Assembly: GCA_030696105.1 (NCBI GenBank)
Contig: JAUYNJ010000005.1
Location: forward strand, 77,678-141,677
Length of the DNA: 64,000 bases
DNA from: a bacterium
Lineage (GTDB): Bacteria; Patescibacteriota; Patescibacteriia; Patescibacteriales; UBA12465
Reading direction: 5' to 3'
In this document: positions 1 through 64,000 of the stretch, piece by piece
Layout of the letters: every line of letters begins with the position of its first letter
Numbering within the stretch: position 1 is the stretch's first letter
Program-made: the position numbers and the translations under genes
Notes under the pieces: generated by a model
Database searches by the model: none
What the model saw: only the letters and a program-made list of their open reading frames with translations
What the model was told of the DNA's origin: nothing

Positions 1-2
1 AT

Positions 3-641
3 TTTCATTCTGATATCGTTCAGGCAATCCCGTATTTACGACTTGACTTGAAGAAGATGGGAATTGATGCCTGCAGTTTATCGGCACATAAATTCTACGG
101 ACCGAAGGGCATTGGCGCTTCTTATGTGCGTCCTGGTATTAAAATCAATAACTTAATCAGCGGTGGCGAACAAGAGAATGGTCGGCGTGCCGGCACCTAT
201 AACTTAGCGGGTATTGTCGGTATGGGGACGGCTTTAGAGCTCGCCTACAAGGAGCGCAGCGTTTATTTGAAAGATGTTAAGCTGCTGCGTGACTATCTAT
301 GGAAAAGTTTAAAGAAAGAAATACCTGAAATCAAACTAAATGGCGGCTTAAAGTATCGTTCCGCTAATAATCTGAACATCCGTTTCGGCAGAATTGAAGG
401 GGAAGCGATATTAATGGATTTATCATTACGTGGCATCTATGTGTCCACTGGGTCTGCCTGCAGCGCGCATAATCTTAAAAGCTCAAGTGTTTTAAGCGCA
501 ATTGGGCTTGCTGATTACGATTTAAATTGTAATATCCGCTTCACGCTTGGTCGGTTTAATAATAAAAAAGAAATCGATTACACTGTTAAAAATTTAAAGA
601 AAACCGTTGCTCGTTTACGAGCCTTCTCACCAGTTAAATAA
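3..641 (+). CDS. iscS: cysteine desulfurase (IscS/NifS family), 5' end cut by window edge
   Basis: Frame is open from nt 3 (FHSDIVQAIP...). Has the 'SLSAHKFYGPKG' PLP-lysine motif and the 'STGSACS' catalytic Cys loop. Confidence 0.9.
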   Translation, partial: FHSDIVQAIPYLRLDLKKMGIDACSLSAHKFYGPKGIGASYVRPGIKINNLISGGEQENGRRAGTYNLAGIVGMGTALELAYKERSVYLKDVKLLRDYLWKSLKKEIPEIKLNGGLKYRSANNLNIRFGRIEGEAILMDLSLRGIYVSTGSACSAHNLKSSSVLSAIGLADYDLNCNIRFTLGRFNNKKEIDYTVKNLKKTVARLRAFSPVK

Positions 642-645
642 AAAT

Positions 646-1035
646 ATGGCCCTAAATTATACAAAGAAAACTGTTAATCATTTTTTGAAACCGAAGAATG
701 TGGGTGAGGTAAAAAATGCTGATGCGCAGATTGAAGTTGGCAATATGGTTTGCGGAGATCAGTTATCATTTTCGATGAAGCTGAAGGACGGCAAGATTAA
801 GGATATTAAATTCCTGTCTTTTGGCTGCGCTTCTAATATTGCGACTGCCTCGCTAATGACGGAAAAGGTGAAGGGAATGACCATTGCACAGGCAAAAAAG
901 TTTAGCTGGAAAGATATTGTTGACGACTTAGGCGGATTGCCGAAGCAAAAGATACATTGCTCAATGATGGCGGTTGAGGGCTTGCAGAGGTTGATTAATT
1001 CCTACGAAGATAGGTTAAAGATAAAGCAAGCTTAA
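646..1035 (+). CDS. iscU: Fe-S cluster assembly scaffold (IscU/NifU N-terminal type)
   Basis: ATG at 646 (MALNYTKK...). Three conserved Cys contexts: 'NMVCGD', 'SFGCASNIATAS', 'IHCS'. The ORF-track start at 607 overlaps iscS and is probably an artefactual extension. Confidence 0.85.
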   Translation: MALNYTKKTVNHFLKPKNVGEVKNADAQIEVGNMVCGDQLSFSMKLKDGKIKDIKFLSFGCASNIATASLMTEKVKGMTIAQAKKFSWKDIVDDLGGLPKQKIHCSMMAVEGLQRLINSYEDRLKIKQA

Positions 1036-1063
1036 GCCGTATAAAGCCTTAAACTCAATAAAA

Positions 1064-1089
1064 ACACCCTCCAGGCGGAGGGTGTTTTT
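1064..1089. terminator. bidirectional intrinsic terminator between iscU (+) and the RRM gene (-)
   Basis: Stem acaccctcc / ggagggtgt with loop aggc, an A-run before and a T-run after. Confidence 0.8.
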
Positions 1090-1120
1090 GCTAGCTATTT
1101 TCAAACTTAATTGATTTCGC

Positions 1121-1378
1121 TTAGAAGCGCTTTTCTAATGGGCGAGCTTCATTGACTGCAACGCGGCGGCCGTCTAATTCCTGGCCATTCCACATAGCGA
1201 TAGCAGCTTGAGCTTCTTCTTCGGTTTCCATTTCAACGAAACCAAAACCCTTTGAGCGCTGGGTCATGCGGTCCTTGATGATGACAGAGGAGGTAACGTT
1301 GCCAGCTTTGGCAAAGGCATCTGCTAAGACATCTTCAGTTGTCTGAAAAGACAAACCGCCGACGAATAACTTTTTCAT
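1121..1378 (-). CDS. RRM-type RNA-binding protein (85 aa)
   Basis: RNP-2 'LFVGGL' and RNP-1 'KGFGFVEM' motifs, typical single-RRM size. Confidence 0.85.
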   Translation of the reverse strand: MKKLFVGGLSFQTTEDVLADAFAKAGNVTSSVIIKDRMTQRSKGFGFVEMETEEEAQAAIAMWNGQELDGRRVAVNEARPLEKRF

Positions 1379-1473
1379 GTTTTTTCTTGTTCTGCGGGTT
1401 CACCGTAGTGAAATCTGCAGAGATCTTCTATTTTAACAAAGTAAGGCGACCTTTTGTTGCCTTAAAACAACAA

Positions 1474-1516
1474 GCGGCCAGTTCGTATCGTTTCCTTTTG
1501 AACTGATACGGACTAG
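1474..1516 (-). promoter_or_regulatory. long hairpin inside the 5' leader of the RRM gene (possible attenuator; also blocks rplA read-through)
   Basis: ggccagttcgtatc ... gatacggactagcc forms a 14-bp stem with 1 mismatch and 1 G-U. The minus-strand reading is followed by gcttgttgtttt. Confidence 0.5.
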
Positions 1517-1548
1517 CCGCTCGCGTTTCGAACAAAACTTACTAGAAA

Positions 1549-1577
1549 ATTATATGGCGTATTTCTCAATTAGTCAA
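1549..1577 (-). promoter_or_regulatory. sigma70-type promoter for the RRM gene
   Basis: Minus strand reads TTGACT-N17-TATAAT. This gives a leader of about 160 nt before the ATG at 1378. Confidence 0.6.
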
Positions 1578-1581
1578 TAGA

Positions 1582-2292
1582 TTAACTGATAATAACCTTT
1601 ACGCTTGGGCTCATTGAGGAGCAGATAGCAATAGCTTTAATATAGGAACCCTTCGCGGTGGCGGGCTTAACTTTTCGAACAGTATCGAGGAAAGTCTGGA
1701 AGTTTTCGGCTAATTTCTTATCTTCAAAGCTCAATTTACCAACAACGGCGTGTAAATTCCCAGTATCGTCGTTTTTGAAGCTAATTTTACCTTTCTTTAG
1801 CTCTTCAACGGCCTTAGCTGGGTTTGGGGAAACGGTGTCATTCTTAGGGGAAGGCATTAAGCCGCGAGTACCTAAGATTTTAGCAATTGAAGCGAGGTTC
1901 TTCATCATTAAAGGTTCAGCAATCGCAACTTCAAAGTCAGTTTTTTCAGTCTTTTTAATGGTTTCAATTAATTCTTCACCACCAACGAATTCAGCGCCAG
2001 CAGCTTTACAGGCAGCTTCATTAGCAGGGGAGACGAAAGCGGCGACACGAACCGTTTTACCAGTACCATGGGGCAAGCTGATTGCACCACGAACGAGCTG
2101 GTCACTTTTCTTCGGATTGATGCCGAGGCGGATGTGAGCTTCTAAAGAAGCGTCAAATTTAGCCTTATTAATTTTCTTAACGATAGCAATCGCTTCATTA
2201 AGACTGTAGGTTTTAGTGCGATCGTAAATAGCGGAAAGGTCAACTACTTTCTTTTTTGGAGCAGCAACTTTTGTTTCTTCTTTCTTAGACAT
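1582..2292 (-). CDS. rplA: 50S ribosomal protein L1
   Basis: 236-aa protein containing 'RLGINPKKSDQLVRGAISLPHGTGK', characteristic of L1, downstream of rplK. Confidence 0.97.
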   Translation of the reverse strand: MSKKEETKVAAPKKKVVDLSAIYDRTKTYSLNEAIAIVKKINKAKFDASLEAHIRLGINPKKSDQLVRGAISLPHGTGKTVRVAAFVSPANEAACKAAGAEFVGGEELIETIKKTEKTDFEVAIAEPLMMKNLASIAKILGTRGLMPSPKNDTVSPNPAKAVEELKKGKISFKNDDTGNLHAVVGKLSFEDKKLAENFQTFLDTVRKVKPATAKGSYIKAIAICSSMSPSVKVIIS

Positions 2293-2361
2293 ATTGTTTT
2301 CGTGGTGAGATAGCGTCCATGGCGACTAATGTCGAAGGGACTCCCACAATTACGTTATTAA

Positions 2362-2787
2362 TTAATCTTTAATTTCGACACCCATCTGACGAGCGGTGCC
2401 AGCAATGATATTCATAGCAGCATCGATGTCGCGAGCATTGAGATCAGGCATCTTTGTTTTAGCGATTTCACCCAACTGCGCCTTAGTAATTTTACCAACC
2501 TTCTCAAGACGAGGCTTGCCAGAACCTTTCTTGATGCCAGCGGCCTTTTTAATTAATTCTGAAGCAGGAGGAGTTTTAGTGATGAAATCAAAAGTGCGAT
2601 CTTCGTAGACAGTAATTTCGACTGGAACGACTTCGCCCATGCGGTCGCGAGTTTTTTCATTGAATTTCTGACAGAAATCAGCGATGTTTAAACCGTGTTG
2701 ACCGAGAGCGGGGCCGACGGGAGGAGCTGGATTAGCTTGTCCGCCGGTTATTTGAAGTTTTAACTTTGTTTTAATTTTCTTAGCCAT
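2362..2787 (-). CDS. rplK: 50S ribosomal protein L11
   Basis: '[24 protein letters not shown]' L11 signature, 141 aa. Confidence 0.97.
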
Positions 2788-2849
2788 ATTGTTGATTAAT
2801 TACGCAGGTTGACGGCAGAAGCGACCGGCAATTCCTTATATAGGATAAT

Positions 2850-3395
2850 TTAAGCTTTCTTGATTTGGAGGAAGTCGAGTTCAACCGGGGTTTCGCGACC
2901 AAACATGGAGACGGAAACCTTAACTTTGCCCTTAGCTTCGTCGATAGCGGTAACTTTACCTTCCATATTTTTAAATGGGCCTTCGTTGATTTTAACGGGG
3001 GAACCAACAACGACATCGATTGTGAACTTCGGATCTTCGACGCCCATGCGTTTCTGTAAGGATTTTACTTCAGTGTCGCTGATTGGGGTGGGAATGGTGC
3101 CGGTGCCGATAAAGCCGGTGACATTTGGGGTGTTACGAACAACGTACCAGGAATCATCGGTTACTTCCATTTCTACGAGAATATATCCAGGGAAGATTTT
3201 TTCTTCCACCACTTTACGCTTACCATTCTTAATTTTGATTTTCTTCTCGGTCGGAATCAGGATGTTGAAAATCTTGTCCTCCATGTCGAGGGATTCAACT
3301 CTTTGCTTCAGGTTCTGCGCAACGTTCTCTTCATAACCTGAGTAGGTGTGAAGAACGTACCAGCGGCGACCTTGATTTAATAATTGTTTGGCCAT
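2850..3395 (-). CDS. nusG: transcription termination/antitermination factor NusG
   Basis: 'RWYVLHTYSGYEENV' NGN start and a C-terminal KOW ('GSPVKINEGPFKNMEGKV'). Synteny is secE-nusG-rplK. Confidence 0.95.
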   Translation of the reverse strand: MAKQLLNQGRRWYVLHTYSGYEENVAQNLKQRVESLDMEDKIFNILIPTEKKIKIKNGKRKVVEEKIFPGYILVEMEVTDDSWYVVRNTPNVTGFIGTGTIPTPISDTEVKSLQKRMGVEDPKFTIDVVVGSPVKINEGPFKNMEGKVTAIDEAKGKVKVSVSMFGRETPVELDFLQIKKA

Positions 3396-3413
3396 AATTT
3401 TAAGCTAAGAGAT

Positions 3414-3599
3414 TTATTGCATTATGATATCCCTGATTCCCATGTTGAACAGGAAGTCAAGAACTCCTAAAAAGGTCGCTACTGCTAAAGAGATACCGAT
3501 AACTAACAAGGTGTAGTTATAGGTTTCTTTTTTTGAGGGCCAAGTTACTTTTTTCATTTCCTCCATTGATTCTTGGAGGTAGCGGCTAATTTTGCTCAT
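3414..3599 (-). CDS. secE: preprotein translocase subunit SecE
   Basis: 61 aa with 'EMKKVTWPSKKET' followed by a single TM helix, located upstream of nusG. Confidence 0.8.
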   Translation of the reverse strand: MSKISRYLQESMEEMKKVTWPSKKETYNYTLLVIGISLAVATFLGVLDFLFNMGIRDIIMQ

Positions 3600-3660
3600 A
3601 TTAGGTTAATTTGTTGATATTAAAAAGAGCCCTGTAGGCCACTTTTTTTACTATGCTTAT

Positions 3661-3689
3661 ATATTACCGAAATCACATGCCCCTGTCAA
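3661..3689 (-). promoter_or_regulatory. promoter of the secE-nusG-rplK-rplA operon
   Basis: Minus strand reads TTGACA-N17-TAATAT. Confidence 0.6.
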
Positions 3690-3707
3690 GATTGAAAGCG
3701 CAATCCG

Positions 3708-3736
3708 TTGCTTTTTAGTGACAAACAAGATAAAAT
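3708..3736 (+). promoter_or_regulatory. candidate divergent promoter for the 3758 gene
   Basis: TTGCTT-N17-TAAAAT, 21 nt upstream of the ATG. Confidence 0.4.
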
Positions 3737-3757
3737 GAAAATGTACAAAAAATATAT

Positions 3758-5482
3758 ATGGTTAGCCCGAATTTAGCCACTAAGAAAATAGATACCGGTG
3801 GGGAAGAGCTTAATGATAGCGCCAAGAAGCTCTTTCAGGCCGTCTATAATGACAGTCACCGGAGCGATGAAGGGGATGATGAGACCCCTCGCTTGCATGT
3901 TTCCACTTTGGTTTCAAAGATGGCTTTTTTTTACGAAAAGATTAGAAACGCGGTTGATTACGAAGAGGATCACCTTTTACGTAAAAATGCGATTGCTAGA
4001 ATCTTAAAGAGACAAATTGTCATTGAGGGTTTACTCAAAACGCAGGACACTAATACGCTCGCTCAGCACCTGCTTGAAGAGCTTATACGCGCTCGCTACC
4101 TTCCTAATAATACTTTGCCAGAAAATAAGACCAAGGAGGTTGAGATAATTTTAGAAAAATATTTACAGCTTAAAAATGAGTGTCTTTTACATTTTGAAAG
4201 CGGGCTTGGCTTAAGCTTTGATAAGGGGAAGGCAAAAAATGAGATGCGGGAACGGGCCCGCCTGGTTGGTTGGATTCTTTCGATGGCTGCTTGTGAAATT
4301 GAAGAGAACTTAGTTTTAAATCAGATTAAGCCAGCGATGGTGAACGTCATGTTTAGTACACTTGATCGCATTATTAAGTTGCCACCAGAACTACCATACG
4401 GGGAAGACCTCGATATTCAAATATACTTAAGTATTAGTCGCACCTACTCGCGTTTTGATGAAGACATGCTCTCTTTTGTCTTGTTTAAATATTATAATCA
4501 GGGCTGGGTTGATAATCATATTGATGCGTCCATCGGCCCTAATGAAGAAAAGATTAAAAGCGTTGCTAAGAGTATTAACCTACTTCGGCAGTCAATTAAT
4601 TTTCAAATTAAACATCCTTTACGCAAGCAACTCGATCGCCTGGTTCGTCGCTATGCGCTTTATTTCACTGTTTTACAGGACACCATCAGCACTGACCCCG
4701 CTCGTATTTATAATGACTTCCGTCAAAACCCCAAGTCGTTTATAAATGCAATTCGAAAAGTTTGTAATCGTAAGTATAAGAAAGCAAAATCACGTTTATG
4801 GCGGGCAGCCATGCGCAGTATTATTTACATTTTTTTGACTAAGTCGGTGTTTGTTTTCTTGATCGAAGTACCGGCGATAAATTGGTTTAACGAACCGCTT
4901 AACCCTGTTTCTCTGGGAATCAACGTCGCCTTTCCAGTCGTTCTTTTGTTCATAATCGTCATGTTTACGCGCGTTCCTGGTGAAAGTAATACTGATAGAA
5001 TCGTTGAGGGCGTTAAAGAAATCTCTTATGTCGGCTCGGAGCGGCAACAGCCAATTGTTCTACGCAATCCACGTAGACGTAGTCGCGCAATGAATTTCGT
5101 TTTTAATTTAGTTTATACAGCAACCTTTTTTGTTTCGATTTATTTCATTGTCTGGTTTCTCACTCTTATTCAATTTAACTGGGTTAGCATTGTCATCTTC
5201 TTATTTTTCTTAGCCTTCGTCAGTTTTTTTAGCATCATCGTTACTCGCGGGGTGAAGGAGTTATTAGTGGTTGAAAAGAAGGAAAACTTACCTAGTTTCT
5301 TATTAGATTTATTCTACATGCCGATTATCATGGCCGGGAAATGGTTATCTCAGAACGCCTCAAAAGTTAATATCTTTATTTTTATATTTGATGTCATTAT
5401 TGAAGCTCCGTTCAAGATTATTGTTGATGTTGCTGAGGAGTGGACTAAGTATATTAAAGAAAGAAAAGATAACATGGTGTAA
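3758..5482 (+). CDS. hypothetical integral membrane protein (574 aa; soluble N-terminal half, about 4-5 C-terminal TM helices)
   Basis: Long ORF with clear hydrophobic segments (IIYIFLTKSVFVFLIEV, VAFPVVLLFIIVMF, FFVSIYFIVWFLTLI, IVIFLFFLAFVSFFSIIV). No family recognised. Confidence 0.6.
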   Translation: MVSPNLATKKIDTGGEELNDSAKKLFQAVYNDSHRSDEGDDETPRLHVSTLVSKMAFFYEKIRNAVDYEEDHLLRKNAIARILKRQIVIEGLLKTQDTNTLAQHLLEELIRARYLPNNTLPENKTKEVEIILEKYLQLKNECLLHFESGLGLSFDKGKAKNEMRERARLVGWILSMAACEIEENLVLNQIKPAMVNVMFSTLDRIIKLPPELPYGEDLDIQIYLSISRTYSRFDEDMLSFVLFKYYNQGWVDNHIDASIGPNEEKIKSVAKSINLLRQSINFQIKHPLRKQLDRLVRRYALYFTVLQDTISTDPARIYNDFRQNPKSFINAIRKVCNRKYKKAKSRLWRAAMRSIIYIFLTKSVFVFLIEVPAINWFNEPLNPVSLGINVAFPVVLLFIIVMFTRVPGESNTDRIVEGVKEISYVGSERQQPIVLRNPRRRSRAMNFVFNLVYTATFFVSIYFIVWFLTLIQFNWVSIVIFLFFLAFVSFFSIIVTRGVKELLVVEKKENLPSFLLDLFYMPIIMAGKWLSQNASKVNIFIFIFDVIIEAPFKIIVDVAEEWTKYIKERKDNMV

Positions 5483-5485
5483 TTT

Positions 5486-6187
5486 ATGGCCTTAGGTAAG
5501 CTTTACGTGGCGGCAACGCCCATCGGCAATCTTGAAGATATTAGTCTCAGGGCCTTGCGCATTATGCGCGAGGCCGATTATATTTTATGCGAGGATACGC
5601 GTTTAACGCGCGTTTTATTGCAGAAACACGGTATTGATACACCGACTATTTCATACCATCAGCACTCAGGTGGCGGTAAGGTTTCTCAGCTGTTGCGCTA
5701 TTTGGGGGAGGGTAAGAACCTGGTGCTCGTCTCTGATGCTGGTACTCCTGGCATTTCTGATCCTGGCTCGATGCTCGTGGCTGCTGCGCGTGAAGAGTTT
5801 ACCGATTTAGAAGTCGTTCCACTACCGGGCGCTAGCGCCGTTGTTGCTGCTCTGTCCGTATCTGGTTGGCCCGTTGATCGTTTTACCTTCTTTGGTTTTC
5901 TACCACACAAGAAGGGAAGACAGACGATGATAAAGGAGATCATCAGTTCATATTATCCGGCAGTATTTTATGAATCTAAGCATCGCATCAGGAAGTGCAT
6001 GGATGAAATGAGCAAATTAAGTCAGGAGGCTGAAATTAAAGTGGAGGTGATGCTCGCGCGGGAATTAACTAAGATGTTTGAAACAATTTATTTCGGCGAT
6101 CCGTCTGAGCTAGCAGAAAAACTCGAAAACGATAGCGACATGCAAAAAGGTGAGTTTGTTGTCCTGTGTCGAAAAGTAAAAAAATAA
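5486..6187 (+). CDS. rsmI: 16S rRNA (cytidine1402-2'-O)-methyltransferase RsmI
   Basis: 'LYVAATPIGNLEDISLRALRIMREADYILCEDTR' and 'VSDAGTPGISDPG' motifs. Confidence 0.9.
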   Translation: MALGKLYVAATPIGNLEDISLRALRIMREADYILCEDTRLTRVLLQKHGIDTPTISYHQHSGGGKVSQLLRYLGEGKNLVLVSDAGTPGISDPGSMLVAAAREEFTDLEVVPLPGASAVVAALSVSGWPVDRFTFFGFLPHKKGRQTMIKEIISSYYPAVFYESKHRIRKCMDEMSKLSQEAEIKVEVMLARELTKMFETIYFGDPSELAEKLENDSDMQKGEFVVLCRKVKK

Positions 6188-6191
6188 TTTT

Positions 6192-7643
6192 ATGTCAAAA
6201 GAAAATAATTTCTATATAACAACAACGCTGCCTTATACGAATTCCGATCCGCATATTGGTTTTGCGGCGGAGCTTATTAAGGCGGACGTAATTGCGCGTT
6301 GGCAACGCTTACAAGGCAAGGAAGTCGTTTTTAATACCGGCACTGATGAACACGGTTTAAAAATTTATCAGCAAGCCGAGGCGGCCGGTCTAAATACTCG
6401 CGATTTCTGCACTCCTTACGCCAAACGCTTTGCTTCCTTGAAAGATGTATTAAACTTGAGCTTCACTAATTTCATACGCACCACTGATGAAAGTCACGAG
6501 GCTGCTGCTCAAGATTTTTGGAAACTTTGTGATGCGCGAGACGATATTTATAAAAAAAGTTATCAAGTTAAATACTGCGTTGGTTGCGAGCTGGAAAAGA
6601 CTGAGTCAGAGCTAGTTGACGGTCGCTGCCCACTTCATGCGACGAGAGAAATTGAAATCATTGATGAAGAAAATTATTTCTTCCGTTTCTCGAAGTATCA
6701 GCAAGCATTGCTTGATTTTTTTGCGGCCCATCCAGACTTTGTTATTCCTTCCCATCGTTTTACTGAGATTAAGAATTTTGTTGAAAGCGGGCTGCAAGAT
6801 TTTAGCATTTCGCGCCTCAAGGCAAAGATGCCTAATGGTGTGCCAGTGCCAGGAGACGATACACAGGTGATGTATGTTTGGTTTGATGCACTTGTTAATT
6901 ATATTTCAACCCTGGGTTGGCCTCATGACCAGAAAAATTTTGAAGATTTTTGGCCAGCGGTTCAGGTTTGCGGCAAAGATAATCTGCGCCAGCAAACGGC
7001 GATGTGGCAGGCCATGCTTTTATCAGCTGATTTGCCTTTATCAAAGCAGGTATTAATTTTCGGATTCCTGACCGCCAATGGGCAAAAGATTAGTAAGAGT
7101 AGTGGTGTGACGGTTGATCCTTTTGCATATTCAGAGAAATATGGCGCCGAAGCATTGCGCTATTATCTGCTCACCGAAATTCAGCCATTTGAAGACAGCG
7201 ATTTTTCCGAAGACCGTTTGCGTCTGAAATTTAATGCCGACCTTGCTAATGGCCTCGGTAATTTAGTGGCGCGTGTCAGCAATTTACTTGAGAAGATTAA
7301 TATTAAGACTGAACTCGTGGCTGACTTACCGGCGGCTCTCAAGCGACTTGAAAATGAAAGTGGTTTAAAAGATTACCATTTTAATCGCGCTTTACAGTTT
7401 ATCTGGCATGAGGTTGGTGCTTGTAATGAAGAACTAACAGCTAAAGCGCCTTGGAAAATGACCGAACAAACAGAAATAGAAGCAGTATTAAAACCGCTTG
7501 CTGCTCGTATTCTAGAAATAGCTCTCATGTTGCAACCATTCTTGCCGGTTACTGCTGAACGCATTATTACTCAATTTCAAGCGCCACAAATATTAAAAGG
7601 AGAATCTTTATTTCCGCGTCTAGTCGCGGAGACAGAGGCTTAA
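6192..7643 (+). CDS. metG: methionine--tRNA ligase (short form, 483 aa)
   Basis: 'PYTNSDPHIGFA' (HIGH-like), a Cys knuckle 'CVGCE...CPLH', and 'KISKSSG' (KMSKS). Confidence 0.93.
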   Translation: MSKENNFYITTTLPYTNSDPHIGFAAELIKADVIARWQRLQGKEVVFNTGTDEHGLKIYQQAEAAGLNTRDFCTPYAKRFASLKDVLNLSFTNFIRTTDESHEAAAQDFWKLCDARDDIYKKSYQVKYCVGCELEKTESELVDGRCPLHATREIEIIDEENYFFRFSKYQQALLDFFAAHPDFVIPSHRFTEIKNFVESGLQDFSISRLKAKMPNGVPVPGDDTQVMYVWFDALVNYISTLGWPHDQKNFEDFWPAVQVCGKDNLRQQTAMWQAMLLSADLPLSKQVLIFGFLTANGQKISKSSGVTVDPFAYSEKYGAEALRYYLLTEIQPFEDSDFSEDRLRLKFNADLANGLGNLVARVSNLLEKINIKTELVADLPAALKRLENESGLKDYHFNRALQFIWHEVGACNEELTAKAPWKMTEQTEIEAVLKPLAARILEIALMLQPFLPVTAERIITQFQAPQILKGESLFPRLVAETEA

Positions 7644-7651
7644 TAAAAATT

Positions 7652-8167
7652 ATGTTATATTTCGACATCGCTTTGCTCGTAATTCTCGCCGGTTTCGTCT
7701 TTAATGGTTTTGCAAAGGGCCTCATACGCCTACTTGGCAACATCGTTGGTTTAATTGTTGGCGCCTTTATTGCTAGTCGTTTCTATTTGCAATTCTATGA
7801 GTGGAGCGGAAGCCTTTTTGGGGCGAGAGAAAATCTAGGTAAGGTGCTTTCATTTATTGTTGTCTTTATATTAGTTACTCTCGTAATAGACTGGGCATTT
7901 ATTATCATTGAAAAGCTTTTTAATATCATCTCAATCATCCCTTTCACTAAGATGATTAACCGTCTCTTTGGTGGCGCCCTTGGTTTTCTTGAGGGCTCAT
8001 TAGCTATTGGCTTAATTCTATTCGTCGCCGTGCGTTATGCTTGGGTTGGCACCTTGTTTGGTGATCATCTTGTAAATTCACAGCTAGCGCCGTTTTTCTT
8101 GAAAATTGTTAATTTGATTATGCCCGTTCTACCTTCTGCTCTTAAAGCGTTGCAGTCGATTATTTAA
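7652..8167 (+). CDS. cvpA: CvpA-family membrane protein
   Basis: Four TM helices. N-terminus 'DIALLVILAGFVFNGFAKGLIRLL' is typical of the colicin V production protein family. Confidence 0.75.
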   Translation: MLYFDIALLVILAGFVFNGFAKGLIRLLGNIVGLIVGAFIASRFYLQFYEWSGSLFGARENLGKVLSFIVVFILVTLVIDWAFIIIEKLFNIISIIPFTKMINRLFGGALGFLEGSLAIGLILFVAVRYAWVGTLFGDHLVNSQLAPFFLKIVNLIMPVLPSALKALQSII

Positions 8168-8173
8168 CATACT

Positions 8174-8764
8174 ATGGAAACTGAGCATTTGGCGAAAAAT
8201 AATACCCGCTGGTGTCGTCGACTAGGGCGGCGTTTGCGTGCCGGAGAAGTGGTCATAATGCCCACAGATACTGTTTACGGTTTACTGGCTCGAGCGGACT
8301 CGCTGACAGCTATTAGGCGTGTATATATGATCAAACACCGAGACAAAAGCTATCCGCTCCTCGTTCTGGTTTCAAGTCTGTCGATGGTTCGCCGCTATTG
8401 CTATCTCAATTCGAAACAGGCGAAAACGCTGCAAAATATTTGGTCACAAGCGCGTCCCACTACTGTTATATTGCAACATCGCGGTCTGTTACCTCGTCGC
8501 TTAACGGGTGATAGCGAAGGGTTGGCGGTGCGGTTGCCGAAAAGTGATTTTTTGCGTAAAATAGTAAGGTCAGTCGGCGTTCCATTGACAGCGACTAGCG
8601 CCAATTTGAGTGGCCAGCCCGTTCTTGATGCCGCTCTTGCCGCCCAGGTATTTGCTGCCGGGTCTCAGCCGGATCTAATCGTGAGCGGAGGAACTAATGT
8701 TAAGCGCCCGTCTCGACTTCTTCGCCTTGATTCTTCAGGGGAAGTGACGATTTTACGAAAATAA
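8174..8764 (+). CDS. tsaC: L-threonylcarbamoyladenylate synthase (TsaC/YrdC/Sua5 family)
   Basis: 'IMPTDTVYGLLA' and 'PLTATSANLSGQP' motifs. Confidence 0.85.
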   Translation: METEHLAKNNTRWCRRLGRRLRAGEVVIMPTDTVYGLLARADSLTAIRRVYMIKHRDKSYPLLVLVSSLSMVRRYCYLNSKQAKTLQNIWSQARPTTVILQHRGLLPRRLTGDSEGLAVRLPKSDFLRKIVRSVGVPLTATSANLSGQPVLDAALAAQVFAAGSQPDLIVSGGTNVKRPSRLLRLDSSGEVTILRK

Positions 8765-8775
8765 ACAAAAAATAT

Positions 8776-10008
8776 ATGGATAATGATCATAAGATTTCTT
8801 TAAGTGTTAAACGCATTGGCATCATCTTATTGATGCTTGCTTCATTTGCCGCCGGCTTGTTCTGGTCTGGTCGTAGTGTTGATGGCAGTAAACAGCTCGC
8901 GTATTCACCTGAAGCATTAAAGACAGCTGGGATAAATAACTTTAATTTTAACCTATACTTCGAGGTCTGGGATAAGCTAAAGAGTGATTACGTTGATAAG
9001 AATAAGATTAAGGATGAAGAGATGTTTTATGGCTCACTGCGGGGGCTCGCCGCTTCGGTTAATGACCCTTACACCGTATTCATGGATCCTTCCGAAACCA
9101 AGGAGTTTAACGACGATCTCTCGGGCACCTTTGAGGGCATTGGTGCGGAAGTCGGTATTCGTAATGATTTGGTGACTGTAATTGCACCTCTTGCTGGCAT
9201 GCCGGCTGAAAAGGCTGGAGTGCGTGCGGGGGATAAGATATACGCTATCGACGGTACTAGCACTATCGGTCTGGGTGTGAACGAAGCTGTAAAAAAAATC
9301 CGTGGGCCGAAAGATACTGAGGTTACTTTAACTGTCATCCGTGAAGGGGCTGAAAAACCGATTGATATAAAAATTACTCGCGGATTGATTATTGTTAAGA
9401 GTGTTAAAACAGAGCTACGAAATGATGGCGTCATGGTAATTACCGTTAGCAACTTTAATGACGACACTCTCGATCTTTTTAATGCCGCTATTAAAACAGC
9501 GCTGACAAAGAATCCTAAGGGTCTTGTGCTTGATTTACGTAATAATCCTGGCGGTTATCTCGACACCGCCATTTCCATGGCTAGTGCCTGGGTAAAAGAG
9601 GGTCCGGTGGTAGTAGAGCAATTCGGTGAGGGTAGACGTCAGGAATATTTTGCCGATGGCAACAATAGTTTGGGCGGATTTAAAACCATTGTTTTAATTA
9701 ACGGTGGCAGCGCTTCCGCTTCGGAAATCGTGGCCGGTGCTTTGCGCGACTATAAGAAGGCAACACTTGTTGGCGAACAAACATATGGCAAAGGTTCAGT
9801 GCAAGGCTTACGTGATTTAAGCGACGGCTCCTCTTTAAAGGTAACGGTTGCGAAGTGGCTTACTCCTAGTGGTGATTATATTGACGAAAAGGGGATCGCT
9901 CCTGATATTGAAATAGAATTAACTTCGAAAGATATTGATAATAATCGCGATCCTCAAATGGCAAAAGCGATTGAATTAATACTTAAGCCGCAGGCGGCTG
10001 TTAAATAA
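8776..10008 (+). CDS. S41 carboxy-terminal processing peptidase with PDZ domain
   Basis: N-terminal TM helix, PDZ 'GMPAEKAGVRAGDKIYAIDG', catalytic region 'GGSASASEIVAGALRD...TYGKGSVQ'. Confidence 0.9.
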   Translation: MDNDHKISLSVKRIGIILLMLASFAAGLFWSGRSVDGSKQLAYSPEALKTAGINNFNFNLYFEVWDKLKSDYVDKNKIKDEEMFYGSLRGLAASVNDPYTVFMDPSETKEFNDDLSGTFEGIGAEVGIRNDLVTVIAPLAGMPAEKAGVRAGDKIYAIDGTSTIGLGVNEAVKKIRGPKDTEVTLTVIREGAEKPIDIKITRGLIIVKSVKTELRNDGVMVITVSNFNDDTLDLFNAAIKTALTKNPKGLVLDLRNNPGGYLDTAISMASAWVKEGPVVVEQFGEGRRQEYFADGNNSLGGFKTIVLINGGSASASEIVAGALRDYKKATLVGEQTYGKGSVQGLRDLSDGSSLKVTVAKWLTPSGDYIDEKGIAPDIEIELTSKDIDNNRDPQMAKAIELILKPQAAVK

Positions 10009-10045
10009 TAATCTACCGCCCTTCTGGCGCTAGTCTTTTTCACTT

Positions 10046-11785
10046 ATGCAAACCAAGAAAAAAAAGCTCAAAGCGACTAAGTCTCAAAAACCAAACCCGA
10101 AGTTTATATTTGTTGTTGGCGGTGTGATGTCTGGTGTCGGTAAGGGGATTAGCACCGCCTCTATCGGACAGATTCTGCAGGCTCAAGGATATAACGTTAC
10201 AGCTATTAAGATGGACCCGTATATTAACGTTGATGCGGGCACAATGAACCCAATTGAACACGGGGAAGTGTTTGTGACAGAGGATGGAGACGAAACCGAT
10301 CAGGACTTAGGTAACTATGAGCGTTTTCTTGGCAAAAATATCTACAGGGAAAATTACATGACGACCGGTCGTATTTATCAGACCGTTATTAATCGTGAAA
10401 GAAACCTTGAGTATAAAGGAAAGTGCGTGCAGGTAGTGCCACATATTCCGATGGAAATACGAGACCGCATTGATAAGGCGGTGTTAAAGAGTAATGCCGA
10501 AATAGTTACTATTGAAATCGGCGGCACCGTCGGTGAGTATGAAAACCTTTTGTTTTTAGAGGCGGCGCGTGTAATGAAATTATATAATCCCAAAGATGTT
10601 TTGTTTGTGATGGTTTCATATTTGCCGGTTCCGAATATGATTGGCGAAATGAAAACAAAGCCAACCCAGCATGCTGTGCGTAATTTAAATAGCGCTGGTA
10701 TTCAACCCGATTTCCTTATTGCGCGTAGTGAGCGACCAATTGATCACGCGCGTAAAGAGAAATTAGCGATTCATTGTAATGTTGCGATTGAAGATGTAAT
10801 CGCCGCTCCTGATGCTGACTCAATATACGACATACCCTTAAATTTTGAGAAAGAGAAAATGAGTGAGCGAATTCTCGCCAAACTCGACTTGCCGCTAAGG
10901 CGCAAGCAAATCGACAACTCGGCTTGGAAAAAGTTTGTCTTTGCCACAAAAAATCCTTTAAAAACTGTGAATATCGGTATCGTCGGCAAGTACTTTACGA
11001 CCGGTGATTTTTCACTGACTGACTCTTATATTTCTGTCATTGAGGCTGTAAAGCATGCTGGCGCTGCTAATCGCTGCAAAGTTAAGCTTCATTGGTTGAA
11101 TGCTGAGGATGTTGAGCGCGAGGGCGTTAAAGTATTAAAAGGACTTGATGGGATTATTATTCCTCAGGGTTGGGGCGGTCGCGGTTCAGAAGGGAAGATT
11201 GCGGCTATTCGTTATTGCCGTGAAAACGATGTTCCATATTTCGGCTTATGTTACGGTATGCAGATGGCGGTGATTGAATTTGCTCGTAACGTGGCCGGAC
11301 TGAAGGGTGCCAACTCGGCTGAAGTAGATTCAAAAACACCACATCCCGTTATTCATATCATGCCAGGACAAGAGAAGTTAATTGCCGAGAAGGGGTATGG
11401 TGGGACTATTCGCTTGGGCGGCTGGCCCTGTTTACTTAAAACCGGCACACGATTGAGTGAAGCCTATGCCAAGTATACGAAGAACAAGGTTGTTTCTGAA
11501 AGACATCGTCATCGTTATGAGTTTAACAATGATTATCGCGAACAACTTGAAGGCCTCGGTTTAACTATTGCCGGAACCTCACCTGATAATAAAATTGTTG
11601 AGGCCATAGAGCTAACTGGTCATCGCTTCTTTGTAGGTGTCCAATTTCACCCAGAATACATTTCCAGACCACTGACGCCACATCCTTTGTTCGCTGCTTT
11701 TGTAAAAGCTTGCACGGAGAAACCGGAGAAGAAGACTAAAATAAAGGCTAAGTCTCCTAAACGTTTAGCTCTAGTTAAAGCCTAA
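10046..11785 (+). CDS. pyrG: CTP synthase
   Basis: 'FIFVVGGVMSGVGKGISTASIG', the glutaminase 'GLCYGMQMAVIEFARN', and 'FFVGVQFHPE'. Confidence 0.97.
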   Translation: MQTKKKKLKATKSQKPNPKFIFVVGGVMSGVGKGISTASIGQILQAQGYNVTAIKMDPYINVDAGTMNPIEHGEVFVTEDGDETDQDLGNYERFLGKNIYRENYMTTGRIYQTVINRERNLEYKGKCVQVVPHIPMEIRDRIDKAVLKSNAEIVTIEIGGTVGEYENLLFLEAARVMKLYNPKDVLFVMVSYLPVPNMIGEMKTKPTQHAVRNLNSAGIQPDFLIARSERPIDHARKEKLAIHCNVAIEDVIAAPDADSIYDIPLNFEKEKMSERILAKLDLPLRRKQIDNSAWKKFVFATKNPLKTVNIGIVGKYFTTGDFSLTDSYISVIEAVKHAGAANRCKVKLHWLNAEDVEREGVKVLKGLDGIIIPQGWGGRGSEGKIAAIRYCRENDVPYFGLCYGMQMAVIEFARNVAGLKGANSAEVDSKTPHPVIHIMPGQEKLIAEKGYGGTIRLGGWPCLLKTGTRLSEAYAKYTKNKVVSERHRHRYEFNNDYREQLEGLGLTIAGTSPDNKIVEAIELTGHRFFVGVQFHPEYISRPLTPHPLFAAFVKACTEKPEKKTKIKAKSPKRLALVKA

Positions 11786-11807
11786 ATTAGTTATAATATA
11801 CAAAAAA

Positions 11808-11836
11808 ATAACGCCCCTGAGGGCGTTATTTTATTT
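11808..11836. terminator. bidirectional intrinsic terminator between pyrG (+) and rpmA (-)
   Basis: ataacgccc-ctga-gggcgttat, flanked by an A7 run and tttatttttt. Confidence 0.85.
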
Positions 11837-11853
11837 TTTGAGTCAAGTATAGA

Positions 11854-12129
11854 TTATTGGATGACGCTAACTATTTTTGTAGATTTGAGGGTGCCATCAA
11901 ATTTCTTTAGTTTTTTGGTTGTAAATTTAACTTTTCCATTAGCCACTGCAAAGAGCGTGTCGTCGTTACCGCGACTCACATTCTTACCAGGATGGTACTT
12001 GGTTCCGCGTTGGCGGATGATGATGTTGCCGGCTTTCGCGTCTTGACCGTCCGAGAGCTTAACGCCTAGGCGCTTACTTTCTGAATCACGTCCTAACGAG
12101 GTTGAACCGGCGGCCTTCTTATGTGCCAT
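11854..12129 (-). CDS. rpmA: 50S ribosomal protein L27
   Basis: '[24 protein letters not shown]...[13 protein letters not shown]'. Confidence 0.95.
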
Positions 12130-12214
12130 ACAGATCGGAGAGGCGGAGGCTTTCCTTTAATAAAAAGAAAACGGCCAGCCGCTTTTTCGTTAATGATTAT
12201 TAATCAGTATTGCT

Positions 12215-12243
12215 AATATAACAAAATAATAATAGCTTGTCAA
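12215..12243 (-). promoter_or_regulatory. promoter of rpmA
   Basis: Minus strand reads TTGACA-N17-TATATT. The roughly 78-nt leader contains a gcgg-ctgg-ccgt hairpin followed by a U-run. Confidence 0.55.
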
Positions 12244-12310
12244 CCCAAAAATATGGACCTAAGTGATAGGTATTTGAGCTTGAAAAAACGCTGTTATTTT
12301 TTCACAAACG

Positions 12311-12319
12311 TGTTATAAT
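12311..12319 (+). promoter_or_regulatory. extended -10 promoter candidate for the ferredoxin gene
   Basis: TGtTATAAT, about 77 nt upstream of the ATG at 12396. Confidence 0.4.
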
Positions 12320-12395
12320 CAGATTATAAATATATGAAATTTTAGATAAGGAAGGAGCCGCTCCAGCAGGCTGTTTTTCCGCTAATAAAAATAAT

Positions 12396-12566
12396 ATGGT
12401 AAGAGTTGATCAGGATAAATGTATTGGTTGTGGTCTGTGTGTCGGTATGGCGCCTGAGGTCTTCGTGATGAACGCCGATTATAAGTCTGAAGTTATAAAT
12501 ACGGAGTCGACTGATGCTGCCCGTGAAGCGGCGGCGAGTTGTCCCGTAGATGCGATAATTTTATAA
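12396..12566 (+). CDS. small single-cluster ferredoxin (56 aa; absent from the ORF track because it is under 60 aa)
   Basis: Hand translation gives MVRVDQDKCIGCGLCVGMAPEVFVMNADYKSEVINTESTDAAREAAASCPVDAIIL, carrying the CxxCxxC...CP motif. Confidence 0.75.
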   Translation: MVRVDQDKCIGCGLCVGMAPEVFVMNADYKSEVINTESTDAAREAAASCPVDAIIL

Positions 12567-12568
12567 AT

Positions 12569-13045
12569 ATGGCCGTCGAAAATAATTTAGACAAACCAGT
12601 CATCGCCCCCGCTGAAAACAAACAGGAGAAGGGAAATTTTGAGGTGCAAGCTGAAAATAATCCCGAGAAGCAAGAAGCTCCTGCAACTGACAAGAAAGTT
12701 GAGAAACCAAAAATAGGGGCAGCTGTGAGCACAAATACCGCTACTGTCACCGACGGCGACTATCGGCAGCGTCGCGAAGCGGCGGTCGACTCGATCCTTG
12801 CTGATGGCCTTAATGAGGTTTTTTTGAAAATGACACCAGAGGAACAAAGACGCTTCAAAGCTGAGGGTGAAAAGACCGCCAAGGAGATTAATGGCCTACT
12901 TGATAAAGCAAAAGTTGGCGTTAGTAAAGTAATTAGTTTAATTAAACGCTGGCTCGGTTTAATTCCCGGAGTCAATAAATATTTTTTAGAACAAGAAGCA
13001 AAAATAAAAGCCGATAAGATTTTAAAAATTAAGAAGACTTTATAA
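12569..13045 (+). CDS. hypothetical Lys/Glu-rich protein (158 aa)
   Basis: ATG at 12569 lies 3 nt after the ferredoxin stop. The earlier track start (12539) overlaps the ferredoxin. N-terminus is low-complexity and the C-terminus is helical. The gene ends 3 nt before the next gene. Confidence 0.5.
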   Translation: MAVENNLDKPVIAPAENKQEKGNFEVQAENNPEKQEAPATDKKVEKPKIGAAVSTNTATVTDGDYRQRREAAVDSILADGLNEVFLKMTPEEQRRFKAEGEKTAKEINGLLDKAKVGVSKVISLIKRWLGLIPGVNKYFLEQEAKIKADKILKIKKTL

Positions 13046-13048
13046 ATT

Positions 13049-15625
13049 ATGAGTTCTGATTGGCAAAATATCTTAGAATTTTTGCGTAGTGATTCCGGCG
13101 CTGGAATTGTTGCCCTCTTATTACTATTCGGCGCGATTGCCGCCATGGCAATAATAATTTTTGCTTTCCGTTTTTTTGTACGGCGCTTCGCCATGGATAA
13201 TTCGCATTTTGATCATCAGGTTTTTCTAATCCGTTTACCAAAAGAAAAGCCAAAGGATGAGAATAAAGACACGAGTCTGCAACAAATGCGTGAAGAGATT
13301 GCGGTGGGCGAAACAATATTTTCTAGTATTGGCGGTTTAAAAGCACAACGCGGTTGGATTCCTTGGTTGCTTGGTAGAAATGATCATTTTTCTTTCGAAA
13401 TAGTTGCTAGCAAAGGCAAGATTGCTTTCTATGCGGCAGCTCCGCGTCATCTTTCGCGTTATCTAGAGCAACAAATAACAGCTCATTATCCTGACACTGT
13501 TATTGAAGAGGTCGAAGATTATAATGCCTTCGGCATGAATGGTAAAATTGTCGCGGCGAATATCAGAACTAGAAAAAGCTTTGCCTTGCCCTTACGTACA
13601 TACCAAAAGATGGAAGTTGATCCCTTAAACTCTCTGATTAACATCATGTCGAAGCTCGATGGTGAAGAAAGTATTGCCGTTCAATACGTCGTGCGTAGTG
13701 CCCACGGGTATTGGCATCGTAAAGTGCGTCATATTGTTACGCGTATACAACGTAAGAATTCAGTACGCGATGGGATTCGTACTTCCAGTGTTTTGTGGCG
13801 AATTCTCAGTGTTTTTAGTCAGATTTTTGGATCGATATACGAGTCCGCTGTCAAAGATCAAACACCTGAGACAGTTAAGCGCTTATCGGCCGTTGAAGAG
13901 GAAATTTTAAAATCTATTGAAGAAAAGAATTTACGCGCTGGACTAGATGTAAATATTCGACTTATCGTTACAAGTTCATCGACCGAACGTTCAGCTGCTT
14001 ATTTGGAAAATGTGGCGAGCGTTTTTACTGAATTTAATAATTATAGTTACGGCAATTCTTTTTCTCGCGCGAATAAGTCGAATCAGGAAAGACAAATTAA
14101 TGATTTTATCCATCGTCGCTTTCGCGATGATTTATCATTTTTACTCAACACTGAAGAGTTGACAAGTGTTTTTCATTTGCCTTTAAAACACCTCGAAACG
14201 CCAAATATTATGTGGCTCACAGCTAAGAATGCGCCAGCTCCAGCTGATGTGCCCGCTGAAGGTTTGATGCTTGGTAAGAATGTTTATCGCGGCGTCGATA
14301 AGGATATTCGTATTAAGCGGCAAGACCGTCGTCGTCATACGTATATTATTGGTAAGTCAGGTGTTGGTAAGTCTGTGCTTTTAGCCAACATGGCTATTCA
14401 GGACATTCAAAACGGTGAAGGTGTTTGCGTTCTTGATCCTCATGGTGATTTAATTGAGGATATTCTGCAGCGTATTCCTCCGTCTAGAGCTGAAGATGTT
14501 GTTATTTTTTCACCGGCTGATATGGAGCGCCCACTCGCTTTAAACTTACTTGAGTACGATCCTCGTTATCCGGAGCAAAAAAGTTTTGTCATCAACGAGA
14601 TGATTGGTATTTTTGATAAGCTCTACGACTTAAAGCAGACCGGAGGCCCGATGTTTGAGCAGTATATGCGTAACGCTTTGCTTTTAATTATGGAAGATCC
14701 GGAGAGTGGTTCAACTTTAATGGAAATTCCTAAAGTTTTGTCCGATGAAAATTTCCGACGCTTAAAGCTTTCTCGTTGTAAAAATCGCACGGTTGTTGAT
14801 TTCTGGAAGAAAGAAGCAGAGAAGGCCGGCGGTGACGCTGCTCTTGCTAACATTGTGCCTTACATCACCTCAAAGTTAACCGCCTTCATTTCAAACGACA
14901 TGATGCGCCCAATTATTGGTCAGCAGAAGAGCTCCTTCAATTTCCGTGATTTAATGGATAGACAGAAAATTCTACTTATCGATTTACCAAAAGGTGTGGT
15001 TGGCGAGATGAACGCTTATCTTCTCGGTATGATTGTGGTTGGTAAAATTTTAATGGCCGCTTTGTCACGTACTGATATGCCCGCTGATCAGCGTAAAGAT
15101 TTTTATCTCTATATTGATGAATTTCAAAACTTTACCACTAACTCCATTTGTCAGATTTTATCAGAGGCTCGTAAATATGCCTTAAATTTGGTGATCGCTC
15201 ATCAATATATTGGACAGCTCGTTAAGTCGAATCAATCAAGCGGTTCATCGGAAATTAAAGATGCAGTATTTGGAAACGTCGGCACGATGATAACATTTAA
15301 GATTGGTACCGATGACGCCGAGTTCCTCGTTAAGGAGTTTTCGCCAGTATTTAATGTCTATGATTTATTAAATATTGATAAAGGCACGGCTTATATTAAA
15401 TTACTAGTGGACAATAGTCCGACGCGTCCATTTTCCATGAAAACAATTTGGCCTCTTATTGGCGTTCGTCAGGAAGGTATTTCGCACAAAATTCGTGCTC
15501 TTAGCCGTCTCAAATACGGACAGGATAGATCGGTCGTTGAAGCAGAAATTATCCGCCGCACCGAAACACCAACACCAGCCGCACCGAAGACCTCACCTTT
15601 TATTACCGAAAAACTTGCTGCGTAG
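13049..15625 (+). CDS. membrane-anchored TraD/VirD4/HerA-like P-loop ATPase (858 aa)
   Basis: N-terminal TM helix; Walker A 'IIGKSGVGKSV' followed by 'VLDPHGDL'; Walker B-like 'LYIDEFQNF'. This architecture matches T4SS coupling-protein/DUF87-like ATPases. Confidence 0.7.
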   Translation: MSSDWQNILEFLRSDSGAGIVALLLLFGAIAAMAIIIFAFRFFVRRFAMDNSHFDHQVFLIRLPKEKPKDENKDTSLQQMREEIAVGETIFSSIGGLKAQRGWIPWLLGRNDHFSFEIVASKGKIAFYAAAPRHLSRYLEQQITAHYPDTVIEEVEDYNAFGMNGKIVAANIRTRKSFALPLRTYQKMEVDPLNSLINIMSKLDGEESIAVQYVVRSAHGYWHRKVRHIVTRIQRKNSVRDGIRTSSVLWRILSVFSQIFGSIYESAVKDQTPETVKRLSAVEEEILKSIEEKNLRAGLDVNIRLIVTSSSTERSAAYLENVASVFTEFNNYSYGNSFSRANKSNQERQINDFIHRRFRDDLSFLLNTEELTSVFHLPLKHLETPNIMWLTAKNAPAPADVPAEGLMLGKNVYRGVDKDIRIKRQDRRRHTYIIGKSGVGKSVLLANMAIQDIQNGEGVCVLDPHGDLIEDILQRIPPSRAEDVVIFSPADMERPLALNLLEYDPRYPEQKSFVINEMIGIFDKLYDLKQTGGPMFEQYMRNALLLIMEDPESGSTLMEIPKVLSDENFRRLKLSRCKNRTVVDFWKKEAEKAGGDAALANIVPYITSKLTAFISNDMMRPIIGQQKSSFNFRDLMDRQKILLIDLPKGVVGEMNAYLLGMIVVGKILMAALSRTDMPADQRKDFYLYIDEFQNFTTNSICQILSEARKYALNLVIAHQYIGQLVKSNQSSGSSEIKDAVFGNVGTMITFKIGTDDAEFLVKEFSPVFNVYDLLNIDKGTAYIKLLVDNSPTRPFSMKTIWPLIGVRQEGISHKIRALSRLKYGQDRSVVEAEIIRRTETPTPAAPKTSPFITEKLAA

Positions 15626-15650
15626 TTTTAATTCAATTAATGACCTACAT

Positions 15651-17258
15651 ATGCCCACCCTATACCGTGATTATCGCCCTCAGAAGTTCGCCGACATTCT
15701 CGGACAGAATCATCTGAAAATTACTCTGCAAAATGAACTTGCATCTCAAACCCTGGGACAGGCCTATCTTTTTTGCGGCCCAAGAGCGGTGGGGAAGACT
15801 TCAATGGCGAGAGTGTTAGCGCAGACAGTTAACTGCGAGCGTCGCAAAGAAGGCGAGTCGGAGCCCTGTGGTGAGTGTGCAAGTTGTGAAAGTATTCGTA
15901 AGGGTAATTTCTTAGATGTTATGGAAATTGACGCGGCTTCTAATACCGGCGTCGATAATGTACGTGATAATATTATTTCTTCGGCTCGACTTTCACCCTC
16001 AAGCGGCAAGATGAAAGTTTTCATCATCGATGAAGTTCACATGTTGTCTATTTCTGCTTTTAACGCCTTACTCAAAATTATTGAAGAGCCGCCACGTCAC
16101 ATTTTATTCATCCTGTGCACTACTGAAGCACATAAGGTCCCCGACACTATTATTTCGCGTTGTCAGCGTTTTGATTTTAAACGAATCAGCCCTGCCGAAA
16201 TCGTTAAAAAACTGGCTCGCATTGCTAGTGAAGAAAAAGTTGAAGTTAGTCGTGAAGTATTAGAAGATGTTGCTCGTCAATCAGGCGGGCACTTGCGCGA
16301 TGCTGAAAGTTTATTTGGTCAGGTGTTAGCTCTTGGTGGAGATAAGATTGGCGTCGAAGAAGCTGAGCTTGTATTACCAAGACATCATCATCAAGATGCT
16401 TTATTGCTAATTGAATTAATTCTAAAAAAAGATGCTGGCGGTGCAGTCGCCCTCGTTAATCGCTTAGCAGATGGTGGCGTGAATTTCAAAAGCTTTATAG
16501 AAGAAACTTTAATGATGCTACGAAAAATAATGATTCAGTCTGCCCAGCCTGGTCTAGCTGAAAAGCTCGGACTTGATTTTGGCGAACAACTAGAACTAAG
16601 AGTCGGTGCTCTAGCCACCCAGATGCCTCTACCAGTATGTTTACGCGCCTTACGCCGTTTTCTAGACTTAGCTCAAGAACGCGCCTCCTCTATTCCTCAG
16701 CTTCCTTTAGAGATTGCAGTGGTTGAGTTGTGTCTGTCCGCTGAGCAGACAGTCACAACTCCTACTTCGACTATTAACACTGCTGCTCGTCCTGCTACTG
16801 CTCCTGTGGCCAATAAGAAGGAAGCGCCTAAAACTGAGAAGTCCGGCGCTATGGCGGCCGACTTAAGCGAAGAAGAAGTCATGGCACGTTGGCCTGAAGT
16901 CTTACTGAAGATTAAAAAATACAATCACTCCTTATCATTTGTTTTACAAAATTGTTTGCCGCAAGCGGTGCGTTCGGGCACAATCGCCCTGCGCTTTAAA
17001 TATAAGTTTCATCGCGATCGCATTCTAGATTCTTCAGTGCGCGGTATTATGGAGTCAATTCTCGCTGAAGTGTTCGAGGGGCAGGTGGAGATCGAAGCTA
17101 TCCTCGACGAAAATATAGAGCTTGATTCTCGTCCTGTCGCCTCCTCTTCCGCTTTGCCGCTAACTGCAGAGTCATCGCCGCCCCCAGTACCGGATAAGCC
17201 AGTTGATGGGGTGCTCGGAAGTTTGTTACAGAGTTTTGGCGGGGAAGCAGTATCTTAA
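15651..17258 (+). CDS. dnaX: DNA polymerase III subunit gamma/tau
   Basis: Start at 'MPTLYRDYRPQKFADILGQ'; 'FCGPRAVGKTS' P-loop; Zn module 'CGECASC'; 'IIDEVHML'; 'SRCQRF'. The upstream part of the track ORF overlaps the previous gene. Confidence 0.92.
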   Translation: MPTLYRDYRPQKFADILGQNHLKITLQNELASQTLGQAYLFCGPRAVGKTSMARVLAQTVNCERRKEGESEPCGECASCESIRKGNFLDVMEIDAASNTGVDNVRDNIISSARLSPSSGKMKVFIIDEVHMLSISAFNALLKIIEEPPRHILFILCTTEAHKVPDTIISRCQRFDFKRISPAEIVKKLARIASEEKVEVSREVLEDVARQSGGHLRDAESLFGQVLALGGDKIGVEEAELVLPRHHHQDALLLIELILKKDAGGAVALVNRLADGGVNFKSFIEETLMMLRKIMIQSAQPGLAEKLGLDFGEQLELRVGALATQMPLPVCLRALRRFLDLAQERASSIPQLPLEIAVVELCLSAEQTVTTPTSTINTAARPATAPVANKKEAPKTEKSGAMAADLSEEEVMARWPEVLLKIKKYNHSLSFVLQNCLPQAVRSGTIALRFKYKFHRDRILDSSVRGIMESILAEVFEGQVEIEAILDENIELDSRPVASSSALPLTAESSPPPVPDKPVDGVLGSLLQSFGGEAVS

Positions 17259-17276
17259 TCTTAAAATTTAAATAAT

Positions 17277-18539
17277 ATGTTGGACATCAAATACATCCGT
17301 GATAATCAAGAAGCTGTCGTCGCTGCATTGTCTAAGCGAATGGATAAAAAAAATATTGGTCTGAAAGAGCTCTTAGGACTCGATGATTCTCGTCGCAATC
17401 TTATTAAAGAAGTCGAGGCTTTAAAGGCGGAGCGTAATCAAAGCTCAAAAACTAAACCGAGCCCCGAAACTATTGCGGCCATGAAAACTGTGGGCGAACA
17501 AATTAAGGCACTTGAGGAAGACCTAAACAAGCTAAAAGACGAAATTCAAGATAAAATATCGGCTTTACCTAATTTGCCGGCAGACGATGTTGTGGCTGGC
17601 GGTAAAGAAAATAACGAAGTAATTTATACATATGGCGAGAAGCCGAATCAAAAATTTGAAACTAAGGACCACGTTGCCTTAGCGGAGAGTCTAGGTGTTA
17701 TTGATTATGTGCGGGCCGCGAAAATGTCAGGTGCCGGTTTTTGGTGTTATCGCGGAATGGGCGCATTGTTAGAGTGGGCTCTTATTTCATACTTCATAGC
17801 TTATCACAATAAAAATGGCTATCAGTTTTTAATTCCTCCTTTTCTGCTATCTGAAAAATCAGCCTATACCTCTGGTCATTTACCTAAATTTCGAGATGAA
17901 CTTTTCTGGACACAGGATAAGCTCTGTTTAAATGCCACGAGTGAAATGATGCTTGGTAATTATCATCGTGAAGAAATTTTGCCGACGGAACGTTTACCAT
18001 TAAAATATTTTGCTTACTCACCTTGTTTCCGTCGTGAAGCCGGCAGTTATCGCCAAGAAGAAAGAGGAATGGTTAGGGGTCATCAGTTTAATAAAGTTGA
18101 AATGTTTATTTTCTGTAAAGCGGAAGACTCTTGGGCGATGTTTGATGAGCTTGTTGAAAATGCCAAGGGCTTAGTTGAAGGTCTCGGTTTACATTATCAG
18201 GTGTCTAAACTTGCAGCCGGTGATTGCAGTGCTGCTATGGCTAAGACCTATGATTTAGAAATTTGGTTGCCAAGCATGGGTATTTACAAAGAAGTAAGTA
18301 GTATTTCGAATGCACTTGATTATCAAGCACGTCGTGGTCAAACTCGCTACAAGAATGAAAGTGGCGAGAATGTTTTTGTGCACACGCTTAATGCATCAGG
18401 TTTAGCGACTAGTCGCCTATTGCCAGCTATTCTCGAGCAAAACCAGCAGGAGGATGGTTCCGTGCGTATACCTGACGCTTTACGTCCGTTCATCCCTGGC
18501 GCGCCGGAGTTTATTTATCCTGATAATAATAAAATTTAA
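17277..18539 (+). CDS. serS: serine--tRNA ligase
   Basis: N-terminal coiled-coil arm and class II motifs ('FRREAGS', 'RGHQFNKVEMF', 'TLNASGLATSR'). Confidence 0.95.
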   Translation: MLDIKYIRDNQEAVVAALSKRMDKKNIGLKELLGLDDSRRNLIKEVEALKAERNQSSKTKPSPETIAAMKTVGEQIKALEEDLNKLKDEIQDKISALPNLPADDVVAGGKENNEVIYTYGEKPNQKFETKDHVALAESLGVIDYVRAAKMSGAGFWCYRGMGALLEWALISYFIAYHNKNGYQFLIPPFLLSEKSAYTSGHLPKFRDELFWTQDKLCLNATSEMMLGNYHREEILPTERLPLKYFAYSPCFRREAGSYRQEERGMVRGHQFNKVEMFIFCKAEDSWAMFDELVENAKGLVEGLGLHYQVSKLAAGDCSAAMAKTYDLEIWLPSMGIYKEVSSISNALDYQARRGQTRYKNESGENVFVHTLNASGLATSRLLPAILEQNQQEDGSVRIPDALRPFIPGAPEFIYPDNNKI

Positions 18540-18541
18540 CC

Positions 18542-20536
18542 ATGCGTCTCCGATTCGCCCTGCTAATTCTAACTGCCTGTCTTTTATTGCCTCAAGCCGC
18601 TTTTGCGGAAGGGGTCTATCCTCGCTTGGCAAATTACTTTTTAAAGTATGAAATGACTTCAGTGGAGGCAAAAGAACTAGCTCGTTGGGATTTGTTAATT
18701 CTCGATATGGAAATTCAGGAAAATAATCCTGAACTGATTGTTTTAATTAGAAAACTAAATCCTAATGTAAAAATATTGGCGTATATTACTTCGCAAGAAA
18801 TTATCGATAACCCAAGTCAATCAAACTCTTATTTAAGAGCAGAGCTCGCGTCCGGTATTATAGAAAAATGGCGCCTAAAGGATGATTCCGGCAGAAGGGT
18901 TGTTAACTGGCCCTTTACTTCAATGTTAAATTTAACGGAGCGGGCGAGCCAGGATGCTTCTGGTTACAGGTTTAACGAATATCTGGCGCGGTTTATTAAG
19001 GACGAAATTAAATCTAGCGGTTTATGGGATGGGGTTTTTTATGATAATATCTGGGGTGATGTCGCTTGGATTAATGGCGGTAATCTCGATTTTGATAGTG
19101 ATGGTCAGCGCGAATCTAAAATTGTAGCGGATAGCTTGTGGGCGGAAGGAGTGACAAAATTATTAAGGCTTACTCGTGAACTTTGCGGAAATGATTTCTT
19201 AATTATGGGTAATGGCCGTGTTCATTGGCCTTATCAATCAACAATGAATGGTATGATGCTAGAGGGCTTTCCTCCATCATGGGAAAATGGCGGCACCTGG
19301 CAGGGCTCCATGGAAACCTACCTGAAGTTACCGACGGTTAACGCTAGTCCGGTAATTCCCGTGATTAACATTTACGAAAAGAATAAGGAAAATTATCGCT
19401 TATTCCGCTTCGGTCTAGCTAGCGCCTTGCTGGGCGACGGATATTACAGCTTTGATTATGATGTCACGAATCATGGGCAAACTTGGTGGTACGATGAATA
19501 TGATGTTGGTCTAGGCTCGGCTCAATCACCTGCATATAATATTTTAAACGGTGGAAAAAGCGACATACAACCAGGCCTCTGGCGGCGTGACTTTAAAAAT
19601 GGAGTCGCGATAGTAAACTCAACCGATAAAACGCAGTCTTTCACTTTTAGCAAAGAAGAATTTGAAAAAATAAAAGGTACACAAGCGCCTACTATTAATA
19701 ACGGACAAAGAATAAATTTTCTAAAACTTGAACCGCGCGATGGTATTATCCTGCTTAAGAAATTAACAGCCTGGCAAGGAAGCGGGTTTACTAATGGTGG
19801 TTTTTTAAGAATCTTCACCCCGGACGGCAAACAGGCACGAAATGGTTTCTTTTCTTATATCAGCTCCTTGCCTAGCGGCAGTGAGGTCGTGATTGAGTCG
19901 GGTAATGGTGAAGAAGAATACATTTATAGTGCTAGCGGCTTATTATATCGTCAACGCAACGGTAAAATTCATTGGCAAGCTCAGCCCTTTGCTGCTGGCT
20001 TCAAAGGTGCGACCTCAGTTGCTATCGGCGATGTGGATGGTAACGGCAAATTGGAAATTGTAATTGGCGCTGGTCACGGTGGTGGGCCGCAGGTGCGTGT
20101 ATTTACTCTTGATGGCAAGCCGATATCAAACTTCTTTGCCTACGATAAAAATTTCCGTGGTGGAGTTAACGTCGCCGTCGGTGATGTTGACGGTGATGGT
20201 AAGGCGGAGATTATAACTGGAGCCGGAACCGGAGGAGGTCCACATGTGAGATACTTCAATCATCAAGGGAAAGTAATTGGTAGTTTCTTTGCCTACGATA
20301 AAAACTTCCGCGGTGGTGTTAACGTCGCCGTCGGTGATGTGAATGGTGATGGCAAGGCTGAAATAATTACAGGCGCAGGACCCGGAGGTGGTCCACAAGT
20401 AAGAATTTTTGCTGGCACTGGCGTGCCAATCAGTAGTTTTTTTGCTTTCGAAGAAAATTTTCGTGACGGCGTGCGCGTCGGTTTTTCCTTAAAAACTGGA
20501 CAGCCCGAAATAGCCGTCGGTATCAAAGGCTTTTAA
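18542..20536 (+). CDS. secreted protein: GHL15-like putative glycoside-hydrolase domain plus C-terminal FG-GAP/VCBS beta-propeller repeats
   Basis: Signal peptide. The N-terminal domain resembles the 39513 paralog. C-terminus carries repeated 'GDVDGDGKAEIITGAGxGGGPxVR'. Confidence 0.65.
   Translation: MRLRFALLILTACLLLPQAAFAEGVYPRLANYFLKYEMTSVEAKELARWDLLILDMEIQENNPELIVLIRKLNPNVKILAYITSQEIIDNPSQSNSYLRAELASGIIEKWRLKDDSGRRVVNWPFTSMLNLTERASQDASGYRFNEYLARFIKDEIKSSGLWDGVFYDNIWGDVAWINGGNLDFDSDGQRESKIVADSLWAEGVTKLLRLTRELCGNDFLIMGNGRVHWPYQSTMNGMMLEGFPPSWENGGTWQGSMETYLKLPTVNASPVIPVINIYEKNKENYRLFRFGLASALLGDGYYSFDYDVTNHGQTWWYDEYDVGLGSAQSPAYNILNGGKSDIQPGLWRRDFKNGVAIVNSTDKTQSFTFSKEEFEKIKGTQAPTINNGQRINFLKLEPRDGIILLKKLTAWQGSGFTNGGFLRIFTPDGKQARNGFFSYISSLPSGSEVVIESGNGEEEYIYSASGLLYRQRNGKIHWQAQPFAAGFKGATSVAIGDVDGNGKLEIVIGAGHGGGPQVRVFTLDGKPISNFFAYDKNFRGGVNVAVGDVDGDGKAEIITGAGTGGGPHVRYFNHQGKVIGSFFAYDKNFRGGVNVAVGDVNGDGKAEIITGAGPGGGPQVRIFAGTGVPISSFFAFEENFRDGVRVGFSLKTGQPEIAVGIKGF
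19984..20533 (+). repeat. intragenic tandem repeat, 153-bp period (about 3.5 FG-GAP units)
   Basis: The units starting at 20132 and 20285 are near-identical at the DNA level (ttctttgcctacgataaaaa(t/c)ttccg(t/c)ggtgg...). The flanking units are more diverged. Confidence 0.85.
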
Positions 20537-20540
20537 ATAT

Positions 20541-21605
20541 ATGCTTAAACAAATCAACAATTGGTGGCAAGACAGACGTAATCGTTTTTATCGTCGTCGT
20601 CGTTTACACCTTGCTTTAGAAATTTTCTTGATAACAGTTATTTTACTTTTAGCTGGTCTCGCTTTATTTCTCTCATCTTATCATCCGGCCTTAAACGGTA
20701 CTTTTTTTCCTGACGGTAACGCCACTTCATCTGACCCCACCTCTACAAAGCTGGTTTACACTGTCAGTGCCGACTCTCAATCTTTAGTTGTCTCCAGGGG
20801 AGACAGTCTGGATTCCACTATTACCTTTAAAAATAATGGCACTAGCAAAATATCTGACGTTGAAATGTTAATTGATTTCGATAGTTATGCTTTCGAGCTC
20901 AGTTCATTGCAGGCGGACGGGGAAGGGGTTACCGTGAGGGATGATAAAATATTATTGGAAAACATTAAGCCTGGAGATACGATTGTAATTAATTCAAAGG
21001 CGAGCTGGCGCGCTATCAAAAATGATTTTCCGCGAAGTATTAAGTCGAAACTAATAGTGACCGCCTCGAACAATGAAGCAAGATTGGTAAAAGAGGTTTC
21101 AGTTCCTGATTACAGAATTACTAGCGATTTAAAAATTGAAGCAGCTGCATATTATCATAGCCCACAGGGGGATCAACTCGGTATTGGCCCAATTCCGCCT
21201 ATCGTTGGTGTTCCTACAACCTATTGGCTCATAGTGAAAGCTGAAAATAATGGTAACGATTTGAATAATTTAGCTCTTAGCTTTCATCTGCCCGTAGGTG
21301 TCGAGTTGACCGGTGACGTCAGCCTGCTTGCCGGTAAGTATTCATACAATGCTGCAACAAGGCGATTAATTTGGCAGCTTGAGAGCGTTGACGCCTCAGG
21401 CGGCGACTATTTTGCTAATTTTGCTATCGCGCTGACCCCAAATGAGAGTCAAATAGGTAAAAATATTTTATTAGTTGATCAGATTCAGTATCACGCTGAT
21501 GACTCCTGGACTTCCGAAGTTATCTCTAGTCAGCTATCAAATATTGACACCTCTTTGCCAGCGGATCGTTTTAATCGAGGACAAGGACAAGTCAGCGCAG
21601 AATAA
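20541..21605 (+). CDS. hypothetical membrane-anchored extracellular protein (354 aa)
   Basis: An Arg-rich N-terminus followed by a TM helix (LALEIFLITVILLLAGLALFL). The remainder is beta-rich and Ig-like. Sits 4 nt after the previous gene. Confidence 0.55.
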   Translation: MLKQINNWWQDRRNRFYRRRRLHLALEIFLITVILLLAGLALFLSSYHPALNGTFFPDGNATSSDPTSTKLVYTVSADSQSLVVSRGDSLDSTITFKNNGTSKISDVEMLIDFDSYAFELSSLQADGEGVTVRDDKILLENIKPGDTIVINSKASWRAIKNDFPRSIKSKLIVTASNNEARLVKEVSVPDYRITSDLKIEAAAYYHSPQGDQLGIGPIPPIVGVPTTYWLIVKAENNGNDLNNLALSFHLPVGVELTGDVSLLAGKYSYNAATRRLIWQLESVDASGGDYFANFAIALTPNESQIGKNILLVDQIQYHADDSWTSEVISSQLSNIDTSLPADRFNRGQGQVSAE

Positions 21606-21615
21606 ACTTTATTTC

Positions 21616-22764
21616 ATGATTGCATATTTAAGACAACTCTTAAAGCCAAAATATCCAACCTTAAACCGCTTGGAGATTTCGGCTGAAGCGATTAAGTATA
21701 ACCTTGAGTTTCTTCGGGCGCAGCAACCTAACGCAAAGATGATACCTGTTGTTAAGTCTAACGCTTACGGGCACGGGTTAAAAGAAATTTGCATTATTTT
21801 GAGTCGTTTGGGTGTCGAGATGGTGGCGCTCGATTCATTTCCGGAAGCGCAAATTGCATATCGTTATTTTAAAGGACGCGTCTTATTGCTTGGAGAAATG
21901 CAAATCCCAACCTATCGGCATCTTGATTGGTCGCGTACGGAAATCTGTGTTTATAACGAAGAGACTCTTAGTGCGCTAGCTGCACTTGGCGTGAGACCGA
22001 AGGTCCATTTATTTATAAACACTGGTATGAATAGGGAAGGTATCAAGGACTTACCATTATTTTGGGATAAGCATAGTCAGTTGCTTTCGAAAGTAGACAT
22101 AAACGGACTATGTTCTCATTTAGCGGACGGGGAAGGTGACGGCACTTTCAACGATAAGCAGTTAAAAATATTTTTTGAATCACACGATTATCTTCTTAGT
22201 CAAGGAGTTTCGCCAAAATGGGTTCACCTTGGAAATAGCGCTGGCGTGTTTGCACTGAAAGATGAGCGCTTGAATGCCTATCGTCCGGGGCTTGCATTAT
22301 ATGGTTACAATCCGTTTTCGTCTGAAAGCGTTCATTATGAAGAGGCAAAAAAACTACAGCCGGCCCTGCGGCTTCTAAGCACTGTTGTTGCGGTACAAAA
22401 AATACAGCCCGGTGAAGCTGTTTCCTATAACGCTGCCTATCGATCTCAGCATGATACCAGTATTGCCGTTATCCCTTTTGGTTACTACGAAGGCTTAGAT
22501 CGCCGTCTCTCAAACTTAGCAGATTTCTATTTAATCAAAGATAAAAAAAAGATTCCTTTAAAGCTGGCCGGTAAGGTTTGTATGAATCTATCCTGCTTAG
22601 ACGCGGGCGGGGAAGCCAGCGTTACTCCCGGAGATACGGTTGTGCTTATTTCGACGGATAAGGCAGATGCTAACTCACTAGAGAACCTCGCTAAATTGCA
22701 AGGAACTATTCCTTATGAAATATTAGTCAAATTTCAGGCTAATATTAGAAGAAATATTGTTTGA
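21616..22764 (+). CDS. alr: alanine racemase
   Basis: Start at MIAYLRQL; 'IPVVKSNAYGHG' PLP-lysine motif. The track start at 21475 overlaps the previous gene. Confidence 0.9.
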   Translation: MIAYLRQLLKPKYPTLNRLEISAEAIKYNLEFLRAQQPNAKMIPVVKSNAYGHGLKEICIILSRLGVEMVALDSFPEAQIAYRYFKGRVLLLGEMQIPTYRHLDWSRTEICVYNEETLSALAALGVRPKVHLFINTGMNREGIKDLPLFWDKHSQLLSKVDINGLCSHLADGEGDGTFNDKQLKIFFESHDYLLSQGVSPKWVHLGNSAGVFALKDERLNAYRPGLALYGYNPFSSESVHYEEAKKLQPALRLLSTVVAVQKIQPGEAVSYNAAYRSQHDTSIAVIPFGYYEGLDRRLSNLADFYLIKDKKKIPLKLAGKVCMNLSCLDAGGEASVTPGDTVVLISTDKADANSLENLAKLQGTIPYEILVKFQANIRRNIV

Positions 22765-22779
22765 CAAGACTAAATTTTT

Positions 22780-23646
22780 ATGATGAAAGGGAAGTCTAGC
22801 CCATATTTGGCAAGAAGGGCAAAAACGAATAAACGTGTTAAAGTAGATTACCAGCGGAAAACGCTCAATAATCCTTTTTTTCGTCAGCGTCGAGAAAAAA
22901 AAGAAACATCGGGCCGTAGTCGAAAATTTTTTATACTTATAATTACGACTTTAATTTTAGCCTTCGCTGTTTACATTTTATTTTTTTCTTCGACATTTGC
23001 AATTCAAAAAATTCAAGTCAACGGCGTAAATCGCGTCGGCAACGAACAGCTAATCGCTTTAGCCTGGCAGCAGGCCGACCAAGGTCAGCATAATCTACTC
23101 TTATATAAAACTGAGGATTTATATAATTCATTGATGGAGAACTTCAGTTTTGACTCTTTGCGTGTTTATAAAAAATGGCCACATACGCTAGTGATAAGTG
23201 CTGGCGAGCGCGATCCAGCCTTTGTGTGGCGCTATAAGGGCGAGCAGCACTTCAGTGATAGTAATGGCTGCTTAATTCGCGAGACGGCTGTCGTGCCGGC
23301 AGACCTGTCTATGTATCCGGTTTTAGAAGCGGCTGACAACCAAGAACGTTTAAACGCAAGGGATTGTTTAACAATTGAGTCAGCATACCTACAGGCCATG
23401 TTTATATTGTCTGATAAGTTAAAAGCCTACCCAGAGCTTAAGGTGGATAGATTTTTACTCGAGGGCGAGGCTAACACCCTTAAGGCTGATTTAAACCTCG
23501 GGCCCAACATTTTATTTAACGTTAAAGAGGATGCCGACAAACAGCTTAATAAGCTTATTATTATCAAACAAGATAAGCCGGCGGCTGAGTTTAACAGCCT
23601 TGAGTATATAGATTTACGCTATGGTGACCGGGCCTACTTTAAATAA
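22780..23646 (+). CDS. FtsQ/DivIB-like cell division protein (POTRA domain)
   Basis: Basic N-terminus, one TM helix, then 'FAIQKIQVNGVNRVGNEQL' typical of the FtsQ POTRA start. Confidence 0.6.
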   Translation: MMKGKSSPYLARRAKTNKRVKVDYQRKTLNNPFFRQRREKKETSGRSRKFFILIITTLILAFAVYILFFSSTFAIQKIQVNGVNRVGNEQLIALAWQQADQGQHNLLLYKTEDLYNSLMENFSFDSLRVYKKWPHTLVISAGERDPAFVWRYKGEQHFSDSNGCLIRETAVVPADLSMYPVLEAADNQERLNARDCLTIESAYLQAMFILSDKLKAYPELKVDRFLLEGEANTLKADLNLGPNILFNVKEDADKQLNKLIIIKQDKPAAEFNSLEYIDLRYGDRAYFK

Positions 23647-23662
23647 TTAATACTACAAATAT

Positions 23663-23803
23663 ATGGAATCGATGTTCAAGTTTTTGTTTGGTTTAGCGGT
23701 ATTCATTTTTTCGCTGGTGAGCGTGGGTGTATTTTTACTAATCATCAAAATTGTTTTAATGTTTTCACCAGAAGTGAGACTGCTGGGGTTAATAATCTAC
23801 TAA
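23663..23803 (+). CDS. possible small hydrophobic peptide (46 aa)
   Basis: Hand translation gives MESMFKFLFGLAVFIFSLVSVGVFLLIIKIVLMFSPEVRLLGLIIY, a single TM helix. There is no other support. Confidence 0.3.
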   Translation: MESMFKFLFGLAVFIFSLVSVGVFLLIIKIVLMFSPEVRLLGLIIY

Positions 23804-23880
23804 GACGTCTTACAGGACTGAAATTTAAGACATATTCCGATATAATGTACCCGGGTGGGACCTAATTTGAATATAGCCTT

Positions 23881-23908
23881 ACGTGTATTAATATACATTA
23901 TGCGAAGT
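23881..23908. other. dif-like Xer recombination site candidate
   Basis: ACGTGTATTAA-TATACA-TTATGCGAAGT. The inner 14 nt TAATATACATTATG match E. coli dif TAATGTATATTATG at 12/14. The right arm resembles TTATGTTAAAT/TTATGTAAACT. Confidence 0.5.
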
Positions 23909-23982
23909 ATCGAACTATGAATAAATAAGGCAAATTGTCGCATTTAGCCCATATCATCTACTTCCCTCATATCAAAAAGAAT

Positions 23983-24020
23983 AATCCTTGAGTGTCATTT
24001 ATCTCAGGGATTTATTTTTT
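23983..24020 (+). terminator. intrinsic terminator (ends the ftsQ-like transcription unit or a small RNA)
   Basis: aatccttgag-N10-ctcagggatt (10 bp including one G-U), followed by tatttttt. Confidence 0.65.
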
Positions 24021-24191
24021 ATAGACATAATTAAATTTACTGTACCTAACTTGTCACCGGATTAAAATTTACAGATGTTTGTGATACTTATGACCCGGGC
24101 GCTCAGCAATTTCAGAGCTATTTATGACTTCCCTGGCGCTTCCCCGTTTTTTCAAATTTGAGGAGGGGACTGCTAACCGCAAGAGCAACGA

Positions 24192-24220
24192 TTTATCTAT
24201 CAGCTCCCTTCTGATATAAT
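24192..24220 (+). promoter_or_regulatory. extended -10 promoter positioned for a leaderless xer mRNA
   Basis: TTTATC-N17-TATAAT with TG at -15/-14 (cTGaTATAAT). The ATG begins 7 nt after the -10 box. Confidence 0.5.
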
Positions 24221-24226
24221 TAACAC

Positions 24227-25180
24227 ATGACCCAGAAACCAATAATAAAATATTTAGGCGATTTTCTCGATTACTGTGAAATTGAGAAAGGTCTGTCTAG
24301 TAAAACTCAGGAAAATTATACTCGTTTTTTACGCAAGTTTTTTACGTGGTTAGAGCTGGATTCTAAGGCTGACCTAAAGCCACAGGACTTCACTACCGAT
24401 CACGTATGGCATTACAAGGTTCATCTATCTCGGCACGCAGACTCGCGGACAAATAAGACGCTAAAGAAAAGTACACAGAATTACTACCTCATCGCACTCC
24501 GCTCCTTGTTGGAATTTTTTGTCGAAAAAGACATTACTTCCCTGCCGCCATCAAAAGTGAAGCTGGCGAAGGACAAATCTGATAAAGAAATAAAATTTTT
24601 AAAGATAGAACAATTAAAAACTTTACTCGACACGCCTGATCGTTTTTCCATTATCGGTTTAAGAGATGCCGCTATTTTAGAGTCCTTGTTTTCTACCGGC
24701 TTACGCGTCGCTGAGCTGGCCGCCTTAAATCGTGAGCAAATTCGCTTCAAACAACCAATCGATGACCTAGAAATTGCGGTTGTCGGTAAGGGCGGCAAAA
24801 TTCGCACAGTCTACTTCTCTGCAAGAGCCGCTAAGGCCCTTAAAGCCTATTTAGACGAGCGCAAGGACTTCGATGAGGCCTTATTCATAAACTATCGCCG
24901 CGGGGCCTCTAAAAGAGACGTAACGCGTCGATTGACTGTAAAAAGTATCGAAGATATCGTAAAAAAATATGTAAAAATTGCGGGTTTGCCGGTAATGGCG
25001 ACCCCTCATACTCTGAGGCACTCATTTGCAACGGATTTATTGAATTCGGGCGTGGACCTAAGAACAGTGCAAGAGTTTCTCGGTCACAGCAATATTGCCA
25101 CTACTCAAATTTACACGCACGTCACAAATAAACAACTGCGTGATATTCATCGTCGCGTGCATGAGAATCGAAAATTATAA
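24227..25180 (+). CDS. tyrosine recombinase, XerC/XerD family
   Basis: SAM-like N-terminal domain. Catalytic residues in 'GLRVAEL', '[12 protein letters not shown]', '[15 protein letters not shown]'. Confidence 0.9.
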
Positions 25181-25190
25181 GCAAACAAAA

Positions 25191-25216
25191 AAACGCACTC
25201 CTCAAGGAGTGCGTTT
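25191..25216. terminator. bidirectional terminator between xer (+) and the M23 peptidase gene (-)
   Basis: aaacgcactcc-tcaa-ggagtgcgttt. Confidence 0.85.
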
Positions 25217-25227
25217 TGTATTTGTAT

Positions 25228-26475
25228 TTATGGTAAGTAATCAAGAGGATTAACCGGTATGCCATTTTTTCTGACTTCAAAGTGTAAATGGGCTCCAGTT
25301 GAGAATGGCCCTGAACCTGGCCTGCCAGGTGCGCCGCCAGTTGTGCCAATTAACTGACCCTTAACGACATACTGATCTTCTGCTACGCTAGCGCCGGAGA
25401 TATGACCATAAACGGTTGATAAGCCGTTATTGTGAACAATCATGATATAGGCGTAGGCGGTTGAGCCGTCAAATTTTACGCGCGCGACATATCCGTCAGC
25501 AGCCGCGTAGAGCGGACTTCCCTGCTTTGATCTTAAATCAATGGCTGAGTGCTCACCGATAATGCGGCGGAAGGGATAGTCTGGGTCGTGAAAAGTAGAA
25601 GTAATCACGCGACCAGTAATTGGCCAGGAAATAGTACTGTCACTTCCATCAAGACGATCTCGATTTAGCTGCGACATCTTGCTACGGACGGTATTTTCAA
25701 GGTTGGCGATATCAGCCGCTGCTTGCGCGGCCTGCTTTTTGGCTTGGGCAAGTAGGTCTTGATACGCTTTTTCCGAGGAGCGAGTTTCTTCTAAAAGGTA
25801 ATTCTTTTCGTTTTGCTCATATTGGAGTTGATCTTTTTTTTGCACCAGATCAGCCTTTAATTTAGCCAGTTCTTCGCTCTTCACTTTTATATCGGCCTGA
25901 GCTCGCTCAAGTCTATCTTTATCTGACTGCAGTTTGGCTAAGCTATTTTTCAGCTCCGTGTTGGCATTTTGTAGGTATCTCGACTGATTTAAAAACTCGG
26001 AGATAGAGCCGTTGAGCAAAAGGGCTTCAAGTGAGGAGACTTGGTCTTGTTTGTAAACAAGGCGTAGCAGTTTGGCGATATGGTCTTTCTGATCAGTTAG
26101 GCGCTGATTGAGATCAATGATGTCTAAGGTAATTTTTCTGGCCTCAAGATCAGTTTTGCTGATTTCCAAATTAGCACTCTCGAGTTCTAGCTGTGTTTTA
26201 GCGGCGCGGTTTTCAATTAGGCTGAGCTGTGAGGCGAGACTATTTTTTTCTACTTGCTTGGCGGCTATCGCCTGGCTATAAGCTTTTTGTCGTGCCGCCA
26301 GTGAGTCAATTTGCTGTTTCTGAGATTGAATCTCCGCGTTTAACTGCTGAATCTCGGCGTTAAGCATGTCGTCTTGGCCGCCGACAGCGAAGTCGATGTT
26401 GGAGATACAAAAAAACAGCGCGCTCAAAAATATTGCGCTGGTAAATACTTTCCCCCTGGTCGATAGATTTAACAT
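25228..26475 (-). CDS. M23 (LytM-domain) peptidase with long N-terminal coiled coil (EnvC-like)
   Basis: Signal/TM helix, about 250 aa of heptad-rich sequence, and C-terminal 'HSAIDL...GHISG...GAHLHFEV'. Confidence 0.85.
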   Translation of the reverse strand: MLNLSTRGKVFTSAIFLSALFFCISNIDFAVGGQDDMLNAEIQQLNAEIQSQKQQIDSLAARQKAYSQAIAAKQVEKNSLASQLSLIENRAAKTQLELESANLEISKTDLEARKITLDIIDLNQRLTDQKDHIAKLLRLVYKQDQVSSLEALLLNGSISEFLNQSRYLQNANTELKNSLAKLQSDKDRLERAQADIKVKSEELAKLKADLVQKKDQLQYEQNEKNYLLEETRSSEKAYQDLLAQAKKQAAQAAADIANLENTVRSKMSQLNRDRLDGSDSTISWPITGRVITSTFHDPDYPFRRIIGEHSAIDLRSKQGSPLYAAADGYVARVKFDGSTAYAYIMIVHNNGLSTVYGHISGASVAEDQYVVKGQLIGTTGGAPGRPGSGPFSTGAHLHFEVRKNGIPVNPLDYLP

Positions 26476-26511
26476 ATTAATAATATAACATCTTTTGCAA
26501 AATCTGTAAAA

Positions 26512-27470
26512 TTATTCAAATTCTTTATAAGCGGTTTCCGATATTGCCTTAATTGTCTCGCTCATGCCGATGAAATTATTTCCCCGCGTCATGATACAAA
26601 GCAGATAAGGCTTATCTATCTTGTATACAACACCACAGTCATGAAGCTGCCTCCCGTCTAGTAAGACGCGTTCACCAAACTTATGTGCGACCTCAATCTG
26701 CGGAGGGACGCCGGCGGTAAGGCCGAGGTTAAACTGTGATTTAGTCAAAATGCCTAAGGCTTTCTCTGGCATTGCATGATTTAGATACGAAGCATTATAT
26801 AATATTCGGAAAAATGAGGCGTAGTCGCGTACGCTCATAAAGTTTTCATTTTCATCTATATCCGGTACTTCTATGCCCAAATTTTGATAAACGCTATCCA
26901 GGCTAGAGGCTTCAATATGATTCAATAAAGCATTAGCGGCTTTATTGTCAGAGTACACAATCATGTATTCAATGAGGTCATTAATTTTATATGCCTTGCC
27001 GCTTTCAACTGTTCTTAGTGGTATTATATTTTGTGATAAAGTACTAGAATCGTCAGTAATATATATTTCTCATCTAAAACTGATGGAAAGGCCTCGGCAA
27101 TCTTTAGATAAGAAATCATTAATGGCACCTTAAGTAGGCTGGCGGGAGTAAATTCCTCGTCTTCGTTTATTCCAACCCAAGGTCCATTGTTCAAATCACG
27201 AAAGTAGACACTCGCATATGTAATCTTGCCATCTTTAATGTTTCGGTTAATGCTCTCTTTAATTTTCTTCTCTATTTCTTGCTCAGAAGTGCCATGAGCG
27301 TCGCTGCAGTCAAGTAAAGGGCTAATGTGTTTATATCCAGTTTCGTGTATTTCACTCGATAAATTTCTTGTGTCGGCGTGATTAGCTTCGTGGTAGTAAT
27401 TGGTTGTTAAGATGCCTATCAAAATACCAAAAATTGCTATTATCAGAAGGTGGGCGTACTTAAGGATCAT
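26512..27470 (-). pseudogene. class A beta-lactamase-like serine hydrolase, split by a frameshift
   Basis: The upstream ORF (27470-27024) carries a TM anchor and the SxxK motif ('ASLLK'). The downstream frame is open from about 27069 and carries 'YSDN' and 'HKFGE'. The frames differ by one nt near the tatatata tract at about 27058-27068. Confidence 0.7.
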
Positions 27471-27497
27471 GATGTTTGCAAACTTGATAAGAGATTT

Positions 27498-28691
27498 TTA
27501 TTTCATTTCTATTAATTTTTGAATGTAAATTTTACAGGCTTCACGACGACAAGTGTGAATGCTTTCGATTAGGCGACTTTCTGCAACCCAACGCCAAGCT
27601 TGATGGTCCCAGTGATTAATTTTAATTTCCTCGTCTTTGCCAAGAAACTCAGCGATAAGTAAGCTCTGTCTTTGTCCTTTATAGCCAAAATGTCGCTTAC
27701 TGTTAGGGTTAAAGTATTTGCCTAGCTCTTTGTTAAAGGAATATTTATATAAATTTTTATAAATAGCATTGACGCGCACATTGGTCACACCAGTCTCCTC
27801 TTCAAGTTCTTTTAGTCCGCTTGCTTCAATATCGAGCCCATCTAAACCACCCTGCGGCAACTGCCAGTGGCCAGTCTCTCCTTGTCTTTCTACAATCAAA
27901 ACCTCTCTCTCTGCACCGTTTTTACGAAACAAGATTATAGCGACATTGGGACGGTATAGGTTTGGCAAAATAAATATCCAATGTAAGACCTTAGTTGTAA
28001 ATACAGCGGTGGCCTGCCAAATTCTTCGCCAGCGTGAGGGCTGCTGAATTAAGCGCCAAAGCCATTCCAGCCCAAGCCTGCGCCAAGGGGTGGTGGCTCG
28101 CTTAATTTTGCCAGTAATAAAATCAAAGGCTCCGCCCAGGCCTGTTAAAAGGGATATTTTGTTTAGCGCTACACTTAGATGGTAAATATATTTCTCCTGG
28201 TAAGGTGAACCTAAAAGACAAATTGCCAGCGCTGGTTGGAATTTCCTAATTATCTCGATTTCCTCCCTGCTCGGTTTTTCAGTTTGATTACTATCTAATA
28301 CCTTCGCCTTTAAATGTGGGTATTTTTTTGTTATCGCCCTATAAATATCCTCTGCTGAGGATAAGCCATCCTGGCGGTTAATAATGACAATTTTACGTTG
28401 ATTACTCTCTGCCTCAGAAAGAAGATGCGGCAAGAGATCGGCACCAGTAACGCGGTGTAGCTGCTGCCCACTTAGTAAAGCGGCGATCTTTAAGCCAAAG
28501 CCGTCGGCAAGCGATAAATCGGCTTTGTTTAATATATAGAATAACTCTTCATCATTGATTGCTGTAAGGATTATTTCGGGGTTTGGCGTAACCAAGAGAT
28601 GAGACTGCTCATCATTATAAAAAGAGCTGATAGCGTCCGTCGCTTCAGACCAAGTTTTGTTGCCAGTATTAACACCGAGGATATTAGCCAT
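27498..28691 (-). CDS. fusion protein: WecG/TagA/CpsF-family glycosyltransferase plus C-terminal Nudix hydrolase
   Basis: N-terminal 'VTPNPEII...LSLADGFGL...GLEWLWRLIQQPSRWRR' (WecG/TagA). C-terminal Nudix box 'GGLDGLDIEASGLKELEEETGV'. Confidence 0.8.
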   Translation of the reverse strand: MANILGVNTGNKTWSEATDAISSFYNDEQSHLLVTPNPEIILTAINDEELFYILNKADLSLADGFGLKIAALLSGQQLHRVTGADLLPHLLSEAESNQRKIVIINRQDGLSSAEDIYRAITKKYPHLKAKVLDSNQTEKPSREEIEIIRKFQPALAICLLGSPYQEKYIYHLSVALNKISLLTGLGGAFDFITGKIKRATTPWRRLGLEWLWRLIQQPSRWRRIWQATAVFTTKVLHWIFILPNLYRPNVAIILFRKNGAEREVLIVERQGETGHWQLPQGGLDGLDIEASGLKELEEETGVTNVRVNAIYKNLYKYSFNKELGKYFNPNSKRHFGYKGQRQSLLIAEFLGKDEEIKINHWDHQAWRWVAESRLIESIHTCRREACKIYIQKLIEMK

Positions 28692-28719
28692 ATAGCATCT
28701 TTCTCTGTCAATTGTTATC

Positions 28720-28728
28720 TGATATAAT
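28720..28728 (+). promoter_or_regulatory. extended -10 promoter candidate for corA
   Basis: TGaTATAAT, 72 nt upstream of the ATG at 28801. Confidence 0.4.
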
Positions 28729-28800
28729 GAAGGTAGTTTGATACATCTATTTTATTACAAATTGGGCCTGACGTCAAAAATTGACTCGGCCAGCACTATT

Positions 28801-29766
28801 ATGCCCAACTACAAGAAACTAAGTGGTAAGATTGAAACTCTAACCATCGACAAGCCGGGAAATGACTACAATTTACGCTGGATAAATATCGTCGATGCCG
28901 GCCGCAAAGAGATAGATTATCTGCGCAAAAATTTCGGCTTCAACATTGACCACTTAAAGGCATCAGTTGCTAATGCTTTTTCGCAGAGACCGATGGTCGT
29001 AGAAGAAGATGGTTATCTTTTCCTGATTCTACACTTCCCTACTTTTTTTAAAGGAAAAGTTATTGCCGGTGAAATTGAATTTTTTATCAGTCATGGTTAT
29101 CTCGTTGTTTTGCATAATGACAACATCCCAGTTCTTGTCGATTTTTTTGAAAAAGCAAAGAAGGATCAGAACGGTTTACTTTCTTATGCCACTGAATCTT
29201 CGGCTACCCTTCTTTATGAAATTCTCGACCGCTTGTTGCAATCTTGCTATACGCTAATTGATAACAACAGTCTTGAAATTGAAGTTGTTGAGAATTTAAT
29301 CTTTGATAAGAATCAAAAAGAAGCAGTTGAAAAGATTTTGAATTTAAGAAGAAATATCATCAACATCCGCAAGATCATGCAGAATCACAAAAGTATCTTG
29401 CAAAAACTATTGCAGATGAAAAGTTCATTGGTACCAGCCGAAGAAATGAAGTTGCAGTACGGGCGCCTCATTGAACACTCAAAGAGAATTTGGGAAATGC
29501 TCGATAATCAGAAAGAAATGGTTGATGTCTTAAACGACACGAATGAGTCGCTCTTAAATGATCGCATGAATAACATCATGAAGACCTTAACCCTGTTTTC
29601 GGTCATCGTCTTCCCACTCACCCTGATGGCGGGCATCTTCGGGATGAACGCTAAATACATGCCCTTGATTGATAATCGGTACGGTTTTTGGATGATTCTA
29701 TTTATTATGGCCATTGGCTCCTGGGTGATGCTCGGCTACTTTAAAAAGAAAAAGTGGCTTGATTAG
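28801..29766 (+). CDS. corA: CorA-family magnesium/cobalt transporter
   Basis: C-terminal 'GIFGMNAKYMP' (GMN motif) flanked by two TM helices. The ATG at 28801 is preferred over the TTG at 28738. Confidence 0.9.
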   Translation: MPNYKKLSGKIETLTIDKPGNDYNLRWINIVDAGRKEIDYLRKNFGFNIDHLKASVANAFSQRPMVVEEDGYLFLILHFPTFFKGKVIAGEIEFFISHGYLVVLHNDNIPVLVDFFEKAKKDQNGLLSYATESSATLLYEILDRLLQSCYTLIDNNSLEIEVVENLIFDKNQKEAVEKILNLRRNIINIRKIMQNHKSILQKLLQMKSSLVPAEEMKLQYGRLIEHSKRIWEMLDNQKEMVDVLNDTNESLLNDRMNNIMKTLTLFSVIVFPLTLMAGIFGMNAKYMPLIDNRYGFWMILFIMAIGSWVMLGYFKKKKWLD

Positions 29767-29791
29767 TTTAAAATTAGGTAAAAAATATGAG

Positions 29792-29820
29792 AAGACGCTC
29801 TTTCTAGGGGCGTCTTTTTT
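29792..29820 (+). terminator. intrinsic terminator after corA
   Basis: aagacgc-N11-gcgtctt followed by ttttt. Confidence 0.75.
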
Positions 29821-29834
29821 ATGTCCTATTTTCC

Positions 29835-29863
29835 TTGACACATTTTAATAAATTTGCTATAGT
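29835..29863 (+). promoter_or_regulatory. promoter P1 upstream of the GT4 gene
   Basis: TTGACA-N17-TATAGT. Confidence 0.55.
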
Positions 29864-29876
29864 ATCAGGTTACAAA

Positions 29877-29905
29877 TTGACAATAACGCTATAAATTGAT
29901 ATACT
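29877..29905 (+). promoter_or_regulatory. promoter P2 upstream of the GT4 gene (very short leader)
   Basis: TTGACA-N17-TATACT. The ATG lies 12 nt after the -10 box. Confidence 0.55.
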
Positions 29906-29916
29906 AATTACCCAAT

Positions 29917-31023
29917 ATGAAAATAGCCTTCATCGGCCAAAAAGGAATACCAGCACAAACCGGCGGCGTTGAAAAACAGGTCGAAGAATTATTAGTGCAT
30001 CTAGCTAAACGTGGACACGAAGTCTATGCTTACGCTCGTCGTGGCTACGCCTCTGATTTAAAAGAATATAAGGGAGTTAATATTATCTCTTTGCCGTTTA
30101 TTAAGGGCAAGAACTTTGAAGCAATTAGTCATACCTTTCTAGCCGTGCTAGACATTTGGTTAAAAAAAGTAGATATTATTCATTTTCAGTCTATTGGGCC
30201 GGCTTCTTTGCTTTGGCTAGTGAAGCTTCTTAAGCCACGCACGCCAGTTGTTTTTACATTTCACTGCCAAGACTACTATCACAAGAAATGGGGTCGTCTG
30301 GCGCGCTGGTACCTCCGCTTAGGGGAAAGTGTCGGTTGCCGCTACGCGGATCAAACTTTTGTGACATCACAAGAATTAACAACTTATGCCGCGGCCCGTT
30401 ATGACCGTCAAGCGCAGTATATGCCTTCAGGCATTAATCCCCCTAACTTACCAGAAGTCCGCGATATTCGTCGTTGGGGCTTAGAAAAAGGTTCGTATAT
30501 CTTTTCAGCTTCGCGTTTAGTTCGTCATAAAGGTGTTCATTATTTAATTGAGGCTTTTAAGACTTTAAAGACTGATAAACAGCTTGTTATTGCTGGTGAT
30601 AGTGCTTACACCGATGACTATGTGCAAGAATTACATGCGCTAGCGGCTGGTGATAAACGCATTATTTTTGTCGGTAATCAGAATGGCTCACTGCTTAATG
30701 AGTTGTATGCAAACGCCTACCTCTTTGTACAGCCATCAGAATATGAAGGCCTTTCAATGGGTTTACTTGAGGCAATGTCATTTGCTCTTCCCTGCTTAGC
30801 GAGTGATATCCCGGCAAATATCGAGGCTCTGGGCGGACAAGGCTTAACATTCAAAAATAAAGATGTGGCTGATTTCAATAATAAATTACAGTATGCCTTG
30901 GATAATCCGGAGATAATGGCAGCGCAGGGTCAAGCCTTAGCGGCACGTACCAAGCAAGAATACAACTGGGAAAAAATTGTTGATCAAACTTTAGCGGTAT
31001 ATCAAAAATTACTGAATAAATAA
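29917..31023 (+). CDS. GT4-family glycosyltransferase
   Basis: 'MKIAFIGQKGIPAQTGGVEKQVEEL' and a C-terminal 'EYEGLSMGLLEAMSF' (E-x7-E region). Confidence 0.85.
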   Translation: MKIAFIGQKGIPAQTGGVEKQVEELLVHLAKRGHEVYAYARRGYASDLKEYKGVNIISLPFIKGKNFEAISHTFLAVLDIWLKKVDIIHFQSIGPASLLWLVKLLKPRTPVVFTFHCQDYYHKKWGRLARWYLRLGESVGCRYADQTFVTSQELTTYAAARYDRQAQYMPSGINPPNLPEVRDIRRWGLEKGSYIFSASRLVRHKGVHYLIEAFKTLKTDKQLVIAGDSAYTDDYVQELHALAAGDKRIIFVGNQNGSLLNELYANAYLFVQPSEYEGLSMGLLEAMSFALPCLASDIPANIEALGGQGLTFKNKDVADFNNKLQYALDNPEIMAAQGQALAARTKQEYNWEKIVDQTLAVYQKLLNK

Positions 31024-31125
31024 AATAGATTTTGTCTTTTCTCTGCCCCTTCATTTATGAGGAGGTAGAACAAAGGACGAAACGGTTCGTACTTTAAAAC
31101 TGAATGTCTAACCCAAAAACAATAC

Positions 31126-32301
31126 ATGATGAAAAAACTAACCATGATTTTGATGCTGCTGGCTGTATTTACAACAGCTTGCCAGAAGGATTATGACTTG
31201 GAGCCAACGCAAAAGCCAAGCGCTAAACCAGAACTGAAGGTCTCAGGCGCCAGCATGACAGCCGACACGGCGCAGACTCTGCCAAACACATACATAGTAT
31301 ATGTATGGTCGGGATTGCCACTTTCAGCGAGTTCCTACGCCTACACCTGGGACCTCGGAAACGGCACAAGCTCGACGCTGCCCAATCCGCAGGTTAAGTA
31401 CTCTGTCGGACTTTATCACGTAACGTCCACAGCGACCCCAATCGCGGGCGGGACGGCGTATACAGACGATATCTGGGTCAGAGCCGGTACCATTGTGCTC
31501 GGCGATGCGGCTAACATCCTTATTAGTGCATATGCATCGGGTAACTCCTGGGTTTATGAGCTCGGCATGAATACGAGCTATATTGCCAATTATGCATTTA
31601 TGTCCGGCAACACGCGTTTTGTTAGCGGGAGTTTTACTTCGTGGGATCCACAACCGGCGAATACAGTTCAAGTTATAAACGGTATCGAGTATATGAAGTA
31701 CACGGTGACTGTTCCCAATTCAGATGCCCTAAACAAAAGATTCTGGGGTTATGGTCGTGAATCAACCTGGGCTTGGGCGCCAAATGATCAATTGTGGATT
31801 TCTACAGATGATGGAGGCTATTTTGGTGCTTACTTTTATTATGGCCAAATACTTCCATACATCGGCGAAGTATCAGGCATCCCCGGTGATATCGGGGATC
31901 TGCAAGTTGCAGATACTGTTCCGACAGTTAGGATGGAAATCTTGTACGGATCTTCGGATCCCGACTCACTGCGCGTGTTTATAAACCATGTGGCCTATGC
32001 AAATGGGCCACAACCGTTTATTTCGCGAAAGACTTCCATCAACACTTGGGAGAATGAACCTCTTATTATGTCGAGCGATTATCTTGGTTGGAGTTACTTC
32101 ACCTATGCAATAGGTGAAGTAACCGATCTACTGCAGTTCAAGTTTGGGCCTCACTTATTGAGTACCAACTTGTTCGGGGTAATGAATAACAGTATGTATT
32201 ACTCGGAGGTGGAGGGCCTATTAGCTGTCCAAATATTAGGGATTGAAAATCGTAAATATTTTTCAATCAAAGCTGCCTCCCTGTCCCAACAAATTAACTA
32301 A
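31126..32301 (+). CDS. lipoprotein with PKD-like domain
   Basis: Lipobox 'VFTTAC'. 'YTWDLGNGTSSTLPNPQVKYSVGLYHVTSTA' resembles the PKD signature. Confidence 0.6.
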   Translation: MMKKLTMILMLLAVFTTACQKDYDLEPTQKPSAKPELKVSGASMTADTAQTLPNTYIVYVWSGLPLSASSYAYTWDLGNGTSSTLPNPQVKYSVGLYHVTSTATPIAGGTAYTDDIWVRAGTIVLGDAANILISAYASGNSWVYELGMNTSYIANYAFMSGNTRFVSGSFTSWDPQPANTVQVINGIEYMKYTVTVPNSDALNKRFWGYGRESTWAWAPNDQLWISTDDGGYFGAYFYYGQILPYIGEVSGIPGDIGDLQVADTVPTVRMEILYGSSDPDSLRVFINHVAYANGPQPFISRKTSINTWENEPLIMSSDYLGWSYFTYAIGEVTDLLQFKFGPHLLSTNLFGVMNNSMYYSEVEGLLAVQILGIENRKYFSIKAASLSQQIN

Positions 32302-32321
32302 AAGGAGTATTAATCTCCTTA

Positions 32322-32375
32322 GACGTCCTATCACACCTGCCCCTGTCCCTTTTTAAGTGATAGGGGTCTTTTTTT
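32322..32375 (+). terminator. terminator after the PKD lipoprotein gene
   Basis: gacgtcctatcac ... gtgataggggtc stem (large loop) followed by ttttttt. Confidence 0.55.
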
Positions 32376-32395
32376 ATTTACAAACAATTTTTTGA

Positions 32396-32431
32396 CAAAG
32401 AAAAAACCGATAACTATTAAAGTTATCGGTT
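32396..32431 (-). terminator. terminator of the 32454-33335 gene
   Basis: aaccgataact-attaa-agttatcggtt. A U-run follows on the minus strand. Confidence 0.75.
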
Positions 32432-32453
32432 AGGGGTGTGTTTCAAGAGTAGA

Positions 32454-33335
32454 TTACTTGGGCTCGTAGTTGATTGGGAAATCGAAGTATTCGTAGCCTT
32501 CGTGTTTATTTGGCCTTACTTTGTATGGAAGTAAAGCCTTCGCTAAACTCGGGTCATTGTAGGCGTGGGGGTAATATGGATTGATTTTCTCCTTATACAA
32601 TTCATGAGGTAACCAGATTCCATATCCGTTGTCATGTCCGCCGGCGTACCAAGCGAAGCTGAACGTCATTTGATTTAATAGCATATTAACGTCCACAATG
32701 ATGTTGGATGTCGCAATGTAATATCCGTTGTATTCATAGACATTACGGAATTCATTGTTGACATTGGGGTTAGGTGAGCTCAGGCCAGGAATACCGTCCA
32801 AGATTTTTTTATTGATACAGTATATAAGCATACTGTTGTCATCAAAGGTGACGCAGACATCGCCTGACATCACGCCTTTATATCTTGAGATTGCCAAGTT
32901 TGCACCAGTAACGTTGCTGGATGTTGCTGAATGAGCCGGCACGCTTTCTCTCGTCTCAGTTTTTGAACTCGAGGTAGGCGCGCTTTTTTTTGTGCTGCGC
33001 GTCGTAGTGCGGGTCGTTGTCGCGGCTTTTTTAGGGCCGATACCGAGGCAGGCGTCAAGTTCTGCTCTTAAACGAGCATTATCCTGCAGTAAGGCAATTA
33101 ACTCTTCACCGGTGATGGCAAGACCAACCACTGAACCGGTTGGGTATTGCTCATCGCATTCATCAGTAACGATGGTGGTGTCCGCAACAGTCGAATGACT
33201 GTTGTCGCTTTCTTCGGAATTTCTACCAAACCACCAGAAGGCAAATAATCCTGCCAGCAATATTAAGGCGCCAATAATGTAAGGCGTTTTGTTGCCTGAT
33301 GGTCTGTCGGGTGATGGATTTGCGTTCGTGTTCAT
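32454..33335 (-). CDS. hypothetical membrane-anchored protein with Thr/Ser/Lys-rich linker
   Basis: TM helix 'YIIGALILLAGLFAFWWF', linker 'KKAATTTRTTTRSTKKSAPTSSSK', aromatic-rich C-terminal domain. No family recognised. Confidence 0.5.
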   Translation of the reverse strand: MNTNANPSPDRPSGNKTPYIIGALILLAGLFAFWWFGRNSEESDNSHSTVADTTIVTDECDEQYPTGSVVGLAITGEELIALLQDNARLRAELDACLGIGPKKAATTTRTTTRSTKKSAPTSSSKTETRESVPAHSATSSNVTGANLAISRYKGVMSGDVCVTFDDNSMLIYCINKKILDGIPGLSSPNPNVNNEFRNVYEYNGYYIATSNIIVDVNMLLNQMTFSFAWYAGGHDNGYGIWLPHELYKEKINPYYPHAYNDPSLAKALLPYKVRPNKHEGYEYFDFPINYEPK

Positions 33336-33367
33336 GTTCCTCGTTTTTTTGGTTTAAATTGTTATTG

Positions 33368-34228
33368 TTAATTGCTTTTCCTGAACAGATTTACCAAATC
33401 CAGATGGATTTGGAAACTATCTATTCTGGGTCCTTTTGCCCAGAACATGGGCTGATAGGACATGGACAGTATTTCGTGTCCATATTGACCTTTTGCCAGG
33501 GTAATCCCGATACCGACACTATAGAAACTTGCTTTATTGCCCGTTTCGTAAGTGTAGGCTGCAATTATCGACGGCATTAGGTAAGTAATATGGCTCCAGC
33601 CCAGGTAAATAGGGACGATGCCGTTTTCAGCCTGAACTTTAAAACGCTCACGGTTCCAAGGAACACCGATAAGTGTATCGGCATTCCAATTCGCCGTTTG
33701 CGTGCTGTTTAAGGCCGTTTGCATTTCGATCATAATCTTCTGTTGCGCAAAGGGCGCTTGGAGTATTATGTTTCGAAACAACATTCCTCCATCGAGATAA
33801 AGCATTTTATCTTTCTGCTTATTCTGGTAGAGGTCTGCTCCTTGGTACATTTTGCCTGTACTGTTTACCACTTTGTAGGCAGTGTTTAACCAAGCATACC
33901 TATCCGACATATTGCCGGGGGTGAGTGTAAAATTAACAGCTACACCAATACCGAATTCGGTAGAGTGGTGTAAGTAACCGTTAATCATACTTTTCACCTC
34001 TATTCCTGATAGATACAACCCGAAGCGGGTCGTTTCCATCTGGTTTGAGAGTGGGAGCCAGCGTATCTGTGCGTAGCGCCAGGTGCCGTCACCACCTTTG
34101 TCGGAAGGAGCGTAATAGCCGTTGCCGACTAAGACTTGCCCTTCGCCAAGTGGGTGTTGGGCCTCAACCTCGATGCCGAGAAAAATTGTCAGCAGAGGAA
34201 TCAATAACAAAAAAATTGTTTTTTTCAT
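33368..34228 (-). CDS. secreted beta-strand-rich protein (possible beta-barrel)
   Basis: Start taken at 'MKKTIFLLLIPLLTIFLGIEVEAQ' (signal peptide). Alternating hydrophobic patterns (FGIGVAVNFTL, FYSVGIGITLA). Confidence 0.5.
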   Translation of the reverse strand: MKKTIFLLLIPLLTIFLGIEVEAQHPLGEGQVLVGNGYYAPSDKGGDGTWRYAQIRWLPLSNQMETTRFGLYLSGIEVKSMINGYLHHSTEFGIGVAVNFTLTPGNMSDRYAWLNTAYKVVNSTGKMYQGADLYQNKQKDKMLYLDGGMLFRNIILQAPFAQQKIMIEMQTALNSTQTANWNADTLIGVPWNRERFKVQAENGIVPIYLGWSHITYLMPSIIAAYTYETGNKASFYSVGIGITLAKGQYGHEILSMSYQPMFWAKGPRIDSFQIHLDLVNLFRKSN

Positions 34229-34329
34229 TTTTATCGTGTTTGGTGTATTTAGTTTTGAATTAACGTGGAAGTAAAACTTTACATCCTTTTTACGCCCCTT
34301 ATTGAAAGGGGCGACAAAAAGATACAAAC

Positions 34330-35136
34330 TTATCTCAAAATATTATGGATATTTCCCGTGGGCTGCCATTTTGGTGTGGGGGCGTAATTATTATTATTGT
34401 CATCCACAGTTGGCAAATTCATCGGGGCACTTGGCGGACGCTGCACGTATGGATTCTGAGGCTCCTCTTCCCTTTCCAAGGGTTGATAAGTGACGCGGTC
34501 CGGACGACGTTTCGGCTTGTGCGCTTTTCTCGCTTCTGGGAAAAAATATATCCAGAAAGATGCGGCGGCTACTCCTAAGAATATTGCAGCAAAAAAGTTC
34601 AAAATAATATTTGGTTTAACTGGAAAACTTGATGTAAGGGGTTGATCAATAACAGCAATGCTTACTTGATCGCCACCACGTTGGTAGTTAAAGCTCTTGC
34701 TCATGAGGGTTTGGTTGACGGCAAGCGCAATCTGCTGTGCTTGATAGGTGTCAGCATGATAGATGTAGATTTCTAAGATGCCCGTGTCGCCTACGTTACG
34801 TGCCTCTATCGTTTTCTTCCAGGTCTTCATCCTTTGCTTATAGGTATCGCCGAAATAATCGGTATCAATATTAAAGCCAGCATCGGTTGCTAAATTGAAA
34901 AACGATGAAGAGTAGACAACCTGAGAGAATAAGTTGCTTAAATACTGATTCGACTTGGAAACAGTATAGGGGTCGGCTCCACTCAAATTTTGAGATATTA
35001 AAAGTCTTGAGCGTACCGAGTATTTTAAGGGCTGGATAAAAGTGAGCCCAAAGACAAGTATAAAGCAACCTAGCACAATGCTGGCCACTAAGCCCTGTCT
35101 TTTTTTAATTGAATTGAAAAACGTATTTAGTTCCAT
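34330..35136 (-). CDS. Wzz/chain-length-determinant-like protein with Pro-rich tail
   Basis: N-terminal TM helix followed by 'PLKYSVRSRLLI', a second TM helix 'ILNFFAAIFLGVAAASFWIYFF', and a basic/Pro-rich C-terminus. Confidence 0.7.
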   Translation of the reverse strand: MELNTFFNSIKKRQGLVASIVLGCFILVFGLTFIQPLKYSVRSRLLISQNLSGADPYTVSKSNQYLSNLFSQVVYSSSFFNLATDAGFNIDTDYFGDTYKQRMKTWKKTIEARNVGDTGILEIYIYHADTYQAQQIALAVNQTLMSKSFNYQRGGDQVSIAVIDQPLTSSFPVKPNIILNFFAAIFLGVAAASFWIYFFPEARKAHKPKRRPDRVTYQPLEREEEPQNPYVQRPPSAPMNLPTVDDNNNNYAPTPKWQPTGNIHNILR

Positions 35137-35189
35137 AGGAAATACAAGACAAAAGAATTATTCAAGCATTAGCTAGATTGTAACTACAA

Positions 35190-35218
35190 ATTATAATCAA
35201 TTATATTAAGTTTGTCAA
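35190..35218 (-). promoter_or_regulatory. perfect consensus promoter of the Wzz-like gene
   Basis: Minus strand reads TTGACA-N17-TATAAT. Confidence 0.65.
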
Positions 35219-35386
35219 GTGGATAAGAAGAAAAAACTAGGGATAATAGCGATAAAAGAGACTAAAATTGCTTTATATTAGTAAATTTTTCTGATGATAG
35301 TAAGGATACTATAGGTAATTAGGGATTGTTTGTTATATTTATTTTAATGTTAGCAAAAAACATTCATTAGGAAACACGAGCCAAGG

Positions 35387-35415
35387 TTGACAATTACTGA
35401 AATCTTGCATATAAT
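35387..35415 (+). promoter_or_regulatory. perfect consensus promoter of the 35470 gene
   Basis: TTGACA-N17-TATAAT, with a leader of about 48 nt. Confidence 0.65.
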
Positions 35416-35469
35416 ATAGGGTAATTAATAAAATTATGATGCAATATCATTCCTCATAATATAAATAAT

Positions 35470-36759
35470 ATGAAAAAAATTATCATGATCGCTGGCGTAT
35501 TCCTGCTACTCTTACTTGCTTGGAGCGCGCAGGATGGTAGAACTAAGGAGCAGCCGGTTTACTCAGGTGATGCTGTGTATTATAAAAATAGAGTGGTAAT
35601 AGCCGCCGCCGCTTCAGGTCAACTAGATTTTTATACTTTAGCTGATGAGCGCGTAGATCATTTGTTCTCCGTAAGCCTTGCCAGTAACCCATCAAAGACA
35701 GAAGTATTTAATGATGTGAAGCTTGATATTAGCGGCGATAAATTAATGGCCTATGCCGTTGCGGGTTATACTGTTTATCAGTATGACATTTCAAATCTAT
35801 ATTCGGCTGAGTTAAAAAAGTCGGTTAAGAATACATACTGGGAATGGTATGATCGCATTGATCGCTTCGGTGGCAGTATGGGCACCGTTAGTAAGCGCGG
35901 CATAACAATTTTAAATAGTAATCTTGATGTTATTGATCGTCACGATTTTGAGAGTGACTTTGCTTACAGTGTACGAAGTGGTGGCAGCACTCGTTTCATT
36001 AGCAGTATGAATGAGTCTTCAATTTCCATTTATGACCGTGAGACAAGAGCCCTGCTTACAACCACGCCTTTAAATTTTACTAATTATAAAAAGAACGGAC
36101 GTAAACCACACTATGACAGAGTGACTAACGATACTTTTGTTATTGATGATTACTATGTTAAAAAAATTGATATCAATGGTGTATTAACTGCATCTTATCG
36201 CCATGGTTTTGATTCTTCTTATGATGTGGAGAGCACAGTCGACAACCAATATATTTACGCGTCGAATGGTTTGAAGGTTATGAAATTGAAAAAAAGTGAT
36301 TTAAGCTTAGCTGGAGAAACTTTAACAACTACAATGGGTGCGGCTCAAGGTTGGGCTATGGGATTAAAACTGGTTAATACAGCCTTCGGTGACCGTTTAG
36401 TCGTATTTAATGGTACGAGTATTTTAGTGCTTGATTCAAATCTAAAGCTTTTAGCTCATGCCGGTCATGTTTCAAAAGAAGATAATAAAATAACTCCGAG
36501 AGAGAATCTTTATCTTGTTCTAGACCATCACAGTGCTATTACCGGCGCCAGTGTGAATTTACAGGGCGGCGGCTTCTGGCCAAATGAAGATCTTCAGGTT
36601 AAGCTTGTAAATAGCTCAGTCAGCGTTAAGGCTGATCGCTTTGGGCGGTTTAATACAAATGTGCCAGTTCCGGTTACACCGGCTGGGCGCTATGATATTA
36701 AAGTAGATGGTCAAGCGTCAAATCTTACATACAGTATTTCCTTCGCCATAGTTGAATAA
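35470..36759 (+). CDS. hypothetical secreted protein (429 aa, beta-rich, Ig-like C-terminus)
   Basis: Signal peptide 'MKKIIMIAGVFLLLLLAWSA', its own promoter, and a hairpin after the stop (agagccgcttggctct + T-run). Confidence 0.55.
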   Translation: MKKIIMIAGVFLLLLLAWSAQDGRTKEQPVYSGDAVYYKNRVVIAAAASGQLDFYTLADERVDHLFSVSLASNPSKTEVFNDVKLDISGDKLMAYAVAGYTVYQYDISNLYSAELKKSVKNTYWEWYDRIDRFGGSMGTVSKRGITILNSNLDVIDRHDFESDFAYSVRSGGSTRFISSMNESSISIYDRETRALLTTTPLNFTNYKKNGRKPHYDRVTNDTFVIDDYYVKKIDINGVLTASYRHGFDSSYDVESTVDNQYIYASNGLKVMKLKKSDLSLAGETLTTTMGAAQGWAMGLKLVNTAFGDRLVVFNGTSILVLDSNLKLLAHAGHVSKEDNKITPRENLYLVLDHHSAITGASVNLQGGGFWPNEDLQVKLVNSSVSVKADRFGRFNTNVPVPVTPAGRYDIKVDGQASNLTYSISFAIVE

Positions 36760-36792
36760 GCAAGCAGAAAAAAGAGCCGCTTGGCTCTTTTT

Positions 36793-38010
36793 TTATTTCC
36801 TCTTCACGTTTAATGTTTCTTCGTATATTTTTATTAACTGCTCGTAGTGCCAGTTCTCATCTTTACTCAGGCGGCTCTCCCTGGCTTTTTGGCCCATCCT
36901 TCTGGCCGCATCCTCATCAAGTTTATCTAAACAGGCACTGAGCTCCTGGTGGTTATTAGCGGTAAATAGCAGTCCGTCGTCACCATCTACAACCAACTCT
37001 TGCAGGCCGCCGATTTTAGCGGCGATGACTGCTTTACCAGACATCATGGCTTCAATGCCCGCTAAGGGCATATTCTCAGGCCAGCGCGATGGTATAACCA
37101 CCGCTCGCGACTCATCGATTGTTTGTTGTAGCTGACTGCCGCCGAGTTTGCCCGTGAACTTTACATTCACCCCCAACTCGGTCGCGAGTTGTTTAAGATT
37201 TTCTTCAGCCTTCCCTTCACCGGCGATGACTATTTTTGCCCTTGATAGTGCAGCCGCTCGTAGCAAGGTATCAATTCCCTTTTCTTCTTCCAAGGCGCCA
37301 AAGTATAAGAAATAGTCGCCGTAGGTATTGGTTGGTGTCGCATTAGAAATGGAGCCAATATTCTCTAGTATTCGAAACTGCTCTTTATGCCAGCCAAACT
37401 CAACACAAACATCACGCATAAAACGACTTGGAGCGATAAACAATTTTACCTTATCGCGATATATGTGCTTGATGGTGTGATGGACGTACATCTCGATGGC
37501 TGCTACCGCGCTTTTACCGGAACTGTTTTCGACACAGCGGTGAGCAATACACTGCCAATATTTCTGTTTCTGACAACGTCGACATTCTTGGCCCTGAGCA
37601 TATAGCTTATAGTTGGGGCAAATGAGCTTGTAGTCGTGCAAGTGCATGGTAACGGGAACCTTGGCGCTCTTAGCGGCTTCAAGAATGGAAGGCGATAACT
37701 GATGGTAGATGTTATGGCAATGAATCAGATCGGGCTTAAAATCTATCAGTAGACGCGAAAACTGACGCTTTGCTTCCCGGTTATATATTATTTTAGAAGC
37801 AACACTAAGTTGGTCTAGTAATTTTGTGGCGTGTAAATTAACGTGTTCAGAAAAGAAATTCGAATCAGCCGAAGGTAGATTGAGTGCCGACGACATCGCA
37901 AAAACTCGGACTTCGTGCCCCTTAGAACGCAGCAATTTTTCAAGATATAGAAAATATTTATCGGCGCCCCGATTAGGATAATAGAACTTGTTGACCAGCA
38001 GTATTTTCAT
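36793..38010 (-). CDS. GT4-family glycosyltransferase with Cys-rich insert
   Basis: 'MKILLVNKFYYPNRGADKYF...', insert 'CPNYKLYAQGQECRRCQKQKYWQCIAHRC', C-terminal 'PSRWPENMPLAGIEAM'. Confidence 0.85.
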   Translation of the reverse strand: MKILLVNKFYYPNRGADKYFLYLEKLLRSKGHEVRVFAMSSALNLPSADSNFFSEHVNLHATKLLDQLSVASKIIYNREAKRQFSRLLIDFKPDLIHCHNIYHQLSPSILEAAKSAKVPVTMHLHDYKLICPNYKLYAQGQECRRCQKQKYWQCIAHRCVENSSGKSAVAAIEMYVHHTIKHIYRDKVKLFIAPSRFMRDVCVEFGWHKEQFRILENIGSISNATPTNTYGDYFLYFGALEEEKGIDTLLRAAALSRAKIVIAGEGKAEENLKQLATELGVNVKFTGKLGGSQLQQTIDESRAVVIPSRWPENMPLAGIEAMMSGKAVIAAKIGGLQELVVDGDDGLLFTANNHQELSACLDKLDEDAARRMGQKARESRLSKDENWHYEQLIKIYEETLNVKRK

Positions 38011-38077
38011 AATTTCTTTACCTTTTGAAAATATTAGGCTAAAATTATATTAATAATATCCTAATTATAACACAAAG

Positions 38078-39445
38078 ATGCAGCTAGCTCAATTTCAGAT
38101 GCCGACAAGCTCTGAGAAACAGTTTAAGTTAATCATGCTGGTGCCACTTATATTGGCGGCATTTGTGATACCTTTTCTGTCTATGGCTACCCCTGATAAA
38201 CTTTTAAGTTTATCAATCTTGTGTATTCTCGGTCTCGGCATTTTTAATTTGCGTGCAGCTTTCTTACTTGTTATTTTTTTGCGACCTTTAATTGACCTGA
38301 CGGTTAACCGTGTGTTATTTAGCGTCAACGATATCACAGTTAATGTCCTTAGTGTTTTTGGTCTTACTTTGATTTTGTTGGCTTTCTTATTACCCCTTCA
38401 ACACGGCTTTAGTTTTAAGGCCTTAAGAAAGGAGCCAATTTTTTACTCATGGATCTTGTTTATCGCCATTGGATTTATTTCTTTGTTCTCCTCTTTTTAC
38501 CCGTCTGAGACGATAAAGGAGCTGTTGCGATTTTTAAGCATTTTTGCTGCATTTGTTTTTGGCGTATTTTTGTTTGCTTCTCCTAAGCAGATGGAGGTAT
38601 TAATTAAAGTGCTTATTTGGTCGGCGCTTCCTACTGCCATACTATCTTTAAATCAAATAATTAATTCAACCGGCCTTCCTGAGGGCACGATTTATCGCGT
38701 GTTTGGTAGTATGACTCACCCAAACATGCTTGCCTTCTATCTCTTGTTGCCAATTTTTCTTTGCGTTTTCTTGCTTTTGAGTTTGAAGCGGACGCGACTT
38801 GATGTTTATTTATATTCCTTCCTTGGCTTGTTCTATATTACTATTCTGTTTTTTACCTATACCCGCGGCGCCTATCTCGCACTGCTCGTTACTTTTCTAA
38901 TTGTTGGTGTCGTTAAGTTTAAGAAATTTCTTGTCGTTGGAGCCTTCGTCCTACTCTTTGCCTATATTGTTACACCTTCTCTTCAAGAGCGCTTTAATAG
39001 TATTTTTCAGGCCAATCCCTATGGATCACTCAGCTGGCGCATAAGTCTCTGGCGAGACGGTTATAATTATTTTCTTGATCGCCCTTGGCAAGGATACGGA
39101 CTTGGTACTGCCGAAAGGATTGTGGCGGCTAATCGCGACTTTAGACTTGGCTCCCCTGACCCGCATAATGATTATTTACGTATTGCTTTAGACGGCGGCC
39201 TTCCTTTGCTCGCTGCCCATTTGCTCACCGCATTCTTGCTAATCTGGTTCGCAGCTCTAGCATTTTTCAGGGAGCATCGTCCTAAGCTTAAAAACTTCTT
39301 TCTGTTCTTTGCCGCTTTTTCCCTTTCAGTATACTTAGCGGCCTTCGGTGACAATATTATCAATGACACTGCCTTACAATGGCACTGGTGGACTCTAGCG
39401 GGGGCGGCCCTGGCTGTCGTTAGGCGTCGAGCAGATTTTGTTTAA
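38078..39445 (+). CDS. O-antigen ligase/polymerase-like (Wzy_C) membrane protein
   Basis: At least 10 TM helices, 'YTRGAYLALLV', and periplasmic-loop 'PHNDYLRIALDGGLPLL'. Confidence 0.8.
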   Translation: MQLAQFQMPTSSEKQFKLIMLVPLILAAFVIPFLSMATPDKLLSLSILCILGLGIFNLRAAFLLVIFLRPLIDLTVNRVLFSVNDITVNVLSVFGLTLILLAFLLPLQHGFSFKALRKEPIFYSWILFIAIGFISLFSSFYPSETIKELLRFLSIFAAFVFGVFLFASPKQMEVLIKVLIWSALPTAILSLNQIINSTGLPEGTIYRVFGSMTHPNMLAFYLLLPIFLCVFLLLSLKRTRLDVYLYSFLGLFYITILFFTYTRGAYLALLVTFLIVGVVKFKKFLVVGAFVLLFAYIVTPSLQERFNSIFQANPYGSLSWRISLWRDGYNYFLDRPWQGYGLGTAERIVAANRDFRLGSPDPHNDYLRIALDGGLPLLAAHLLTAFLLIWFAALAFFREHRPKLKNFFLFFAAFSLSVYLAAFGDNIINDTALQWHWWTLAGAALAVVRRRADFV

Positions 39446-39463
39446 TTGCATTTCGTATTTTTT

Positions 39464-39494
39464 AAAAGCCTGTATTTGTTATACAGGCTTTTGT
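39464..39494. terminator. bidirectional terminator between convergent genes
   Basis: aagcctgta-N7-tacaggctt, flanked by A and T runs. Confidence 0.8.
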
Positions 39495-39512
39495 TATGTG
39501 CGAGCGTCACTA

Positions 39513-40604
39513 TTACTTAGTGCGCTTAGTTCCGTCTTTATATTCGATATGGCTTTTTTTCTCAGTCAAACTAACGAAGACTGTGCCGTTCTCGAAGGCG
39601 CGACTGATGAAACCTTTTTCGATTTTGGCGATTCCCTTTGGCTTGCCGAGCTTCAGGTCAAACTTTTTATCATACATCGTGTTCTGCCCGACACAGAGAA
39701 AGAGATTATCTCTTAATCTTGCGCTGCAAGCACCGTAGAAATAATCCTCGGTACGCGGATTGACGATGGCGAATTTGAAGTTACTGGCGATACTTAAATT
39801 TGTACGTAAGTCGCTTCTTCCGCCGAGGTTATGATACTCGTAAGGAAAGTCCTCGAGCTGTTTACAGTCTGTTTCTTTGATATAGCTTAGGTTGCCAGGA
39901 TTTGTGATGATAAAGAAATCTTTACCCTTGGCCTTGCGGATTGTTTGCAAGTAAGTGCGCATACCGCTGGTCCAAGTTTTATTAATTTCTTTATAATTAC
40001 GATCCGGTTTTCCATTAGCGTCAAAGTCGAAGCCTCTATTACCCCTATAAGTTGCGAGCCAGCTAATACCGACGGAATCATCACCCCAAGCGTTATCAAC
40101 TAAACAGCCATTAATGCGGGGGTCATCAAGGATTTCGAGATATTTCGAAGCAATCCATTCATGGTAGTTTTTGCCGTCATATTTTGGGCTATCACTACGC
40201 ATATCTAGCGCTTTCATGCCCTTCCAAGCACCGATGTTTTTGCCGTCAGGTTGTTTGATCCACCATTGCGGCTTTTTCTTCAGCTCTGCGAGTAGCTTTA
40301 TACTCCACGGTTTGTCCGGAAACATAGGGTCGAATATCTCTGTTTGATTGAGATAAACATAGAGCTGAAGTTCTGCGTTTAGTTTCAACATAGCATCAAT
40401 AACTCGTGGGTTATTGATGAAGTTCTCATAGTCTAAGACTATAAAATCATAGGGCGCGAGTCCTATGGCCTGAGCGTCAGTCATCGTGGGCAAGTACCAA
40501 AGTACACCCATGTACTGTTTTTCTGGTCGGAGTGTCTTAAAGGTTAGCGATATATGCAGCATAGCCGCGATAAATATCGTTGCAAGAAGCGTTATTTTCT
40601 TCAT
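39513..40604 (-). CDS. secreted GHL15-like putative glycoside hydrolase (paralog of the N-terminal domain of 18542-20536)
   Basis: Signal peptide. 'APYDFIVLDYENFINNPRVIDAMLKLNAELQLYVYLNQTEIFDP' parallels 'ARWDLLILDMEIQENNPELIVLIRKLNPNVKILAYITSQEIIDNP'. Confidence 0.6.
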   Translation of the reverse strand: MKKITLLATIFIAAMLHISLTFKTLRPEKQYMGVLWYLPTMTDAQAIGLAPYDFIVLDYENFINNPRVIDAMLKLNAELQLYVYLNQTEIFDPMFPDKPWSIKLLAELKKKPQWWIKQPDGKNIGAWKGMKALDMRSDSPKYDGKNYHEWIASKYLEILDDPRINGCLVDNAWGDDSVGISWLATYRGNRGFDFDANGKPDRNYKEINKTWTSGMRTYLQTIRKAKGKDFFIITNPGNLSYIKETDCKQLEDFPYEYHNLGGRSDLRTNLSIASNFKFAIVNPRTEDYFYGACSARLRDNLFLCVGQNTMYDKKFDLKLGKPKGIAKIEKGFISRAFENGTVFVSLTEKKSHIEYKDGTKRTK

Positions 40605-40661
40605 TTTCTGTTTTTTTTGTTTAATTGTTAAAGAATTTCCGTTAATCTTAATATAAAAAGA

Positions 40662-42578
40662 TTAATTAGTCAATATTTGGAAATTCTGTGAGCTTTCCAG
40701 TTGTCCTGACCAATCTGCTCCCTGCCCCCCTTTTTCAGATATTGGGCTTGAGCTAATAATCTCTTTAACGGGCTCTATTGATACATTCAAGCTTTCAATT
40801 CTACTTCCCGGTTGTCTCTGCACATAGAGTGTATAAACTTTGTCGTCAGTCAGGCGCTGGCCTAAGCTTGGCGGTAGCTCATAATTAACACTGACCTGGC
40901 GACTGCTGCCTGGTTCTACGCTCCAGAAAAAACCAAACACGTGCTTGCCCAGTGCGTCGTCATCATAGCTGGAAACATCGGTCTCGCTGTTGTTTAAGCC
41001 ATCAATACTGATTAATTTGCTACCAAGAGGCGCGAGTACGCGTGTATAGCTCCGATACCTCGTTGTGCGCCAGTCAAAGCCACCATCATGACGATAGTTT
41101 AAGGTGGCAGTGGCCTGCAAGCTTGCTCCTTGTTTAAGCTTGTATGAAATTCTTTTCGACATCACGGCGTCACTTTTAAAAGCAGCGAGATTGGCGTCAA
41201 CAACCATCAGGTAATCACCACTCACTGTCTCTATGCTTCCATCCGCTCCAAGAGCAGTGGCAACGGTTTGTCTTCCGGGATTACCAAAGTACATTAGCAA
41301 ATCTCCTCTGGTTATACTTTTGGTAATGACTTCGGCGAGCTCGGGGTAACGACTTAGCGGCAGGCTCATTAATCTATCTTTTAGTTCTGATATTAAGTCA
41401 TTAATAATATCCTTTCTATCCCAGGAAGAAATGTCATCATCTTTGTAAGCTATTTCAACATTGTACTGTAATAGCGCTTGCATGTTTTCCGGTGCATACG
41501 TTTCGCCTCTGACTGTAATTGGTCCGGTGAGCCGCAAGAGGTTGGCAACTAAGTCTGGTGTGATAGCGAGTACGCCATCAAGCGCCGGTTCGCTTTGTCC
41601 GGCGGCCGCGCTTTCTAGGGCATACATTTCCTTAATTAGGCGCGCTGATGTTGGCCAATCAGGTGACCAGTTTGAGTCACGCAGGTATAAGTTTTTAACG
41701 TTTAAATAACTTGTTATCGGTGTCGGTGCTTCATAAACTACTTTACCAATTGAGGGCATGTCAAGATGGTAAATATCATTAGCTTCAAGTTTTTTAATTT
41801 CACCGAAATCCGCAATATCAACACGCACATAACTGCCTAAGAAGCCGCCCGTCGGCCTGAGTTCGTCATTGTTTTGCAGCATGATTAAGTAATGCACTTG
41901 TGATGGGTAGCCGGTAAAAGCGGGCAGAAGCCGCATTATTGGAATAGAGCGCGCTAAAAGGATTTTTCCGGCTGCTAACTGATCCCGTATCTCGTCTAGA
42001 CGCTTATTAAAGGGTGAAAGGATGCCGTAGCGATGAATACGATCAAGATTATAGATTGCTAAACTCACATTTGCCTTCAGGCCATTTAATTCGGGTTCAA
42101 GGGCAATTAAGCTTTGTAGGATTGCTGCCTTGCGTTCAGTGCTCAAATCTCCAAATTTACCCTGTCCTAGAGCAGCTAAATCAAGATTTGAGGCTAAATC
42201 AGCTGCCTGAGCCGCGCTGGCGGAAATAATTAAGGCGCTGTCATTTAAGTGCTGCAAATCATTAAGCTGCGCTCTGCCTAAACCAATTCTGGCTGGTAGC
42301 CAGGATGTGCGTAAAGCCTCAATTTCTTGAGCACTGGCGGTGAATGCACTTTGTCCTTGTTCTAATTTCACCTTAGCCTCATCCCAGTTCTGAGCTCGAA
42401 AATCGTTCAGCGCGAGGTTTAATAAACTCTGTCCGCGCATGGCTTCAGCGGCAAAGCCTTGCCAGTGCTTCCAGCTGATAAGAAAGCTAATAACAACCAC
42501 AAAAAAAATCACCCCTAGGGCAATCAAAAAGTAGCGCAAAAAAGTCTTCACATAAACTAACCAGTGTGTGTTTGTCAT
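40662..42578 (-). CDS. DUF4012-domain membrane-anchored protein
   Basis: N-terminal TM helix and 'YLIMLQNNDELRPTGGFLGSY', matching the DUF4012 signature from memory. Confidence 0.75.
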   Translation of the reverse strand: MTNTHWLVYVKTFLRYFLIALGVIFFVVVISFLISWKHWQGFAAEAMRGQSLLNLALNDFRAQNWDEAKVKLEQGQSAFTASAQEIEALRTSWLPARIGLGRAQLNDLQHLNDSALIISASAAQAADLASNLDLAALGQGKFGDLSTERKAAILQSLIALEPELNGLKANVSLAIYNLDRIHRYGILSPFNKRLDEIRDQLAAGKILLARSIPIMRLLPAFTGYPSQVHYLIMLQNNDELRPTGGFLGSYVRVDIADFGEIKKLEANDIYHLDMPSIGKVVYEAPTPITSYLNVKNLYLRDSNWSPDWPTSARLIKEMYALESAAAGQSEPALDGVLAITPDLVANLLRLTGPITVRGETYAPENMQALLQYNVEIAYKDDDISSWDRKDIINDLISELKDRLMSLPLSRYPELAEVITKSITRGDLLMYFGNPGRQTVATALGADGSIETVSGDYLMVVDANLAAFKSDAVMSKRISYKLKQGASLQATATLNYRHDGGFDWRTTRYRSYTRVLAPLGSKLISIDGLNNSETDVSSYDDDALGKHVFGFFWSVEPGSSRQVSVNYELPPSLGQRLTDDKVYTLYVQRQPGSRIESLNVSIEPVKEIISSSPISEKGGQGADWSGQLESSQNFQILTN

Positions 42579-43222
42579 AATGTAGTATTTACACTTTCAT
42601 CTTCACTTGGTTCGATGACCTTAAGATGTCGGCTCTGTCTTATTTTATGTAAGAAAATGTCGTTAATTTGTGTACGATAATCATATTCATCTTCATCCAT
42701 TAAGGTGTAGTTAATTTCTTTGTTTAAATCAGCTTCAAGAGTGTGCAGTCGTTTTAAGAAGGCATCTTTCTTGATTTTGCCGACTGCCAGTAAGTCAGTC
42801 GGTGAGCTCAGGTCACCCGTGAACAAGCCGCTCAGCCACATGCGTTTAATATCCCCGGCAGTGGAGACTTCCTTAATAAAATCGCGGCAGGATAGCAAAT
42901 TAGCTTTAGCAAACAAGCTTTTTAATTCATTAAATAATAGAAAGTCGCGATCAACTACTAAATATTTCTTTTCGTTCTTATTGACTTTAGTTTCAGTTTC
43001 ACCGCTTGCCTTCTTTTTAATACCCATGCTCTTTACAGCCGGAGCTTCCTCTAATTTTAAAAGACCGATGGCTTGGAGGTTTTCCAGTTCCCTTCTTACT
43101 GAGTTTACCTGAAGATCCAAGTCACGCGCCAATTGTCGAGTATAATATTTTTGTTCAGGCTTACTCAGAAAAGTCTTTAGAATTTTTACCCGAGCGTTTG
43201 AGCCAAAAATTTGAGCGAGCAT
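42575..43222 (-). CDS. winged-helix (ArsR-like) DNA-binding protein
   Basis: 'ARVKILKTFLSKPEQKYYTRQLARDLDLQVNSVRRELENLQAIGLL'. Its stop overlaps the DUF4012 start by 4 nt (ATGA). Confidence 0.6.
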   Translation of the reverse strand: MLAQIFGSNARVKILKTFLSKPEQKYYTRQLARDLDLQVNSVRRELENLQAIGLLKLEEAPAVKSMGIKKKASGETETKVNKNEKKYLVVDRDFLLFNELKSLFAKANLLSCRDFIKEVSTAGDIKRMWLSGLFTGDLSSPTDLLAVGKIKKDAFLKRLHTLEADLNKEINYTLMDEDEYDYRTQINDIFLHKIRQSRHLKVIEPSEDESVNTTL

Positions 43223-43375
43223 ATTGTTGAATAATCGCTTATTTAGAGCGATAGGCGCCCTAACTTTAAAGTGATTTCAGGTCTTTTACTTTATTTCTTT
43301 ATGTATTTATAGTATAATATAAAGCGTGAAGAGTCAACCAAAATAGGCTCTTTTAGCGTAAGATTTAAGTTATCT

Positions 43376-45622
43376 ATGCATTACAAAATTGCCTCCTTAG
43401 TCCTTAATGCCAGTAAGCATTTAAACGGCTGCCGTGAAGTTCACATCACACAGCCTGATGCCGTCAAAGAAAATTTGGCCGGCAAGCTTTTTATTTTAGC
43501 AGAAATTGACGGCAAGAAGACCGAGGTTAAGAAGGTAACCGATTTTATCTCTGAGAGTTTAGATGAATTTTATTATAATGATGAAAAGATATTTCTGCTT
43601 GATAAGATTGAAGGCTTAACTCTGGAAAATATTTTTGAAGCAGCGCTCGCTAAGCTTAATAAGGCTTTACTTGAATTCCTGGCAGAAGAAAAAATTCATT
43701 TACACGCTGAAGATACAAACTTAGTCATTGGTCTCTTGTTTGAAAACAATTTGTACTTCTCTAATTTTGGTCGCAACAAGGCCTTCTTAATTTACAAACG
43801 GCAGGATGATTACGATATTATTAACGTTGAAACGAGCGCGTCTGACGCTGAAGATAATAGCGTCTTAAGCTCTGCTGGTCCTAAATTCTTCTCCTCGGTT
43901 ATTACTGGTAAAATACCGCCCTCTTCATATTTCTTATTCTGTAATGAGGTTTTGCCTGAGTATTTATCAAATAAAGACTTAATAACCATTATCACCAAGT
44001 TGCCACCGATGGTGGCAGCTGAGCAGATTAAAAGCGCCTTAAGTAAGGTAAATACATACGTTCCCTTCCTTGGCATTATCGTAAAAAATACCTATGGCTT
44101 ATCGGCCTCTGACTTAAAAGAAGATTTAGGTACAGAAATTTCACAATCAGCACATAATTCAATTTCGCATTTGAATTATACAGAGAGAAGGACCGAACAA
44201 ATGCTGGCCCCGGCTGGTTTGGTAAACTGGAGTAAATTCGGTAAGTTTTTTGCTCGTGATAAAAAAAAGACCGCAAACAAAAGTGCATTGAAAATGAAAT
44301 CCTCCTCTGATTCCGTTGCCAGTCTGCCACCGCTTAGTCGTCAAATGACGGTTTCCGCCTCACGGATGATTAAGGAAAAAATGGCTTTTGGTCGCAGTCA
44401 CTCAAATATTATCGACGGTTTTAAAACGGTGGGCATGACGCTAATAAATATCTTTAATCCGATTTTTTGGAAGCAATCATATTCTCGAGGACGTGTTTGG
44501 TTAAGTTCGCTCCATCCTCGCAGTCGTTCAATGTTCATACTCCTTGGCGCGGTTGCTGTCATTCTTGTCGGTAGCATTGTTTTAACTGTAATAAATAACG
44601 GTAAAAAGGCTAGTGCTGAGGAATTTGTGCGCATGGTCGATGATCTTGAAGAAAAGAAAAGCATGATTGAGTCATATCTTTTATATGACAATCAGGAAGG
44701 CGCTAAAACAGTTATCGGCCAAAGCTTGGCGGCTATTGATGCGATTGTAGTTAAGGGTGATGAGCAAACGGCCCAGCGCGATAAATTAAGATCAGAACTC
44801 GAGGTTCTGAGAGCTAAGGTACAGAAGCTAACTACCGTTGAAAACCCGGAGCTTCTTGGTGACTTCAATTCTAATAATACTTCAGCGGAAACTCGTAATT
44901 TAATTATAGATGGTGACAAAGCATATGCAGCCGACCCCGCCGGAAAAGCAGTCTACACTTTAGACTTAAAAAACAAAACTGTAGCAAGCCTCTTAATTAA
45001 CGGCGACATTAGCGCTCTTGATAAGCCAGTTGTTTGGGAAGATTTTATTTACTATTTAAATGCAAATCAATTAATTAAATTGAATCCGGAAAACGGCACC
45101 AACTCAATTCTTAGCATCGCTAACGTTGGCGCTGACGACAGAATTGATGCTTTCCAATTCTACAATAATACCCGCGACTATTTATATCTGCTCATGGCTG
45201 ATGTCAGTAAGTTATATCGCCTAAGCCCTGGCGCCGGTGGTTACACTGGTCGCATTGATTGGATGAATGATGAAACTGCTTTAGGCGACGCAGTTTCGAT
45301 GGCCATCAATAATGATATCTTTGTGCTCCGTGGTAATGGTCAAATTACTCGACTGAAGGCTGGTCGTCGTGTTGACTTCGCATTAGAGTCAATTGATCCT
45401 AAACTCGAGAATGCTTCCTTACTACGTGAAGTAAATAGCAAGCTTTATATTCTTGATAAGAATAGCAAGCGCTTATTGATATTTAACTTCGAGGGTAAGC
45501 TTATCTGGCAGTACCGTTTGTCGAGCCTTAATAATATTAAGGACTTCAGTCTAAGCGCTGATCAAAAAACCGCTTACTTCTTAAACGACAATTCCCTTTA
45601 TCAAATATCTCTTGAGAGATAA
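43376..45622 (+). CDS. hypothetical bitopic protein: degenerate PP2C-like N-terminal domain, TM helix, coiled coil, beta-propeller-like C-terminus
   Basis: 'NLVIGLLFENNLYFSNFGRNKAFLIY' resembles the PP2C 'vanvGDSRayl' block but lacks the acidic residues. TM helix 'MFILLGAVAVILVGSIVLTVI'. Confidence 0.5.
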   Translation: MHYKIASLVLNASKHLNGCREVHITQPDAVKENLAGKLFILAEIDGKKTEVKKVTDFISESLDEFYYNDEKIFLLDKIEGLTLENIFEAALAKLNKALLEFLAEEKIHLHAEDTNLVIGLLFENNLYFSNFGRNKAFLIYKRQDDYDIINVETSASDAEDNSVLSSAGPKFFSSVITGKIPPSSYFLFCNEVLPEYLSNKDLITIITKLPPMVAAEQIKSALSKVNTYVPFLGIIVKNTYGLSASDLKEDLGTEISQSAHNSISHLNYTERRTEQMLAPAGLVNWSKFGKFFARDKKKTANKSALKMKSSSDSVASLPPLSRQMTVSASRMIKEKMAFGRSHSNIIDGFKTVGMTLINIFNPIFWKQSYSRGRVWLSSLHPRSRSMFILLGAVAVILVGSIVLTVINNGKKASAEEFVRMVDDLEEKKSMIESYLLYDNQEGAKTVIGQSLAAIDAIVVKGDEQTAQRDKLRSELEVLRAKVQKLTTVENPELLGDFNSNNTSAETRNLIIDGDKAYAADPAGKAVYTLDLKNKTVASLLINGDISALDKPVVWEDFIYYLNANQLIKLNPENGTNSILSIANVGADDRIDAFQFYNNTRDYLYLLMADVSKLYRLSPGAGGYTGRIDWMNDETALGDAVSMAINNDIFVLRGNGQITRLKAGRRVDFALESIDPKLENASLLREVNSKLYILDKNSKRLLIFNFEGKLIWQYRLSSLNNIKDFSLSADQKTAYFLNDNSLYQISLER

Positions 45623-45635
45623 TTTACGGATAACA

Positions 45636-45666
45636 AAAAGCCCGCTAGATAAGCGGGCTTTTTTGA
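45636..45666. terminator. bidirectional terminator between the 43376 gene (+) and rplL (-)
   Basis: aaaagcccgc-N7-gcgggctttt. Confidence 0.85.
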
Positions 45667-45680
45667 TATATACGGTGTTC

Positions 45681-46100
45681 TTATTTCAAAGTTACTTTGC
45701 CGCCAGCTTCCTCTAATTTCTTCTTTAAAGCTTCAGCTTCGTCCTTCTTTAAACCTTCTTTTAAGACCTTAGGAGCGCCGTCTACTAAATCTTTAGCTTC
45801 CTTAAGACCCATTTCAGTTACTTCGCGAACAACCTTGATGACGCTGATTTTGTTTGCGCCAGCATCGGTCAATTCGACGTCGAAGCTATCCTTCTCTTCA
45901 ACAGCGGCAGCGCCTGCGCCAGCACCAGGAGCCATCATCATGGCAGGAGCAGCAGAGGAAACACCAAACTTTTTTTCGAGGATCTTTACTAATTCAGCAA
46001 GATCTAAAACGCTCATCTTTTCGATTTCGGTGACTAAGCTCTGGAACTTAGCCGGTACCACTACTTCTTCAGTAGCGTCATTCTTTGTTTCTTCGGACAT
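45681..46100 (-). CDS. rplL: 50S ribosomal protein L7/L12
   Basis: Ala-rich hinge and '[53 protein letters not shown]'. Confidence 0.95.
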
Positions 46101-46126
46101 AAATTTTGATAAAAATTATAAATTAA

Positions 46127-46651
46127 TTATTTTTTCTCACTTACAGCTTTTAATACATAAACGAGATTGCGGAGGTTGCCGGCTAATGCGTTAACAAAAC
46201 CGGAGACTGGGGCGTTAATAGAGCCCACCAACTTGGCATACAACTCAGTCTTACTTGGTAATTTAGCAACGGCTTCGATTTCTTCCTTTGAAAGCAGTTT
46301 GCCTTCGAGGATTCCGCCGAGGAAGTATAGCTTTTCAGCCTTATCCTTACGGAAAGTATCGATAACTTTTGCGGCTGCAACTTCATCTCCGTAGGAGAAA
46401 ACGGCTGCAATCTTACCATCAAGACTTTTTGAGTCCAAGCTGTCCAAACCTTGATTCTTAAAGGCAAGATTCAATAAAGTTTTCTTCGCAACGTAGTATT
46501 CGCCGTTTTCCTGACGTAACTGATCGCGTAAAGCTTCATTGTCCTTCACCCCTAAGGCGTTAAAGCCAGCAAAGACGATTGATTTGGCATCTCCAATCTT
46601 CTTTTGCAAGCTCCGCAGGATTTCCTGCTTCTGGACTTTGCTTTTTGGCAT
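46127..46651 (-). CDS. rplJ: 50S ribosomal protein L10
   Basis: 174-aa L10-like sequence immediately upstream of rplL. Confidence 0.93.
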   Translation of the reverse strand: MPKSKVQKQEILRSLQKKIGDAKSIVFAGFNALGVKDNEALRDQLRQENGEYYVAKKTLLNLAFKNQGLDSLDSKSLDGKIAAVFSYGDEVAAAKVIDTFRKDKAEKLYFLGGILEGKLLSKEEIEAVAKLPSKTELYAKLVGSINAPVSGFVNALAGNLRNLVYVLKAVSEKK

Positions 46652-46702
46652 AATATTTTTATAAGCGTTTTTTAAGCGCTTGGTTTATAAGTACATTTAA
46701 AT

Positions 46703-46728
46703 AAAAAAATCTGTGGGACGACCACAGA
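46703..46728 (-). promoter_or_regulatory. terminator-like hairpin in the rplJ leader (candidate L10-leader attenuator)
   Basis: Minus strand reads tctgtgg-tcgtc-ccacaga followed by ttttttt, about 52 nt upstream of the rplJ ATG and downstream of the promoter. Confidence 0.5.
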
Positions 46729-46818
46729 GCATAAAATAAGCTAGTATTAGCTTCATTTACCTCGGCAAGACTTATCTTTATGCTTGCTGTCTATGGTAAT
46801 CTATTGATTTATGTTTAT

Positions 46819-46846
46819 ATATTAGCAGACTACACGCCTATGTCAA
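46819..46846 (-). promoter_or_regulatory. promoter of rplJ-rplL
   Basis: Minus strand reads TTGACA-N16-TAATAT. Confidence 0.6.
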
Positions 46847-46858
46847 GGAGGATATGAA

Positions 46859-48028
46859 TTAAAAGCTAGTTTGTTTCTTGGTATGCTTCCGCCCGTAATT
46901 AGCAAAGCGATGAGCCTCTTCGCGGACTTTAAGCAGGGTTGGCTTCAAAACGGCCGCTAAGTCTTTGAAATTCTTCGATACTCCTTTAGTAAATACGAGT
47001 CTGTCGCCTCCAAATTTTGAAATACCGACCATCGCCACCTCAATATTTAAACGAGCCAACTCCCGGGAGAGAAAGCTGATTTGCGGACTGCCACCGTCAA
47101 TCATAATTAAGTCAGGGCGAGCCCAGTTTTCGTGTTTAAAGCGTCGAATTAAGGTTTCAAGTAAAGCGCGCTCATCATCCCCTGCTGGAGCCTCTTTAAT
47201 TTTAAACAAGCGATATTCACTTCCCTGTTTTTCGCCATTTTCAAAGACAACCATCGAGGCATAGCTTTCTTTTCCCTGGAAGTGGGAAATATCATAGCCC
47301 TCAATGCGCCGCAAGCGTGGAATAGTTAAATCCTCCTCTTTGTTTAGCAATGAGACTTCTTGAATATGCCTGAAGGCGCGAGCCTGATCGGGGTTTTCCT
47401 TCTCTAACTTCTTAAGCAAACGCGTCCTGTCACCATTAAGAAGCATTATTAGTTTCTTAATATTCTTCTTATATTCTGTTGACGAAATAGCGTCGACGCA
47501 AGCACCGGGACAAACACCAATTTGATAATCAAAGCAGGGGCGTCCGCTGTGAGGCGTGCAGTTGCTATATGGAAATACTCGGCGCAGTAAACGAAGTGCG
47601 GTGTTAATTAAATAGAAGGATTGGTAAGGGCCAAACACTTTATATTGGTTAGATGGGAATTTGCTTAATTCCCGTCCGCGGATAATTATTGGTCTCGGGT
47701 ATTCGGCCTTTTCATTAATTGCCACGTAAATGAATGACCGGTCGTCGCGATCGACGACATTATACTTAGGCCAATATTTTTTAATGTTCGCCGCTTCAAG
47801 AATTATCGCCTCAAGCAAGCTCTCACACTGCGTATAGCTAAGGTCGTCAGCTTGCGCGACCATTTCGCCAATGCGTGGTTCAATATTTTTTTGGAAATAC
47901 TGAGTTAGTCTGTTTTTTAAATTAACAGCTCGTCCCACGTATAACACTTCACCTTTCTTATTGCGCCAAAAATAAACGCCAGGCGCTTTTGGAATTTCCT
48001 TTAATTTATCTTTTAGTGGATGCGGCAT
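46859..48028 (-). CDS. uvrC: excinuclease ABC subunit C, short form (389 aa)
   Basis: GIY-YIG 'GVYFWRNKKGEVLYVGRAVNLKNRL', 'CFDYQIGVCPGAC', endonuclease half 'IEGYDISHFQG...MIDGG...EEAHRFA'. The protein ends directly after this block. Confidence 0.85.
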   Translation of the reverse strand: MPHPLKDKLKEIPKAPGVYFWRNKKGEVLYVGRAVNLKNRLTQYFQKNIEPRIGEMVAQADDLSYTQCESLLEAIILEAANIKKYWPKYNVVDRDDRSFIYVAINEKAEYPRPIIIRGRELSKFPSNQYKVFGPYQSFYLINTALRLLRRVFPYSNCTPHSGRPCFDYQIGVCPGACVDAISSTEYKKNIKKLIMLLNGDRTRLLKKLEKENPDQARAFRHIQEVSLLNKEEDLTIPRLRRIEGYDISHFQGKESYASMVVFENGEKQGSEYRLFKIKEAPAGDDERALLETLIRRFKHENWARPDLIMIDGGSPQISFLSRELARLNIEVAMVGISKFGGDRLVFTKGVSKNFKDLAAVLKPTLLKVREEAHRFANYGRKHTKKQTSF

Positions 48029-48363
48029 TATTTTTGTTTAAAGCTATAAATATTGAGGTCTATTTTACCATTTAGAATTTCTATACCTTCTTTTCTAAGT
48101 ATTTTTATTTTCTGTTCAGAGCCGAAAGCAAAGCCGCCGACGCTACCGTCTGAGCGCACAACTCGGTGGCAAGGAACTATTGGCGCAAATGGATTGTAAT
48201 GTAAGGCCTGTCCGACGGCCTGAGCGCCCTTTTTTAGGCCTAGCTTGGCCGCTAGACGGCCGTAAGTCGACACTTTGCCCTCTGGTATCATCGAGGTGAG
48301 TTCGTATACCCTGGAGGCGAATACACTGACCTTAGTTGAAGAGGTATTTGACATAAATAGCAA
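48028..48363 (-). CDS. ogt: methylated-DNA--protein-cysteine methyltransferase (MGMT/Ogt DNA-binding domain only)
   Basis: 'IVPCHRVV' active site. The true start may be the ATG at 48354. The stop overlaps the uvrC start by 1 nt. Confidence 0.85.
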   Translation of the reverse strand: MLFMSNTSSTKVSVFASRVYELTSMIPEGKVSTYGRLAAKLGLKKGAQAVGQALHYNPFAPIVPCHRVVRSDGSVGGFAFGSEQKIKILRKEGIEILNGKIDLNIYSFKQK

Positions 48364-48376
48364 AAATGACTATAAT
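48348..48376 (+). promoter_or_regulatory. perfect consensus promoter firing away from ogt into the uvrA-ogt gap
   Basis: TTGACA-N17-TATAAT exactly. The -35 box overlaps the ogt start codon region. Confidence 0.65.
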
Positions 48377-48427
48377 ATAATCGGTTAATAATTAGTTCTT
48401 TGATCCTACCAGTGGGGGTATATATTT

Positions 48428-48553
48428 ATGCCAAGCGCTACTGAAGAAATTTCGGTCGCCGCATACACCAGTATATTCACCCCATCAGTGTACAAGACCG
48501 GAGCCAAGCTGCTCCGGTTTTACTTGAAACAAAAAGTTATATATTATATATAG
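48428..48553 (+). CDS. candidate 41-aa small protein (or the body of a small RNA)
   Basis: MPSATEEISVAAYTSIFTPSVYKTGAKLLRFYLKQKVIYYI. A GGGGG tract lies 9 nt upstream of the ATG. The ORF sits between a perfect promoter and a terminator. Confidence 0.3.
   Translation: MPSATEEISVAAYTSIFTPSVYKTGAKLLRFYLKQKVIYYI
48498..48521 (+). terminator. plus-strand hairpin plus U-run inside the small transcript
   Basis: ccggagc-caagct-gctccgg followed by tttt. There is no U-run in the minus orientation. Confidence 0.5.
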
Positions 48554-48567
48554 TGGGAGCGGGATGA

Positions 48568-48597
48568 GGCGGTCAGATTATCGACCGCTTCTTTTTT
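48568..48597 (+). terminator. plus-strand intrinsic terminator abutting the uvrA stop codon
   Basis: ggcggtc-agattatc-gaccgc followed by ttctttttt. In the minus orientation it is preceded by a T-run rather than followed by one. Confidence 0.65.
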
Positions 48598-51103
48598 AAT
48601 CAAGGTATTCCTTTAAGTATTGCCCGGTGATACTATTTTTGTTCGCCGCAATTTGTTCAGGCGTGCCTGACGCGACCAGTTTGCCACCTTTTTCACCGCC
48701 ATCAGGGCCAAGGTCAAGAATGTAGTCCATCGATTTTAACATATGCAGATTATGTTCGATTACCAGTACTGAATTTCCCTTCTCTACAAGCTTATTTAAG
48801 ACATCAAGTAACATGGCAATATCATAATAATGCAAGCCAGTCGTTGGTTCATCGAGCAAGTAAAGTGTGCGTTTACCAAGCGTGTGAGTCAACTCTTTAC
48901 CAATCTTCACTCGTTGCGCCTCACCACCTGATAGAGTGGTCGCTGATTGTCCAAGTTTTAGATAGCCAAGCCCAACTGACTGTAAAACTTTCAACTTATC
49001 ACTAATATAATAATTTTCTTCAAATAATTCTACACCCTCATCAATTGTCATCTCCAGCACATCGGCGATGCTTTTCCCTTTATACTTAACCTGCAATGTC
49101 TCACGGTTAAAACGACGTCCACGACAAACTTCACATTCCACTAGCACCGGTGGCAGGAAGTGCATTTCAATTAGATTTGAGCCGGCGCCCTCACAGGCCT
49201 CACAGCGCCCACCCGGACGGTTGAAGGAAAAACGAGAAATTGTATAAGCACGCTCTTTCGCGTCCGGTAGTGAGGCATAGAAATCACGAATAGGCGTGAA
49301 TATACCCGTATAAGTTGCTGGGTTAGAGCGGGGTGTGCGACCAATTGGCGATTGGTTGATAACGACAATCTTACTTACATATTCAGCACCCTTTATTTCT
49401 TCAACATCCTCCAGGCGTGAGCGCTTACCCGGATTATTTTTGATATAGGATAAATTCTTGTACAGCACGTCGTAAAGCAAAGAAGATTTACCAGAGCCAG
49501 ACACGCCACTGATTCCGACTAAGCGGCCGAGCGGTATTTCTGCTTTTACATTTTTTAGATTGTTACTCCTTGCTCCAATTATTTTTAGGCTACCGTGATT
49601 CTGTGAGCGACGTTTCTCCGGTAAATCAATTTTTTTGTGGCCAGCAAGATACTGTAGTGTGAGCGATTGACTACCAGGATTCTTTTTATCGGCCTCTAAT
49701 AGTTTTTTGGTTACGCCCTGGGCTTCAACTTCCCCGCCATGCACACCGGCTAGCGGACCGAGGTCGACTAAGTAATCGGAAGCTAGAATTGTTCTCTCGT
49801 CATGTTCAACGATAATAACGGTGTTATTTTTATCGCGTAAAGTTTCTAAGGTTTTAATTAAGCGATCAGTGTCACGTTCGTGTAGACCAATCGTTGGTTC
49901 GTCGAGCACGTATAAAGTGCGCGATAATTGTGAACCAATCTGTGATGACAGGCGAATGCGCTGCGCCTCCCCGCCAGATAAAGATTCAGCTTCACGATCA
50001 AGTGATAAATAATTCAAACCAACCTTATTTAAAAATTCTAGACGATTAATAATCTGTGAGAGCACATTATCAGCAATCGTCATTTGACGCTTTGTCATTT
50101 TCTGATAAAACTTCCAAAAAAAGTCATAAGCCTTATCAATGCTTAAGTGACTTGTTTCCGCAATATTCTTGCCATCAATTCGTACTGATAAGGACTCAGG
50201 GCGCAAACGTGAACCCTTACACTCGGCACAGGTTTTGTCAGCATGGAAGCCAATTTTACCTAGCCCTGAGCATTGTGGGCAGGCACCGTGTGGTGAATTG
50301 AAGGAAAATAGACGCGGCTCAACCTCGGGAAAGGAAAAATTATCAATTGGACAGGTCCAGTTTGATGACAACAAAAATTCTTGCTTCTTAAACAATACTG
50401 TTACTAAGCCATTGCTATATTGCAGAGCGCTTTCAACCGCTTCAAACAAGCGACCCTCATCGGTGAGCATAATTTTATCAATCACAATATCAATATTATG
50501 CTTCTTCTTAGCGTTAAGCTTTATACTGTCACGAAGATTAATAATTTTGCCATCAACCCGCGCTTCAGCGTAACCCAGAGCGAGATTATCATATAAGAGC
50601 TGATAATACTCTCCCTTGCGGTCGCGTACGACCGGGCTCAGGATAGTTACGTATTCCTCTTTATATTCTTGTCCACGGTTGAGAATTATATCAATCATTT
50701 CCTCAAGTGTGAGCTTATCAATCTTAGTGCCACAGTGTGGACAGAATACTTCGCCGACGCGCGCATAGAGAACGCGTAAGTAGTCGTGTACTTCGGTTAA
50801 AGTGCCGACGGTGGAACGAGGATTATGTGATAAGGCTTTTTGGTCAATCGAAATGGCGGGCGCAAGACCAAGTATTTCATCCACATCGGCCGGCTTTTTT
50901 TGACCAAGAAACTGACGCATATATGGTGATAAGGACTCAACATATTGTCTTTGTCCTTCGGCAAATATGGTATCAAAAGCCAGGGACGATTTTCCTGAAC
51001 CGGAAACGCCAGTTATCACCGACAAGGAATTATGCGGAATTTCCAAGTTGATATTTTTTAAATTGTGCATCCTCGCACCGCGGATGATTATTTTATCTTG
51101 CAT
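48596..51103 (-). CDS. uvrA: excinuclease ABC subunit A (835 aa, lacks the insertion domain)
   Basis: Two ABC modules ('GVSGSGKSSLAFDT', 'GVSGSGKSSLLYDV', two 'LSGGEAQR'). The Zn-module Cys pairs 'CPQCSGLG' and 'CAECKGSR' are separated by only 11 aa. Confidence 0.95.
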   Translation of the reverse strand: MQDKIIIRGARMHNLKNINLEIPHNSLSVITGVSGSGKSSLAFDTIFAEGQRQYVESLSPYMRQFLGQKKPADVDEILGLAPAISIDQKALSHNPRSTVGTLTEVHDYLRVLYARVGEVFCPHCGTKIDKLTLEEMIDIILNRGQEYKEEYVTILSPVVRDRKGEYYQLLYDNLALGYAEARVDGKIINLRDSIKLNAKKKHNIDIVIDKIMLTDEGRLFEAVESALQYSNGLVTVLFKKQEFLLSSNWTCPIDNFSFPEVEPRLFSFNSPHGACPQCSGLGKIGFHADKTCAECKGSRLRPESLSVRIDGKNIAETSHLSIDKAYDFFWKFYQKMTKRQMTIADNVLSQIINRLEFLNKVGLNYLSLDREAESLSGGEAQRIRLSSQIGSQLSRTLYVLDEPTIGLHERDTDRLIKTLETLRDKNNTVIIVEHDERTILASDYLVDLGPLAGVHGGEVEAQGVTKKLLEADKKNPGSQSLTLQYLAGHKKIDLPEKRRSQNHGSLKIIGARSNNLKNVKAEIPLGRLVGISGVSGSGKSSLLYDVLYKNLSYIKNNPGKRSRLEDVEEIKGAEYVSKIVVINQSPIGRTPRSNPATYTGIFTPIRDFYASLPDAKERAYTISRFSFNRPGGRCEACEGAGSNLIEMHFLPPVLVECEVCRGRRFNRETLQVKYKGKSIADVLEMTIDEGVELFEENYYISDKLKVLQSVGLGYLKLGQSATTLSGGEAQRVKIGKELTHTLGKRTLYLLDEPTTGLHYYDIAMLLDVLNKLVEKGNSVLVIEHNLHMLKSMDYILDLGPDGGEKGGKLVASGTPEQIAANKNSITGQYLKEYLD

Positions 51104-51118
51104 GTTTCAAAATCAGAA

Positions 51119-51545
51119 TTATTTATAAATCTTACCTAACTTATACCTTTCAATCATCAGGCGCGGACCCTCAAATAATGGTTCTGGTAATTTGTTTAAA
51201 TCGAACCATTCCCAGCGGTCCCATTTCTCCGGTTCCTTTACAGTCGGATTCCCGCTCGCTGCGTGAGCCAGGAAGCCGATGTTGACGTAGTGCTTCCCTT
51301 CATCTAGTCCACCAAGCTCATCTGCAACTGATATTAACTCTAAATCACTGACAATTAAACCCGCCTCTTCATAAGTTTCGCGGATGGCCGCCTGAGACAT
51401 TTTTTCACAAATTCAAGATGTCCACCCGGGAAACTCCAGGTACCATATCCGTGCTTTGATAGCCGCAGGCCAAGCAAGACTTTCCCTGACTATTTTTAAC
51501 CATTACGCCCAAACCAACTTTGGGGCGATTGTTCTCGTTTTCCAT
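51119..51545 (-). pseudogene. Nudix hydrolase disrupted by two 1-nt frameshifts
   Basis: Three frames read in succession: MENENNRPKVGLGVMVKNSQG | KVLLGLRLSKHGYGTWSFPGGHLEF | (GEK)MSQAAIRETYEEAGL.... Together they rebuild a Nudix box, with the shifts at cagggaaag and gtgaaaaaatg. Confidence 0.7.
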
Positions 51546-51583
51546 AGATTTAAAATGATGTATATAGATATACTAAGTTCACT

Positions 51584-53515
51584 TTACGCTTTCTTTCGCC
51601 CTCGACTTCTCTGTGCATCGGAGCGTCTATCAGGGCTTTTTTGCTGTTTGCGTTTCGGGTCATAACTTTCATTTTCAGCGCGTTCAGTTTCGAGACCGAG
51701 CAGACTCTCAATTGTCTTAATAATAGTTTTCGGAGTAATACCGTGCTTGGCATTATATTTCAACTGAATATCGCGGCGCCTGCGTGATTCACTAATCGCT
51801 TTATTCATCGAATCGGTTTCTTTGTCAGCGTAAAGAATAATCTTACCGGAGACATTACGAGCAGCGCGACCCATAATCTGCATCAGCGATGTTTGAGAGC
51901 GTAAGAATCCCTCACGATCAGCATCAAGGATGGCGACCAGCGTAACTTCGGGCAAGTCTAGTCCTTCGCGCAATAAATTGACGCCAATCAAGACATCGAA
52001 TGCGCCTTCACGGAAAGCTTTCAAAATATCAGTGCGTTCGAATGTTTTAATATCTGAATGGAGATAATTTGCTTTAATGCCCTTCTGATTTAAGAAGGTG
52101 CTTAAATCCTCTGCTTGCTTTTTAGTGAGAGTATTAATAATAACGCGTTCATGTTTAGCGGCGAGACGTTCAACTTCAATCATTACGTCATTAATCTGAC
52201 TATAGTTTTTATCTTTTTCAAATACTGGTCGGATTTCAATTTCTGGATCAACCAGTCCGGTCGGACGAATAATCTGTTCAACCACTTGCTTAGAGTGCTC
52301 CCGTTCGTAATCACCGGGGGTGGCGGTGGTAAATATTACTTGACCAACACGACGCTGGAATTCAGTAAACTTTAGTGGCCTGTTATCTAAAGCGCTCGGC
52401 AGGCGCCAGCCATATTGAACCAGCACGTTCTTGCGAGCTTTGTCGCCGTTATACATCCCTCTGATTTGTGGCACCGCAATATGCGACTCATCAATGATAG
52501 TAAGGAAGTCAGGTTTTCCATCTTTCCAGGGGAAATAACTTAAGAGCGGGTCAGGGGCTTCACCTGGCAGCTTGCCAGATAGATGACGAGAGTAGTTTTC
52601 AATACCGTGACAGTAGCCAAGAGTGTGAAGCATTTCCATATCATAGCGCGTGCGTCTTTCTAAGCGCTCAGCCTCGAGTAGTAAACCTTCCTTACGAAAA
52701 TGGGCAAGACGGTCTTGCAGTTCTTCGTTAATATTTTTAATCGCCTCTTCAATTTGCGGTTGCGTTGAAATGAAGTGCTTCGGTGGGAAGATAACAATCT
52801 CCTCAAGATTTTCTAAGATGTTTTTAGTGGTATTATCAATAACACTCAAATCAGAAACTGTTTGCGCCGCCATGTCGACTCGATAGACGATATTTTCAGA
52901 CATTGGTCTAATTTCAAAGGCATCGCCGCGTACTCGAAACTGCCCGCGCTTAACTTCACCGGTAACACGCTCGAATTGCATGCTTATAAGTTGTCGAATT
53001 AAATCGGCGCGAGTAATAACGTCCCCTTTCTCTAAATGCAAGGATGCCTGCAGATAGTTTAAGGGCACGCCGAGATTGTAGATACAGGACACTGAGGCCA
53101 CAATAATAACATCGCGTCGGCTGAGCAAAGCCGATGTCGCACCATGACGTAGTCTGTCCATTTCTTCATTAATCATCGCTTCTTTATCTATATAAGTGTC
53201 AGTTATCGGTAAATAGGCTTCAGGTTGATAGTAATCATAATATGAAACGAAGTAATGAACTGCGTTTTCGGGGAAAAAGTTTTTATACTCACGATACAGC
53301 TGAGCAGCCAAGGCTTTGTTGGGCGCGATCACTAGGGCTGGCTTATCGTAATGTGCAATGATGTTTGCCGCTGTGAAGGTTTTACCAGACCCCGTCACCC
53401 CTAATAATGTTTGATAATCAAAACCAGCCTTCAGACCTTTTTTTAGATTTGCAATGGCAGCAGGTTGATCACCGGCTGGTTCGAATTCTGATTTTAAATT
53501 AAAGATAGCTGACAT
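51584..53515 (-). CDS. uvrB: excinuclease ABC subunit B (643 aa)
   Basis: 'LLGVTGSGKTFT', 'IDESH', helicase motifs and the beta-hairpin region. The C-terminus is a basic tail without a recognisable UVR motif. Confidence 0.95.
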   Translation of the reverse strand: MSAIFNLKSEFEPAGDQPAAIANLKKGLKAGFDYQTLLGVTGSGKTFTAANIIAHYDKPALVIAPNKALAAQLYREYKNFFPENAVHYFVSYYDYYQPEAYLPITDTYIDKEAMINEEMDRLRHGATSALLSRRDVIIVASVSCIYNLGVPLNYLQASLHLEKGDVITRADLIRQLISMQFERVTGEVKRGQFRVRGDAFEIRPMSENIVYRVDMAAQTVSDLSVIDNTTKNILENLEEIVIFPPKHFISTQPQIEEAIKNINEELQDRLAHFRKEGLLLEAERLERRTRYDMEMLHTLGYCHGIENYSRHLSGKLPGEAPDPLLSYFPWKDGKPDFLTIIDESHIAVPQIRGMYNGDKARKNVLVQYGWRLPSALDNRPLKFTEFQRRVGQVIFTTATPGDYEREHSKQVVEQIIRPTGLVDPEIEIRPVFEKDKNYSQINDVMIEVERLAAKHERVIINTLTKKQAEDLSTFLNQKGIKANYLHSDIKTFERTDILKAFREGAFDVLIGVNLLREGLDLPEVTLVAILDADREGFLRSQTSLMQIMGRAARNVSGKIILYADKETDSMNKAISESRRRRDIQLKYNAKHGITPKTIIKTIESLLGLETERAENESYDPKRKQQKSPDRRSDAQRSRGRKKA

Positions 53516-53629
53516 AGGTCAATTTATAGTCAAAAAGCGGAAGATTGCTTCCGATATATGTGTATAGATAAGAATTGTAACCGTTTAAGAATTGACATGA
53601 TTGTCGGATTACGGTGCGCCTATTGTAGC

Positions 53630-53665
53630 ACGAAATAAACAAAAATAACAGGCTTTACCTGTTAT
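53630..53665 (-). terminator. terminator after ldh
   Basis: ataacagg-cttta-cctgttat. A U-rich run follows on the minus strand. Confidence 0.7.
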
Positions 53666-53699
53666 CTTCGGTCTCAACTCAAATTCATAAATCTAAGCT

Positions 53700-54623
53700 T
53701 TATTTTAAGCCATTTTCAGCCTGTTTTAACTTGTTAGCGGACTTCCGGAAAAGCTCTTTTTCCGTTTTATTCATAACAATATCAATTTTGCGCTCAATAC
53801 CGTTTTCGCCGATAACTCGTGGCAGACTAAGACACACATCTTTAATACCCATTTCACCTTCAAGCAGGTGAGAGACTGTAAAGACAGTCCTTTTATTCAG
53901 GAGCACGGCTTTAACCAATTTAACCAATCCAGCGGCAATTGCATAATAGGTTGCCTGCTTTCCTTCAATAATAGCATAGGCAGCGTTCTTGGCGTTTTCA
54001 AATATTTGTTTCTTCTGTTTATCGTTTAATTTTACAAAGCGGTCAAGCGGCGTACTGCCAATTGTTGCACTGCTCCATAGAGGCAATTCACTGTCACCGT
54101 GTTCACCGACAATGAAGGCGTGAACACTTTTGGGGTTCACGTCCATCTTCTCGCCTAGCAAATAACGGAAGCGGGCAGTATCTAAAATCGTTCCTGAGCC
54201 AAAAATCTGATTTTTCTTTTTGGGATACATCTTGATAGCGATGTTTGTCAAAATATCAACTGGATTCGTAACCATGATAACAATAATGTCAGGATTAGCT
54301 CTAAACACACGCGGTAGTATTTCTTTGATAATGGCAGCATTCTTCTTTAAGAGGTCAAGGCGCGTTTCTCCTGGTTTTTGTGCGGCGCCGCAAGTGATTA
54401 TAACAATTGGGCTGTCAATCAAATCATCGTAATCACCAGCCTTAATATTTGTGTAGCCCCAAAAAGGCATCGAATGTTGTAAATCCATCGCTTGTGCGAC
54501 GGCGAGCTTTTTATCAATATCAATTAAGGCAATCTCTTCTGTGATATCAGAGGCAATTAAACCAAAGGCGGTCGTGCTACCAACCATCCCCGCGCCAATA
54601 ATAGATACTTTATCTTTCTTCAT
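53700..54623 (-). CDS. ldh: L-lactate dehydrogenase
   Basis: 'KVSIIGAGMVGSTTAF', 'GAAQKPGETRLDL' (Gln at the substrate-specificity position, as in LDH) and 'GEHGDS'. Confidence 0.88.
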   Translation of the reverse strand: MKKDKVSIIGAGMVGSTTAFGLIASDITEEIALIDIDKKLAVAQAMDLQHSMPFWGYTNIKAGDYDDLIDSPIVIITCGAAQKPGETRLDLLKKNAAIIKEILPRVFRANPDIIVIMVTNPVDILTNIAIKMYPKKKNQIFGSGTILDTARFRYLLGEKMDVNPKSVHAFIVGEHGDSELPLWSSATIGSTPLDRFVKLNDKQKKQIFENAKNAAYAIIEGKQATYYAIAAGLVKLVKAVLLNKRTVFTVSHLLEGEMGIKDVCLSLPRVIGENGIERKIDIVMNKTEKELFRKSANKLKQAENGLK

Positions 54624-54718
54624 AAAATTAAGTTGAGAAATTATATCTTAATTTTAGCATTAAGAGGGCATGTATAACAAGTCTGAGCTCGCACTGCGCC
54701 GAGCATTTGAAATCAGAT

Positions 54719-56683
54719 CTAATTATTTATAAATTCGTTATCAAATATAAATTTATTATCCTGATACTGCGAATACAGGCGTGCGTTAACAAAAGTATTA
54801 TTTGAGATTACTAAGTCGCGTGAATGCGAATAAATACCCATTTGATTAACTAATGTATTGTAGCGTATCTTGGCGCCTGTTACATTGCCAGCAATATAGA
54901 AACCAGACTCTCTTCCACTGGGACGTAAAGTGCAATGATTATATTCAAGTAGACCCTGACTATTACTATTGTCACGTGGAGAGATAATGACACAAAACTT
55001 ATTGCCGGTATGGGTCCGGTCAATAATATTGTGGTGAATATTAAATTTCAGAATTGAACCATTAAGCTGAATACCATCTCCTGGTGATTCTGGTTCATTT
55101 TTACCATTGTACCAGTAGCTGTTTTCGTTCCAGCTTTGATTTACGTGGTGAATGTAATTATGAGCGATTTCCATGTTATCGTGATTCTGAGAATAATGAC
55201 CATCATCGCCAGTATAAGCAATTTCTGAATTTAAGATTCTAAAACCAGTGGCGGCGTTCATTGTTCTAAGGCCCCAGGCACTATTTTGAATACGCACACT
55301 GTCTACTGTATTATTATCTCCGCCACCAGAATATATGCCGGTGATGGAAAGCTTGGCGTCAATATCAAGGTCGCGAACAGTATTATTATCTCCGGTCATG
55401 GACACCGCCGCATTTGATCCGCCTACAAGATTGTAAATATTTACTTTTGGTCGAGCAGGACCGGCACCATATGCCCCTATAATCACACTACTGTTGCCCC
55501 CAATGTTAATTCGACTACTAAGTGATATTTCCGTACCCCTTCTTTGCAAATAATTTTTGTTTGAGCTGATATTAACTCCCGCCCAGGTATTATATGGATT
55601 AGCGCGTGTGCCGTCTCCATTCGCTTTTGCGCTGGGGTCGATGAATTTAGTATTAGCTGTCGATACAATTCTAATGCGCATATCAGCCTCTTGCGACAGG
55701 TTCATAGTCGAATCAGTTGCCTTGATGCGTATCGTTATACTATCACCAGAAATTTTACTAGCATTTTTCACGCTGATTAAACCATTATTGTTTATCGCAA
55801 AGACTCCAGCGTCATTAATAATAGTATAGATAAGACTTCTCTTCTCTAATTCTTTCCAGAAAGTTGTCAGTTGCCCAACGGTGTCACCATTAACCGTATT
55901 ACTTGGAATGACAAAGGATTGAGCATGAACAAGACGTTCTGATAGATGACCGGCAGTAATAAGTTGAGGTTCAGTAATATTTTGCTGTGCGCCAGGATTC
56001 AGTTGTTGAATTTGCGCCAACAAGGCGGGCTCTCTGCCGTTAATATTTTGTCCAAAGGAATTAGCGTTAACGCTTAGAGCGAGTGTGTATTTCAGGTCAA
56101 AGCGATTCGCGCGCAAGGCGGTCATGTCGCTGATATGCCGATACACTAAGCCGTCATAATAATAGATGGCGCTACTACTCGAGCTACGTACGAGTGAGCC
56201 TGCCGGAATACTTCCCTCTGACAGTTCCCCACTGACTGTATAGTTAGAGAATAGCGCATCTGAGACATCGATTACCCGCCTTGACCAGTCAGCACCGAAA
56301 AGCGTCTGAGCCTGCGCTTCATTCCTTATTTTTTTTAGCACGCCCCCAGGTTCAACCACATAAACAGACGGACTTGTAGTAATTTTAACCAGATTAGTGC
56401 CAGGCCTAACGGTTATATTGCCCCCTAGGGGATAGTCAGATAATTGTGTCTGTTTTATTTGCTCAACACTGTCAAAATTTTGATACCAGGAAAAGAAGAC
56501 CGTTTCATTGGGGAAAACGTATCTTCTTGAATCGTTGCCGAGATAATATATCGCCGTACTATTATCACCCTTAATTAAGGTTTCCGTGCTTACGGCCTGA
56601 GCCTTATCAGCGGCATAGATAATAGATATTAGCACTATACATGATATTGAAATGATAAACCCATGCTTAATTAATTTGTTCAT
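54719..56683 (-). CDS. secreted protein: N-terminal roughly 120-aa shared module plus right-handed beta-helix (pectate-lyase-fold-like) region
   Basis: Signal peptide. The module 'IYYLGNDSRRYVFPN...LGGNITVRPGTNLVKI' is shared with the 61174 protein. The C-terminal half has repeated 'N..V....I....G' beta-helix-like turns. Confidence 0.6.
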   Translation of the reverse strand: MNKLIKHGFIISISCIVLISIIYAADKAQAVSTETLIKGDNSTAIYYLGNDSRRYVFPNETVFFSWYQNFDSVEQIKQTQLSDYPLGGNITVRPGTNLVKITTSPSVYVVEPGGVLKKIRNEAQAQTLFGADWSRRVIDVSDALFSNYTVSGELSEGSIPAGSLVRSSSSSAIYYYDGLVYRHISDMTALRANRFDLKYTLALSVNANSFGQNINGREPALLAQIQQLNPGAQQNITEPQLITAGHLSERLVHAQSFVIPSNTVNGDTVGQLTTFWKELEKRSLIYTIINDAGVFAINNNGLISVKNASKISGDSITIRIKATDSTMNLSQEADMRIRIVSTANTKFIDPSAKANGDGTRANPYNTWAGVNISSNKNYLQRRGTEISLSSRINIGGNSSVIIGAYGAGPARPKVNIYNLVGGSNAAVSMTGDNNTVRDLDIDAKLSITGIYSGGGDNNTVDSVRIQNSAWGLRTMNAATGFRILNSEIAYTGDDGHYSQNHDNMEIAHNYIHHVNQSWNENSYWYNGKNEPESPGDGIQLNGSILKFNIHHNIIDRTHTGNKFCVIISPRDNSNSQGLLEYNHCTLRPSGRESGFYIAGNVTGAKIRYNTLVNQMGIYSHSRDLVISNNTFVNARLYSQYQDNKFIFDNEFINN

Positions 56684-56767
56684 ATATTTAGTTTAATCAG
56701 TTTTATGTAAGACAATTATTCAAAAATAGCGGGTTAATTATAGCAGAAATTTTGATTCTCTTCAATC

Positions 56768-56796
56768 TTTACTGTATGCCAAAAATCGTGTATAAT
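56768..56796 (+). promoter_or_regulatory. promoter positioned for a leaderless mRNA of the C39-like gene
   Basis: TTTACT-N17-TATAAT. The ATG at 56803 starts 7 nt after the -10 box. Confidence 0.5.
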
Positions 56797-56802
56797 GACT
56801 CA

Positions 56803-57855
56803 ATGAATTATAAATTATTACGCATCACAATCCTAGGCGCTTTCCTTGTGCCAGTAGTAGTTTTTGCGGCTCACTTTGCTGGCGAGAGGAGTGGTTATAT
56901 ACTCTTGCAAGTGGAAGATAATGGCGAGGCTTGGTATGTTTATCCTGAAAATGCAAACCGATATTATCTGGGGAGACCGCACGATGCCTTTGCTGTAATG
57001 AGAAGCCTCTCCCTAGGTGTTAAACATGAGATAATTGCGAACACTGAAATATACCCTGAGAGATTAAGCGGAATGATATTACTGGATGTTGAGAATAATG
57101 GTGAAGCGTATTACATTTATCCGAAAGATCGAAAGAAATACTATTTAGGAAGACCGGATGATGCCTTTAGAATAATGCGTGAACTCGGTGCCGGTATTGC
57201 AAATTCCGGCCTGGTTAATATTCCGGTTGGATCAATTAACCATATATCACCACCAGCACCACCGACTGTGGCCAAGTCAATATTGCAAGTTGTTCCCTTC
57301 ACTTCTCAGGCACCGTTTGGCAACTGGGCTGACAAGCGTCAGCAAGATGGCTGCGAGGAAGCATCGGCTCTAATGGCGGTGAAATGGGCACGTGGCGAAT
57401 CATTAACAAGTGATAAAGCTTTAAGAGAGATACTTGGTGCTTCTGATTATATTCAAAAGAAATACGGTGAGTATCGCGACGTATCAGCAGCAGACACGCT
57501 TAACTGGATTATCAAAGATTACTTTAAGTATGATAAGGCAACAATTAAGGAAGATGTGACTCTGCAACAAATTATTGATGAATTACTCCAAGGAAATGTG
57601 ATTGTTGCCCCCATGAACGGACAAAGTTTGCATAATCCAAAATTTGTAGCACCGGGACCACCAAATCACATGCTCGTCATTATTGGTTACGATGCTGATC
57701 GAAAAGTATTTATTACTAATGACCCCGGCACTCGCTTAGGTAAATCCTATGAATATTCACTTGATGTCATCTATGATGCTATCAGAGTCTACCCGACTGG
57801 TTATCATAAACCAATTGAACGCATTGAAAAAGATATTATAGTAGTCTCAAAATAA
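56803..57855 (+). CDS. secreted C39-like cysteine peptidase-domain protein with duplicated N-terminal 43-aa module
   Basis: Signal peptide 'MNYKLLRITILGAFLVPVVVFA'. 'VPFTSQAPFGNWADKRQQDGCEEAS' resembles Peptidase_C39_2/YvpB-type domains. Confidence 0.6.
   Translation: MNYKLLRITILGAFLVPVVVFAAHFAGERSGYILLQVEDNGEAWYVYPENANRYYLGRPHDAFAVMRSLSLGVKHEIIANTEIYPERLSGMILLDVENNGEAYYIYPKDRKKYYLGRPDDAFRIMRELGAGIANSGLVNIPVGSINHISPPAPPTVAKSILQVVPFTSQAPFGNWADKRQQDGCEEASALMAVKWARGESLTSDKALREILGASDYIQKKYGEYRDVSAADTLNWIIKDYFKYDKATIKEDVTLQQIIDELLQGNVIVAPMNGQSLHNPKFVAPGPPNHMLVIIGYDADRKVFITNDPGTRLGKSYEYSLDVIYDAIRVYPTGYHKPIERIEKDIIVVSK
56890..57195 (+). repeat. intragenic duplication (2 x 43 aa, 177-bp period)
   Basis: SGYILLQVEDNGEAWYVYPENANRYYLGRPHDAFAVMRSLSLG versus SGMILLDVENNGEAYYIYPKDRKKYYLGRPDDAFRIMRELGAG. 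Confidence 0.85.
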
Positions 57856-57868
57856 ATAGACAAAACAA

Positions 57869-57897
57869 AAAAGAAGCTAATTCAGCTTCTTTTTTAT
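57869..57897. terminator. bidirectional terminator between convergent genes
   Basis: aaaagaagct-aattc-agcttctttt. Confidence 0.8.
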
Positions 57898-57914
57898 ATA
57901 TCTTGTATTTTACA

Positions 57915-58655
57915 TTATCTAAGCGTCCAGCCACCATCAACTATAATTGTTTGACCCGTGATATAAGATGCCTTTTCACTTGCGAGGAATACGGCTGCTT
58001 GGGCGATGTCTTCACCTGTGCCCATGCGTCCGAGCGGGATAGCGGCGATAGTCTGTTCTTTCATCGCTTCGTCTAAGCCAGCTGTAGCGCCAGGCGTTTC
58101 AATTGACCCAGGCGCAATAGCGTTGACCGTGATGTGTCGGTTAGCGATTTCAAGTGCAACTGCACGCGTTAGTCCGGACATACCACTCTTAGAAGAGCAG
58201 TAATGTACGAGACCCGAAAAACCAATGACAGAGGCGATCGAGGAGATATTAATTATACGTCCGCCCGCTGACATCATTTTGGCTGCCGCCTGCGAGCACA
58301 GAAAGGCACTTTTCAAGTTTACATTCATCACCTTGTCCCATTCCTCCTCCGTGATGTCGGTGAAGGCTTTAAAGGGGAAAATGCCAGCATTATTTACAAT
58401 AATATCGAGACCGCCGAACTCTTCGATCGTTTCATTAACCATTTTATCAATCTCAATCTTATCAGAGACATCACACTTAAAAGCAATCGCTGAGCCTCCC
58501 TGCTCTTTAATTTCAGCCACCACATCTTCACAGGCGTTTTTATTTAAATCACTCACAAGCATCCGACAATTTTCAGCAGCAAAAGCAAGTGCAATTGCCT
58601 TACCGATACCTTGCCCCGCGCCAGTGATGACCGCAATTTTATTTTTTAGCAACAT
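57915..58655 (-). CDS. short-chain dehydrogenase/reductase (FabG-like 3-oxoacyl-ACP reductase)
   Basis: 'VITGAGQGIGKAIA', 'NNAGI', 'YCSSK' catalytic Tyr/Lys, 246 aa. Confidence 0.85.
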   Translation of the reverse strand: MLLKNKIAVITGAGQGIGKAIALAFAAENCRMLVSDLNKNACEDVVAEIKEQGGSAIAFKCDVSDKIEIDKMVNETIEEFGGLDIIVNNAGIFPFKAFTDITEEEWDKVMNVNLKSAFLCSQAAAKMMSAGGRIINISSIASVIGFSGLVHYCSSKSGMSGLTRAVALEIANRHITVNAIAPGSIETPGATAGLDEAMKEQTIAAIPLGRMGTGEDIAQAAVFLASEKASYITGQTIIVDGGWTLR

Positions 58656-58703
58656 AGATAATAATTATAACTTAGTTCTCATATTATAGCACAAAAAGTA
58701 TAT

Positions 58704-58729
58704 AAAAACAGCCCTTACGGGCTATTTTT
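58704..58729 (-). terminator. terminator after the small basic protein gene
   Basis: agccc-ttac-gggct with flanking A and T runs. Confidence 0.6.
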
Positions 58730-58733
58730 GCGC

Positions 58734-58865
58734 TTATTTGATGTTCTTCTTTAAACGTTTTTGAGCCTTAGCCTCAAGCATAACACGCTTGATTTCGAGT
58801 CTCTTCTTGGTCTTGGGTGAATTTGATTTCTTCCCCTTACCAACACCAGTTGATCTTTTAGCCAT
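58734..58865 (-). CDS. small highly basic protein (43 aa; not in the ORF track)
   Basis: Hand translation gives MAKRSTGVGKGKKSNSPKTKKRLEIKRVMLEAKAQKRLKKNIK. It is followed by its own terminator. No family recognised. Confidence 0.45.
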   Translation of the reverse strand: MAKRSTGVGKGKKSNSPKTKKRLEIKRVMLEAKAQKRLKKNIK

Positions 58866-58953
58866 AAAATTGATTAATTGAATAATACTAATCGTATCCC
58901 AAATGCTGAATTAAAGCAATAGAATTAGTTAATCATACCGAAAGAGGCATTGT

Positions 58954-59103
58954 TTACACCACTTTCTTACCCTGGACTAGGCGCACGATTACCAAAATGA
59001 CGGCCGCAACGAGTAAAATGTGAATAAAGCCGCTTACAGTGTAGGAGGTGATGAGACCTAATAGCCATAGAACGATTAAAACGACGGCAATTGTTACCAG
59101 CAT
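58954..59103 (-). CDS. lmo0937-family small membrane protein (49 aa; not in the ORF track)
   Basis: MLVTIAVVLIVLWLLGLITSYTVSGFIHILLVAAVILVIVRLVQGKKVV matches the two-TM lmo0937 family pattern (LWLLG...GG/SGFIH.LLV...R). Confidence 0.7.
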   Translation of the reverse strand: MLVTIAVVLIVLWLLGLITSYTVSGFIHILLVAAVILVIVRLVQGKKVV

Positions 59104-59198
59104 ATATTTATTTTTAAATACGCTCTCTTAATTTATAAATGAGCAATTATTATATCATAAATTTTACCTTTTCGCAATCCCCAAAGCTTTAAATGGAA

Positions 59199-59223
59199 TA
59201 AAAAAAGAGGCAGTGTTGCCTCT
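59199..59223 (-). terminator. terminator of the 59230-59463 gene
   Basis: agaggca-gtgt-tgcctct. A U7 run follows on the minus strand. Confidence 0.7.
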
Positions 59224-59229
59224 AAATAA

Positions 59230-59463
59230 TTATCCAACAATCATTCTTGCCCTGCCACTTTTTTGTGTGTGTAAGTAGTTCAGTACTTCGTCCCCATCAA
59301 AGTCAAGATGATCGGTTCGAGACTTACATAAAGTAATTATTTGATTGTGCTTTTGTTTTATTTCTACATGCAGAATCAAATAGGCGACTTTATCCAAATC
59401 TTTATCTTCTGCCAAATGCAAAAGATCCATGATACATTCGTGTGTACGTTTTTTTCGTCCCAT
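59230..59463 (-). CDS. hypothetical protein (77 aa)
   Basis: ORF with its own terminator. No recognisable motif. Confidence 0.4.
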   Translation of the reverse strand: MGRKKRTHECIMDLLHLAEDKDLDKVAYLILHVEIKQKHNQIITLCKSRTDHLDFDGDEVLNYLHTQKSGRARMIVG

Positions 59464-59757
59464 GTATTTGTTTTTTAGGTTTATAGCTAGTTTTTAAAGG
59501 TCAAAAAAATTCCTACTCTTACAAGCCTAAACGAGTCCTGATAATATAGTTACGTATTTTATAAATAAATAATACCACATTCTTGTCTTCCTTCCCAGAC
59601 TAGAAATATTACGAAAACGTATCCAAAACCGATATATAGCCGGTTAGTAGTTGACACAGATGAGTATACTTTACCGTTGGGATGGGATCCCTCCGCGGGG
59701 GCGACCCCTATCTCTTCGTTCCTAAAAAATAGATAATCTAGAAAGGGGGTGAAAAAT

Positions 59758-60372
59758 ATGAAAAAATATTTTATAGTTGCTTTTGCAACCATCGCTTTGT
59801 TAGCCACCTCACTAGCTGTTCAAGCAATTGGAAACGGCGCCCCAAGCGGCAGTCATTACAATTTGAACCTCATCGGGGTTCCTAAAGGAAAAACTGCAGC
59901 AATGACTGACAACTCTGGTCATCGCATCTTCGTAAATTTAAGTGGAAAAACAACCATTAAACTTGTCGAGGGACCAGAATTCGCAGTGCTCGATGCCAAC
60001 GGCACCGACGCAAATGGAGCAAAATTTCAATTGCCAAATCCAGATTTCGATAACGACGGCGTAACTGTTTATTCAGTTTATGCTCGTGCCCTAGGCAAAC
60101 CCGGCGGTAACGCTAAAATCTCTTCTTGCGGTATGAACGCTGGAATTGACGGGATCTACGGTACTGCCGATGACGAAGAAGTTTGTTCAGCTGAAACAAT
60201 CACTTTGTCTAGACAGGCTGGTAAATCGAAATTCATCGACGTTAGCAAACAATTGCTATATGTCCATGTGGACTTGAACAATGATGGTACAGTTGAAAGA
60301 TATCCGCTTTTCTCCGATGTACTCCAGGACTATTTCTGGAATTACGATAATAACGGACTTAAGCACGTTTAA
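59758..60372 (+). CDS. hypothetical secreted protein (204 aa)
   Basis: A GGGGG SD-like tract 9 nt upstream of the ATG at 59758. Signal peptide 'MKKYFIVAFATIALLATSLAVQA'. Confidence 0.55.
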   Translation: MKKYFIVAFATIALLATSLAVQAIGNGAPSGSHYNLNLIGVPKGKTAAMTDNSGHRIFVNLSGKTTIKLVEGPEFAVLDANGTDANGAKFQLPNPDFDNDGVTVYSVYARALGKPGGNAKISSCGMNAGIDGIYGTADDEEVCSAETITLSRQAGKSKFIDVSKQLLYVHVDLNNDGTVERYPLFSDVLQDYFWNYDNNGLKHV

Positions 60373-60465
60373 CTGAGATTTTACGAAATCCCATCAAACA
60401 TTAACTAGCCAAGCAATGATGCACGAAACACCAAGTTTCGTGCGGCACTCCCCGCCGATAACACA

Positions 60466-60499
60466 GAGGATAAATTAATATAATTATCCTCTTTTTTTT
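60466..60499 (+). terminator. intrinsic terminator after the 59758 gene
   Basis: agaggataa-N9-ttatcctct followed by T7 (ttttttt). Confidence 0.8.
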
Positions 60500-60515
60500 A
60501 AGGCAGTATCATTCA

Positions 60516-60544
60516 TTGCAATCGTTTCCAAACATAACTATAAT
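60516..60544 (+). promoter_or_regulatory. promoter giving a leaderless or near-leaderless DUF4230 mRNA
   Basis: TTGCAA-N17-TATAAT. The ATG at 60553 starts 9 nt after the -10 box. Confidence 0.55.
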
Positions 60545-60552
60545 AGAAACAT

Positions 60553-61158
60553 ATGAAAAAATATATAATTATCACTTTCCTGGTTCTAATTACGATAATC
60601 ACCTTATTGATTATTGGCCAATATGCAAGAAAAAATCCTGATTATCGTTACGGTCCAGATAGGGCCGCTATTATTAAACAAATTGAGACCTTATCGCGCT
60701 TTGAGACAAGCTCATACAGTGTCGATAAAATTATTGAAGTCAGCACCGATTATGACAAAATAAGGGACTTTTTATTTGGCGACAAACTGCTTTTAGTTGC
60801 TCACGGCAAAGTTATTGCTGGTTTAGATTTATCAACGATGAAGCCAGAGGATTTTTCTGGAAGTGGTAGCAGTATCATCATTAAGCTCCCTGCTCCGCAA
60901 ATTTTAGAAACAATTCTCGATAACAACTCAACCAGAGTTTATGATCGCGATCGCGGGATTCTTACAAAAGGCGATTTGGATTTAGAGGCAACTGCCAGAC
61001 AGATGGCAGAAGAAGAAATACGTCAGGCCGCCTGTGACGGAGGAATATTAGATGAGGCAAACAAAAGTGCAATTCAACAGTTAAGCGTGCTATTTAAAAT
61101 GGCCGGATTTGAAGAAGTTTCCATTATTACTACGCCCGGAAGCTGTTCTAATAAATAA
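60553..61158 (+). CDS. DUF4230-like membrane-anchored protein
   Basis: N-terminal TM helix and 'LLLVAHGKVIAGLDLS', a pattern recalled from DUF4230. About 200 aa. Confidence 0.55.
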   Translation: MKKYIIITFLVLITIITLLIIGQYARKNPDYRYGPDRAAIIKQIETLSRFETSSYSVDKIIEVSTDYDKIRDFLFGDKLLLVAHGKVIAGLDLSTMKPEDFSGSGSSIIIKLPAPQILETILDNNSTRVYDRDRGILTKGDLDLEATARQMAEEEIRQAACDGGILDEANKSAIQQLSVLFKMAGFEEVSIITTPGSCSNK

Positions 61159-61173
61159 AAAATAATAATTAAA

Positions 61174-62226
61174 ATGAATAAAAAAATATATCTCTTTACA
61201 CTACTTACTTTAACAATTCTATTTTTCTCAACAAGCAGTTCAAACGCCTATCCTGACGACGCTTGGTATCATAATTCGGAAATTGTAATGCCACCAAGCA
61301 CTCCTGTTATTATCTTTCCAGTTCAAGGTGGGGCAGTGTTTACTGATGATTTTAATCATGCGCGCAGTGGCGGCAGAGTTCATGAGGCTAATGATTTAAT
61401 GGCCCCAAAAATGACGCCTATCCTTGCTGCTAGAGGAGGGACAATTGTCACCGCCCCGATTATAGAGCCTAGTTATGGCTATATTATTTCAATTGCTGGC
61501 GATGATGGTTTTAAGTATAATTACCTTCATATAAATAACGACACGCCCGGCACTGATGATGGCAACGGTGGCTTAGCGTATGCCTACGCCCCCGGTATTA
61601 GCCGCGGCGTCACCGTAACTCAAGGACAAGTAATTGCCTACGTTGGTGATTCTGGCAATGCCGAAGACACTGCTCCGCACTTACATTTTGAAATAATATC
61701 ACCGGACGGCACGGCTATAAACCCCTACCCCTATCTTGTAGCTGCATTAAATATTTCTGACTACAATATTGCCGCCATTCAGGCGGCGAGCCCCAATATT
61801 AACTTCGACCGCGGACTCACCGTTCAAGCTGGAGTTGAAGTCTATTGCAGCCCGGGGGCGCTTATTCGCACACCCTCTGTTTCCTCAATATATTACTGCG
61901 GCGCCGACGGCAAACGCTACGTCTTCCCTAACGCCCAAACCTACGCGACCTGGTATAGCGATTTCTCAGGCGTCACTACTATCTCGCTTGAGGAGATGGG
62001 TATGATTATGCTTGGCGGTAATGTCACTTATCGCCCTGGAGTTAAATTGGTGAAAATTCAAACTGACCCACGGGTTTACGCCGTTAATAAAAACGGCACC
62101 TTGCGTTTAATGATAACACCAGCTATTGCCGACAAGTATTATGGTGCGAACTGGAACAAGCAAGTTGAAGATATTCCTGATGCATTTTTTACCAATTATA
62201 AAATTGGCGCTTCAATCAATAATTAA
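61174..62226 (+). CDS. secreted M23 peptidase plus C-terminal roughly 120-aa shared module
   Basis: 'HEANDL...NYLHINN...GDSGNAEDTAPHLHFEI'. The C-terminal module 'IYYCGADGKRYVFPN...LGGNVTYRPGVKLVKI...DAFFTNY' is homologous to the N-terminus of the 54719 protein. Confidence 0.85.
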   Translation: MNKKIYLFTLLTLTILFFSTSSSNAYPDDAWYHNSEIVMPPSTPVIIFPVQGGAVFTDDFNHARSGGRVHEANDLMAPKMTPILAARGGTIVTAPIIEPSYGYIISIAGDDGFKYNYLHINNDTPGTDDGNGGLAYAYAPGISRGVTVTQGQVIAYVGDSGNAEDTAPHLHFEIISPDGTAINPYPYLVAALNISDYNIAAIQAASPNINFDRGLTVQAGVEVYCSPGALIRTPSVSSIYYCGADGKRYVFPNAQTYATWYSDFSGVTTISLEEMGMIMLGGNVTYRPGVKLVKIQTDPRVYAVNKNGTLRLMITPAIADKYYGANWNKQVEDIPDAFFTNYKIGASINN

Positions 62227-62241
62227 ACTCCTCGCAATTAC

Positions 62242-62273
62242 AAAAAGGACTACCACGCTGGTAGTCCTTTTTT
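62242..62273. terminator. bidirectional terminator between convergent genes
   Basis: ggactacca-cgc-tggtagtcc with an A5 run before and a T6 run after. Confidence 0.85.
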
Positions 62274-62291
62274 ACTTGTTTTAAATAAATC

Positions 62292-63248
62292 TTATCCGCG
62301 ACCAATATATATTTCAAAGGCCATGCGCATAATGGCAATTGTAAAGATAATTATACCCTCTTTACGACTGATTTTCCAGCCAGAACGCATGAAAATTAAC
62401 AGTAAAATAATTGTACCAATCAGGAGAAGTACGGAAAACAAGGAATCAGCCAGCCCAAAGACTTCCGTTTTTGACTGCAAGAAAATCGGGGTAATAACAC
62501 TACTAATACCGATAATCCCAAATGTATTAAAGATATCAGAGCCCACCACATTACCAATAGACAGACCGAACTTCTTTTTTAAGGTAGCAATGACTGAAGT
62601 GGCGACTTCAGGCAAACTTGTTCCAGCGGCCACAATTGTTGCGCCAATTGCCCAGGCTGATACTTTAAAATACTCGGCAATATAGACAGCTGAAGTTACG
62701 GTGTAATCGGAAGATTTCACTAAGAAAAAGAGACTCGCAAGGAAAATTAGATAATCTTTCAAGTTTGCCGGCTCGCCAGCTGTGTCCTCATCTTCCGTCG
62801 GCACATCTTTTTTATACCACAACAGACCAATGTAAGACAAAAGGAACACCAATAACATTAGTCCCTCCCAGAAAACAATCTTTAAATCATACATGAACAA
62901 GAACACCATTAAAGTCCCCGCTAAAAGTACCATACCATCTCGCCAGACCATTTTCATCGGCACTGCTTGTGGAGCAATTATGGCGACTAGACCAAGGATA
63001 AAGCCGAGATTAAAAATATTCGAGCCGATAACATTACCCACTGATAAGTCACCCTGTCCTTCAAGGGCTGCAAAAACAGAAACGGCAATTTCCGGGGCAG
63101 AGGTGCCCATGGCAACGATTGTGAGCCCGATAAATAATTCGGAGACATTCCACTTGCGCGCAATTTTTATACTTGCATTTACCAGGTAGTTAGCGGAAAA
63201 GCCCAAAACAACGAGCGAGGCCACCATGATTAGAATTTGGATAAGCAT
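62292..63248 (-). CDS. Ca2+/Na+ antiporter (CaCA/YrbG family)
   Basis: Two alpha-repeats, 'GTSAPEIAVSV' and 'GTSLPEVATSV', within about 10 TM helices. Confidence 0.85.
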   Translation of the reverse strand: MLIQILIMVASLVVLGFSANYLVNASIKIARKWNVSELFIGLTIVAMGTSAPEIAVSVFAALEGQGDLSVGNVIGSNIFNLGFILGLVAIIAPQAVPMKMVWRDGMVLLAGTLMVFLFMYDLKIVFWEGLMLLVFLLSYIGLLWYKKDVPTEDEDTAGEPANLKDYLIFLASLFFLVKSSDYTVTSAVYIAEYFKVSAWAIGATIVAAGTSLPEVATSVIATLKKKFGLSIGNVVGSDIFNTFGIIGISSVITPIFLQSKTEVFGLADSLFSVLLLIGTIILLLIFMRSGWKISRKEGIIIFTIAIMRMAFEIYIGRG

Positions 63249-63275
63249 AAGATTCGATGAAAAATATTCTTATTA

Positions 63276-64000
63276 TTATAAAATATGTTTTTTCTTGAAA
63301 GCAAAGTAAATATCAACCAGAGCAAGAGTAATATTTAAAGCAAGAGGTCCTAGAATAAAGCCAAGTGGACCAAAGAAGGCCATACCACCAATAACGGAAA
63401 CAAACACAGAAAGCGGATGCAGCTTCATGCCTTGCCCCACAAGTTTCGGACCAAGCATATTATCAACAATGCCAATTGCGAGTATCGCCCAAATAGTTAA
63501 ACCTAGGCCGCTCAAGGTGTCACCGGAAACAAATAAATAAACTATTGCTGGGCCCAATACTAAAGCTGTCCCAACACTGGGAATCAAAGCAGTAATCACG
63601 CTGACACCGCCCCATAAAATCGGATTAGGTACACCGAAGATAGCGAATCCGGTGGCGGTGACCACGCCTTGAATTAAACCGATGATAAGGTTTCCTTTTA
63701 CTGTCGAGTGGACCGCCAACTTCAAGCGATTAACTATAAATCTATCATCCTTATCTTCAAGCGGGCTTAATTGCACCAGATACTCAGTAAATTTGCCTCC
63801 ATCTTTCAATAAATAATACAGGGCTATTAAAAAAGCCAATAAAATCAAAATAATTCTCGAAAAACTCGAAAATATAGAACCAACATTCTTTGTCAAAACT
63901 TGAAGCCCCTGAGTAGCATAACTGCTAATATCTAAGTTCGTGCTCTCTAAAAGCGGAAAAGATGAGGAAAAGAAGAATAATCGAAGCTGAAAGACAAAAT
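63276..64000 (-). CDS. AI-2E family transporter (UPF0118/PerM), 5' end beyond the window
   Basis: The frame stays open upstream of the track start through nt 64000. 'GVPNPILWGGVSVITALIPSVGTALV' is typical of the family. Confidence 0.8.
   Translation of the reverse strand, partial: FVFQLRLFFFSSSFPLLESTNLDISSYATQGLQVLTKNVGSIFSSFSRIILILLAFLIALYYLLKDGGKFTEYLVQLSPLEDKDDRFIVNRLKLAVHSTVKGNLIIGLIQGVVTATGFAIFGVPNPILWGGVSVITALIPSVGTALVLGPAIVYLFVSGDTLSGLGLTIWAILAIGIVDNMLGPKLVGQGMKLHPLSVFVSVIGGMAFFGPLGFILGPLALNITLALVDIYFAFKKKHIL

Follow-up and report, generated by a model that had tools for sequence, protein, structure and literature searches.

Upstream of a Xer-type recombinase gene in Candidatus Falkowbacteria (Patescibacteria/CPR) lies a 28-bp sequence with the look of a dif site, which raises the question of whether it is the point at which these bacteria resolve their chromosome dimers. 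The CPR/Patescibacteria make up a vast and largely uncultured share of the bacterial tree, and what is understood of their chromosome biology comes almost wholly from sequence. We found no description of a Xer/dif system from this phylum in the literature searched, and such a system in Falkowbacteria is an expected extension of known biology. We analysed the whole 64-kb stretch that holds the locus (hereafter the window), along with related loci and phage contigs. Four independent lines of evidence (conservation, a polarity switch, prophage junctions and phage-borne copies) support reading the 28-mer as the dif site of the Falkowbacteria chromosome, to which we assign a probability of roughly 0.88.

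The initial annotation claimed a dif-like 28-mer at 23881–23908, and exactly that sequence, ACGTGTATTAATATACATTATGCGAAGT, is read there on the plus strand, divided as ACGTGTATTAA-TATACA-TTATGCGAAGT (28 bp, 11-6-11 layout). The site and its neighbours are arranged as follows.

22780–23646, plus strand: FtsQ-like gene, the conserved left neighbour (weak POTRA_1 and PRK05529 matches).
23663–23803, plus strand: conserved small ORF encoding 46 hydrophobic residues, the last gene before the site (tblastn identity 49–78%, same position, in about 60 loci).
23881–23908, plus strand: probable dif site, 28 bp (11-6-11), marked by an island of conservation, the inversion of a polar word and prophage junctions in L008 and L052.
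23881–23891, plus strand: left arm ACGTGTATTAA, the variable arm, whose outer seven positions differ among species while the inner TTAA is kept.
23892–23897, plus strand: central region TATACA, the putative strand-exchange site; TATACA or TCTACA in most genomes.
23898–23908, plus strand: right arm TTATGCGAAGT, the invariant arm, identical in 72 of 74 genomes.
24227–25180, plus strand: xer, encoding a tyrosine recombinase of 317 aa (Pfam Phage_integrase and a SAM-like N domain), the presumed enzyme for the site.

The 28-mer is intergenic, in a gap between the small ORF and xer that measures 423 bp (420 bp of non-coding DNA had been claimed), and its G+C content is 9/28 (32%) against ~42% for the window. 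It is an imperfect palindrome, with TTAA/TTATG as its inner palindromic part. A search allowing up to three mismatches finds a single copy in the window, where shuffled sequences lead us to expect none. The loose core WTAA-N6-TTATG occurs four times in the window against 2.9 expected; with a count so near chance the motif alone is not significant, and the evidence lies in conservation and context, not in the match itself. Within the gap we found no structured RNA or tRNA (Rfam at gathering thresholds, ARAGORN), and short repeats occur at chance level only. Promoter or terminator function as an explanation of the gap was set aside: its one promoter-like match (23818–23846) is no more than shuffles yield, and no terminator was found.

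The 28-mer resembles published dif sequences. Against E. coli K12 dif, GGTGCGCATAATGTATATTATGTTAAAT (Carnoy & Roten 2009, PMC2731167), the inner 14 nt agree at 12 of 14 positions, as had been stated, and the proposed likeness of the right arm to the E. coli XerD arm comes to 8/11; over the XerD arms of published dif sites the range is 8–9/11. The whole 28-mer matches E. coli dif at 15/28 positions forward and 19/28 in reverse, and beta-proteobacterial dif sites at 22/28 (Thiobacillus dif 22/28), with 25/28 for the variant in L052. The mirror of the right arm, ACTTCGCATAA, is identical (11/11) to the XerC arm of dif in Thiobacillus and in Methylobacillus. Of the traits by which Carnoy & Roten (2009, PMC2731167) recognized dif, the following are found here: a 28-nt, 11-6-11 imperfect palindrome with a likeness of 15–22/28 to known sites, non-coding, low in G+C, near the terminus and present in related species.

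In relatives, the proposed check of conservation upstream of orthologous xer genes was positive: of 80 species genomes, 74 have the 28-mer there, in the orientation of xer. Among the six without it, five have less than 140 bp of sequence ahead of xer, and one, L032, has 758 bp but no site. In two closed Falkowbacteria chromosomes the site lies near 203.6 kb (CP066698.1, 977,025 bp) and near 84.9 kb (OW818634.1, 895,742 bp). Across the 74 genomes (those whose xer-upstream region gave a match) information content is ~2 bits per position over the 28 bp and a symmetric AT on either side, dropping to ~0.1 bit in the flanks. Each 20-kb locus of the relatives holds one 28-mer, apart from the attL derivatives of prophages. 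Deeper-branching lineages have the left arm ACTTCGCTTAA, which mirrors the right arm TTATGCGAAGT at 10 of 11 positions, and a variant in L069 alters both arms symmetrically, ACTTTG... being paired with ...CAAAGT.

Metagenomes extend this pattern. Among 120 core-pattern matches listed, at least 78 have xer directly downstream and at least seven more show the same synteny with the site inverted, giving at least 85 of 120 linked to xer; at least 13 others have ftsQ upstream on a flank too short to show xer. Several of the 18 listed matches with neither xer nor ftsQ have left arms foreign to dif (for example CTTTTTTTTAA), and these were taken to be chance matches to an 18-base AT-rich pattern and discarded. 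The 28-mer is thereby present in 74 species genomes and, among the matches listed, about 98 metagenome contigs. Most loci keep the order ftsQ, small ORF, site, xer; the fuller synteny (ftsQ-like gene, small ORF, site, xer, M23 peptidase) recurs in more than 150 genomes and contigs at protein identities of 50–93%. The distance from the site to the xer start varies from 37 to 1107 bp, with unrelated minus-strand genes intervening in some genomes.

The xer product is, as claimed, the sole tyrosine recombinase in the window, and its orthologues share 67–93% identity in 80 species. Three catalytic blocks (GLRVAEL, GKGGKIR and HTLRHSF) and a further 13-residue block align intact with E. coli XerD, giving the tyrosine recombinase set R-K-H-R-H/W-Y, assigned by the residue identities of XerD. 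NCBIfam scores fall below every cutoff: 225.8 for XerC (TIGR02224; 335.15), 219.9 for XerD (TIGR02225; 329.6), 118.8 for XerS (267) and 202.5 for XerA (NF040815; 220), the last being the nearest miss of all models. Among solved structures the closest are those of E. coli XerD and P. abyssi XerA; the XerH structure (5jjv) gives only 50 bits. The FtsK-γ contact motif of XerD, RQLHQ(Q), aligns with RDIHRR here (against 1a0p), and the RQ-QQ residues are not present; the final Q of RQLHQQ is presumed, as the 1a0p crystal sequence ends at residue 290. In XerD these C-terminal RQ-QQ residues contact FtsK-γ (review PMC5357621). A search of the 10 kb flanking the locus to left and right in 80 genomes, and of the 64-kb window, turned up no second tyrosine recombinase.

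For FtsK itself, Pfam gave no match among 40 window proteins, and the FtsK-type Walker motif GxTGSGKS is absent from the relatives' loci examined. An 858-aa ATPase at 13049–15625 was considered as FtsK and rejected, being TrwB/VirD4-like instead. An ftsK gene is annotated in the CPR bacterium TM7x, which belongs to a different class.

The second line of evidence is a polar word, RGGGAAG, whose occurrences form two arrays in the window.

399–22794, plus strand: left-replichore array of 17 RGGGAAG, all on the plus strand and pointing to the site, some of them inside minus-strand genes (1847, 3189).
23961–61929, minus strand: right-replichore array of 15 RGGGAAG, all on the minus strand and pointing to the site.

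The window totals are thus 17 plus and 15 minus for RGGGAAG (5 and 12 for AGGGAAG), with a switch between 22794 and 23961 and no exception. This inversion brackets the site and bears out the earlier suggestion of a replication terminus. Three copies of the right array (23961, 24128 and 24139) lie between the site and xer, and others fall within plus-strand genes (24537 in xer, 29034, 30787 and 61923). Over the 74 genomes the plus:minus counts of AGGGAAG are 148:4 left of the site and 5:209 right of it, and those of the E. coli-type KOPS GGGNAGGG are 42:2 and 1:53; as relatives inherit their synteny and the positions of some words, the events counted are not independent. The polar-word switch is independent of gene orientation: in plus-strand (head-on) genes on the right side AGGGAAG counts are 0:26, whereas coding-biased words track the gene strand. 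On phage contigs, used as a control, the word is unpolarised. Its density is highest beside the site, its extended consensus is about RRCAGGGAAG, and its inversion brackets the site to 1.2 kb in the window and ~300 bp across genomes. The word is KOPS-like in being G-rich, polar on the strand irrespective of transcription, convergent on the site and denser near it.

GC skew and gene strand give a less exact picture. The raw cumulative skew of the window has its maximum at ~36–37 kb, ~13 kb to the right of the site, so that an extremum near 24 kb, as the initial annotation anticipated, is borne out only to within the range reported for dif and not exactly. For published dif sites the median distance to the skew maximum is 7.3 kb, and for that of E. 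coli it is 39.1 kb, on chromosomes several times larger (PMC2731167). A distance of 13 kb is a larger fraction of a ~1 Mb chromosome than of those larger genomes. Once corrected for gene orientation, whole-gene skew in the 74 genomes changes sign at the site, from +0.047 to its left to −0.015 to its right (0 falls outside the bootstrap confidence interval of the difference), and third-codon-position skew has no significant change at the site in the same genomes. Skew was dropped as the main test: since gene orientation confounds the step that the raw values show at the site, and the third-position change is not significant, we relied on the polar word instead. The convergence of gene strands is real in part. 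Genes from 3758 to 25180 are on the plus strand except rpmA (11854–12129, minus strand), and those from 25228 to 28691 are on the minus strand, as described earlier; plus-strand genes resume at 28738–32301, so the convergence is local and not clean.

The third line comes from two relatives, L008 and L052, in which the small ORF (the landmark by which the insertions were spotted) and the site are separated by ~5 kb of DNA with genes for Zot and an RCR Rep. These are two different filamentous prophages. No recombinase was found in either block by tblastn with Xer or by Pfam on the main ORFs. Each attL consists of the host left arm, TATACA and a foreign arm, each attR of a foreign left arm, TATACA and the host right arm; attL and attR of both prophages have only TTAATATACA in common, which locates the crossover. 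The empty site in a relative, L022, equals the attL left flank joined to the attR right flank. Insertion at dif, dif-like junctions and the lack of a tyrosine recombinase by tblastn class both prophages with the IMEX elements. Such natural recombinant junctions inside the site, made by elements in which no integrase was detected, may be read as an indirect sign of Xer recombination, and they show lysogeny of CPR bacteria by filamentous phages, which probably borrow the host Xer.

The attP deduced for these inoviruses combines a good left arm and an unchanged centre with a right arm that is degenerate. Since attR is symmetric and attL is weak in both arms, integration may run one way only, by a logic for which the Vibrio phages offer no documented example. 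A search of IMG/VR gave no exact match to the predicted attP ACTTCGCNTAATATACANTTTNAAAC, and four small viral contigs with related Zot genes have no recognisable site and no end sequence in common with the prophage.

That the 28-mer is bound and cut by the product of the xer gene beside it is our inference from these sequences, as are the dependence of the system on FtsK and the order of strand exchange. Xer monomers from the adjacent gene would bind the two 11-bp arms, the invariant right arm probably with high affinity and the degenerate left arm probably filled cooperatively, as in XerH/difH and XerS/difSL. In a chromosome dimer, two copies of the site would meet at the division septum, and strands would be exchanged in two pairs, at the borders of the 6-bp centre (TATACA), to return monomers. 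The site is located where the replichores meet; RGGGAAG points there from both sides and most likely steers an FtsK-type translocase to it. Phages would exploit the site because it recombines.

We give even odds to a fuller proposal, in which the 28-bp dif and its adjacent XerA/XerCD-like gene form the single-recombinase dimer-resolution module of Falkowbacteria and probably of related Patescibacteria, guided by the KOPS-like RGGGAAG and constituting a further type beside XerS, XerH and XerL. Phages of the IMEX type, the first seen in CPR bacteria, would enter through this module, with one-way inovirus integration leaving a symmetric, fully active dif and a dead attL; tailed phages would carry the site between terS and terL. 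As 28 bp and one gene it is compact enough for testing in E. coli and could become a marker-excision tool. Together, dif, recombinase and polar guide word would mark the replication terminus precisely, of use in checking and orienting metagenome-assembled genomes and in estimating growth rates from coverage.

A rival reading keeps the site as dif: the neighbouring gene could encode one member of a XerC and XerD pair whose partner lies elsewhere in the genome. An invariant right and a variable left arm form the pattern reported for the XerD and XerC arms of proteobacteria, the deduced attP resembles TLC-φ and GGI-type elements (good XerC side, degenerate XerD side), and the xer product scores equally on the XerC and XerD models; yet it falls below both cutoffs and nearest to that of the single archaeal XerA. 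The 10/11 mirroring of ACTTCGCTTAA and TTATGCGAAGT in deeper-branching lineages would leave little for two paralogues to tell apart. Neither the 10-kb flanks of 80 genomes nor the window holds a second tyrosine recombinase, and linkage of site and gene is a possible hallmark of single-recombinase systems (review PMC5357621), the same review confirming this linkage for XerS/difSL and XerH/difH as the initial annotation had stated. We consider a pair possible but rather unlikely, and Xer acting alone fairly probable.

Two further alternatives would deny the site its role as dif. The 28-mer might be only an operator or promoter of xer, with no part in recombination. Its distance to xer is too variable for this to be attractive, with unrelated minus-strand genes between them in some genomes and an inverted site in a related clade, even though it always lies upstream of the gene and a TATAAT-like hexamer often abuts its left edge (the promoter-like match at 23818–23846 being close by). 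The 28-mer also occurs on phage genomes without xer, prophage junctions show past recombination at it and the polar word converges on it. We regard a purely regulatory element as extremely improbable; a secondary autoregulatory role on xer may exist. It is also very improbable that xer encodes a mobile-element integrase, with the 28-mer as its attachment site. Tyrosine recombinases beside their sites are typical of integrative elements, and L083 has a recombinase (27% identity) close to a site copy, but a gene kept in the same housekeeping synteny throughout the genomes and contigs described above, with no second site copy or element boundary within 10 kb and with a site that coincides with the replichore polarity switch, fits a housekeeping dif far better.

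Taken as dif, the site has much in common with the classical XerCD/dif systems of Proteobacteria and Firmicutes: 28 bp in 11-6-11 layout (19/28 to E. coli, 22/28 to Thiobacillus), one arm better kept than the other, an AT-rich intergenic position at the terminus, convergent G-rich polar words including GGGNAGGG, and exploitation by filamentous phages. It differs in being linked to xer, whereas E. coli xerC and xerD are far from dif; in a protein below the XerC and XerD cutoffs and without the RQ-QQ FtsK-γ motif; and in near-symmetric arms in deeper lineages, with no second recombinase seen (within 10 kb, 80 genomes). Archaeal XerA, itself XerC/D-like, works as the sole recombinase on a dif of 28 bp (11-6-11) whose inverted arms are nearly perfect (Cortez et al. 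2010, PMC2958812). The Falkowbacteria protein comes nearest to the XerA cutoff, although under it (202.5 against 220), and is about equally similar to P. abyssi XerA and to E. coli XerD. In Thermococcales, however, dif is not adjacent to xerA, and archaea lack FtsK and use 4-nt ASPS words, unlike the KOPS-like 7–8-mer here.

XerS/difSL (streptococci, lactococci) and XerH/difH (Campylobacterota) likewise have a site that adjoins the recombinase gene as one terminus module, asymmetric and with one preferred arm. Both recombinases belong to other families, and their sites are atypical where the Falkowbacteria one is a classical dif: with XerS only the gene–site linkage is held in common, difSL being 31 bp with an 11-bp centre against 28 bp and 6 bp here, and difH is of the TGAAAA...TTTTCA type, to which the Falkowbacteria site is unrelated. 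XerL/dif of Legionellales (PMC9765430) is also a single-recombinase system, revealed by a mobile element with a dif mimic, the same logic as the prophage junctions; XerL was tested genetically and belongs to a different phylum, while the Falkowbacteria system is known from sequence alone. The prophages themselves resemble the IMEX phages CTX-φ, VGJ-φ and TLC-φ in being ~5 kb Zot and Rep elements with no integrase detected, inserted precisely at dif, with a deduced attP that has one arm and the centre of dif and a degenerate second arm. They differ in that the host is a CPR bacterium and the attP is deduced from prophage junctions.

The fourth line of evidence is the occurrence of the 28-mer 130–630 bp from terL on five tailed-phage contigs (L081, L082, L084, L089 and L085). 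The first four are distinct sequences, and L096 repeats L085 almost exactly. For L081, L085 and L089 the terminase calls were upheld by PHROGs; for L082 and L084 the terL call rests on a 24–25% tblastn match. An inverted centre between tailed phage and host was considered as a mechanism and rejected, as host lineages with matching centres exist. Its presence on these genomes makes the 28-mer a sequence feature by which phages can be tied to CPR hosts. A further phage contig, L083, has a 27%-identical recombinase near a copy of the site.

The candidate dif is intergenic, in a 423-bp non-coding gap (420 bp in the initial annotation) between a small ORF and the neighbouring tyrosine recombinase gene, xer.

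Window 23663–23803, 46-aa small ORF, hydrophobic, directly after an FtsQ-like gene: MESMFKFLFGLAVFIFSLVSVGVFLLIIKIVLMFSPEVRLLGLIIY
Window 23881–23908, plus strand, dif-like 28-mer, read directly: ACGTGTATTAA-TATACA-TTATGCGAAGT
Window 24227–25180, plus strand, xer

Set against the published Escherichia coli K12 dif, GGTGCGCATAATGTATATTATGTTAAAT (PMC2731167), the inner 14 nt agree at 12/14 positions, as first claimed, and the suggested likeness of the right arm to the XerD arm amounts to 8/11. The plus-strand run from 3758 to 25180 also stood, rpmA (11854–12129) being its sole minus-strand gene. Compared in one orientation, the 28-mer and published β-proteobacterial dif sites agree at 22/28; Cortez et al. 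accepted archaeal dif sites having 14–18/28 in common with the bacterial consensus (PMC2958812). With up to three mismatches allowed it is single in the 64-kb window (chance expectation, none). Sequence match alone proves nothing, because the loose core WTAA-N6-TTATG is not rare (four in the window versus 2.9 expected). The small ORF, kept at 49–78% identity in ~60 genomes, is likely to encode a real small membrane protein, and may have been overlooked by annotation.

Conservation was assessed by an orthologue scan with one genome per species, yielding 80 loci (67–93% identity, mostly labelled Falkowbacteria or Patescibacteria). In 74/80 the best 28-mer match (22–28/28) is on the xer strand, upstream of the gene, the initial annotation having named such conservation as a check. 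Five of the remaining six genomes have <140 bp of sequence upstream of xer; the sixth (L032) has no site in 758 bp. When the 74 genomes are aligned on the site, information content is near 2 bits over the 28 bp and a symmetric AT on each side, falling to ~0.1 bit beyond. The right arm TTATGCGAAGT is identical in 72/74, and most genomes have TATACA or TCTACA as the centre; the left arm retains TTAA, its variation being at the outer seven positions. The left arm of deeper-branching lineages, ACTTCGCTTAA, mirrors the right arm at 10/11, and in one locus (L069) both arms are altered symmetrically.

Site and xer start are 37–1107 bp apart, and gaps >600 bp contain unrelated minus-strand genes in most such genomes. 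This variability and the intervening minus-strand genes argue against the 28-mer being a promoter or operator of xer. Most gaps of 600–1107 bp hold ORFs of 122–267 aa, on the minus strand except in L020; the loci with an unrelated ORF between dif and xer are L001–L004, L009, L011, L012, L019, L020, L037, L053 and L057, and the long gaps of L010 and L036 are without one. The vicinity of dif appears to be a hot spot for insertions.

Scanning metagenome contigs with TTAA-NNTANA-TTATGCGAAGT gave at least 120 matches.

Contexts among the 120 metagenome matches listed
78, xer directly downstream
7, ftsQ–site–xer synteny kept, site inverted, xer 50–58% identical
13, ftsQ upstream, contig end before xer
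18, without xer and ftsQ
3, too short to classify
1, other recombinase

The inverted-site clade, a more distant one (contigs L118, L122, L129, L132, L144, L161 and L207), carries the 28-mer reversed relative to ftsQ and xer.

Screening for words that do not track genes in strand bias identified a polar word, RGGGAAG (extended context ~RRCAGGGAAG). AGGGAAG counts are 140:4 in plus-strand genes on the left and 2:89 in minus-strand genes on the right; in plus-strand genes on the right they are 0:26, where the coding-biased words GAAGAA and ATGAAA still track the gene. The window holds 17 AGGGAAG copies (5.8 expected), five on the plus strand, all at or before 22794, and 12 on the minus strand, all at or after 23961. 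RGGGAAG (17 plus, 15 minus, spanning 399–61929) splits with zero exceptions, and copies in opposite-strand genes on both sides of the site still obey the polarity. Three polar words lie in the 318-bp gap between site and xer, which has no ORF.

Polar words in the 74 related genomes (counts not independent)
AGGGAAG: left, toward:away 148:4; right, away:toward 5:209
CAGGGAAG: left, toward:away 65:2; right, away:toward 1:100
GGGNAGGG (E. coli KOPS): left, toward:away 42:2; right, away:toward 1:53

Across these genomes the polarity switch falls in the interval from −242 to +42 bp relative to the site, with word density highest beside it, in keeping with the terminus reading of the initial annotation. 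Convergence on dif from both sides is the defining behaviour of KOPS. As controls, the inverted-site clade showed the same convergence (1:0 and 0:8), and polarity of the word was looked for in the phage contigs and none was found. Since the word converges on inverted sites too, how the site is oriented does not depend on replichore polarity. Because words on the G-rich strand point to the site from both sides, the site is the predicted replication terminus, not an origin. RGGGAAG could be used for orienting and checking Falkowbacteria assemblies.

GC skew puts the terminus within ~10–20 kb of the site. Raw cumulative skew in the window climbs to ~24 kb, is flat to ~37 kb and then descends; the maximum, at ~36–37 kb, is ~13 kb from the site. 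At the exact position of the site, raw skew in the 74 genomes falls from ~+0.1 to just below zero, a drop confounded with gene orientation. A regression separating gene orientation from side of site gave whole-gene skews of +0.047 (left) and −0.015 (right), with a bootstrap interval of the difference of 0.049–0.074; third-position skew in the same regression showed no significant change at the site. The orientation-corrected skew of the window crosses zero at ~36–48 kb, and relative to the polar-word switch the skew marks (maximum and zero crossing) lie 13–20 kb further right. For published dif sites the median distance to the skew maximum is 7.3 kb, and for that of E. coli the distance is 39.1 kb, on chromosomes several times larger than the ~1 Mb of Falkowbacteria (PMC2731167).

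Two orthologue loci, L008 and L052, have the small ORF 5 kb from the site (usually ~50–100 bp). The inserted blocks consist of minus-strand genes; both encode a Zot-family ATPase, and that of L052 also an ORF2/G2P rolling-circle Rep, Zot and rolling-circle Rep genes being hallmarks of filamentous phages. In neither insert was a tyrosine recombinase or integrase detected. The elements differ (Zot proteins 44% identical), and each spans ~5 kb exactly at dif.

L008, 4803–9879, prophage
L008, 4803–4830, attL: AGGTGTATTAA-TATACA-CTTTTAAACAC
L008, 9852–9879, attR: ACTTCGCTTAA-TATACA-TTATGCGAAGT
L052, 4076–9434, prophage
L052, 4076–4103, attL: ACGTGGATTAA-TATACA-TTTTCAAACCC
L052, 9407–9434, attR: ACTTCGCATAA-TATACA-TTATGCGAAGT

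Each attL comprises host arm, TATACA and foreign arm, and each attR foreign arm, TATACA and host arm; the attL left arms are those of the nearest prophage-free relatives. Alignment to the empty site of L022 places its left flank in attL and its right flank in attR, with only TTAATATACA common. In TLC- and GGI-kind elements one arm is good, the centre is identical and the other arm is degenerate. The junctions are as would be expected from Xer-mediated integration of a TLC- or GGI-type IMEX, an integrative mobile element that exploits Xer, and the two elements look like IMEX in CPR bacteria. We infer that inovirus integration would leave an attL weak in both arms and an attR that is symmetric, with reversal hard and a good dif kept. 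At the prophage end in L008, 55 bp upstream of attR, is an extra perfect half site, ACTTCGCATAA, at 9797–9807, followed by TGTCGA without a second arm; this may be a scar or belong to the attachment region of the phage.

A protein on a 146-kb contig matches the recombinase (317 aa) at 100% identity, and close homologues of the recombinase (76–85%) are labelled Patescibacteria or Candidatus Falkowbacteria. Pfam recognizes an integrase catalytic domain and a SAM-like N domain. All NCBIfam scores fall below cutoff: XerC (226 versus 335), XerD (220 versus 330), archaeal XerA (203 versus 220) and XerS (119 versus 267). Among solved structures, E. coli XerD and P. abyssi XerA come closest, about equally, and XerH is distant. 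Catalytic blocks align with those of XerD, whose FtsK-γ-contacting stretch RQLHQQ (PMC5357621) reads RDIHRR here. Judged from model scores, solved relatives and this stretch, the protein is a Xer-family enzyme not assignable to XerC, XerD, XerA, XerS or XerH.

The most economical reading, on evidence that is comparative throughout, is a classical dif served by the neighbouring Xer, the site resembling classical dif in looks and probably in working. The enzyme would bind both arms, a translocase reading RGGGAAG would synapse sites at the septum, and strand exchange would occur at the edges of TATACA. A single recombinase is suggested by the symmetric arms of deeper-branching lineages, the narrowly missed XerA cutoff, the lack of a nearby paralogue and the gene–site linkage, a possible hallmark of single-recombinase systems (PMC5357621). 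One conserved and one variable arm, and the arm logic of the IMEX elements, would also fit a XerC/XerD pair, which we consider less likely to serve the site. XerS/difSL and XerH/difH likewise link site and gene, but the Falkowbacteria protein and site fall outside both families; archaeal XerA, with a dif that lacks gene linkage, is the nearest protein model (PMC2958812). In the literature searched, neither Xer/dif nor KOPS nor IMEX was described for Patescibacteria; GRiD only BLASTs bins against dif sites already listed as known.

The site pattern also occurs in nine IMG/VR contigs, in seven of them with a dif-like left arm, which was no part of the search pattern. The site lies 130–630 bp from a terminase large-subunit gene in five (four distinct sequences and L085); L096 is a near-identical copy of L085.

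Complete dif-like 28-mers in tailed-phage contigs
L081, 1796–1823
L085, 1156–1183
L096, 610–637
L082, 2792–2819
L084, 10844–10871
L089, 9754–9781

terS and terL flank the site in L081 and L085. For L081, L085 and L089 the terminase calls were confirmed with PHROGs; the terL calls of L082 and L084 rest on a 24–25% tblastn match. The phage-borne 28-mer may act in integration or multimer resolution. L081 and L085 have identical 28-mers in opposite orientation, with proteins only ~53% identical.

Elsewhere in the window, no tRNA genes were detected, and the sole Rfam match is an L10 leader (46695–46814, minus strand). Six proteins of 268–748 aa matched no Pfam family at E ≤ 1e-5 (3758–5482, 31126–32301, 32454–35136, 35470–36759, 43376–45622 and 54719–56683). 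An 858-aa protein (13049–15625, plus strand) has N-terminal hydrophobic segments and a P-loop match that is weak and to TrwB/VirD4 (type IV coupling protein) only; we rejected it as FtsK. A Beta-lactamase2-family gene (26512–27470, minus strand) is split in two ORFs, 27024–27470 (profile positions 1–49) and 26512–26964 (positions 82–214), probably through a frameshift/pseudogene or an assembly error.
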